Part shown: positions 1 through 37,447 of the stretch, one piece after another
How positions within the stretch are numbered: the stretch's first letter is position 1
Layout: every line of letters starts with the position of its first letter
NCBI GenBank assembly: GCA_029210695.1
Contig: JARGFH010000037.1
Location: forward strand, 1-37,447
Source: Acidimicrobiia bacterium
Lineage (GTDB): Bacteria > Actinomycetota > Acidimicrobiia > Spongiisociales > JAHEDJ01
Length of the DNA stretch: 37,447 nucleotides
Direction of reading: 5' to 3'
Notes under the pieces: generated by a model
Told to the model about the DNA's origin: nothing
Databases searched by the model: none
The model's input: the letters and a program-made list of their open reading frames with translations, nothing else
Made by a program: the position numbers and the translations under genes

Positions 1-77
1 CCGCAGTGAATTACCTACACATCCACCGCGAGGACTTTTGCTGGCCACCAACGAGGACTTTCACATGGCCATGGACA
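1..77. mobile_element. Terminal inverted repeat of a probable IS21-family insertion sequence (rest of element lies left of the window)
   Basis: Ends in ...CACATGGCCATGGACA (reverse complement TGTCCATGGCCATGTGAAAGTCCTCG) with two tandem subterminal repeats CCACC..CGAGGACTTT (23-44, 45-68). TG...CA ends with reiterated binding sites are typical of IS21. No transposase in the window. Confidence 0.65.
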
Positions 78-101
78 CCCGTTCGCAGAAGCGACCGGCT
101 G

Positions 102-446
102 CTACCAGTCCCAGTCGAAGAGGGTGGTGCCGACGATCAGAAGTGCGATAGCGGTGCCTGCCACGCTCATCGCAACAAAGAATCGGGCCCCGTGCCGCGT
201 CCGCTGATAGCGGGCGCGGAATTCTGCGTCGTCCGCCAGGGGGCCGCGCCGAAGTATCTCGACTGCTCTGATCGTCAGGAATCGGTCTGAGCGAGTCAAT
301 GCATCCCAATCGGCCGTCCTCTCGGTCTTCAGCCAGTCGACAAACCGGTGATCTTCGCCCTCCCGCCGCACATCCAGATAGAAGGCGTAGATAGTCGATG
401 CCGCCACGACGCTCACAAGGAACATGACCTGGAAACTGGTGTTCAC
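102..446 (-). CDS. Hypothetical two-TM membrane protein
   Basis: 114 aa ORF with hydrophobic N- and C-terminal helices flanking a charged loop. Confidence 0.65.
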   Translation of the reverse strand: MNTSFQVMFLVSVVAASTIYAFYLDVRREGEDHRFVDWLKTERTADWDALTRSDRFLTIRAVEILRRGPLADDAEFRARYQRTRHGARFFVAMSVAGTAIALLIVGTTLFDWDW

Positions 447-458
447 GGCTGCGTCCGC

Positions 459-798
459 CTAGGTCCTCGAGGTGGGATGAGCCCGACACGCACCAAGACC
501 GGCGGCGGCGGCCACGATCAAGAACAGGATGCCGAGGCTCATGATCCCCGGTAGCCCGACGACGGAAATATCCCGGCGGTCACGGTCAGAATCGGAGCCG
601 GTCTTGCGGGGGAATCGCCGCCGCATACGCGAAACCCGCCCCGGTTGCCAGCGCCAGCACGAACGGGTTGGCGGGCAGCCAAACGTCTCCGTGGCTCATC
701 AGTATGCCGACGTAGAGCATCGCCATCCCGGCGCCAAGCGTCGCAGCCGCCACCGCCAACGCGACGGGCGTCTGACTCCGTTGGGCTTCTCCGGTCAC
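459..798 (-). pseudogene. Small multi-TM membrane protein gene with two frameshifts (pseudogene or sequencing error)
   Basis: GTG at 798 overlaps the aminotransferase stop. Hydrophobic helices continue in shifted frames (PAPILTVTAGIF, then SVVGLPGIMSLGILFLIVAAAAGLG) to TAG at 459-461. Confidence 0.6.
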
Positions 799-2489
799 CG
801 TCGGTCCAGTCTGAGCTCGTCGGGCAGCGGGAACCACCGGAGATGCTCGAAGTCGGCGGTCACATCCGGCATGCCGATCGGACTCGGAAGATCGTGCTGG
901 GCTTCGTCGAGAATCATCCGTGCTTGGGCGAGATACGCTGCCAGGTCGGGTTCGGTGGTCTCATGGCGGCGATGCGGCCACACCATCACTCCCGCTTCGT
1001 ACGACACGTCGGCCATGCTCATTGGAGCTTCCTTGATCGGGCAGCGGTGCCGCCACAGACCCGAAGTTGGCTCGAAACGGTAGAGCGGCAGCAGCTTCCA
1101 CCCTTGCTCGGCAACGAGATTCACCGCGTCGAGGATGTACTGGAAGACGGATTCTGAGATGAAATAGTTGAAGTTGACCCGGATCCATCCGGGTTTGATA
1201 CCTTCGCAACCCCGATCGATCTCCCGTTCGAACTCGTGCGATTTCTCGATATCGATGCCCAGTAGACGATGCCCATATGGCCCGGCGCAGGAGCAGCCCC
1301 CCCGCCCCTGGATTCCGAACAGGTCGTTGAGGATCGCCACTACAAAGTTGTGGTGCAGATACCGGTCGTCGTGCCGGACGACGAATGAGACGATTGACAG
1401 GCGGTCGGCGTCGTGGTTGCCGAGTACCTCGAGGTTCGGGTTGTCCTCCCACGAACGGATGGCGCGGCGGATGAACTGCTCCTCCCGCGTGCGGATCTCC
1501 TCGACGCCTACCGTGTCCTTCAACTGGAAGACGAGGCCAGCGCGGATCGACTCGATGATGGCGGGTGTCCCACCTTCTTCTCGGAGTTCCGGATCTTCGA
1601 GATAGCGGTGACTGTCCGGGTTGACGTAGGCGACGGTTCCTCCGCCCGGCACGTCCGGAACGCGATTGGTGAACAACTCCCGGCGGGCGATCAGCACTCC
1701 CGGCGTTCCGGGCCCGCCGATCATCTTGTGGGGCGACAGGAAGATTGCGTCCTTGTAGGCGAGGTTTCCGTTCTCCGCTGAGCCCATTTCGATGCCGACA
1801 TACGGTGCGGCGGCGGCGAAATCCCAGAAGCTCAGCGCGCCGTGTTCGTGCAGGATGGTGGAGACCGTGTCCCAGTCAGTGAGGATTCCCGTCACATTGG
1901 AGGCGGCGGAGAACGAGCCGATCTTGAGCGGCCGGTGGCGATATCGGTCCAGTTCGGTCCGAAGATGATGGAGGTCGACATGGCCGTCGGCGTCCTCATC
2001 GATCGTCACTACGTCTGCAATGGATTCGCGCCACGGGAGCTCATTGGAGTGATGCTCGTAGGGCCCGATGAAGACAACGGGTCGCGCCTCGGCCGGAATG
2101 TGCTCGAGAAGATGGTGGGTTTCCTCGAGTTTGGAGGGGATCATCAGGCCCAGCACGCCTACCAACTTGTCGATGGCGCCCGTCGAGCCGCTGCCCGTGA
2201 AGATGACGGCATGCTCGCTCCCGGCCGCCGTACATCGGCGGATCATCGCTCTCGCTTCCTCGCGGAAGCGAGTAGTTTGCAGGCCGGTGCCTGAAGATTC
2301 GGTATGTGTGTTTGCGTAGAGCGGAAGTACCGCCTCGCGAATGAAATCCTCGATGAAGGACAGCGCCCGACCGGAGGCGGTGTAATCGGCGTAGATCACG
2401 GGGCGCGGGCCGAATGGTCCTTCGACGACATCATCTTTTCCGATCACCGAGTTCCGGATCGATGTGATCAGTTGATCGTTACCCATCAC
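795..2489 (-). CDS. PLP-dependent aminotransferase class V (cysteine desulfurase-like)
   Basis: YADYTASGR, YANTHTE, EHHSN, DFAAAAPY, SPHK (PLP lysine), RGGCSCAGPY. Start trimmed to GTG 2489 (or ATG 2486) behind a TACTAT -10 box. Confidence 0.9.
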   Translation of the reverse strand: MMGNDQLITSIRNSVIGKDDVVEGPFGPRPVIYADYTASGRALSFIEDFIREAVLPLYANTHTESSGTGLQTTRFREEARAMIRRCTAAGSEHAVIFTGSGSTGAIDKLVGVLGLMIPSKLEETHHLLEHIPAEARPVVFIGPYEHHSNELPWRESIADVVTIDEDADGHVDLHHLRTELDRYRHRPLKIGSFSAASNVTGILTDWDTVSTILHEHGALSFWDFAAAAPYVGIEMGSAENGNLAYKDAIFLSPHKMIGGPGTPGVLIARRELFTNRVPDVPGGGTVAYVNPDSHRYLEDPELREEGGTPAIIESIRAGLVFQLKDTVGVEEIRTREEQFIRRAIRSWEDNPNLEVLGNHDADRLSIVSFVVRHDDRYLHHNFVVAILNDLFGIQGRGGCSCAGPYGHRLLGIDIEKSHEFEREIDRGCEGIKPGWIRVNFNYFISESVFQYILDAVNLVAEQGWKLLPLYRFEPTSGLWRHRCPIKEAPMSMADVSYEAGVMVWPHRRHETTEPDLAAYLAQARMILDEAQHDLPSPIGMPDVTADFEHLRWFPLPDELRLDRR

Positions 2490-2575
2490 ACGGGATAGTA
2501 GGCCAATGTGCCGTGGCCGGTGTTGGTGCCCGCTCACGTGACGGGCCAATCGAGACTGGCTACCCTCAGTCCATC

Positions 2576-2611
2576 ATGACGACGGATACTCATTGGCGGC
2601 TCACCATCTGA
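2576..2611 (+). CDS. Putative Trp leader peptide MTTDTHWRLTI
   Basis: 11-codon ORF with TGG at 2594-2596, 9 nt behind a TACCCT -10 box and upstream of a terminator and trpS. Confidence 0.65.
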   Translation: MTTDTHWRLTI

Positions 2612-2640
2612 ACGGCCCGCCCGCGAGTGCTAAACGCGAC

Positions 2641-2673
2641 ACGCCGGACGCCTCGAGGCTCCGGCGTTTTCTT
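2641..2673 (+). terminator. Intrinsic terminator (attenuator) in the trpS leader
   Basis: ACGCCGGA-C-GCC-TCGA-GGC-TCCGGCGT stem followed by TTTCTT, directly before the trpS RBS. Confidence 0.75.
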
Positions 2674-2684
2674 CAGGAGTGACA

Positions 2685-3665
2685 GTGACCAAGCAAACGG
2701 TTTTCTCGGGGATTCAACCGACCGGTGATGTGCACATCGGGAACTACCTGGGAGCCCTCAGGAACTGGGTGGCACTCCAGGGGGAATACGACACGATCTA
2801 CTGCGTCGTCGACCTGCACGCCACGACCGTGCCTTACGACCCAGAGGAACTCCACGACAGCCGGATACTCACCGCCAAATTGCTGATGGCCGTGGGTGTG
2901 GATCCTTCCCGGTCGCTTCTCTACTTCCAGAGCCAGGTACCGCAGCACGCCGAGCTTTCGTGGATCCTCGGGTCGATGACGCCGCTCGGGGCCCTCAACC
3001 GGATGACCCAATACAAGGAGAAAGCGGAGAAGGTGGGTCAGATGCTCGGTCTCTACTCCTACCCGGTTCTGATGGCCGCGGACATCCTCGTCCACAAGGC
3101 GCATGCGGTCCCGGTTGGAGACGATCAAACCCAGCACCTCGAGCTGACCAGGGATCTTGCCGACCGCTTCAACAACCGCTTTGGAGAGACCTTCCCGGTT
3201 CCCGAACAGATCACTCCGGAGAAGGGAGCGCGCATCATGTCGCTGCAGGACCCAACGGCCAAGATGTCGAAGTCCGACGGTGATCCTCGGGGCTCAGTGC
3301 TCCTGTTGGATTCGGCAGATACGATCGTGAAGAAGTTCAAGACGGCCGTAACCGATTCTGAGCGAGAAGTGCGCTACGACCGCGAGAAAAAGGCGGGCAT
3401 CTCGAATCTGCTCGACATCCTCTCCATCTACACGGGGCGATCGGTCGATGATCTCGTCGATGAATACGTCGATGCCGGGTACGGGCTGTTCAAGGAAGCC
3501 GTCGCGGAGGTGGTAGTCGATGGCCTGGCCCCGATTCGCAATGCCTTCAACTCGCTCGACGACCAGGACGTGAGCCGCATCATGGCGCGCGGCGCCCTCG
3601 ACGCCAGGACGCGCGCCGAGCAGGAGATGGCAGACGTCCGCCGCCGGGTGGGCCTGGGTGCCTGA
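2685..3665 (+). CDS. trpS: Tryptophan--tRNA ligase
   Basis: SGIQPTG, HIGN, YPVLMAAD, VPVGDDQ, KMSKS. AGGAG at 2675-2679 favours GTG 2685 over 2679. Confidence 0.97.
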   Translation: MTKQTVFSGIQPTGDVHIGNYLGALRNWVALQGEYDTIYCVVDLHATTVPYDPEELHDSRILTAKLLMAVGVDPSRSLLYFQSQVPQHAELSWILGSMTPLGALNRMTQYKEKAEKVGQMLGLYSYPVLMAADILVHKAHAVPVGDDQTQHLELTRDLADRFNNRFGETFPVPEQITPEKGARIMSLQDPTAKMSKSDGDPRGSVLLLDSADTIVKKFKTAVTDSEREVRYDREKKAGISNLLDILSIYTGRSVDDLVDEYVDAGYGLFKEAVAEVVVDGLAPIRNAFNSLDDQDVSRIMARGALDARTRAEQEMADVRRRVGLGA

Positions 3666-3776
3666 GGGGCCGAGGCCCCTCGACCGTACAACGTAGAACT
3701 TAGAACCTAGAACGCAGAGCACGTGACATACCGCGTCGCGGACTCGATATGAGCTTGACCTCTGAAACGGTGAAAG

Positions 3777-4538
3777 TCACTCCAACGTTGAGAAGTAGTC
3801 CGCCCCGGCGATGAAGATCACCAACCACATGTTGAATCCGGCATGAGTGAAGATGGCCGGACCGAGCCGGTCGTGCTTCAGTGTCAGCCAGGCAAGGGGC
3901 ACTGCGACCAGGATCAACTGTGGGACCAGGATCCCGAACTGGAGCAACCACTGCGGGTCGGTGAGATCGACCGACAAGATGTGGAGGCCGGCGAACACGA
4001 GGGACGAGACGAGAATTGCCGCCCTGGTCGAGACTCGCCGGGTCAACGAGCGGAGCAGGACACCCCTGTAGGTGAGTTCTTCGACGACCGGTGCCGCCAC
4101 CGCGGCGGTGAGCGAGAGAACGATCATGGCGATGAGGGGCAACTCGGAGTCCGCCGCCACATCGATGATCGTCTGGCCCGAATCGTCCAAACCCGCCAGT
4201 TCGTACAGCGGGAAGAACAGCAGTGCCAGGGCGAACTGGAGGGCGAGTCCGGCCAGCGTATAGAAGATGTCACCGGGCTGGATATCGAACCGGAGCCCTT
4301 CGGCGAACGTCGTATTGCGACGGCGGACAATCCAGGCCAGCACTGCTAGTTGCCCGAGGTATTGAGCCGGCACCAATACCACAACCGACATGACGATATC
4401 GTCGGCTCCGACGTCGCCTACCGCAGCCAGCACGCCCGTGACGATCAAAGCGGTGATGAAACCGGCCAGCGCTACGAGGACAACGTCACCAAAGGTGAAG
4501 CGGGGCAGCTCGGTCTCGGTGGTACTCGGCTCGGTCAC
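3777..4538 (-). CDS. CPBP/CAAX-family intramembrane glutamic endopeptidase
   Basis: APVVEELTYRG, FAGLH, HAGFN motifs and many TM helices. GTG start 6 nt after TACCCT. Confidence 0.9.
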   Translation of the reverse strand: MTEPSTTETELPRFTFGDVVLVALAGFITALIVTGVLAAVGDVGADDIVMSVVVLVPAQYLGQLAVLAWIVRRRNTTFAEGLRFDIQPGDIFYTLAGLALQFALALLFFPLYELAGLDDSGQTIIDVAADSELPLIAMIVLSLTAAVAAPVVEELTYRGVLLRSLTRRVSTRAAILVSSLVFAGLHILSVDLTDPQWLLQFGILVPQLILVAVPLAWLTLKHDRLGPAIFTHAGFNMWLVIFIAGADYFSTLE

Positions 4539-4602
4539 GCCGGGAGGGTAGCAATGAGCGACCCGCCCATAGCCCTGAGACCCGCGCATAGCCCTGAGAC
4601 CC

Positions 4603-4700
4603 GCGACTTGCGACTTGCGACTTGCGACCCGCGACTCGCGACTTGCGACTTGCGAACCGCGACTTGCGACTCGCGACTTGCGACTCGCGACCCGCGACTC
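4603..4700. repeat. Tandem heptamer array, 14 copies of GCGACYY-like unit
   Basis: Counted 14 contiguous 7-mers (GCGACTT, GCGACTC, GCGACCC, one GCGAACC), preceded by a duplicated CATAGCCCTGAGACCCGCG. Confidence 0.95.
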
Positions 4701-4737
4701 CTGGTACCGTGACCGGACCATCCGGGTGGAGGTTCTG

Positions 4738-5895
4738 GTGGAGATCGATATTGGTATTGGCAAGACGGGGCGCCGGGCCTACGGGTTCGACGACATCGCA
4801 ATTGTTCCGAGCCGTCGCACCAGGGACCCGGACGACGTCGACATCAGCTGGCAGATCGACGCCTTCCAATTCGAGCTGCCGATGCTGGGCTCTGCGATGG
4901 ATTCCGCCATCAGTCCGGCCACCGCTGTCGAGATCGGCAGGTTGGGTGGACTGGGCGTCTTGAACCTCGAGGGGCTCTGGACTCGCTACGAGGATCCCGA
5001 AGCCCACTTCGCGGAAATCGCCGAGTTGACGCCGGAAAAGGCTACGAGGCGTATGCAGGAGATCTACCTCGAACCGATCAAACCGGAACTGGTCGGTCGC
5101 CGGATCCAGGAGATGAAGTCGGCGGGAATCGTCACCGCCGCCAGCCTCACCCCCCAGCGGGTAGGCGAACTGTATCGCCAGGCGCTCGAGGCGGGCCTCG
5201 ACATCATGGTCATCCAGGGAACGGTTGTTTCGGCCGAACATGTATCGACGCAAACCGAGCCCCTCGATCTCAAGCGGTTCATCGCCGACCTCGACGCCCC
5301 CGTGATCGTGGGTGGATGCGCCTCCTATTCAACCGCCTTGCACTTGATGCGGACCGGAGCGGTAGGCGTGCTGGTCGGCGTTGGTCCGGGCGCCGCCTGC
5401 ACGACCCGGGGTGTGCTGGGTGTCGGTGTACCCCAGGCCACCGCCATCGCCGATGCGGCCGGGGCGCGCATCCGCTATCTCGATGAAACCGGCCGATACG
5501 TCCAGGTCATCGCGGACGGCGGCATGCGGACGGGTGGTGACGTTTCTAAGGCGATCGCCTGCGGCGCAGATGCCGTCATGATCGGATCGCCTCTGGCAGC
5601 TGCCGCCGAGGCGCCGGGCCGAGGCTCCCATTGGGGGATGGCGACCTTTCATCCGACGTTGCCGCGGGGCGCTCGTGTCCAGGTCGGCAATCTCGGCACG
5701 CTCCAGGAGATCCTCACCGGTCCCGCTCATGAGAACGACGGGCGTCGCAACCTCTTCGGCGCGTTGCGCGTGTCGATGGCAACTACCGGCTATGCCAACG
5801 TGAAGGAGTTTCAGAAGGCCGAAGTCATGGTGGCTCCATCGCTTCAGTTCGAAGGAAAGGCCCTACAGCGTTCGCAACGAGTCGGGATGGGTTGA
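4738..5895 (+). CDS. guaB3: GuaB3-family IMP dehydrogenase-related protein
   Basis: [31 protein letters not shown]-terminus, [16 protein letters not shown], no CBS domains. GGAGG at 4728-4732. Confidence 0.9.
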
Positions 5896-7469
5896 TGGCC
5901 GGCGAGTCGGCGGTGTTGGCAGGTCAGGCCTCAACGGGCGACTTCGACCGGGTCCTGGTCGTCGACCTGGGGGCTCAGTATGCCCAGCTGATCGCCAGAC
6001 GGGTTAGAGAGGCTCACGTCCTTTCGGAAATCGTCCCCCGCGACATCACGGTCGAGGAGATCAAAGCCAGAAACCCGGCCGGCATCATCCTCTCGGGCGG
6101 ACCGGCCTCGGTCTATGCCGACGACGCCTATGAGATCGATACTGCGATCTTCGGAGCCGGGATTCCTGTGCTCGGGATTTGCTACGGCCATCAGTTGCTG
6201 GCTCATTCACTCGGCGGCACGGTTGAGCAGACCGGAACAGCTGAATACGGGAAGACCGAGCTCGAGGTATCCGGTGACTCGGCGCTCTTCTCCAATTTGC
6301 CTGTGCGACAGGATGTTTGGATGAGCCACGGAGACGCAGTCGTGGCCGCTCCAGAGGGTTTCGCCGTCACGGCCTCGACGGCCGGATCGCCTGTGGCGGC
6401 GATGGAGGACCGGCAGCGGGGCCTGTACGGCGTACAGTTCCATCCGGAGGTCGTCCACACGCCCAGGGGAACGGAACTCCTCCAACGGTTCCTGTATGAG
6501 GCATGCGGGGCGCGACCAACGTGGACCCGCCACTCCATCATCGAGCAATCGGTCGATGCCATCCGCGCCCAGGTCGGGGGTGAGAACGTGATCTGCGGGC
6601 TCTCCGGTGGCGTAGATTCCTCGGTGGCGGCGGCGCTGGTTCAAAAAGCGGTGGGGAGCCAGCTGACCTGCATCTTCGTCGATCACGGCCTGTTGCGGGC
6701 AGGCGAGGCTGAGCAGGTTGAGGCAACCTTCCGCGACGCTTTTCACGTCAACCTCATACACGTCAAGGCCGAGGATCGCTTCCTCGAGGCGCTCGCTGGT
6801 GTCACGGACCCCGAGGCGAAACGCATGATCATCGGCGAGACCTTCATCCGGGTGTTCGAGGACGTTGCGGACGATCTCACCGACACGCGCTTTCTCGTTC
6901 AGGGAACGCTCTACCCGGACATCATCGAGTCCGGCACCAAGGACGCCGCCAAGATCAAGAGCCATCACAACGTCGGCGGCCTGCCCGATGACATGCAGTT
7001 CGAACTCGTCGAACCATTGCGCGACCTCTTCAAGGATGAGGTGCGGGCGGTCGGCGAAGAACTCGGCTTACCCCCGGAGATCGTCTGGCGTCAGCCGTTT
7101 CCAGGTCCGGGTCTTGCGATTCGCATCATCGGTGACGTCACCCGTGAGCGCCTCGATATTCTGCGGGCGGCCGATTCGATTGTCCTCGAAGAGGTTCGGA
7201 AAGCGGGCCTCTACAACGAGTTGTGGCAGTCCTTTGGAGTGCTCCCGGCAATCAAGACGGTCGGGGTTCAGGGGGACGGCCGTACTTACGCTCATCCACT
7301 CATCATCAGGGCGGTCACGAGTGACGATGCCATGACGGCAGATTGGGCCAGGTTGCCGTACGAGGTGCTCGAAGCGATGTCCTCCCGGATCATCAACGAG
7401 GTCCCGGAGATCAACCGGGTGGCCTACGACATCTCATCGAAGCCCCCTGCGACAATCGAGTGGGAGTGA
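5895..7469 (+). CDS. guaA: GMP synthase (glutamine-hydrolysing)
   Basis: [38 protein letters not shown] overlap with guaB3. Confidence 0.98.
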
Positions 7470-7470
7470 A

Positions 7471-7569
7471 GAGGTTGTAGGTTTTGGGTTCTAGGTTCTG
7501 CGGTCGAAGCGGGCAGATCTGTGCTTGAGCGGTCGCCCATAGAACGCAAAACTCATAACCTAGAACCTC
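7471..7569. repeat. Inverted pair of heptamer-repeat tracts forming a long imperfect hairpin after guaA
   Basis: 7471-7500 (GAGGTTGTAGGTTTTGGGTTCTAGGTTCTG) is an imperfect reverse complement of 7540-7569. Confidence 0.75.
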
Positions 7570-7602
7570 AGGTTGTCAGACGCACGATCCCGCTCAATAT
7601 GC

Positions 7603-7631
7603 CTCAAGGGGGTCATTTATGCGGCCGATAC
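7603..7631 (+). promoter_or_regulatory. Sigma28 (FliA/WhiG)-type promoter upstream of the cheA-like gene
   Basis: CTCAA-N16-GCCGATAC, 29 nt before the GTG. Confidence 0.75.
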
Positions 7632-7660
7632 GGTTGAGAATACGGATTCAGAGGTAGCGC

Positions 7661-9859
7661 GTGGACTGGAGCGACAACGAAGAACTCCAAGCCATCTTCC
7701 GCGAGGAGGTGGCCGACCGAGCTCGAAATCTCATCGAAGGCGGGAAATCCCTCGGCGGGGGAACGCTCGACTTAGACGCGCTCCAGGCTCTGTCACGCGA
7801 CGGCCACACCATCAAAGGCAACGCATTGGTCATGGGGTTTCCGACCATCGCCGACGCCGGCAAGCTCCTCGAGTTCACATGGAAAGAACTCCGCGATGGG
7901 CAGCGAGAGCCAGACGGGGAACTCGGCGAGTTGCTATCCAGGGTTGCTTCCCACCTGTTGCCGACCGTTGACATCGAAGGCCGCGACGAGCCGCGCGAGC
8001 TACTGGCGGCCCTGACTGCACTTCGAGCTCATCTCGGCAATGGCGGCGGTGACGCTCCGTCCGGTGGCCCGAAGCCGGGCAACAGCCGGCCCGGCACCTC
8101 ACCGGGGCTCGCCGGAGAACCCTCAGAACCTCCGCCGCCCCGAGGAGGGCCGGCGTCGTTCCAGCCGCGGCCGGACATCGAGGTACGGGCACGACACGAT
8201 GTCGAGGAAGCCGAAGGGCGCGCCTCTGTTGATCTCGGCGGATTGCTGTCGACAATCGAGGGGCGGATCATCGGCGAAGCCACCCGGGTCGATTCTGCGA
8301 AGTTGTACCAATTGATCAACCGCTCTGTCGAGGTGAAACTCGATATGGAGGCCCTCGCCCGAGGTTTGCAGGGTCTTCGTCTGGCTGTGGCGGCCGGGCC
8401 CGGCGAGATCGCAGCCCTGGCGTCCACCTGGGAGAACTCGGTGGCCAGGGTCGAGCAGTCGCTCGATGAGCTCCAGTCGCAGGCCTTGGACCTGGCGACG
8501 GTGCCCCTTCGAGAGGTCACGGATACCTTCCCGCAACTCGCCAACTACCTCGGTAGGCGAACCGGCAAGGAGTTGCGGTTTGAATTGGTGGGCGACGATG
8601 TCGAGGTTGATCGCCAGATCGTCGACGCTCTTCGAGAACCGCTCCGGCATTTGCTGGTCAACGCCATCGATCATGGAATCGAGATGCCGCGCGAGCGGGC
8701 CGCAGCCGGGAAGACGACGATCGCCACGGTGTCGATTCGGGCGAGCGTCAAAGACCACAGACTCGTGGTCACAGTCGAGGATGACGGACGGGGCGTTGAC
8801 TGGGCTCGAGTCCGTGAAGTCGCTGAAGAGGAGTCCGAGGCCAACGCCGCGCTCTCGGACGCCGAAGTGGGTCGCCTGTTGTTTGCTGCCGGATTCTCAA
8901 CGCTCGCCGAGCGGTCCGATCTGAGTGGGGATGGCGTCGGACTGGCTTCCACCTCGGATATGGCGGCGGAGATGAATGGTGGCCTGCGTCTCGATACAAC
9001 TCCCGGCGGAGGAACGATCGTGACGCTAACCCTGCCGGCTTCTCTGGCATTGCAGGACGTACTACTTGTTCGATCCGACGGCCATCAGTGGGGAATCCCG
9101 CAGGTAGCGCTTCTCGCCACGTTCCCGATCTCCGTCGCAGAGATCCACCCGGGAGAGGACCGGATGGAACTCTGGTACGAAGGGCGTGCCCTGCCTCTGT
9201 CATCCTTTGCCTCCGCCGTCGGACTGCCGGAAACGGAGGAATTCAGCGACATCGTGGTGCTTGGGACCCGGCTCGGCCCGGTGGCGTTGACGGTTCCGCA
9301 GGTCGATGGAAGGCGCCAGGTAGCCGTGAAGGGTCTCGGCCCCGTCCTGGCCGGTTCGCCACATCTGGCCGGGGCGGCGTTGCTGGGCGGGGGCTCCGTC
9401 GTTGTGGTGGTCGACCCGGACCAGCTCAGCGAGCGTGTGCGCTCGGTCCCGCGTCCGGTCAAACACCGTCCGCGCGTGTTGGTCGTTGACGACTCGCGTG
9501 GTGTCCGCCAACTGATCGGTGCGGCACTGTCCGGGCAAGGTTTTGATGTCGTAGTTGCCTCGAATGCAGACGAAGCAGGGCGGGAACTCGCAGGATCAGA
9601 TTTCGATGCCCTGGTCGTCGACTATCAGATGCCGGGCTCCGACGGCATCGAGTTGATTGAACGCGTGCGGGTTGGCTCTCAATCGATGCCGGTGATCATG
9701 GTGTCGGCGGTCGCCACGCCCGACGACCAGGATCGAGCCTGGAAAGCCGGCGTAGACGCCTATCTCGACAAATTCGACCTCCGGAAGGGCGCCCTCGTGG
9801 ATACGCTGCGCAGCCTGCTGCAAATGCGGGGCGTCCCGTTCGAGGAACGATCCGCATGA
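7661..9859 (+). CDS. cheA: CheA-like hybrid histidine kinase (Hpt-HATPase-CheW-REC)
   Basis: Hpt GHTIKG, HLLVNAIDHG, DDGRG, FAAGFST, SGDGVGL, CheW-like GAALLGGGSVVVVVDP, C-terminal REC (VLVVDD, DYQMP, YLDK). Confidence 0.88.
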   Translation: MDWSDNEELQAIFREEVADRARNLIEGGKSLGGGTLDLDALQALSRDGHTIKGNALVMGFPTIADAGKLLEFTWKELRDGQREPDGELGELLSRVASHLLPTVDIEGRDEPRELLAALTALRAHLGNGGGDAPSGGPKPGNSRPGTSPGLAGEPSEPPPPRGGPASFQPRPDIEVRARHDVEEAEGRASVDLGGLLSTIEGRIIGEATRVDSAKLYQLINRSVEVKLDMEALARGLQGLRLAVAAGPGEIAALASTWENSVARVEQSLDELQSQALDLATVPLREVTDTFPQLANYLGRRTGKELRFELVGDDVEVDRQIVDALREPLRHLLVNAIDHGIEMPRERAAAGKTTIATVSIRASVKDHRLVVTVEDDGRGVDWARVREVAEEESEANAALSDAEVGRLLFAAGFSTLAERSDLSGDGVGLASTSDMAAEMNGGLRLDTTPGGGTIVTLTLPASLALQDVLLVRSDGHQWGIPQVALLATFPISVAEIHPGEDRMELWYEGRALPLSSFASAVGLPETEEFSDIVVLGTRLGPVALTVPQVDGRRQVAVKGLGPVLAGSPHLAGAALLGGGSVVVVVDPDQLSERVRSVPRPVKHRPRVLVVDDSRGVRQLIGAALSGQGFDVVVASNADEAGRELAGSDFDALVVDYQMPGSDGIELIERVRVGSQSMPVIMVSAVATPDDQDRAWKAGVDAYLDKFDLRKGALVDTLRSLLQMRGVPFEERSA

Positions 9860-10872
9860 AGATACTGATCGCCGACGACAGCCCGGTCATCCGTCATGCA
9901 GTTTCGGCCCTGCTGGCCAACAACGGCATCGAGACCGTGACGGCCGAAGACGGAATCGAAGCGATCCAGAAGTTCTACGCCGAACTGCCGGACCTGGTAC
10001 TCATGGACATCCAGATGCCGCGGATGACCGGATACGTTGCCTGCCGCCTGCTCAAGGAGGACTGGACCGTGGCAAATATCCCGGTCTTGATCCTCACGGC
10101 GCACGACTCGGCCGAGGATCGATACTGGAGCGCCAAGTCCGGTGCCGACGGGTACCTGACGAAGGAGACGCTGGGAGAGGATCTACTCAGCGCCATCCGT
10201 TCTGCCTACGCCAGCCGGGCGCTTTCGCAGTTGTCTGGGGAGCAACGCACGCCACTCAAGCTCGATGAGATGGACGTGCTCAGCCGCGTGACCCAGCTAC
10301 TCGACCGCAAGCTGTTCGAGACAACGATCGTCAACGACATCGTGACGATGGCCACCCGTGCCACGGATCTGGACTCCACCCTCGAGCAGACGATGTTCGT
10401 CATTCGTCGCTTCGTAACCTACGACCTGGCCGGCATCGCCGTCGTCGGCGACAGACTGCTGAAGCTACGGGCGGATTCTCCCGTCACTCGATCGAGCATT
10501 TTGCATTTCCGGCGATTGACCTCCGGTCACGTAGAGCAACTGGCGGCCATTCCCCTCAGCCCCGAGGAGTTGACGATCTCGTTCAGCGATACCGAGATGG
10601 TCACCGACGGCGAGGATGATGGAGGGCAGTGGCCGTCCTTCGCGGCCCTGGCGCTCCGCTCCCACGGTGAGACGGTGGGGGTCCTGGCGCTGGCTGCGAA
10701 GACCCCTGCCCGGTTCCCGCCCGAGGTTCTCAAGACGCTGCGTATGGTCGAACATCCCATCGCGGCGGTGCTGGACTCAGCCCGCAATCATCAACGCGTT
10801 CTTCAACAGGAGGCGCAGGCCAGCTTGTCGTCGCTGTATGAGACGAGATCTGACCGCCGGGCGCTATCCTGA
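9856..10872 (+). CDS. Response regulator with REC and GAF-like domain, no recognisable output domain
   Basis: KILIADD, MDIQMP, ILTA, GADGYLTK, then GAF-like LRSHGETVGVLAL. ATGA overlap with cheA. Confidence 0.82.
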   Translation: MKILIADDSPVIRHAVSALLANNGIETVTAEDGIEAIQKFYAELPDLVLMDIQMPRMTGYVACRLLKEDWTVANIPVLILTAHDSAEDRYWSAKSGADGYLTKETLGEDLLSAIRSAYASRALSQLSGEQRTPLKLDEMDVLSRVTQLLDRKLFETTIVNDIVTMATRATDLDSTLEQTMFVIRRFVTYDLAGIAVVGDRLLKLRADSPVTRSSILHFRRLTSGHVEQLAAIPLSPEELTISFSDTEMVTDGEDDGGQWPSFAALALRSHGETVGVLALAAKTPARFPPEVLKTLRMVEHPIAAVLDSARNHQRVLQQEAQASLSSLYETRSDRRALS

Positions 10873-10910
10873 TCGGGTGACTAGTCCTATTGTGAGTGGG
10901 GCGAACTGCC

Positions 10911-10938
10911 CTCAACCTACTGGATGACTCTGCCGAAT
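10911..10938 (+). promoter_or_regulatory. Sigma28-type promoter upstream of the histidine kinase
   Basis: CTCAA-N16-GCCGAAT in the intergenic gap. Confidence 0.65.
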
Positions 10939-10983
10939 CTACCGGAAGACGCTGGATTCGCCACGCCTGGAGGATGGTGAGCG

Positions 10984-11838
10984 ATGTTCGTGTGGTCGGT
11001 CATCCTGGGGGTGGTGGCGGTTATTGTGACTGCCATAGCGGCCTACGCCGTCTATTCAGCCAGACGTCGGGAGAAGGCGGCTCAGCTGGCCGCGGAACGG
11101 TCCGAACTGATCAAGAACGAGTTTGTGGCGATGGTTAGCCACGAGTTGCGGACACCGCTCACTTCCATTGCCGGGTTTGCATCGATGCTCCTGGAGTCGT
11201 GGGAGAACCTCCCCCCTTCGGAGGTGGCCGAGTTCCTGGGGATCATCAATTCACAGTCTGAACACCTCTCCGAATTGATAGAAGACGTACTCGTGATTCC
11301 CCGCATTGAAACGGGCCGTTTGTCGCTCGAGCTCGAGGACGTCGACCTCTCGGATCTGGCCCACCGGGTCAACGATTTCACCTTCCAGCCCGGTATGGGC
11401 AAGGAGGCCTCGGTGGCCATCCCCGGCGGAGTGCTGGTCCGCGCCGATGTGCGTCGGATGCAGCAGGTGCTGAGGAATCTGCTCGAAAACGCCAAGAAGT
11501 TCGGCGGCGATCAGATCCTCGTCGAGGGGGCGTTTCTCGGAGATCAGTACATGGTGGTGGTCTCAGACAACGGTTCCGGGGTCCCCGACGAGGAAGTGAG
11601 CCGGATCTTCGAGCAGTTCCAGCAAATCGCCGACGGAGATACGAGGATCGGAACGGGCACCGGCCTGGGCCTGCCCATCGCCAGAGAGCTGGCGAGGGCG
11701 ATGGGAGGCGACGTCTGGTACGAAAGCCGGTTTCCCATGGGCAGCCGCTTCTGCCTCACGATCCCGGTCGCCCCTGCTCCCGCCCCCTCTGCGGGGGGGG
11801 TCCCGAGCGAAACAGAGGTGTACGACAACAGGATTTGA
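10984..11838 (+). CDS. Single-TM histidine kinase (HisKA-HATPase) with no sensor domain
   Basis: N-terminal TM helix, SHELRTPLTSI, NLLENAKKF, DNGSG, GTGLGL. Confidence 0.9.
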   Translation: MFVWSVILGVVAVIVTAIAAYAVYSARRREKAAQLAAERSELIKNEFVAMVSHELRTPLTSIAGFASMLLESWENLPPSEVAEFLGIINSQSEHLSELIEDVLVIPRIETGRLSLELEDVDLSDLAHRVNDFTFQPGMGKEASVAIPGGVLVRADVRRMQQVLRNLLENAKKFGGDQILVEGAFLGDQYMVVVSDNGSGVPDEEVSRIFEQFQQIADGDTRIGTGTGLGLPIARELARAMGGDVWYESRFPMGSRFCLTIPVAPAPAPSAGGVPSETEVYDNRI

Positions 11839-11921
11839 GGCTTACGCCGGCGTCCTGGTGGCTCGGGTTCTTACAGCCCTGTAGTTCGATGTCCCCGGTT
11901 TGAGGTACCATCGCCGGACCG

Positions 11922-14900
11922 ATGGATTCAGCACGTCCGATCACCGACTCAGCACTGTTCGACGGCCTCAATCCTGCACAGCGCGAGGGTGTGGCGGCTA
12001 CCGACGGCCCCGTCCTCGTGGTGGCGGGGGCCGGATCGGGCAAGACCAGGGTGCTCACTTATCGAATCGCCCACCTGATCCGTGACCTCGGCGTGTCTCC
12101 GCACGCGATCCTGGCTATCACGTTCACCAACAAAGCTGCCGACGAAATGAAACAACGGGTAGCCAGCCTCGTCGGGGGCGTTGCCGGGTCGATGTGGGTG
12201 TCGACGTTTCACAGTGCCTGCGTGCGCATTCTGCGACGTGAAGCCCACCGCCTGGGCTACAAGTCCGCCTTCTCGATCTACGACGCCGCCGATTCGCTGC
12301 GCTTGATCACGATGTGTGTGTCGGATCTCGACCTCGATCCGAAGCGGTTTCCGCCCAGGAGTATTCGGGCGGCGATCTCGAACGCCAAGAACGAGATGAT
12401 CGACTTCGAGACCTACCGCAGCCAGGATTCGGGCTTCTACCACGAGCAAGTGGCAGACGTCTACCGCCTCTATCAGCAACGCCTCCTCGAGGCATCGGCG
12501 ATGGACTTCGACGATCTCCTGATGATCACCGTCGAGTTACTCGGGGCATTTCCCGACGTGCTCGAGCAGTACCAGCGCCGGTTCCAGTATGTCCTGGTCG
12601 ACGAGTACCAGGACACCAACCACGCCCAGTACATGCTGGTCAAGCTGCTGACGGATTCGCATCACAACCTCTGTGTGGTGGGTGATCAGGACCAGTGTCT
12701 TCCTCCCGGTACTTCAATCAAGACCACCTCCGGCCACAAGCCGATTGAGGAGGTCAATGTGGGTGACGAGGTAGTTGGGGTGGCCGGCGACGGCAATCTA
12801 CACCCCGGCCGCGTATCGCACGTTCAGCCCGGGACCTACTCGGGGCCCGTTTACCGCATCGACGCCGGGGACTCAACGCTGGTTGGAACACCTCATCACC
12901 TGGTACCGGCCCGACTGGACCTGCCGCAGGACTCCCATGTCGTCTATCTCATGTATCGAGGCGATCGCGGCTTCCGGCTCGGTCTCACGAAAGCTTTCCG
13001 GTCGAACTCTCGAGGCCTGGCAGACCTAGGAGTGACCGTCCGCAGCAATCAGGAGCACGCGGACAAGGTGTGGATTCTGAAGGTCTGCCCGTCAAGGGCC
13101 GAGGCCGCATACTGGGAATCGCGATTGTCTGCTGAGTACGGAATCTTGACCGCCCGTTTCCACGGCGTTGGTCGGAATCTCGATATGGATGAACCATGGT
13201 TGAAGCGTCTCTATGACGAGGTGGACACCGTCAGCGCCGCCAAGTTCCTCATGGAAGACTTCAACTTGCACGCCGAGTTTCCTCACTACCGGCCGCAGAA
13301 CGGGCAGAGGCGCCAGAGTGTCAATTTGACGATGTTTTCAGATCGGCGAACGGGCGTTGGGTACCACCGCGTCCAGTGGTCATCGAACCGGTCCGATATC
13401 GCCGATCGTTTGCGTGAGGCGGGGTTCAATGTGAGGCCGGGCAAGTTCCCCGGTACATTTCGCGTCGAGACTTCGCGCAAGAGCTATTCAAAGGCGCTCG
13501 AACTGGCGAAGGGGATGACGCTGGCTGCTGATCTCGAGATTCAAAGGCGAGCCTCAATAGGAGGGGACATGTACTCCTATACGCCGCTGGCTCACCTTCG
13601 AGCGGGGATGAGGGTTCTCGTTGAGGCCGATGGGCGTTTCGTCGAGCGAGCCGTGGAGCAAGTCGAGGTTGAGGAGTACTCCGGCCCGGTCTATGACCTG
13701 CAGGTTGACCCGGTTCATCATTACGTGGCGAACGGAGTTCTGGTTCACAACTCGATCTACAAGTTCCGAGGCGCCGATATCCGCAATATTCTCGAATTTG
13801 AGAAGGACTATCCGGATGCCCGGATAGTGGTGCTCGACCGCAACTACCGGTCGACCGAGATAATCCTCGAAGCCGCCAACGCGGTGATCGACAACAACCT
13901 GCACCGCAAGCCGAAACGGTTGTGGACCGACCTGGGCCGGGGAGAGCTGATCACCCGCTACGAGGCCCAGGACGAACACGACGAGGCCGCCTTCGTCGCC
14001 GATCAGATCGAACTGCTCGACGATCAGGGTTATCACCGCCGCGACATCGCCATCTTCTACCGCACGAACGCGCAGAGCCGGGTCCTCGAGGAGGTGTTCG
14101 TGCGGTACGGCATCCCCTACAACGTCGTCGGGGGAGTGAAGTTCTACGAGCGGCGTGAGGTTCGCGATGCGCTTGCCTACTTGCGGCTACTGGCCAACCG
14201 CACCGACGAGGTGGCGGCCAAGCGCGTGATCAACGTCCCGAAGCGGGGTATCGGACAATCGACGATTGCCCACATCGATCGGTTTACCCAGGATGGACGG
14301 ATCCCGTTCTACGACGGACTCCTTCGAATAGACGACATCGGGATGGTGGCGGCGCGTTCCGCGATCCGCGTGAAGGAGTTTGTCGGTCTAATTGATCGCC
14401 TCGAGGAGGCGGCGGCCGACGGTCCCCGGGCGGCAATCGACGCGGTGCTGGCGGAAACCGGCTACGTGGCCGAACTGGAAGCGGAGCGGTCGGTCGAGGC
14501 GCTCGGCCGGGTGGAGAATCTCCGGGAGCTTGCATCGGTGGCCGAGGAGTTCGAGGAGTCGATGGACGGCTCGATCATCGACGACGGACCGTGGGCGACG
14601 CTGGGTGGAATGCGGAAGCTCGAGTTGTTCCTCGAACAGGTGAGCCTGGTGACGGACATCGACGAACTCGACGACCAGGCCGAAGCGGTGACGCTGATGA
14701 CGCTGCATACGGCCAAGGGCCTCGAGTATCCGGTCATCTTCATCGTCGGCATGGAAGACGGGGTGTTTCCTCATTCACGTTCGCTCGGTGATCCCGAAGA
14801 ACTCGAAGAGGAGCGGCGTCTTTGCTACGTCGGCGTGACGAGAGCGGAGGAGAAGCTCTACGTGACGCACGCCTGGCAGCGGATGTTGTTCGGCAGTTCT

Positions 14901-15185
14901 AGTTTCAACGCCCCGAGCAGATTCTTGGGAGAGATCCCAGAAGATCTGGTGACCATGGCGCCGAAGCGAACCCGTCGGAGCCAGGAGATCGCTTCGCCTT
15001 CACCGGGCGCAACCGTTTCCGCCGACGAGATCGGCGTCGGCGATCGGGTGCTGCACGGCAAGTGGGGCGCCGGCGTGGTGGAGGAGATCACCGGCACCGG
15101 CGACCGGGCAGAAGCCTGGGTGGTCTTCGACGAGAGCGGCCGCAAACGGTTGCTGCTGGCATGGGCGCCTCTTTCCAAGGCATAG
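11922..15185 (+). CDS. pcrA: PcrA/UvrD SF1 DNA helicase precursor containing an intein (about 735 aa after splicing)
   Basis: AGAGSGKT, TFTNKAA, DEYQD, GDQDQ|SIY split by the intein, NYRST, HTAKGLE, EERRLCYVGVTRA. Confidence 0.96.
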   Translation: MDSARPITDSALFDGLNPAQREGVAATDGPVLVVAGAGSGKTRVLTYRIAHLIRDLGVSPHAILAITFTNKAADEMKQRVASLVGGVAGSMWVSTFHSACVRILRREAHRLGYKSAFSIYDAADSLRLITMCVSDLDLDPKRFPPRSIRAAISNAKNEMIDFETYRSQDSGFYHEQVADVYRLYQQRLLEASAMDFDDLLMITVELLGAFPDVLEQYQRRFQYVLVDEYQDTNHAQYMLVKLLTDSHHNLCVVGDQDQCLPPGTSIKTTSGHKPIEEVNVGDEVVGVAGDGNLHPGRVSHVQPGTYSGPVYRIDAGDSTLVGTPHHLVPARLDLPQDSHVVYLMYRGDRGFRLGLTKAFRSNSRGLADLGVTVRSNQEHADKVWILKVCPSRAEAAYWESRLSAEYGILTARFHGVGRNLDMDEPWLKRLYDEVDTVSAAKFLMEDFNLHAEFPHYRPQNGQRRQSVNLTMFSDRRTGVGYHRVQWSSNRSDIADRLREAGFNVRPGKFPGTFRVETSRKSYSKALELAKGMTLAADLEIQRRASIGGDMYSYTPLAHLRAGMRVLVEADGRFVERAVEQVEVEEYSGPVYDLQVDPVHHYVANGVLVHNSIYKFRGADIRNILEFEKDYPDARIVVLDRNYRSTEIILEAANAVIDNNLHRKPKRLWTDLGRGELITRYEAQDEHDEAAFVADQIELLDDQGYHRRDIAIFYRTNAQSRVLEEVFVRYGIPYNVVGGVKFYERREVRDALAYLRLLANRTDEVAAKRVINVPKRGIGQSTIAHIDRFTQDGRIPFYDGLLRIDDIGMVAARSAIRVKEFVGLIDRLEEAAADGPRAAIDAVLAETGYVAELEAERSVEALGRVENLRELASVAEEFEESMDGSIIDDGPWATLGGMRKLELFLEQVSLVTDIDELDDQAEAVTLMTLHTAKGLEYPVIFIVGMEDGVFPHSRSLGDPEELEEERRLCYVGVTRAEEKLYVTHAWQRMLFGSSSFNAPSRFLGEIPEDLVTMAPKRTRRSQEIASPSPGATVSADEIGVGDRVLHGKWGAGVVEEITGTGDRAEAWVVFDESGRKRLLLAWAPLSKA
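12696..13751 (+). mobile_element. Intein (352 aa) in PcrA helicase motif III
   Basis: Starts CLPPGT, block B TPHH, block F VYDLQV, ends HN followed by Ser. Removal restores GDQDQSIYKFRGA. Confidence 0.95.
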
Positions 15186-15198
15186 CCTTGGAAAGAGG
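15168..15198. terminator. Perfect 14-bp inverted repeat spanning the pcrA stop codon
   Basis: CCTCTTTCCAAGGC-ATA-GCCTTGGAAAGAGG. Confidence 0.6.
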
Positions 15199-15280
15199 TT
15201 CGAGAAGGTCGGCCCCCCCGAAGGGGGGAAGGGACCCGTTGCGCAGCAGCGGGTAGGGGGGCAACCAGCAAGATCCGTCA

Positions 15281-15428
15281 AACCGCCCCCCTCCCCTCGA
15301 GGACTCGGGACTCCCCCCACTTCGTGGTGGGAGAATGGGATTGGGTTGTTGGGGTGGGTGAAGTCACTTTCCGCGTTTCTCCCCTGCGGAGCGGGGGAGA
15401 TGCTGAGTCTTCGAATCGGAGGGGGCGG
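15281..15428. repeat. REP/REPIN-like element, copy 1 (two related palindromic units in inverted orientation)
   Basis: 34-nt (15302-15335) and 30-nt (15386-15415) blocks identical to 25062-25095 and 25153-25182. Confidence 0.85.
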
Positions 15429-15799
15429 ACAGGTCGACTGGATTCGGATCTATCCGCATCTACCGATCTCACCCGTCGATCCCAGGTTGTGGAGGCGACA
15501 TACGGTCTGTCGGCATCGGACGTCAACGTCAGATCTCCAGCACTCACGCCAGTCCAACGATTGAGCCCCCGATTCTCAAGACAACCGTACGCGGTGAAAC
15601 CGCCCAGAGATGGGGCGGGTCTCCCTTGAACCCGCCCCTTGACCTGCGCCGCTCTGCGTTGCGGGTTCGAGACCGGTGTAGGCGAGAGCATGAAGTGGAG
15701 AGCCTGCGGGCTCGACGAGTTGCCCGGTCGGAGAAAGGCAGGGGCACGCGGAGAAGGGGCGGGCTCCCCCTGGAACCCGCCCCTCGTGTCTGGCGCCGC

Positions 15800-15997
15800 C
15801 TAGTGGGTCAGCGGATGTCTCCAGCGGCGGTGGCCGGCTCGTTGGCGGTGCCGTTTGATGAGCCGGTGGAGCCTCGCTTCCAACCGTGGACCGAATCGGG
15901 TCAGTTTGAGTGGACTCCCTCTATCGCGGCGAAGATTCTCAGCCGCTTGCAGTCGGACCTCTTGTATTGCTCTTGCTCCCCGGTAATCGGGCAACAT
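15800..15997 (-). CDS. Small Arg-rich hypothetical protein (65 aa)
   Basis: AAGGGGGG RBS-like tract before the ATG. The stop is followed by the same hairpin family that follows the cassette secreted-protein genes. Confidence 0.45.
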   Translation of the reverse strand: MLPDYRGARAIQEVRLQAAENLRRDRGSPLKLTRFGPRLEARLHRLIKRHRQRAGHRRWRHPLTH

Positions 15998-16225
15998 ACG
16001 GACCCCCCTTCATCTTTCCCTTCTCTACTCCTATGTCGCAGTGTGCAGGATGCGCCTAACAAGCCGCTCACTAAACAAACGCTCGAGGCCGTCATGTTTA
16101 TGACAGGCTTCCATGGGTTCTCCCGAGGTGTTCCCGGGCGCCGGAGCCTGGAAGGGCGCCTAAATCTCCGGCCTTCCGGGTGTCGTTCGTTGTTTCGTCA
16201 TCTCGGCCCGATCTCTTCTTCCCCC

Positions 16226-16258
16226 TTAACACGTCTGAGCGATGTCCGACGGAGTACC
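16226..16258 (-). promoter_or_regulatory. Putative ECF promoter, copy 4 (no sigma gene downstream)
   Basis: GGTACTCC-N16-ACGTGTTAA, same register as the three sigma-gene promoters. Confidence 0.65.
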
Positions 16259-16322
16259 TGATTCCGAGGATTCGTTAGAAGCCTTTCCGCGCGCCGGGAG
16301 AACTTTCGCAAAACGGGATTGG

Positions 16323-16354
16323 GAGTGGGCGGGTTCCCCCAAACCCGCCCACTC
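16323..16354 (-). terminator. GC-rich hairpin after cassette 3
   Basis: GAGTGGGCGGGTT-CCCCCA-AACCCGCCCACTC. Related hairpins at 15612, 15755 and 19246. Confidence 0.6.
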
Positions 16355-16371
16355 TTGTCGCGCTGCTCTGT

Positions 16372-16956
16372 CTAGGGCGTGGTCGCCTGCGGTGGTGACA
16401 GCGTGATTTCGACCGTGGTGCCCTTCTTGGCGCGGAAGTCCACTCGCAGGTGGAGTGGCTTGCCATTCGAGTCGTCTCGCATATCGAAATCACCATCTTG
16501 CGGATAGCACCAATGACCGGCATCCCAGGTCCAGTAGGTCTGGTTTGAGTACCAGGAGAACGGGTCGGTCATCTCGCTGTAAGCCAGGTCGAAGGACGCT
16601 GTGTAGGAAGGACCCGTGTGGCCCTCCCAGTCCTGCTCGAGCACGCAGATGTCTCCGGGCGAATCATCAAGGACGAACACAATCACCCTGGAGATCGGGC
16701 CTTCGACAGGTTCCCTCGAGATCGGGTCGACAGCTTTGACGGTGACGGTGCCAACCCCTGTATCGCTCTCCGCCGGTGTCCAGAGGCATTCGAATCTGAT
16801 GGTGCCCGTGCCACTGAGAGAGATCTCACCGTCCGCGGTGATCGCGCATTCCCGCACTGCGGCCGGTTCTTGAGGCGGTTTCCCCTTCCCTGCGGCTGGT
16901 GCCGCCAGGGCGACGAGCACCGCTAGGGCAGTGACCAGGATCAGACTCTTCCTCAT
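16372..16956 (-). CDS. Secreted hypothetical protein, cassette 3 (paralog of 19297-20031)
   Basis: Signal peptide, AAAGGAG RBS, shared FECLWTP, SPGDICVL, HWCYPQD, NGKPLHL blocks. Confidence 0.85.
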   Translation of the reverse strand: MRKSLILVTALAVLVALAAPAAGKGKPPQEPAAVRECAITADGEISLSGTGTIRFECLWTPAESDTGVGTVTVKAVDPISREPVEGPISRVIVFVLDDSPGDICVLEQDWEGHTGPSYTASFDLAYSEMTDPFSWYSNQTYWTWDAGHWCYPQDGDFDMRDDSNGKPLHLRVDFRAKKGTTVEITLSPPQATTP

Positions 16957-17105
16957 GACGCTCCTTTCGCTCCCCTAACCAGATACCGCACAGCGGTTTG
17001 GCGCTGCTTGGGCCCGGGGCGGATAGGAGATCTAGTCCTACCCCCGTCGGGAGCCTCCTCAAGTCTCCACCTCTTGCCGATAGCTGCTTCATGCCTTCCC
17101 CCTCC

Positions 17106-18506
17106 CTAGTCGGTCCACTCGCCGATCCAGACGGCCGGCGCCCCGAATCCGACCCGGCCCACGGCGACGATGCGACCTTCCACCAGAGCAACGTCGCGGA
17201 TGGCCCCAGATTCATCCTCGAGATACCTCATACCGAAGACGTCCTGGTTCTTCTCTTTCGTCCACGTCTGTCCGCCGTCGCTAGAGGTGCTCACGAAGCC
17301 CTGGTTCTTCTCGCCGACGGCCACGGCCAGGTCGCCGTCGACGGCAATCCCGGATAGGTACGAGCCGATGTTGGTATCGACCTGATAGATCTTCTCCGCC
17401 TCGACGCTGACGTCGACGGCTCGCCATACTCCAAGTTGTCCCACCGCTAGGTAGGCATAGCCCACGTTGGCGACGTCGAGCAACGGTGCCGGGCGCCACC
17501 AGCCGTCGCCTTGCTCGACCGGCATGTCGACCCACTCGATTCCGTCGATCGAGCGATACATCCCCTCCCGCCCACTGGGGTCGAGTCCTGCTGCCACGAA
17601 CTGAGTACCGTCGAAGATGATCGAGAAGAGCGTGCCGCCCGGCGACGGTGATCGCTCCCAGGTGAGCCCGTCCGCGGAGCGCCACACGGCGTCACCGACC
17701 GCCACGAACTGGTCGGGCGAGGCGGCCACCGCCCACATCCGTAGTACGACGTCGTCGCCGCCGAACACGGCCCCGTCATGAGGTACTCGTGTCCAAATCG
17801 CACCGTCGCCAGAGGACCAGACCACGGCGACCGGAGAGGCATCCAACCAGGCCGAGCTGTTCCAGCGGTCGAGCCCTGCGAAGTACATGTCCCCCGCCGC
17901 TCCTGTGCCTTCGAATCCCACCGCCACCGTTCTCTCACCTAGCGAGGCGAATCCAACGACCTCTGCGAAAGTTCCGTCTGACGAGTCGCCAGACTCCTCA
18001 CCTGCCGGAGTGATCGTCGCCCGTTCCCAGGCGGACCCGTCGTCGGACCTCCAGATCGCCGCGTCCCGTCCGTCGAAACCGCCGGCTAAGAAACCATCCT
18101 CAGCGGCAGCGATGGTGTCGAGCGCTGCCTCGGCGGATGTAGCGGCCAGTTCCATGCGGGTCCATGTGATCGATGGAACCGGCTCGGCCGGCACGGCGGC
18201 GGCCGTGGTCGGGGTCGGCGGTGTGGTGTTCTCCGGCGGGGAAGTGACTGAGGTGACCGGAACCGTCGTCGGTGCAACTTCCTCGACGAATGGTGCTTCG
18301 TCGTCCCCGAGGGGGGCCAGCAGTGCTGTTAGACCGATAACGAGCGCCAGCGCGGCAGCCGCGCCCAGTGAAATGGCGAGGTTTCGTTGAGTCGGTGACG
18401 CCTGGCGCCGCCGGGTGACCCGTTCGTCCAGGTCGGGACCTACGATCGCATCCCGATAGCTGTGGAGGCTTTCGGCAGCGTCGCTCAGCATCTGATCGAT
18501 GGTCAT
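17106..18506 (-). CDS. Single-pass membrane protein with extracellular Asp-box (BNR) beta-propeller, putative anti-sigma/sensor, cassette 3
   Basis: Short N-tail, TM helix, Pro/Thr linker, repeated WxSxDGxxW. ATGA-coupled to the sigma gene. Confidence 0.8.
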   Translation of the reverse strand: MTIDQMLSDAAESLHSYRDAIVGPDLDERVTRRRQASPTQRNLAISLGAAAALALVIGLTALLAPLGDDEAPFVEEVAPTTVPVTSVTSPPENTTPPTPTTAAAVPAEPVPSITWTRMELAATSAEAALDTIAAAEDGFLAGGFDGRDAAIWRSDDGSAWERATITPAGEESGDSSDGTFAEVVGFASLGERTVAVGFEGTGAAGDMYFAGLDRWNSSAWLDASPVAVVWSSGDGAIWTRVPHDGAVFGGDDVVLRMWAVAASPDQFVAVGDAVWRSADGLTWERSPSPGGTLFSIIFDGTQFVAAGLDPSGREGMYRSIDGIEWVDMPVEQGDGWWRPAPLLDVANVGYAYLAVGQLGVWRAVDVSVEAEKIYQVDTNIGSYLSGIAVDGDLAVAVGEKNQGFVSTSSDGGQTWTKEKNQDVFGMRYLEDESGAIRDVALVEGRIVAVGRVGFGAPAVWIGEWTD

Positions 18507-19060
18507 TCCGTCACCTCATCATTGACTCGAAGGTACGTGGCCAGCGTCTGCTTGCCTCGCTGAAGATGGGTCTTGGCCGTGAATGGTGAACACTGCAGGA
18601 TCTCCCCGATATCTGACAGGCTGTGACCCTCGAGGTAGGTGAGGGCGATGACCTGCGCCTGGCGTTTCGGTAGGCGGCGTACGGCGGCCCAGATCTCCGC
18701 CGCTTCGGCTGCCACCTCTGGTGGTGTGTCGCCGGTCGGCCGGCGCCACAGGCGGGGGAGTGCTCTGCGTTCGACCTGCGTCCGGCGGTACCGCGACACC
18801 GCTTTGTTGGCAACGACCCGGCGGATCCAGGCTCCGGGTGCCGGGTATGTTCCGACTTCCGCCCAGTTCTGGCGGGCGGCAATGAAAGAGTCCTGGGCGA
18901 GATCCTCACCAATCCACCGGTCACCGGTGAGGGCATAGGCGAGTTCCGCAATCCTCGGGTATTCCCGAGCGTAGAAGGCAGCGAACGATGTTTCGCTCTG
19001 GTATTCGCCCCTCGGCGGAGAATGGGTTTCTGCCACTGCCTTCCCCAATCCGGCTCTCAC
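18503..19060 (-). CDS. ECF RNA polymerase sigma factor, cassette 3
   Basis: GEDLAQDSF, AWIRRVVAN, LPKRQAQVIALTYLEG, TAKTHLQRG. Confidence 0.93.
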   Translation of the reverse strand: MRAGLGKAVAETHSPPRGEYQSETSFAAFYAREYPRIAELAYALTGDRWIGEDLAQDSFIAARQNWAEVGTYPAPGAWIRRVVANKAVSRYRRTQVERRALPRLWRRPTGDTPPEVAAEAAEIWAAVRRLPKRQAQVIALTYLEGHSLSDIGEILQCSPFTAKTHLQRGKQTLATYLRVNDEVTE

Positions 19061-19063
19061 CCA

Positions 19064-19096
19064 TTAATACGCTTTGAGAGACCGAGTTGGAGTACA
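19064..19096 (-). promoter_or_regulatory. Putative autoregulatory ECF promoter, copy 3
   Basis: TGTACTCC-N16-GCGTATTAA, 3 nt before the GTG start. Confidence 0.78.
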
Positions 19097-19114
19097 AGGC
19101 CGCGGTCCTTTTCC

Positions 19115-19237
19115 CGTTCTTGCGTGGAGTGCTCTCGCAGACCGGGACGTTCCCACCACGATAAGGATTGCGCCGTTTCTCTCCTTTGCTCGTGCGTGGG
19201 TCGCTCCCGTGTATCGGGAGGAGCTAACGCAAGAACG
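19115..19237. repeat. REP-like palindromic repeats (TTCTTGCGTG...ACGCAAGAA family) between cassettes
   Basis: Two units here, a half unit at about 22342-22366 and a degenerate unit at about 16270-16316. Confidence 0.6.
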
Positions 19238-19245
19238 GATTGGAG

Positions 19246-19277
19246 GGTGGGCAGGGTCCCCCTTTCCCTGCCCCACC
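19246..19277 (-). terminator. GC-rich hairpin after cassette 2
   Basis: GGTGGGCAGGG-TCCCCCTTT-CCCTGCCCCACC. Confidence 0.55.
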
Positions 19278-19296
19278 TAGTGGTCCGGTGCTCTGT

Positions 19297-20031
19297 CTAG
19301 GGGCTAGTTGGTGGCGACATGACCTGCGGCGGGTCCAGGACAATGTCGACCATCGTTCCCTTCTTGATCCGGAAGTTCACCTGCAGGTGCAAAGGCTTCC
19401 CGTTCGGGTCGGCCCGCATTCCCTTGATCGGATCCTGCGGATAGCACCAGTGTTGGCCGCCGAGGCTCCAGTAGGTCTCGTTCTCGTAAGGCGCGTAATC
19501 CGGGTAGATGTCGTCGGGATCCCAGTCGGCATCCCTCGGCAGGTATCCGTAGGCGAGGTCGAAGGTTGCCGTGTAGCTCGCACCGGTCTGGTCGGCCCAC
19601 TCCTGTTTCAGCACACAGATGTCGCCGGGCGACGCATCACGAACGAACACCACCAGGTTCGAGATGGCGCCGCCAAGGGGCGTGACCGTCACCGTGCCAA
19701 TCTCAGTCTCGCTCGGCGCCGGCGTCCAGAGGCATTCGAACCTGGTCGCGCCTGAACCGTTGATGCCAGATAGCACGTCTGTTGTGCAGGCTTGTACTTC
19801 GGAAGGCTGGGGCGCCGTTGTCGTCGTGCTGGAGCAACTGGGGTGATCAGGTCTGTAGTCGGGCGATTCTGGATTGCAGAAATCCGGGGGAGCGGCTGCC
19901 GCGACGGCTGCGAGCGTCAGCACCAACGCTAATACCAGCACCATTCCCGTGGTGAATCGCCATCTGCTTCCTATATCTGAGACCCTGACGGGCTTTGCCT
20001 TGTGCGGTTCTTTGGCTGATGCGTGTTTCAT
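19297..20031 (-). CDS. Secreted hypothetical protein, cassette 2
   Basis: GGAGA RBS, hydrophobic signal ending AAAA-PP, six Cys, paralog of 16372-16956. Confidence 0.85.
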   Translation of the reverse strand: MKHASAKEPHKAKPVRVSDIGSRWRFTTGMVLVLALVLTLAAVAAAAPPDFCNPESPDYRPDHPSCSSTTTTAPQPSEVQACTTDVLSGINGSGATRFECLWTPAPSETEIGTVTVTPLGGAISNLVVFVRDASPGDICVLKQEWADQTGASYTATFDLAYGYLPRDADWDPDDIYPDYAPYENETYWSLGGQHWCYPQDPIKGMRADPNGKPLHLQVNFRIKKGTMVDIVLDPPQVMSPPTSP

Positions 20032-20040
20032 GAATTCTCC

Positions 20041-21663
20041 CTAGTTCGATGTGTTTCCGATCCAGACGGCGGCATCGCTTCCGCTGTATCCCACAGCCAG
20101 CAGGCGGCCCCCGCCGGCATCGATAACGTCGGTCATGGCTGTTTCTACGAGTAACTGGCCAACCACCAGGTCATGTTCGAAGTGCCACTCCGAGTTGATG
20201 GAGGACACGAACGCGGTGTCTCGATCCCAACCAACGGCCACAACCCCGCTCTCGGTCTCGAGGAGCGCCTTCACCGGGTCGTGTTTGAGGTTGGCAGTGT
20301 TGAAGAACACCTTTGGCTGGGCTCGAGCAAAGGGCGCTGTGTCGTCCCAAACCCGGGTCCAAGCCAGACCGTTGTCCGAAGTCCAGAGGGCCATTCGGGT
20401 TGGTGAAGTACCTGCGGCGATGAGGCCCGTCTCGGTGGTCGTCACCGTCCAGATGAAGTACGGCTCGGACTCGGCGAGATCGTCGCTTTGCTCGATCAGG
20501 CCGCCAAACACCGATGGGTCACTGGGGAGTCGTGTCCATTCGTATCCGTCCTCAGACACCCATACGGCTCCCCGCATGATTCCTTCTCCGGTTTCAGCTT
20601 GGTTGAGGTCGGTCCCGACAGCTATGAATCGTTCGCCCGTGTATGTGACATCGTGCATCCATTTGCTTGATGGGCCCCCGAACACATCTTCGTCGTGAGC
20701 GATCCGTTGCCACTCGATCCCGTCCGTTGAGACCCATACCGCCGCATCGCTGTGAGCCGAGCCAACCGCCACGATCAACCCGTTGCCCACGGTGACGGCT
20801 TCCATCGCCTGGTCACCGGCATCAGGGGATGAACCGTCGCTTGGCCCGCTGAAGACTCCACTCGGATCGGCCACCCTATTCCAGGTCAATCCATCGGCAG
20901 ATGTCCAGACCGCGGCATCCAGGTCGTCGCGTCCATACTCCTGATCGAAGCCGTAGATGGCGGAGAACGCATCCGGTCGGAATTCCTGTTGCGATCTACG
21001 AAAACCAAAATATGCCTGGTCGACGATTCCAACGGCGACGAGACCGGGTCCGGCCTCCACAACGTCGATGATGTCCTGGCTGCCGGGCCCACCGAATACC
21101 GCTTCGTCATGTGGAACCCTGGACCAGTCTGTACCGTCTTCTGAGATCCACACTGCTGCATCCCAACCATCCTCCGGGGTTGGTTCGCATGGCCCGGCGC
21201 AGTCGGTGCCGACGGCGACGAACCGGGAATCGAAAGCAATGACCGACTCGATGTGTTGTGTACCCGTGGTTCCCAAGTCGCCATTTGTGTCGGATATCCG
21301 CTCCCAGTCGACCGTGGCCCAGCTGATGGCCGGTTCCGCCGTCGCGATTACAGCGGTGGTGACAGTTTCTACTTCGGGCTCTGCTGGGACTGACTGTTCG
21401 GGCGATGGGGAAGGAGCGGTCGTCGGAGCAGGCGCCGGCGTCGTCTCGTCCACGAATGGAGCCTCTTCTCCGCCGAGAGGTGCGAGGAGCGCGGCTAGTC
21501 CGATGATGATCACCAGCGCGGCCGCCGCTGCCATGGCAAGGGCCCAACCTCTGCGCCTCGGAGCCAACCGGCGACGATCAGGTTCGAGGACAGGGACCCG
21601 GAGAGTTGATCCGAAATCATGCATCTCGTCGACGGCCGGACGAAGTCGTTGATCGAGCGTCAT
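20041..21663 (-). CDS. Single-pass Asp-box propeller protein, putative anti-sigma/sensor, cassette 2
   Basis: MTLDQRL start ATGA-coupled to the sigma gene, TM helix, repeated AAVWxSxDGxxW-R(V/I)xxDxxVFGG. Confidence 0.82.
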   Translation of the reverse strand: MTLDQRLRPAVDEMHDFGSTLRVPVLEPDRRRLAPRRRGWALAMAAAAALVIIIGLAALLAPLGGEEAPFVDETTPAPAPTTAPSPSPEQSVPAEPEVETVTTAVIATAEPAISWATVDWERISDTNGDLGTTGTQHIESVIAFDSRFVAVGTDCAGPCEPTPEDGWDAAVWISEDGTDWSRVPHDEAVFGGPGSQDIIDVVEAGPGLVAVGIVDQAYFGFRRSQQEFRPDAFSAIYGFDQEYGRDDLDAAVWTSADGLTWNRVADPSGVFSGPSDGSSPDAGDQAMEAVTVGNGLIVAVGSAHSDAAVWVSTDGIEWQRIAHDEDVFGGPSSKWMHDVTYTGERFIAVGTDLNQAETGEGIMRGAVWVSEDGYEWTRLPSDPSVFGGLIEQSDDLAESEPYFIWTVTTTETGLIAAGTSPTRMALWTSDNGLAWTRVWDDTAPFARAQPKVFFNTANLKHDPVKALLETESGVVAVGWDRDTAFVSSINSEWHFEHDLVVGQLLVETAMTDVIDAGGGRLLAVGYSGSDAAVWIGNTSN

Positions 21664-22190
21664 GACGTCCCCCCTTCTGTTCCCAGGCACTCGGCAAGAG
21701 TTGCCCTACCTCGCTGCAGGTGGGTCTTCACCGTGAAGGGTGAGCATTCAAGTATTTCGCCGATCTGCTGGATTGATAGGTCTTCTAGATAGGTGAGGGC
21801 GATGACCTGTGCCTGGCGCTTCGGGAGGCGGCGGACCGCCGCCCATACCTCGACAGACTCCGCCGAAAGTTGCGGGGGAGGTGCCGGTGCCTTGTGTTGC
21901 AGTCGGAGAAGAGCGCGGCTTTCCGCTCCGGTTCGGCGGAGTCTCGACACCGACTTGTTGGCGACCACCCTGCGCACCCAGGCGGCGGGAGAGTCGTACC
22001 CCGAGATCTTCTGCCAGTCACGCTGAGCGGCAATGAACGCATCCTGGGCAAGATCCTCGGCAGCCCACCGGTCGCCGGTCAAGGCACAGGCAAACTCGAC
22101 GACGGGCCGGTACTCCCGTTCATAGAACTCCGCGAACGGCGCCGCTTCGAGCGTTCGTATCTCCTGTGAGGCTTCGGCCTCGCGTCCCAT
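21660..22190 (-). CDS. ECF RNA polymerase sigma factor, cassette 2
   Basis: AEDLAQDAF, AWVRRVVAN, LPKRQAQV, TVKTHLQRG. GGAGG 6 nt before ATG 22190 (GTG 22196 is an alternative). Confidence 0.93.
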   Translation of the reverse strand: MGREAEASQEIRTLEAAPFAEFYEREYRPVVEFACALTGDRWAAEDLAQDAFIAAQRDWQKISGYDSPAAWVRRVVANKSVSRLRRTGAESRALLRLQHKAPAPPPQLSAESVEVWAAVRRLPKRQAQVIALTYLEDLSIQQIGEILECSPFTVKTHLQRGRATLAECLGTEGGTS

Positions 22191-22205
22191 CTGCACCCTC
22201 CACCC

Positions 22206-22238
22206 TTAACTCGCACCAGAGGCCGATGCTGGAGTACA
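22206..22238 (-). promoter_or_regulatory. Putative autoregulatory ECF promoter, copy 2
   Basis: TGTACTCC-N16-GCGAGTTAA. Confidence 0.78.
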
Positions 22239-22385
22239 AGGTTGTTCCATGGTGGACGGAGCGGCCTACCGGGCACAGGGTCCAACGGCCCCAATCGCGC
22301 CCATTCCCCATAACCACCTCCGGGGTCACGCCCGTCGCGCACTCCGGGAGGAACTCACGCAAGAACAAGCAAGGGTGAGGTGGGG

Positions 22386-22985
22386 TCAGCCCGCCGGAGT
22401 GATTGTGGCGGTGAGAGTTCCCTCGGAGCTTCCAACCGGAATCCAGTCGTTGACGATCTCCTTGCCCTCCTTGGTGAAGAGAGTCACCGAGAAGGTTCCG
22501 GTTCCATAGGACTTCAGCGAGAACATCTCGAGCACCTCTTGAACAGGTCGCCCGTTCTTGGGATTGACCCCGAACTGCCAGTAGTAGTCGAACAGGAGGT
22601 TCACCAACGTGACCTCTCCGTCTCCGTCGACCTCGAGGATGAGCGTCCCGCCGAACGAGCCGTCGGGCACGTACGGGCCGATTCCGTGGCAGCCGCTGAA
22701 CGCAGCGGCCGATGCACCCCATCCGGCGTCGTAGTCGCGCTCCCATGGGACAGCGAGGTTCACTCCGACGACTACTTCGGGCGATAGGCCAGCTGACAAA
22801 GTGCCTGGAACCGTACCGGTCATGGGGATGGTGCCCTCCGTGGCGCACGTGGTGTTGAGAACTCCGCTCAGTTCGACCTCGAACCGATCCGGATTGCCCA
22901 GCGGTTTGCCCCCCTTGGCGGCCATCGCCGGCGTCGCGGCCAGCAGCATCATCAGCACCAGTGCGATCATCGCTATGCGTTTCAT
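22386..22985 (-). CDS. Secreted hypothetical protein, cassette 1
   Basis: Signal peptide MKRIAMIALVLMMLLAATPAMA-AKGGKP, AGGAG RBS overlapping the upstream stop. Confidence 0.85.
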   Translation of the reverse strand: MKRIAMIALVLMMLLAATPAMAAKGGKPLGNPDRFEVELSGVLNTTCATEGTIPMTGTVPGTLSAGLSPEVVVGVNLAVPWERDYDAGWGASAAAFSGCHGIGPYVPDGSFGGTLILEVDGDGEVTLVNLLFDYYWQFGVNPKNGRPVQEVLEMFSLKSYGTGTFSVTLFTKEGKEIVNDWIPVGSSEGTLTATITPAG

Positions 22986-22994
22986 ATCCGTCTC

Positions 22995-24410
22995 CTAGTA
23001 ATCCGTCGGGGTGCCGACCCATACCGCGGCGTCGCCGTTGCCCTCGAGGAGGCCTCGCTGGGCAAGGTTGTTGCCGAAACTGCCGCCGACGATTATGTGG
23101 TCTTCGAACTTCACGATTGAGAACGCTTCCGACTGGCGGGACTCCGATCTGGGGTTGCCGAACACGTCCTGATCCTCCCGTACCGTCCATGTGAACCCGC
23201 CGTCGGTCGATTCCCAGACGGTGGCGGCCGTTGCTAGGTATGCCTCTCGCGCACCTACGGCGACGATCGTGTCGTCGACGGCAATGATGTCGTGGACCTG
23301 GTCGGCTGCATACCCGTCGTTCTCTTCGTAGCCGCCCCTGAAGGTCCAGGTGAAGCCGTCCGTGGAGAACCAAACGAGTCGGCGGGATCCGGAACCCAGG
23401 GCGAAGTATCCATCTCCTGTCTCCGCCATGGCAGCGAACCTCCCCTGGAAGCTGGGTGCCGTCTCGACCCCGGCGGACTTCCAGTTCGTGCCGTCGGTCG
23501 AATACCAGGCGGCTTCTCGATACGCCCACTCATCATCGGGGCCGACGGCCCCGACTGCCAGGATGGCGGTTCCTGTGGCGATTGCATCGGAGACATACGA
23601 TCCCGGTACATTTGCCCGTGTCCACGAGCCTCCGTCGGGCGATGTCCAGATCGCCTCGCCAACGGCGAGGAAACCGGTAGGCGTGGCGATGATCCGTGCA
23701 TCGGACCGTAGGGGGCCCGACCCCAGGCGGAACGCGTCGCCGTCGTCGGGGACCCTGGCCCACGTCGATCCATAGTCGTCGCTGTACCAGAACGCCATGA
23801 CCTTCACGGCCGGGTCGATTTTGACATGCGATTCCCCAGGACGGTGCAGGACGTCGATTCCGATCGCGACCAGGCGCCCATTTCCTTCGGCGATGTCGAG
23901 GAGCCATCGCCGGGAGTCCTCGCCGTACGGGCTCTGTTCAGAACCGAAGGCGTCCGTTGCGTCATTGACGCGATGCCAGTCGAGACCGTCCTCCGACGCC
24001 CACACCGCAGGTGAGTATCGATCTTCACCAACCGCGATCAGTCCCGAGGACACGCCGCGAATCGAATAGATCTCCTGGTTCCCTTCACCGCCGAGGTCGG
24101 GGTCGGCGACACGAGTCCATGCGTATGGGGATCCGGCCGGGCTAGCCGGGGTTGTGCCGGGCGAAGTCGAGCCAGTCGGAGCGACGATGCCCGGCTCGTC
24201 GGCCACCGGAGCGTCGGGGCCGAACGGTGCAATAAGGGCGATGGCGATCAGGGATACGAGGCAGACGGCCGCGGTGGCGGCCGCGACGGCGAGTCTGTTC
24301 AGCCTCCGAGGAAGTCTCTCGAGGCCCGGTTTGGGGACGGCAAAGGCCGATCGGACGTGACGGTTGAGGTCCGAGGCGGCGGATTGCAGACGTTGCTCGA
24401 GCTTGGTCAT
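22995..24410 (-). CDS. Single-pass Asp-box propeller protein, putative anti-sigma/sensor, cassette 1
   Basis: MTKLEQRL start ATGA-coupled to the sigma gene with GAGGAGG RBS, TM helix, WxSxDGxxW repeats, ends DAAVWVG. Confidence 0.82.
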   Translation of the reverse strand: MTKLEQRLQSAASDLNRHVRSAFAVPKPGLERLPRRLNRLAVAAATAAVCLVSLIAIALIAPFGPDAPVADEPGIVAPTGSTSPGTTPASPAGSPYAWTRVADPDLGGEGNQEIYSIRGVSSGLIAVGEDRYSPAVWASEDGLDWHRVNDATDAFGSEQSPYGEDSRRWLLDIAEGNGRLVAIGIDVLHRPGESHVKIDPAVKVMAFWYSDDYGSTWARVPDDGDAFRLGSGPLRSDARIIATPTGFLAVGEAIWTSPDGGSWTRANVPGSYVSDAIATGTAILAVGAVGPDDEWAYREAAWYSTDGTNWKSAGVETAPSFQGRFAAMAETGDGYFALGSGSRRLVWFSTDGFTWTFRGGYEENDGYAADQVHDIIAVDDTIVAVGAREAYLATAATVWESTDGGFTWTVREDQDVFGNPRSESRQSEAFSIVKFEDHIIVGGSFGNNLAQRGLLEGNGDAAVWVGTPTDY

Positions 24411-24952
24411 GCTTCCTCCTCGACGAGTTGCAGCTTCTGAGCGAGCGATTGTTTGGCTCTCTGGAGATGGGTCTTGGCGGTAGTGCCTCGGCAGCCGAGT
24501 ATTTCGGCGACCTCGGGAATCGTGTACCCCTCGAGATAAGTCAGCGCAACGACCTGGGCTTGCCGCCTGGGAAGTGACCGAACGGCCTCCCACAGTTCGA
24601 CTGTCTCGGCACTCAGTGCATTGCCGCGCTCACCGCGAGGCTCGGCGGCGAGACGGATCACCGCGTTCGTTTCAGAGTGGCGGCGCCGGATCCGTGAAAT
24701 CGATCGGTTGGTGACCACCCGCCGAAGCCAGGCATGCGGGGCGTCGTACTGTGCAATGCGATCCCAGCGTTTCTGTGCGGTGATGAAGGCTTCCTGGGTG
24801 ATGTCCTCGGCAGCAGCTCGGTCCCCGGTGATCGCGAACGCCAGTGCAACCGCCGGGTGATACTGCGAGCGATAGAACTCACCGAACGATTCGACCTCAG
24901 CCGATGCCCTCACTGTTATCCCCACATCGACGCCTTCGAAGGATGTCATCAC
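24407..24952 (-). CDS. ECF RNA polymerase sigma factor, cassette 1
   Basis: AEDITQEAF, AWLRRVVTN, LPRRQAQV, TAKTHLQRA. Confidence 0.93.
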   Translation of the reverse strand: MMTSFEGVDVGITVRASAEVESFGEFYRSQYHPAVALAFAITGDRAAAEDITQEAFITAQKRWDRIAQYDAPHAWLRRVVTNRSISRIRRRHSETNAVIRLAAEPRGERGNALSAETVELWEAVRSLPRRQAQVVALTYLEGYTIPEVAEILGCRGTTAKTHLQRAKQSLAQKLQLVEEEA

Positions 24953-24955
24953 CAG

Positions 24956-24988
24956 TTAACACGCCCGAACGCCCTGAAGAGGAGGACA
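24956..24988 (-). promoter_or_regulatory. Putative autoregulatory ECF promoter, copy 1
   Basis: TGTCCTCC-N16-GCGTGTTAA, 3 nt before the GTG start. Confidence 0.75.
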
Positions 24989-25038
24989 GCGTCCCGCTGC
25001 GTGCAGCACGGAAGTTGGCGGTCCCGCATCACACCGGC

Positions 25039-25192
25039 AAACCTGCCCCCCTCCCCGAGAAGACTCGGGACTCCCCCCACTTCGTGGTGGGAGAACGGGG
25101 TATACGACGTGGTCTCGTATCGAACGAGGGTTGGCTTTTGCGTTTCTCCCTCGCGGAGCGGGGGAGATGCTGAGTCTTCGAAGCAGAGGGGA
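25039..25192. repeat. REP/REPIN-like element, copy 2 (direct repeat of 15281-15428)
   Basis: Identical 34-nt and 30-nt blocks with a different internal spacer. Confidence 0.85.
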
Positions 25193-25224
25193 CCCCGGCG
25201 ACGGTCCGCCTGGTGGTAGTCGCG

Positions 25225-26325
25225 CTAGCTGCTTGCCTGCCCGGCTATACCCGCCAGCAACTCCCGGTACGACACGGCGAACTTCTCGACACCTTCGTCT
25301 TCGAGAACCTGGACCACGTCGTCGTAGTCGACACCGGCTACCGCCAGATGGTCGAGGGTGGCCCGGGCGGCGGTGATCTCCTCTGCTCCGAACGGCGTTG
25401 GGTCGGGATCGCCGTGGTCGCGATAGGCGTCGATTGTGGCCAGCGGCATCGTGTTCACAGAGTCGCCGACGATGAGCGGCTCAACATAGAGCAGGTCGTC
25501 GTAGTCGGGGTTCTTGGTGCTGGTGCTGGCCCACAGGGGGCGCTGCAGCTGGGCTCCGGCTGCGGCGAGCGCCTCCCAGCGCTCACCGGCAAACGTATCC
25601 AGAAACGCACCATATGCGGCTTGAGCGTTGGCCACGGCAGTCTTCCCGCGTAGTGCCAGAGCGGCGTTCGTCCCCAGGGCCGTAAGGCGGTTGTCCACCT
25701 CGCTGTCGAATCTCGACACGAAGAACGACGCCACCGAGGCAACCGGCCCCGGGTCGCCGCCGGACGCGAGCTGGCGCTCAATGCCGGTCAGGTAGGCATC
25801 CATCACCGCGAGGTAGCGATCCAGGGAGAAGATCAGGGTTACATTGACCGAGATGCCCTCAGAGATCAGCTGCTCTATGGCGGGCAGTCCGGCTTTCGTG
25901 GCCGGAACTTTGATCAGCAGGTTCTGCCGATCGACCCTCTGCCACCAGGCGCGGGCGTCTGCAATGGTGCCTTCGGTGTCGTGGGCGAGTTCGGGGGAGA
26001 CCTCGACGGAGACGTGCCCGTCTTGCTTGCCGCCCTTCGCCCATATGGGTAGGAGAACATCGCAGGCATCCTGGATATCGCGCTTCACCAACTCCGCGTA
26101 TATGGCCTCTATGCCGGCTCCGCCGGCGGCGAGCTGCGAGACGGCACCGTCGTAATCCGAAGATCCGGTGATGGCGTTGGCGAAAATCGTCGGGTTCGAC
26201 GTGACGCCGCTGATCCCGTCTTCGTCGATCAGTCGCCTGAGCTCGCCATTGTCGAGCATCGACCTGGAAACCTGATCCGACCAGACGCTTTGTTTCAGTG
26301 CAGAGATGGCATGAAGAGTGGACAT
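25225..26325 (-). CDS. tal: Transaldolase
   Basis: GVTSNPTIF, VSVEVSP, IKVPAT, NVTLIFS, ASFFVSR, RPLWAST. Confidence 0.96.
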   Translation of the reverse strand: MSTLHAISALKQSVWSDQVSRSMLDNGELRRLIDEDGISGVTSNPTIFANAITGSSDYDGAVSQLAAGGAGIEAIYAELVKRDIQDACDVLLPIWAKGGKQDGHVSVEVSPELAHDTEGTIADARAWWQRVDRQNLLIKVPATKAGLPAIEQLISEGISVNVTLIFSLDRYLAVMDAYLTGIERQLASGGDPGPVASVASFFVSRFDSEVDNRLTALGTNAALALRGKTAVANAQAAYGAFLDTFAGERWEALAAAGAQLQRPLWASTSTKNPDYDDLLYVEPLIVGDSVNTMPLATIDAYRDHGDPDPTPFGAEEITAARATLDHLAVAGVDYDDVVQVLEDEGVEKFAVSYRELLAGIAGQASS

Positions 26326-26338
26326 GGGCCAAAGATAT

Positions 26339-26405
26339 CAGTTCTGAGTTCTGAGTTCTGAGTTCTGGGTTGTCGCGGGGCCAATTGCCAATCGCCAATT
26401 GCCAA
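26339..26405. repeat. Short heptamer tandem repeats (AGTTCTG x4; CCAATTG-like x3) in a divergent promoter region
   Basis: Direct reading. Confidence 0.85.
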
Positions 26406-26485
26406 ACGTCAATTGACCTGATTGGCGACAAGTAGGCTTCGATCCCAAACACCCGGCCCCATCTACAGGAGCTATCCTCCGCCCC

Positions 26486-26878
26486 ATGCCACGGAGGATC
26501 CTGATCGCCAAACCCGGCCTCGACGGCCACGATCGGGGTGCCAAGGTCATCGCCAGAGCATTGCGGGATGCCGGTCACGAGGTGATCTACTCGGGTCTCC
26601 ACCAGACACCCGACCAGATCGTCGAGACGGCCATTCAGGAGGACGTCGACGCGATCGGCCTCTCCGTTCTCTCCGGCGCGCACATGACCCTGTTTCCCAA
26701 GGTCGTGGAGGCCCTCCGCCGGCGAGACGTCGATGACATCGTCGTGTTTGGCGGTGGAATCGTACCGGATGACGATATCCCCAAGCTCAAAGAAGCGGGT
26801 TTGGCGGAGATCTTCACCCCGGGGGCTCCGCTCTCGGAGATCACCGACTGGGTGTCAAACAACATCCCCGAACGCTGA
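26486..26878 (+). CDS. Cobalamin-binding small subunit of an acyl-CoA (methylmalonyl-CoA-type) mutase
   Basis: [11 protein letters not shown] (DxHxxG), [19 protein letters not shown]. Confidence 0.93.
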
Positions 26879-26961
26879 GTGAGCCACCTCGAAATGAGCA
26901 GCATGCGGATCAACGCGCGTCGTGAAAGTGGCGTCCACTCGAGCCGGAGACTGGAACGGAT

Positions 26962-28185
26962 ATGAAGATCCACGAGTATCAAGCAAAGCAACTGATGGCG
27001 GCGCGGGGGATTGCGGTCCCGTCCGGCGTGGCGGTCACGACCGTGGCTGAGGCGGTTGGAGCGGTTCGATCCCTGATCGAGAGCACCGGCAACCCGGTGG
27101 TGGTGGTGAAGGCTCAGATCCACGCAGGCGGGCGCGGGAAGGGCCGCTTCAAGGAGCATCCAGATGTGGCCGGGGTGAACGTGGTCACCGACGGGATCAG
27201 AGGCGGCGTCGAGGCTGCCGAAGAGCAGGTCCGGCATCTCGCAGCTCGCATGCTCCGCTCGACGCTGGTCACCATCCAGACCGGTGATGAGGGCAAGCAG
27301 GTCAATCACTTGTATGTCGAGCAGGGCATCGACATTGCTCGTGAGCTGTACCTCTCGGTCCTGCTCGATCGCGCCGTTTCACGCAACATCGTCATGGCTT
27401 CGACCGAGGGCGGCATGGAAATCGAAAAAGTCGCGGCGGAGACTCCCGACAAGATCCTCCGGGAGACTGTCGACCCGGCGATAGGGCTGGCCGGCTTCCA
27501 GGCGGCCCGGCTCGGGTTCGGGCTCGAACTCACCGGAGATGCCCATCGGAACTTCGTGAAGTTCGTGACCGCACTCACCTCGCTGGCCGTCGAACTCGAC
27601 ACAGATCTGGTGGAGATCAACCCACTCGTCATCACCACGGACGGTCGGGTGATGGCACTTGACGGCAAGATGGCCTTCGACGACAGCGGGCTCTTCCGGC
27701 ACCCGGACGTCGAGGAGATGCGCGACGAGTCGGAAGAAGACCCGGCCGAACTGGAAGCAAAGGCAGTTGGTCTTTCGTATATCAAGCTCGACGGCACCAT
27801 CGGCTGCCTCGTCAACGGAGCCGGACTGGCGATGGCCACGATGGACACCATCAAGCACGTCGGTGGCGAACCGGCCAACTTCTTGGACGTAGGCGGGGGC
27901 GCCGACGCCGATCAGGTGGCCGCCGGGTTCCGGATCATCACCCGTGACCCCAATGTGAAGGGCATCTTCGTCAACATCTTTGGCGGCATCATGCGCTGCG
28001 ACGTTATTGCTTCGGGGGTCGTGCAGGCGGTCAGGGATGTGGGCCTGGAGGTGCCGCTCGTCGTTCGCCTCGAGGGCACCAACGTAGAAGAGGGCAGGCG
28101 GATCATCGAAGAGTCCGGCCTGGATGTCATCTCCGCCGTCGATATGAAAGACGGCGCCGAGAAGATCGTGGAGTTGGCCAAGTGA
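26962..28185 (+). CDS. sucC: Succinate--CoA ligase beta subunit
   Basis: [41 protein letters not shown]. Confidence 0.95.
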
Positions 28186-29105
28186 GCATCCTCATCAACA
28201 AAGACACCAAAGTCATCGTCCAGGGGCTCGGGAACACCGGACAGTTCCACACGGACAAAGCGATCGCCTACGGAACGCAGATGGTGGGGGCGGTGCACCC
28301 GTCGAAGGCCGGGACAACCCACGTATTCGAGGGAGAGACGGACCACTCGGGTGTGCAGGGCCGTCCCGACTCGTATCGGGTCGAAGTCCCGCTGTTCTCA
28401 TCGGTCCGGCAGGCGGTCGAGGAGACGGGCGCAGACGCCAGTGTGGTGTACGTGCCGCCTCCGTTCGCCGCAGACGCCATCATGGAGGCCGCCGAGTCGG
28501 GAATCAAGGTGATCGTGGCGGTGACGGAGGGCGTTCCCATCGCCGATATGGTGCGCGCCAAGCGCTATCTGGCCGACAAGGACACTCGCCTGGTCGGGCC
28601 GAACTGCCCCGGTGTGATCACCCCGGGCGAGATCAAGATCGGCATCATGCCCGGGTATATCCACCAACCCGGAAAGATCGGTGTCATCAGCCGGTCGGGA
28701 ACCCTCACGTACGAAGCGGTCTATCAGCTGACCAGGCTGGGTCTGGGGCAGACCACCGCCGTCGGAATCGGTGGCGATCCAGTCAACGGAACGAACTTCC
28801 TCGACATGTTGAAGCAGTTCAACGCCGACCCGGACACCGAGGGTGTGGTCATGATCGGCGAGATAGGTGGTACGGCAGAGGAAGAGGCCGCCGAGTGGAT
28901 CAAGGACAACATGACGAAGCCGGTGGCAGGGTTCATTGCCGGAACCACGGCGCCGGCCGGCAAGCGCATGGGACACGCCGGCGCGATCATTTCCGGTGGG
29001 AAGGGAACCGCCGCAGCCAAGATCGCCGCGTTGCACGCAGCGGGCATCGAGGTGGCGGAAACCCCGACCGACATGGGTACCGCCATGGTCCGGGCGATGG
29101 GCTGA
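28182..29105 (+). CDS. sucD: Succinate--CoA ligase alpha subunit
   Basis: [27 protein letters not shown]. Confidence 0.96.
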
Positions 29106-29114
29106 CCCAGACGT

Positions 29115-29162
29115 TTCTCGGCAATGCTGTGTACGGAAAACCGTACATTGCATTGCGGAGAA
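29115..29162. repeat. 48-nt palindromic repeat, copy 1
   Basis: TTCTCGGCAATGC...GCATTGCGGAGAA, near-identical to 31241-31288. Confidence 0.85.
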
Positions 29163-29171
29163 TCTGAGGAG

Positions 29172-29771
29172 ATGGACTTCTTCATCGTCGGACTCGGTCT
29201 GGGCCTCGCCGCCGGGCTCGCCCCGGGGCCGCTCCACATGCTGGTCCTGACTGCGTCGATGCAGCGCGGGTTCGCGGCAGGGCTGCGAATAGCCATTGCC
29301 CCCCTCCTCACGGATCTGCCGATCGTCACCGCCGGGGTGCTGGCCGTCGGGGCGATGCCCGACGCCGCGGTTCGTGTCCTGGCCTTCGGCGGCGGTCTAT
29401 TCATCATCTACCTCGGCGTCGACGCGCTGCGATGGAGCGTCGAGGATGATCAGGCGGCGACCCCTGCTATCGACCTCAGGCGCGGCTTCATCGCCAACTT
29501 CCTCAACCCGCACCCCTGGTTGTTCTGGCTCGGAGTCGGCGGACCGCTCCTTCGTTCCGCCTGGGAGACCTCAGCAGCCTCGGCGATCGCGTTTGTGGTG
29601 GCGTTCTATCTCCTGTTGATCGGAACCAAGGTGTTGCTGGCGGCGGTGGCTTCCAGGGGAACGACTTTCATAGAGACAGCCTGGTACGGATGGATGATAC
29701 GACTGGCCGCCGGTGCACTGATGGCCATGGGCCTGTGGCTGGTCGTGGGCGCAATCCGCGACACCTTGTGA
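29172..29771 (+). CDS. LysE/RhtB-family transporter
   Basis: APGP, NFLNPH, multiple TM helices. Confidence 0.88.
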
Positions 29772-29828
29772 CGTGAACGTTGCTTTCCATCATTGGACAC
29801 GTCACCACGGCCCTATACAGTGTCGGTC

Positions 29829-30254
29829 ATGACTCCACAGGTCGCAGTCGAGGTACCGCTGCTCGGGGACGAGCGGCACAAGAATTGGGCGAAGGTCGTC
29901 TACTCGGTAGACACTTCCGTTTCGTCCGGCTGGGCATATGACGGCGAATTTGTCGCCGCCGGCGCGATTCAAGATGTACCGGCCGGCGGTGTACTGCTGG
30001 TCTACGGCGAGCGCGGGTCGCGCGCCAACCCGGTCATCGAAGCTCGTGTGTATCAGATCAACCCGGAGGGGACCCTGAGCGAGCGCGGCATCGGCAAGGG
30101 CCGAGGGTGGGCGCGGACCGTGCGCGACACCGTCGAGCAGTTGCTGTCGGAAGAGACCCCGGGGCCGATTGTCGATCTGTCCGGATATGCCGATGTGGAA
30201 CTGATCGAGGAACTGGCCCGGCGCGGCTACCAGGTCGATGGAGGGAGCAAATGA
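29829..30254 (+). CDS. Hypothetical protein
   Basis: ATG 7 nt after TACAGT, ATGA-coupled to qor. Confidence 0.75.
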   Translation: MTPQVAVEVPLLGDERHKNWAKVVYSVDTSVSSGWAYDGEFVAAGAIQDVPAGGVLLVYGERGSRANPVIEARVYQINPEGTLSERGIGKGRGWARTVRDTVEQLLSEETPGPIVDLSGYADVELIEELARRGYQVDGGSK

Positions 30255-31222
30255 TGCATGCAATGCAGATCGCGGAGCTCGGGGGTCCCGAAGTACTCGA
30301 ATGGGTAACGGTCCCACGACCCGAACCGGGAGCCGGCGACCTGCTTGTGCATGTCGAAGCTGCCGGTATCAACTTCATCGACATCTACCAACGGAGTGGC
30401 CTGTATCCACGTGACCTCCCGTTCACGCTCGGCCTCGAAGGGGCCGGCACGGTGGTAGAGGTGGGGCCGGGCAGCGATGGCTTCGAGGTGGGTCAACGAG
30501 TTGCTTGGGCGACTGCACCCGGATCGTACGCTGAGTACGCCCTAGTGCCTGCCGAAGTGGCCGTCCATGTTCCGGACGCGGTGGCGCTGGATGTGGCGGC
30601 CGCAGTGATGCTCCAGGGTATGACCGCCCACTTCCTGGCGATGGACACCTATCCGCTCGACGCAGGAGAGAAGTGCCTGATTCACGCAGGCGCCGGCGGT
30701 GTAGGGCTCCTCCTGATCCAGGTCGCCAAGCTGCTCGGAGCGGAGGTGTTTGCCACAGTCTCCACCGACGAGAAGGCCTCGCTGGCGAGCGAAGCAGGTG
30801 CAGATCACGTGATCAACTACACGGAAGGCGACTTCGGAGATGCGGTCGAAGAGATCGTCGGTCCGAAGGCGCTCGACGTCGTCTACGACGGAGTCGGCGC
30901 GGACACGTTCGACCGCGGGCTGGAGCTTCTTCGCCCGCGCGGGTTGATGGCTCTGTTCGGGCAGTCGAGTGGCGTCGTCAAGCCGCTGGATCTCGGCAAG
31001 CTGGCCCGGTTCGGTTCGTTGTATGTGACCCGTCCATCGCTCTTCGTCTACATCGCCCAGCGCGTCGAGCTCGAGCGCAGGGCTGCGGACGTCTTCGAGT
31101 GGATCGCTTCCGGGCAGTTGAACGTGCGAATTGGAGCTCGCTTCCCGCTGTCGGGTGCCGCAGATGCTCACCGGGCGCTGGAGGCGCGTGAAACGACCGG
31201 CAAGGTGCTTCTCGAGCCCTGA
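30251..31222 (+). CDS. qor: NADPH:quinone oxidoreductase (zeta-crystallin type)
   Basis: GINFID, GLEGAG, HAGAGGVG, VYDGVG, TTGKVLL. Confidence 0.93.
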   Translation: MMHAMQIAELGGPEVLEWVTVPRPEPGAGDLLVHVEAAGINFIDIYQRSGLYPRDLPFTLGLEGAGTVVEVGPGSDGFEVGQRVAWATAPGSYAEYALVPAEVAVHVPDAVALDVAAAVMLQGMTAHFLAMDTYPLDAGEKCLIHAGAGGVGLLLIQVAKLLGAEVFATVSTDEKASLASEAGADHVINYTEGDFGDAVEEIVGPKALDVVYDGVGADTFDRGLELLRPRGLMALFGQSSGVVKPLDLGKLARFGSLYVTRPSLFVYIAQRVELERRAADVFEWIASGQLNVRIGARFPLSGAADAHRALEARETTGKVLLEP

Positions 31223-31240
31223 AATCCGCCGAATCACGGT

Positions 31241-31288
31241 TTCTCAGCAATGCTACGTACGGAAAACCGACCATTGCATTGCGGAGAA
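31241..31288. repeat. 48-nt palindromic repeat, copy 2
   Basis: TTCTCAGCAATGC...GCATTGCGGAGAA between the convergent qor and lutC genes. Confidence 0.85.
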
Positions 31289-31292
31289 AACG

Positions 31293-31958
31293 TCAGAACT
31301 CAGAACCCAGGACAATCACGTGCAGATCCTTCGGGCCGTGCACGCCCAGGTTGAGGGTCTGCTCGATGTCCGCCGTCCGGCTCGGCCCGGTGACGAACAC
31401 CAGATTGGAGGTGTGGCGGGCAGCGTCGGGGTGTTCCGCAATCCAATGGGAAAGGCCCGGCACGATGTCCTGCTCTCTCAGCAAGGCGATGTGGGCGAGC
31501 GGAATCAGCGACGCCATCCGTGATCGACCGCGACCGGCCTCGAGAACGATCGACCCCGATTCAGCGAGACCGCCGGAGGTACCGGTGATGCCCACCTGCA
31601 GGTCCATGTAGCGAGCCTGATGTTCCAGCCGCGTCTCCTTGCCAATGATCGGATCGACCACGTCGACGAGCAACCGGTCGATCAGTCCCGGCACCGGCAG
31701 GTGCTCGGGATCCCAGGTGAGCACCTCTCGTGCTCCGTAGGTCTCGAGAAGGCCCGCAATGATGCGCACCACGTCGTCGTTGCCGGCTGCCCGATGACCA
31801 ATGCCGTCCACGGCCTCGAGACGCTGGAGAAACCGATCGACCAGGTGATCTTCCGGCAGATCCGGCAGGAGAGGTCCCGGTGGGCTCTCGGGCACCGGTG
31901 GCAACTCTGAGGTGGTTCCTGCCGACCTCACTCGCTCGAGGAACAGCTCACGTTCCAC
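31293..31958 (-). CDS. lutC: Lactate utilisation protein C (LUD domain)
   Basis: AESGSI, TGPSRTADIEQTLNLGVHGP. GTG behind AAGGAG. Confidence 0.9.
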   Translation of the reverse strand: MERELFLERVRSAGTTSELPPVPESPPGPLLPDLPEDHLVDRFLQRLEAVDGIGHRAAGNDDVVRIIAGLLETYGAREVLTWDPEHLPVPGLIDRLLVDVVDPIIGKETRLEHQARYMDLQVGITGTSGGLAESGSIVLEAGRGRSRMASLIPLAHIALLREQDIVPGLSHWIAEHPDAARHTSNLVFVTGPSRTADIEQTLNLGVHGPKDLHVIVLGSEF

Positions 31959-33351
31959 CGTTCCGCTCCTTCCATCTCGCATGAAACGGCCGGGTGGCCG
32001 GTCGGGGCAGATCTCGATGGTCGGTCCAGGCTGCACCCTTCCCCGGCAGCGAAGAGATCCAGCCCTTCCGTCCCAGGACTTTGGAGCCGAGGCCGGCTGC
32101 CCGCAAGGCAGTGCGCCAGAGCGCGGGCCTGGTGGCCAGGCCCGCGTACCAGCCGATGACTCTTTCGAGGCCCGGGGGCGGGTAGCCCTGGGCGACTGCA
32201 TCACGACGAAGGCGAAGCAGGAGTTCGGGAAGGTCGATCCTGACCGGACAGGCGTCGAGGCAGGCGCCACACAAACTCGAGGCGTAGGGGAGGTCGTGCC
32301 AATCCTCCAGGCCGAGGAGGGACGGGACCAGCACTGCACCGATTGGCCCTGAGTAGGTGAACCCGTAGGCGTGTCCACCGGCTTCCCGGTAGACCGGACA
32401 CACGTTGAGGCACGCCCCGCACCGTATGCAGGCGAGTATCTCGGCAGTGTCTCCTCCCAGAACCCGGGACCGGCCGTTATCGAGGATGACGACATGGAAC
32501 TCATCCGGTCCGTCGGGCTCCTCCGGCCGACGCGGCCCGGTGATCAGGCTCGTATACACGCTCAGTTTCTGACCGGTCGCACTCCTGGCGAGAACCTCCA
32601 GAATCACGGCGGCGTCTCCGAGCGTCGGAACGATTCTCTCCATCCCCATGATCGCAACGTGAACTCTGGGAGCGGTGGTCGTCAGCCTGCCGTTTCCTTC
32701 ATTCGTGACGAGCGAAACGGTTCCGGATTCGGCGATGGCGACGTTGCAGCCGGAGATCCCCATGTCTGCGTCCAGGAAGATCTGGCGGAGGTGGCTCCTG
32801 GCGATCCCGTTCAGTTCCTGGGGGTCATCCGTGTATTCGACGTCGAGCTTGTCTGCGAACAGACGACCGACATCCTGGCGGGTCTTGTGCATGACGGGCG
32901 CGATGATGTGCGAGGGAGTATCCCCGGACAGTTGAATGATGAACTCACCGAGATCCGTCTCAACGACTTCGAACTCGCCGGCCTCGAGGGCGTCGTTGAG
33001 GTGGATCTCCTCCGTGACCATCGACTTCGACTTGACGATCCGGCCTACGTTTTCCCGTTCGGCGAGCCGGCGGATGTACCCGATAGCTTCCTCGCCGTCG
33101 GCTGCAAAGAAGACGTGACCCCCCTGCGCCTCGACCTCGTCGGTGAAGCGAGCGAGAAGCTCATCGAGATGCGCCAGCGAGTAGAGGCGTATCTCCCTAG
33201 CCCGATCGCGCATCGAGTCCATGCTCGGGAACTCCTCGACCGCGGTGAGCCGATGAGACATCATCCGGCGGCTGCCGGTGTTGAGGGCAGCAACGCCCGG
33301 ACTGCCGAGACCTTTGCGCGCCCGATCGATGAAAGCAACGGGCACCATCAC
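31948..33351 (-). CDS. lutB: Lactate utilisation Fe-S protein B
   Basis: KSKSM, ETDLGE, NEGNG, CIRCGACLNVCP, SSLCGACLDACP. Confidence 0.94.
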   Translation of the reverse strand: MMVPVAFIDRARKGLGSPGVAALNTGSRRMMSHRLTAVEEFPSMDSMRDRAREIRLYSLAHLDELLARFTDEVEAQGGHVFFAADGEEAIGYIRRLAERENVGRIVKSKSMVTEEIHLNDALEAGEFEVVETDLGEFIIQLSGDTPSHIIAPVMHKTRQDVGRLFADKLDVEYTDDPQELNGIARSHLRQIFLDADMGISGCNVAIAESGTVSLVTNEGNGRLTTTAPRVHVAIMGMERIVPTLGDAAVILEVLARSATGQKLSVYTSLITGPRRPEEPDGPDEFHVVILDNGRSRVLGGDTAEILACIRCGACLNVCPVYREAGGHAYGFTYSGPIGAVLVPSLLGLEDWHDLPYASSLCGACLDACPVRIDLPELLLRLRRDAVAQGYPPPGLERVIGWYAGLATRPALWRTALRAAGLGSKVLGRKGWISSLPGKGAAWTDHRDLPRPATRPFHARWKERNGGT

Positions 33352-34085
33352 GATGCCGGCTCCCCGTTCAAGACTTCCGCGATGTGCTTGACCTCGATGG
33401 TCGATCCCCTGCGGCGGAGCCCGCCGGCGAGGTGCATGAGGCAGCTGACGTCTACGCCGACGAGGAGGTTGGCTCCGGTGGCTTCAACGTTGGTGAGCTT
33501 GGTGGACATTATGGATGCAGAGACCTCCGGCAACTCCACCGAGAAGAGGCCGCCGAATCCGCAGCAGGTCTCCGCGTCCGGCAGATCGACCCGCTCCAGG
33601 CCGGAGACATGGTCGAGGAGGGTTTCCGGTTGAACGCGGATGCCCAGGTTCCGAAACCCGTGACAGGACGGGTGGTAGGTGGCGGTTCGACCTGCGCAAA
33701 CAGCTCCGGCATCGGTGATCCCGAGTTCGTCAACCAGGAAGCTGGAGAACTCCTTGACCCGGGCGGACACCCGTTCGGCGGCCCCCCGCAGTTCGTCGTT
33801 TCCGTCGAACAACTCCGGGGTGTGGTTGATCATCATGTCGGCACACGATCCGGAGGGCACCACGATCGTGCCCTCGGTGGCGTCCAGAACCTCGATCGTG
33901 TGCTGGGCCATCTCCCTGGCCTGGTCGTGGTATCCCACGTTGAAGGCGGGCTGACCGCAACACGTCTGATCGAAGGGGAACTCGACTGTGCAGCCGTGGC
34001 GCTCGAGAACGTCCACTACGGCCTCGCCGACCTCCGGAAAAAAGGAATCGACCAGGCACGTGACAAAGAGTTGCACCTTCACCAT
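33348..34085 (-). CDS. lutA: Lactate utilisation protein A (two CCG domains)
   Basis: TCLVD, QTCCGQP, SGSC, HPSCH, CCGFGG, SCLMH. Confidence 0.93.
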   Translation of the reverse strand: MVKVQLFVTCLVDSFFPEVGEAVVDVLERHGCTVEFPFDQTCCGQPAFNVGYHDQAREMAQHTIEVLDATEGTIVVPSGSCADMMINHTPELFDGNDELRGAAERVSARVKEFSSFLVDELGITDAGAVCAGRTATYHPSCHGFRNLGIRVQPETLLDHVSGLERVDLPDAETCCGFGGLFSVELPEVSASIMSTKLTNVEATGANLLVGVDVSCLMHLAGGLRRRGSTIEVKHIAEVLNGEPAS

Positions 34086-34144
34086 GGGCTGCACCCTATC
34101 CGATCGGGCCTAGGATCGCTGCACCAACACGGGAAGGTGTTCGA

Positions 34145-35056
34145 GTGCGTCCGCTGGCCGTCGGAGTCCAGTTGCCGGAAGTGGAACGAGAGGTGCGCTG
34201 GCCGGAGATTCGATCAATGGCCGTGCTGGCCGAAGCGGTCGGCTTTGATTCGATCTGGCTCGGAGACCACCTGGTGTATCGTCCGGAGGATGCAGACCCG
34301 CGCGGACCGTGGGAGGCGTGGTCCATGCTGGCGGCGATCGCGGCGGTGACCGAACGAGTGCAGATCGGTCCGTTGGTGGCCGCCACCGCCTTTCATACCC
34401 CGGCGATGCTGGCCAAAAAGGCAGTGACGGTCGATGAGATCTCGGGCGGCCGGTTGATCCTGGGCCTCGGCGCCGGTTGGAACCGCACCGAGTTCGATGC
34501 TTTCGGATACCCGTTCGACCATCGTGCCTCCCGCTTCGAGGAAGCCTTCCACCTCATCCGGCGATTGGTAGGCGGAGAGGAAGTCGATCACCGGGGTGGG
34601 TACTACCGCCTCGATCAGGCGGTGCTGCTGCCGGCCGGGCCGCGGCCCGGCGGCCCGCCGATCCTCATCGGTTCGCAGGGGCCCCGGTTGCTGAAGGCAA
34701 CGGCTCCCTTCATGGATCAGTGGAACGGCTGGTATGCGTGGTACGGCAACCGGGCCGAGGGCCTGCCGGACCTGCTGGCCAAGCTCGAAGATGCATGTGA
34801 GGCAGTCGGTCGGGACTCCTCCGAGATCTCCAAGACGGTTGCCGTGCTCGCCACACTTCCGGGCGGTCGTGGCCGGATCCACGGCGACGCCGAGCAGGAG
34901 GGCAAGAACCCGCTGGCCGGTTCGCCCGCCGAAATCGCCGATGTGCTCGGCCGGTATGCCGGATTGGGGATCGACCACGTGCAGATGGTGCTCGACCCCA
35001 TCACCGAAGGATCGATCGAATGGTTCACGTCTGTTCTGTCCGAACTGGATGCCTAG
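34145..35056 (+). CDS. LLM-class flavin-dependent oxidoreductase
   Basis: GFDSIWLGDH, SGGRLILGLGAGW. Confidence 0.9.
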   Translation: MRPLAVGVQLPEVEREVRWPEIRSMAVLAEAVGFDSIWLGDHLVYRPEDADPRGPWEAWSMLAAIAAVTERVQIGPLVAATAFHTPAMLAKKAVTVDEISGGRLILGLGAGWNRTEFDAFGYPFDHRASRFEEAFHLIRRLVGGEEVDHRGGYYRLDQAVLLPAGPRPGGPPILIGSQGPRLLKATAPFMDQWNGWYAWYGNRAEGLPDLLAKLEDACEAVGRDSSEISKTVAVLATLPGGRGRIHGDAEQEGKNPLAGSPAEIADVLGRYAGLGIDHVQMVLDPITEGSIEWFTSVLSELDA

Positions 35057-35116
35057 CTTCTTTCGACGAGACGATCCAGCGAAGGAACCCCCGGGTCTTC
35101 GCCCGGGCTTCGGATC

Positions 35117-35695
35117 TCAGGCGGTGAGTTCCATCCAGTTGGGAATCCCGTTCTGCCACGACGTGACAACGAGGTCGTGCATGGCATCGACGATGTCTGG
35201 ATCGAACTGGGTGCCTGCGTTGTCGCGGAGTTCCTGAAGTGCTTGATGGACGGGTTGGGGATGCTGATATGCCCGGTCGCTGGTCATGGCATCGAACGCA
35301 TCGGCCACCGACAACACCCGGGCCGTGAGCGGGATCTCCGAATTCCTCAGGCCTACCGGATAGCCCCGTCCGTCGAATCGTTCGTGGTGACAGAGAACTG
35401 CCTGGGCGATCTCTTCGTCGACCAGACCCGTGAGCATCTGAAAGCCGATGAGCGGGTGGCGGGCGACCTCGATCATCTCGAACGGGCTGAGTTTGGTGGG
35501 TTTGTCGAGGAGGCGGCGTTCGACTTCGACCTTTCCGATGTCGTGGAGGCGGGCCGCGATCTGTACCTGGATGACCTGGATCGGGCTGAAGTGGACGGCT
35601 CTACCGAGGGCGGCGGCGAGGATGGCCGTGCGCCCGCTGTGATCGGCGAGGGCGCGATCTGCGCTGCAAATGGAAAGCCACAGTTCCTCGACCAT
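35117..35695 (-). CDS. Stand-alone HD-GYP domain protein (putative c-di-GMP phosphodiesterase)
   Basis: HS, LHDIGK, HHERFDGRGYP, ADAFDAMTSDRAY, GTQFDP. Confidence 0.9.
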   Translation of the reverse strand: MVEELWLSICSADRALADHSGRTAILAAALGRAVHFSPIQVIQVQIAARLHDIGKVEVERRLLDKPTKLSPFEMIEVARHPLIGFQMLTGLVDEEIAQAVLCHHERFDGRGYPVGLRNSEIPLTARVLSVADAFDAMTSDRAYQHPQPVHQALQELRDNAGTQFDPDIVDAMHDLVVTSWQNGIPNWMELTA

Positions 35696-35725
35696 TCCTG
35701 CTCCCGTCGTTTACCTCTCTCACTG

Positions 35726-35755
35726 GTATCGGCAAAACCCGTGCTCAATCTTGAG
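35726..35755 (-). promoter_or_regulatory. Sigma28-type promoter upstream of the HD-GYP gene
   Basis: CTCAA-N17-GCCGATAC, 30 nt before the ATG. Confidence 0.7.
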
Positions 35756-35797
35756 GAGCAGTTCGGCAATAACGTGACGGGTACCCTGCGCACCGGC

Positions 35798-36583
35798 TCA
35801 ACTCGACCGGCCACCCGGGAGTCGTTCTGCGACAAAGCATTCGACGCGATAGCGGATCGATAGCTCAGCCCGGCCGGTCGTGTCGGGATGGTGGTCGAGA
35901 ATCTGCCTGACTTCATCGAGTACGGCGCGGCGTTCCACCTCCGGCAGGACGGCCACATGGCTGACTGAGGCGAGGCGCTGCACCACCATAGGTGGAGAGG
36001 CGACCTGCTCGTGGAAGAACCGGGCGGCATCAAACCGGGAGAAGCCGGGGATCCTCCAGGCAGCAGAGGAGCGCGTTTGATCATGGTCTCTCCATGGGGC
36101 GTGCTTCTCCACTCGATCCATGATCGACCACACCGCATCGACCCAGTCAACGGTTCGATCGCGAGCATTCCAGAGCAGGCCGATTCTTCCGCCCGGCCGG
36201 AGCACACGGCCGAGCTCCGCATGTGTGGCAGGGTTGTCGAACCAGTGGAAGGCCTGGGCGATAGTCATCGCGTCGACGGCGCCGGTTCGGAGCGGCAGGG
36301 CTTCGGCAACGCCGGCGACTACCGGGATATCCGGTGCGGTGCGGTGCAGGAGGGCTCGCATCCCGGCAACAGGCTCGACGGCCATCGGCCGGGCGCCACG
36401 CTCGGCGAGCAATCTGGTGAGTTTGCCGGTTCCGGCGGCAAGATCGACGAGGATCGCGGCCGGGTCGATTGCCAGGTTCGCCATCACCCAATCGACGGCT
36501 TCGGCCGGATAGCCGGGCCGGGCTGCCTCGTAGGCCTCCGCAGCCGAACCGAATCCGTCAGCGGCTACACGGTGGATTGCCAT
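35798..36583 (-). CDS. Class I SAM-dependent methyltransferase
   Basis: YEAARPGYP, DLAAGTGKLT, AQAFHWF, RVLRPGG. Confidence 0.9.
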   Translation of the reverse strand: MAIHRVAADGFGSAAEAYEAARPGYPAEAVDWVMANLAIDPAAILVDLAAGTGKLTRLLAERGARPMAVEPVAGMRALLHRTAPDIPVVAGVAEALPLRTGAVDAMTIAQAFHWFDNPATHAELGRVLRPGGRIGLLWNARDRTVDWVDAVWSIMDRVEKHAPWRDHDQTRSSAAWRIPGFSRFDAARFFHEQVASPPMVVQRLASVSHVAVLPEVERRAVLDEVRQILDHHPDTTGRAELSIRYRVECFVAERLPGGRSS

Positions 36584-36626
36584 GAGCGCATTCTGGCGGA
36601 GTTCAATCGGATCGATGCTCCAATTG

Positions 36627-37304
36627 TCAGCAGACCTCGCCATCGAGGTCGCACGACGGCGCCTCGACAGTTCCAGGCGTCCGGTCCTCGAGCCACGCAT
36701 GCAGGGCCGCATCGGCATCCAACGGTGACGCCCAACCTGCGGTGAGATAGGCGGCCGCTTCGCCATCCCGGGCCAGCAGCGCAGGGAATCCGCCGACACC
36801 CCAGCGCCGGGAGAGCGAGAAGTCGCCCCAGGTCAGCTTCTTCGTGACCTCGGATGCCATCGTGGTGAGGAACTCACCGCGATCGACGGGGAACTCGTCG
36901 ACGAGGTCGGGGTAGACGCCGGGGTCGGTGACGTCGACGCCTTCGGAGTAAAAGGCGCGCTGAACTCGGGTGAGGAACGGCAGGGCCTGGGATTCATCGA
37001 TCTGACGCATCGCTACCACCGCCACGGCTGCCTGTTCGGTGTCGTACACCCAGTCGTCCCGATCGAGGAATCTGTGATCGAAAGGTTGTCCGGAGCGTTC
37101 TCCCACCGCCGTCCATGCCCGGGTGAGATAGCTGCGCATTCCGTCGCTGAGAGCCTCGGCGGCAGCTCCCGGCCGTAGTCCGCCCATGACGACCTTGATG
37201 GGAAGCTCAGGATGGTGATCCGCCAACGCCTCGATGCTCGGAGCGAACCCCCAACACCAGGAGCACATCGGATCGGCGACGTATATCAATTCGAGGTCGG
37301 ACAC
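36627..37304 (-). CDS. DsbA/FrnE-like thioredoxin-fold protein
   Basis: DPMCSWCWGF (CxxC), GVGGFP, C-terminal CDLDGEVC. Confidence 0.88.
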   Translation of the reverse strand: MSDLELIYVADPMCSWCWGFAPSIEALADHHPELPIKVVMGGLRPGAAAEALSDGMRSYLTRAWTAVGERSGQPFDHRFLDRDDWVYDTEQAAVAVVAMRQIDESQALPFLTRVQRAFYSEGVDVTDPGVYPDLVDEFPVDRGEFLTTMASEVTKKLTWGDFSLSRRWGVGGFPALLARDGEAAAYLTAGWASPLDADAALHAWLEDRTPGTVEAPSCDLDGEVC

Positions 37305-37345
37305 AGTGTGCTGGACCCTATCTACCAACCCGGGCTATGCAGACG

Positions 37346-37374
37346 AAACTCATAACCTAGAACTCATAACCTAG
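37346..37374. repeat. Heptamer-based repeat tract (AACTCAT/AACCTAG)
   Basis: Same units as 7540-7569 and 3693-3713. Confidence 0.7.
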
Positions 37375-37415
37375 TGGTCTGTCGCTGAAATGGCGAACCG
37401 GTGTAGTGTTGGGGG

Positions 37416-37447
37416 ATGGTTGCTACTGCTGAAGCGTTGCGGATGTC
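37416..37447 (+). CDS. Possible 5' end of a leaderless gene truncated by the window edge
   Basis: TAGTGT 6 nt before an ATG, frame open to the window end (MVATAEALRM). Confidence 0.3.
   Translation, partial: MVATAEALRM

Follow-up and report, generated by a model that had tools for sequence, protein, structure and literature searches.

Putative autoregulatory promoters of three tandem ECF sigma factor cassettes in an Acidimicrobiia bacterium

Organization of the cassette locus

The window, meaning the whole 37,447-nucleotide stretch of DNA analysed in this study, carries three tandem cassettes on its minus strand, each comprising a sigma factor gene, a putative anti-sigma gene and a gene for a likely secreted protein (Table 1). 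All three sigmas (178-185 amino acids) scored over cut-off for Pfam Sigma70_r2 and r4_2 and for TIGR02937, and they are ECF (group 4) proteins, having only regions 2 and 4.2 and the corresponding length of about 170-200 residues. Sigma and anti-sigma genes are coupled through ATGA, as in the overlap between the genes for sigma 1 and anti-sigma 1, and each anti-sigma has a single hydrophobic segment, near residues 37-68. According to structure models, the N-terminus of the anti-sigma would bind the sigma, and its outer domain would form a beta-propeller. The predicted sigma 2/anti-sigma 2 complex scored 0.88 (best control 0.00), a value that may partly reflect resemblance to solved sigma/anti-sigma pairs, with runs agreeing in at least 76% of contacts and a partner pLDDT of at least 67; of the pairs used to set the mark for such scores, 116 of 157 solved ones and 2 of 215 mismatched ones attained it. 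The propeller model of anti-sigma 3 had a pLDDT of 79.8 and a pTM of 0.85, and its top Foldseek matches were kelch, GH74 and YCF48 propellers. Within the genus, this cassette slot is variable. The only Rfam match between positions 15100 and 25300 had an E-value of 0.71.

Table 1. Genes and promoter copies of the cassette locus (positions in the window)
Feature	Position	Strand	Description
Promoter copy p1	24956..24988	-	-35 TGTCCTCC (24988-24981), 17-nt spacer, -10 CGTGTTAA (24963-24956)
ECF sigma 1	24407..24952	-	GTG 24952 or ATG 24949; likely leaderless
Putative anti-sigma 1	22995..24410	-	Short N-terminal domain, one hydrophobic segment, Asp-box repeats
Protein x1	22386..22985	-	Hydrophobic N-terminus, likely secreted; no Pfam family
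Promoter copy p2	22206..22238	-	-35 TGTACTCC, 17-nt spacer, -10 CGAGTTAA
ECF sigma 2	21660..22196	-	GTG 22196, or ATG 22190 behind GGAGG
Putative anti-sigma 2	20041..21663	-	N-terminal 50 residues predicted to bind sigma 2
Protein x2	19297..20031	-	Likely secreted; 51% identical to x3 across 176 residues
Promoter copy p3	19064..19096	-	-35 TGTACTCC, 17-nt spacer, -10 CGTATTAA
ECF sigma 3	18503..19060	-	GTG 19060, or in-frame GTG 19036 behind purine-rich leader
Putative anti-sigma 3	17106..18506	-	One hydrophobic segment and predicted extracellular beta-propeller
Protein x3	16372..16956	-	Likely secreted; strong hairpin next
Promoter copy p4	16226..16258	-	-35 GGTACTCC, 17-nt spacer, -10 CGTGTTAA; no sigma gene behind
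65-codon ORF	15800..15997	-	Lies some 230 nt behind p4; may be the one target outside the cassettes

Four copies of a bipartite motif

An earlier note on this DNA had read four copies of one bipartite motif on the minus strand, and all four strings are present where it placed them. The motif was said to stand before all three sigma genes, which is true of p1-p3, while p4 precedes a 65-codon ORF. The spacing is constant in all copies as claimed; however, in the register of the wider family it is 17 nt from CC to CG, the 16 nt of the note having put the base before CG into the -10 box. Nor is this a single motif in the strict sense, as the differences from cassette to cassette are kept in orthologs. 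TTAA is indeed scarce (282 occurrences, compared to 2511 of AATT, in the 3,912,992-base genome), and the only four in the window are those inside p1-p4. The genome scan that the note had called for, with GT[AC]CTCC-N17-CG[TA][GA]TTAA, returned four matches, all of them p1-p4, where 0.0019 joint matches would be expected by chance from half-motif counts of 1140 and 13, the pattern having been defined post hoc. Among 401 genomes of the class, the strict pattern was present in two (G000 and G004).

Pairwise identity among the four copies amounts to 42/48 in the -35 box and 42/48 in the -10 box (88%), compared to 28/102 in the spacer, 73/240 in the 40 nt upstream and 65/180 in the 30 nt downstream (27-36%). 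Matches at 4-fold degenerate sites number 11/49 between sigmas 1 and 2, 13/50 between sigmas 1 and 3, and 31/59 between sigmas 2 and 3, so that synonymous sites of sigma 1 are near random relative to the other two (22-26%). Because the boxes are so much better kept than spacers and flanks, and the synonymous sites of sigma 1 are near random, the boxes are under selection rather than merely inherited. Between p1 and its G001 ortholog, each box is identical (8/8) and the spacer matches at 9/17 positions, while both p3 boxes are identical in G004. Copy p4 is also found in G004, with both boxes at 8/8, the spacer at 16/17 and the downstream stretch at 28/30.

The 65-codon ORF behind p4 is kept in G004 at 83% amino-acid identity with an in-frame 6-nt indel, and a paralog lies on contig C59 of the same genome; an Atlas search for the function of this ORF and of x3 gave only unnamed clusters below 0.9 and otherwise no usable match. 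It is possible, though rather doubtful, that p4 instead once served a fourth cassette, since lost, at the edge of a duplicated unit, and survives only as a remnant promoter. The stretch from x3 through the hairpin to p4 resembles that from x2 through the hairpin to p3, an ATG 24 nt past p4 opens just 13 codons in a frame lost in G004, the C59 paralog of the small ORF has no window-type site upstream, and the slot itself is variable. The conservation of p4 in G004 speaks against such a relic, given that the upstream gene a3 differs there at 30% of its 4-fold sites, and a search downstream revealed no trace of a sigma 5' end (best z values of 3.3 and 2.7 in 73 comparisons each, with different top matches).

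Family motif, sigma residues and start codons

Sigma homologs across the order share the upstream consensus GTAAACC-N16-CG(A/T)GT(A/T)A. This motif was obtained from 70 upstream regions of order-level homologs, including five from this genome, using a paralog from outside the window as seed; it had a mean score of 16.5, compared to 9.2-9.8 for shuffled sets, and 66 of the 70 best sites fell within 130 nt of the conserved core (330 nt searched). In a held-out test, the motif was at the expected position in 9 of 14 homologs with at least 44% identity, the other five falling under the threshold, but in only 3 of 68 ECFs with less than 40% identity, a negative set that includes 12 distant ECFs from a single-protein search of the genome contigs. 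The bipartite motif and its fixed spacing are thus conserved upstream of homologous sigma genes, as in autoregulatory ECF promoters, for which a spacing of 16-18 nt is typical. Six relative loci carry a second, divergent site. The three window sigmas form one clade (98/93 in one analysis, 85 in another), and by comparison of the sites the window form GT(A/C)CTCC-N17-CG is a clade variant of the order-wide consensus. A matrix built from 53 family sites outside G000 scored the window copies at 18.1, 17.2, 15.5 and <15 bits, values that do not rise above the genome background (18 matches at 15 bits or more, compared to 31 in the reversed genome). Two G002 members of the clade with the same helix carry GTAGT(T/C)(C/G)-N16 instead.

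Across 73 score-filtered rows, the alignment columns most informative for the -35 bases correspond to sigma 2 residues 154-164, and residues 78-84 are among the most informative for the first three bases of the -10 box. Sigma 2 K157, T158, Q161 and R162 align to K170, T171, H174 and R175 of Bacillus subtilis SigW, which are described as contacting the -31, -34, -32/-33 and -35 positions (PMC6713349). All 38 rows that carry His161 have A at the -32-equivalent base, and six of the seven with Gln161 have T; the same residue position covaries with base -32 in the account of Todor et al. (PMC7776599). The -35 changes thus appear to track SigW-type contact residues, though not significantly once kinship is removed: among four independent pairs on well-supported branches, an average of 1.6 changed the same way, 0 the opposite way and 2.4 showed no difference (p 0.5), and the other two covariation traits offered one independent pair only.

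A sister sigma on contig C104, whose KVHLHK helix is the one paired with GTAAACC-N16, has its own GTAAACC-N16 site and a second perfect site ahead of a secreted protein gene. The second site was found in G000, G001, G002 and G004, with 0 control matches, and judged from these sites the C104 sigma is an internal positive control. The window motif, which the earlier note had regarded as a direct handle on the regulon, led to no distant targets, and only the four local sites stand above background. A matrix built from them returned four matches at 21 bits or more, p1-p4 themselves (0 in the reversed genome), and five further matches at 17-21 bits, compared to 13 in the control. In five genomes of the genus searched with up to two mismatches, three matches had 0-1 mismatch (the orthologs of p1, p3 and p4) and 8 had two mismatches, compared to 10 control matches. 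The genome has 31 Sigma70_r4_2 matches, 27 of them over cut-off.

These findings bear on whether a different sigma, such as the C104 or C158 paralog, drives the sites, with the cassettes as its downstream targets. The -10 box of p2 is identical to that of the C104 sigma's own site (CGAGTTAA), one promoter format is common to five close paralogs, and which sigma reads which site cannot be told from sequence. Such an arrangement is nevertheless improbable, as the C104 helix goes with GTAAACC-N16, its two perfect sites differ from those of the window in -35 box and spacer, and the -35 variant follows the clade and helix of the adjacent sigma. Operators often overlap promoter positions, and the motif does overlap the expected promoter position, but it is non-palindromic, strand-fixed and bipartite, its boxes lie 16-17 nt apart, and it changes along with the helix by which the sigma itself reads DNA; an operator of a separate transcription factor is therefore very unlikely, as is a housekeeping promoter, since a sigma-70 consensus scan of positions 15600-25300 found 0 sites (1.3 expected). 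That tandem duplication merely left all the copies behind without function, as the paralogous cassettes and single sigma clade might suggest, can hardly be reconciled with boxes and spacing kept between spacers and flanks at chance identity or with the order-wide motif.

A GTG does follow TTAA by 3 nt in cassettes 1 and 3, as the earlier note had observed; however, TTAA supplies an in-frame TAA stop to each of the three sigma ORFs, and an ORF caller therefore takes the first GTG by default. Leaderless mRNA, which the note took from this arrangement, is likely for cassette 1, with family start codons enriched at gaps of 3-5 nt, and uncertain for cassette 3. On the present reading, cassette 2 is not leaderless. 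Cassette 1 has starts at gaps of 3 and 6 from the -10 box, and the G001 ortholog of sigma 1 has ATG-ATG at the same two positions. Over 66 sites, in-frame open ATG or GTG codons 3-5 nt after the -10 box number 29, compared to 8 in the other two frames together, which suggests that leaderless mRNA is common in this sigma family. At a gap of 2 nt, 10 start codons are out of frame and none is in frame; a GTG-like stretch behind the box therefore partly reflects a preferred sequence and does not always serve as a start. The numbering given for SigL (PMC6372665) would set +1 at the seventh base, an A in all four copies; the idea that the GTG 3 nt behind TTAA lies upstream of +1 was no longer taken as decisive, given that the start codons of the family are most frequent at gaps of 3-5.

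Proposed regulation and relation to known systems

The sites are likely autoregulatory promoters of ECF39-like sigma/anti-sigma cassettes. We put the probability at roughly 0.86 that p1-p4 are read by the adjacent sigmas 1-3, with p1-p3 driving their own sigma operons and p4 a small local gene. That the motif is the target promoter of these sigmas, as the earlier note proposed, gains support from the order-wide motif, from the region 4.2 covariation, subject to the kinship correction above, and from the sister sigma's own box and second target. Each of p1-p3 would drive a three-gene operon of sigma, predicted membrane anti-sigma and likely secreted protein. If the cassettes work as ECF systems generally do, the propeller would sense an outside signal and the sigma would thereby be set free, region 4.2 would read GT(A/C)CTCC and region 2 would melt CG(A/T)(A/G)TTAA, giving positive feedback damped by the co-transcribed anti-sigma. 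Transcription would start about 4-7 nt downstream of the -10 box, with cassette 1 leaderless or nearly so. The sigmas would act locally, on a regulon of about four promoters; the three paralogs would probably read one another's promoters in part, and those of the sister sigma, with GTAAACC-N16, only little.

More tentatively, the tandem array may represent a promoter-specificity series caught in divergence, a joint reading of helix, box and spacer, single-base changes and cross-talk that we consider possible rather than likely. The clade would have swapped the recognition-helix His for Gln, Glu or Arg and abandoned GTAAACC-N16 for CTCC/CCCC boxes with a 17-nt spacer; the sigma 1 promoter would be set apart by a conserved C rather than A at -34, and that of sigma 3 by A rather than G at the flipped -10 base, sigma 3 itself having Pro for Asp in the specificity loop. 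If this is true, there would be graded cross-talk among three sensors, insulated from the sister sigma.

ECF39, the SigE family of Streptomyces, is among the known systems nearest to these cassettes. TIGR02983 (SigE-fam_strep) is the best NCBIfam match of the window sigmas, at 130.1, 133.5 and 111.1 bits, below the 141.55 cut-off. Shared features include a one-TM protein with a predicted beta-propeller encoded at +1, as described for anti-sigma subgroups of ECF39, where a beta-propeller is present in some cases (Casas-Pastor et al. 2021, PMC7826278), and a bipartite upstream motif with a -35 box ending in CC and a -10 box beginning with CG. The boxes themselves differ, with CAACC and CGTC given for ECF39 (PMC7826278) and (T/G)GT(A/C)CTCC and CG(A/T)(A/G)TTAA in the window; the only homologs seen with the canonical GCAACC-N16-CGTC upstream are distant ones that have a KSQTARG helix (loci L040, L042 and L047). 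The nearest solved sequence is SigW of B. subtilis, partner of RsiW (E 2.8e-20), which has the same recognition-helix layout, and the -10 sequence C-G-T-G-N-(C/A)-A-G reported for Mycobacterium tuberculosis SigL (PMC6372665) is close to CGTGTTAA. Compared to SigW, however, the window -35 box has CTC in place of the typical AAC, and the spacer is one base above the family norm; sequence kinship of the window sigmas to SigW and SigL is about 30% or lower, and the sensor domain is different. Local autoregulatory ECFs are described by Todor et al. 2020 (PMC7776599), and here there are three tandem paralogs with near-identical promoters.

The regulation is ordinary and its very small local regulon a well-known design, while the motif is new. 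A literature search found no report on ECF sigma promoters in Acidimicrobiia and nothing related to a GTAAACC sigma promoter in Actinobacteria, although the motif may already sit in the datasets of Todor et al. or in ECF Hub logos. These findings likely provide the promoter code for a hitherto uncharacterised ECF family that is found across an order of uncultured bacteria, probably Acidimicrobiia. In addition, paralog pairs that differ by single bases or residues form a compact test set for the divergence of promoters and spacers among duplicated sigmas, and may serve as orthogonal switches.

Motif copies and the sigma cassettes

The bipartite motif found in four copies (p1 to p4) very probably (roughly 0.86) serves three ECF39-like sigma/anti-sigma cassettes as their autoregulatory promoter. 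All four strings are present on the minus strand at the positions reported in the earlier note, and they contain every TTAA of the window (n=4). Within the whole genome (3.91 Mb in 181 contigs, 97.85% complete), the strict pattern GT[AC]CTCC-N17-CG[TA][GA]TTAA matched p1 to p4 only, compared to 0.0019 matches expected from the counts of its two halves, a figure that applies to a pattern defined post hoc. TTAA itself occurs 282 times in the genome, compared to 2511 for AATT, 2552 for CTAG and a trinucleotide-based expectation of 385. The constant spacer length described earlier holds, with the value corrected from 16 to 17 nt between CC and CG in the family register.

Coordinates of the features discussed
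Feature	Location	Strand
p1	window 24988-24956	-
p2	window 22238-22206	-
p3	window 19096-19064	-
p4	window 16258-16226	-
Intergenic stretch before p2	window 22239-22385	-
Intergenic stretch before p3	window 19097-19296	-
Intergenic stretch before p4	window 16259-16371	-
Cassette array	window 15186-25224	
REP-like repeat, first side	window ~15270-15430	
REP-like repeat, second side	window ~25034-25191	
5' region of 65-codon ORF	window 15998-16115	-
UvrD/PcrA helicase gene	window 11922-15185	+
uvrD ortholog in relative G002	L049:3795-6002	
Propeller/x-like pair, same genome	G000:C33 ~6500-8700	
Propeller/x-like pair, relative	L088:98-2171	
C104 site pair (family matrix >21 bits)	G000:C104:7310	-
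C104 site pair (family matrix >21 bits)	G000:C104:17018	+

Pairwise identity among the copies is 42/48 in the -35 box and 42/48 in the -10 box; outside the boxes it drops to 28/102 for the spacer, 73/240 for the upstream flank and 65/180 for the downstream flank. The shared boxes are not a remnant of recent copying, because four-fold degenerate sites match between the sigma paralogs at only 11/49, 13/50 and 31/59 positions. The cassette 1 ortholog in relative G001 (57% amino-acid identity) retains both boxes (8/8 and 8/8), with 9/17 matches in the spacer. The motif is real and under selection.

Downstream of p1 to p3 lie three ECF sigmas (49-64% mutual identity), each coupled through an ATGA overlap to a putative anti-sigma gene, whose product combines a short N-terminal domain with a single hydrophobic segment and Asp-box repeats; the third gene of each cassette encodes a protein whose N-terminus is hydrophobic. 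In the third anti-sigma candidate, the outer domain was modelled as a beta-propeller (pLDDT 79.8, pTM 0.85). For the second candidate, binding of sigma 2 by the N-terminal 50 residues is predicted (complex score 0.88, best control 0.00; contact agreement at least 76%, partner pLDDT at least 67) by a mark reached in 116/157 solved and 2/215 mismatched pairs, although likeness to solved pairs may have raised the score. The nearest named family for the sigmas is the SigE family TIGR02983, with scores slightly below cut-off. The cassettes resemble ECF39, whose published description includes one-TM anti-sigmas, some with propellers (PMC7826278), in having a one-TM putative anti-sigma with a predicted propeller; however, the motif given there is CAACC/CGTC, and the window sigmas fall outside formal ECF39 by both model cut-off and motif.

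The array occupies a variable cassette slot. In G004 (contig C84) the cassette 1 likely secreted-protein gene stands immediately before p3 and cassette 2 is absent, while in G002 (contig C26, locus L049) one different cassette adjoins uvrD. A REP-like repeat with many genomic copies lies on both sides of the array. The neighboring helicase gene has weak Pfam Intein_splicing and Hint_2 matches and likely contains an intein; the 735-aa G002 ortholog is without the insert. A 22-nt block (20/22) is common to the intergenic stretches before p2 and p3, and a hairpin layout to those before p3 and p4, with the p3 stretch folding as a long inverted repeat. Two further pairs of an anti-sigma-like propeller gene and an x-like gene (x being the third cassette gene) had no close sigma homolog found adjoining, and the copy on C33 appears frameshifted.

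Motif and sigma across the family

Sigma homologs were found in 36 of 61 genomes searched (this genome and 60 same-order relatives, with the unpublished G021 included in this tally only). Three of the listed matches (G021, a cut one and a partial one) were left out when DNA was taken, and 71 loci remained after de-duplication and coverage filtering, 70 with sufficient upstream DNA. A motif search seeded by a sister paralog on contig C104 yielded GTAAACC-N16-CG(A/T)GT(A/T)A (mean score 16.5, compared to 9.2-9.8 for shuffled sequence), and in 66 of the 70 loci the best site was no more than 130 nt from the conserved core. Sufficient upstream DNA was also available for 86 of 92 held-out loci, where the motif was in place in 9/14 loci at ≥44% identity compared to 3/68 at <40%, with the 4 loci in between left uncounted. 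Spacers in 73 score-filtered rows measured 16 nt in 57, 17 in 15 and 15 in one. Sigmas 1-3 and four relatives from the genus group in a single clade (support 98/93 in one tree and 85, not starred, in another), in which five members have GT(A/C)CTCC-N17 and two, both from G002, have GTAGT-N16. The strict pattern is present in 2/401 genomes of the class. A matrix built from 53 relatives' sites did not place the window copies above the genome's background because these copies are a variant form.

The protein columns most informative on the -35 bases were residues 154-164 (sigma 2 numbering; same 73 rows), and Thr158 accompanies 13/15 of the 17-nt spacers. At the -32-equivalent base, A accompanies His161 in 38/38 rows, T accompanies Gln161 in 6/7 and C accompanies Glu/Asp161 in 4/4, among kin that have both traits in common and for which an independent-pairs test of His161 gave p 0.5 from only four pairs, too few. 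The informative residues align to SigW K170/T171/H174/R175, which contact the -35 box in the solved structure of SigW (PMC6713349), and the position equivalent to 161 is reported to covary with base -32 (Todor et al., PMC7776599).

Leaderless mRNA had been proposed for cassettes 1 and 3. Across the 66 sites, in-frame open ATG/GTG codons lie 3-5 nt past the -10 box in 29 cases compared to 8 in the two other frames; the first start is at gap 3 or 4 in 21, and starts at gap 2 number 10 out-of-frame and 0 in-frame. For cassette 1 the proposal stands: its mRNA is likely leaderless under either register, judging from sequence, because starts lie at gaps 3 (GTG) and 6 (ATG; ATG-ATG in G001). By SigL numbering (PMC6372665), +1 would fall on the seventh base, where this ATG begins. 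Cassette 3 is equivocal: besides the GTG at gap 3, another in-frame GTG lies at gap 27, preceded by purine-rich sequence. In cassette 2 the candidate starts are a GTG (gap 9) and, behind GGAGG, an ATG (gap 15).

Extent of the regulon

The expectation that the motif would give a direct handle on a regulon was not borne out: scanning this genome and five genus genomes for window-form sites returned p1 to p4 and no distant target above background. There may be weak or degenerate targets, or targets in assembly gaps. The four-site set fits the small promoter number of local ECF regulators, 47.8% of which have three or fewer promoters in the account of Todor et al. (PMC7776599). A search of published literature, with Todor's datasets and the ECF Hub outside its scope, did not find the window motif.

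The fourth copy lies 114 nt after the last gene of cassette 3 and ~230 nt ahead of a 65-codon ORF; G004 has both a conserved counterpart of this ORF and a paralog. Copy p4 is either the sole non-cassette target or, less probably, a promoter left behind when a cassette was lost. Between this genome and G004, conservation is higher in the 5' region of the ORF than in the sequence preceding that region, which contains a short inverted repeat and may hold its own promoter or operator.

The C104 paralog, with a KVHLHK helix and a GTAAACC-N16 promoter, served as positive control. The family matrix gave two sites above 21 bits in this genome, the C104 sigma's own and one ~10 kb off that precedes a secreted-protein gene. 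The pair was found again in G001, G002 and G004 (control matches 0), with one site each in G003 (77% complete) and G006 (56% complete). By eye, the repeats of the secreted protein resemble the outer part of the C104 sigma's own anti-sigma. Additionally, six relative loci (L005, L008, L014, L017, L021 and L023) have back-to-back twin GTAAACC-N16-CG sites, one toward the sigma and one away. The recurrence of the C104 pair and these six second, divergent sites indicate that sigmas of this family have one or two targets close by. Within the genomes scanned, the window-form regulon appears confined to its locus, and the window cassettes would work in the manner of known local ECF switches.
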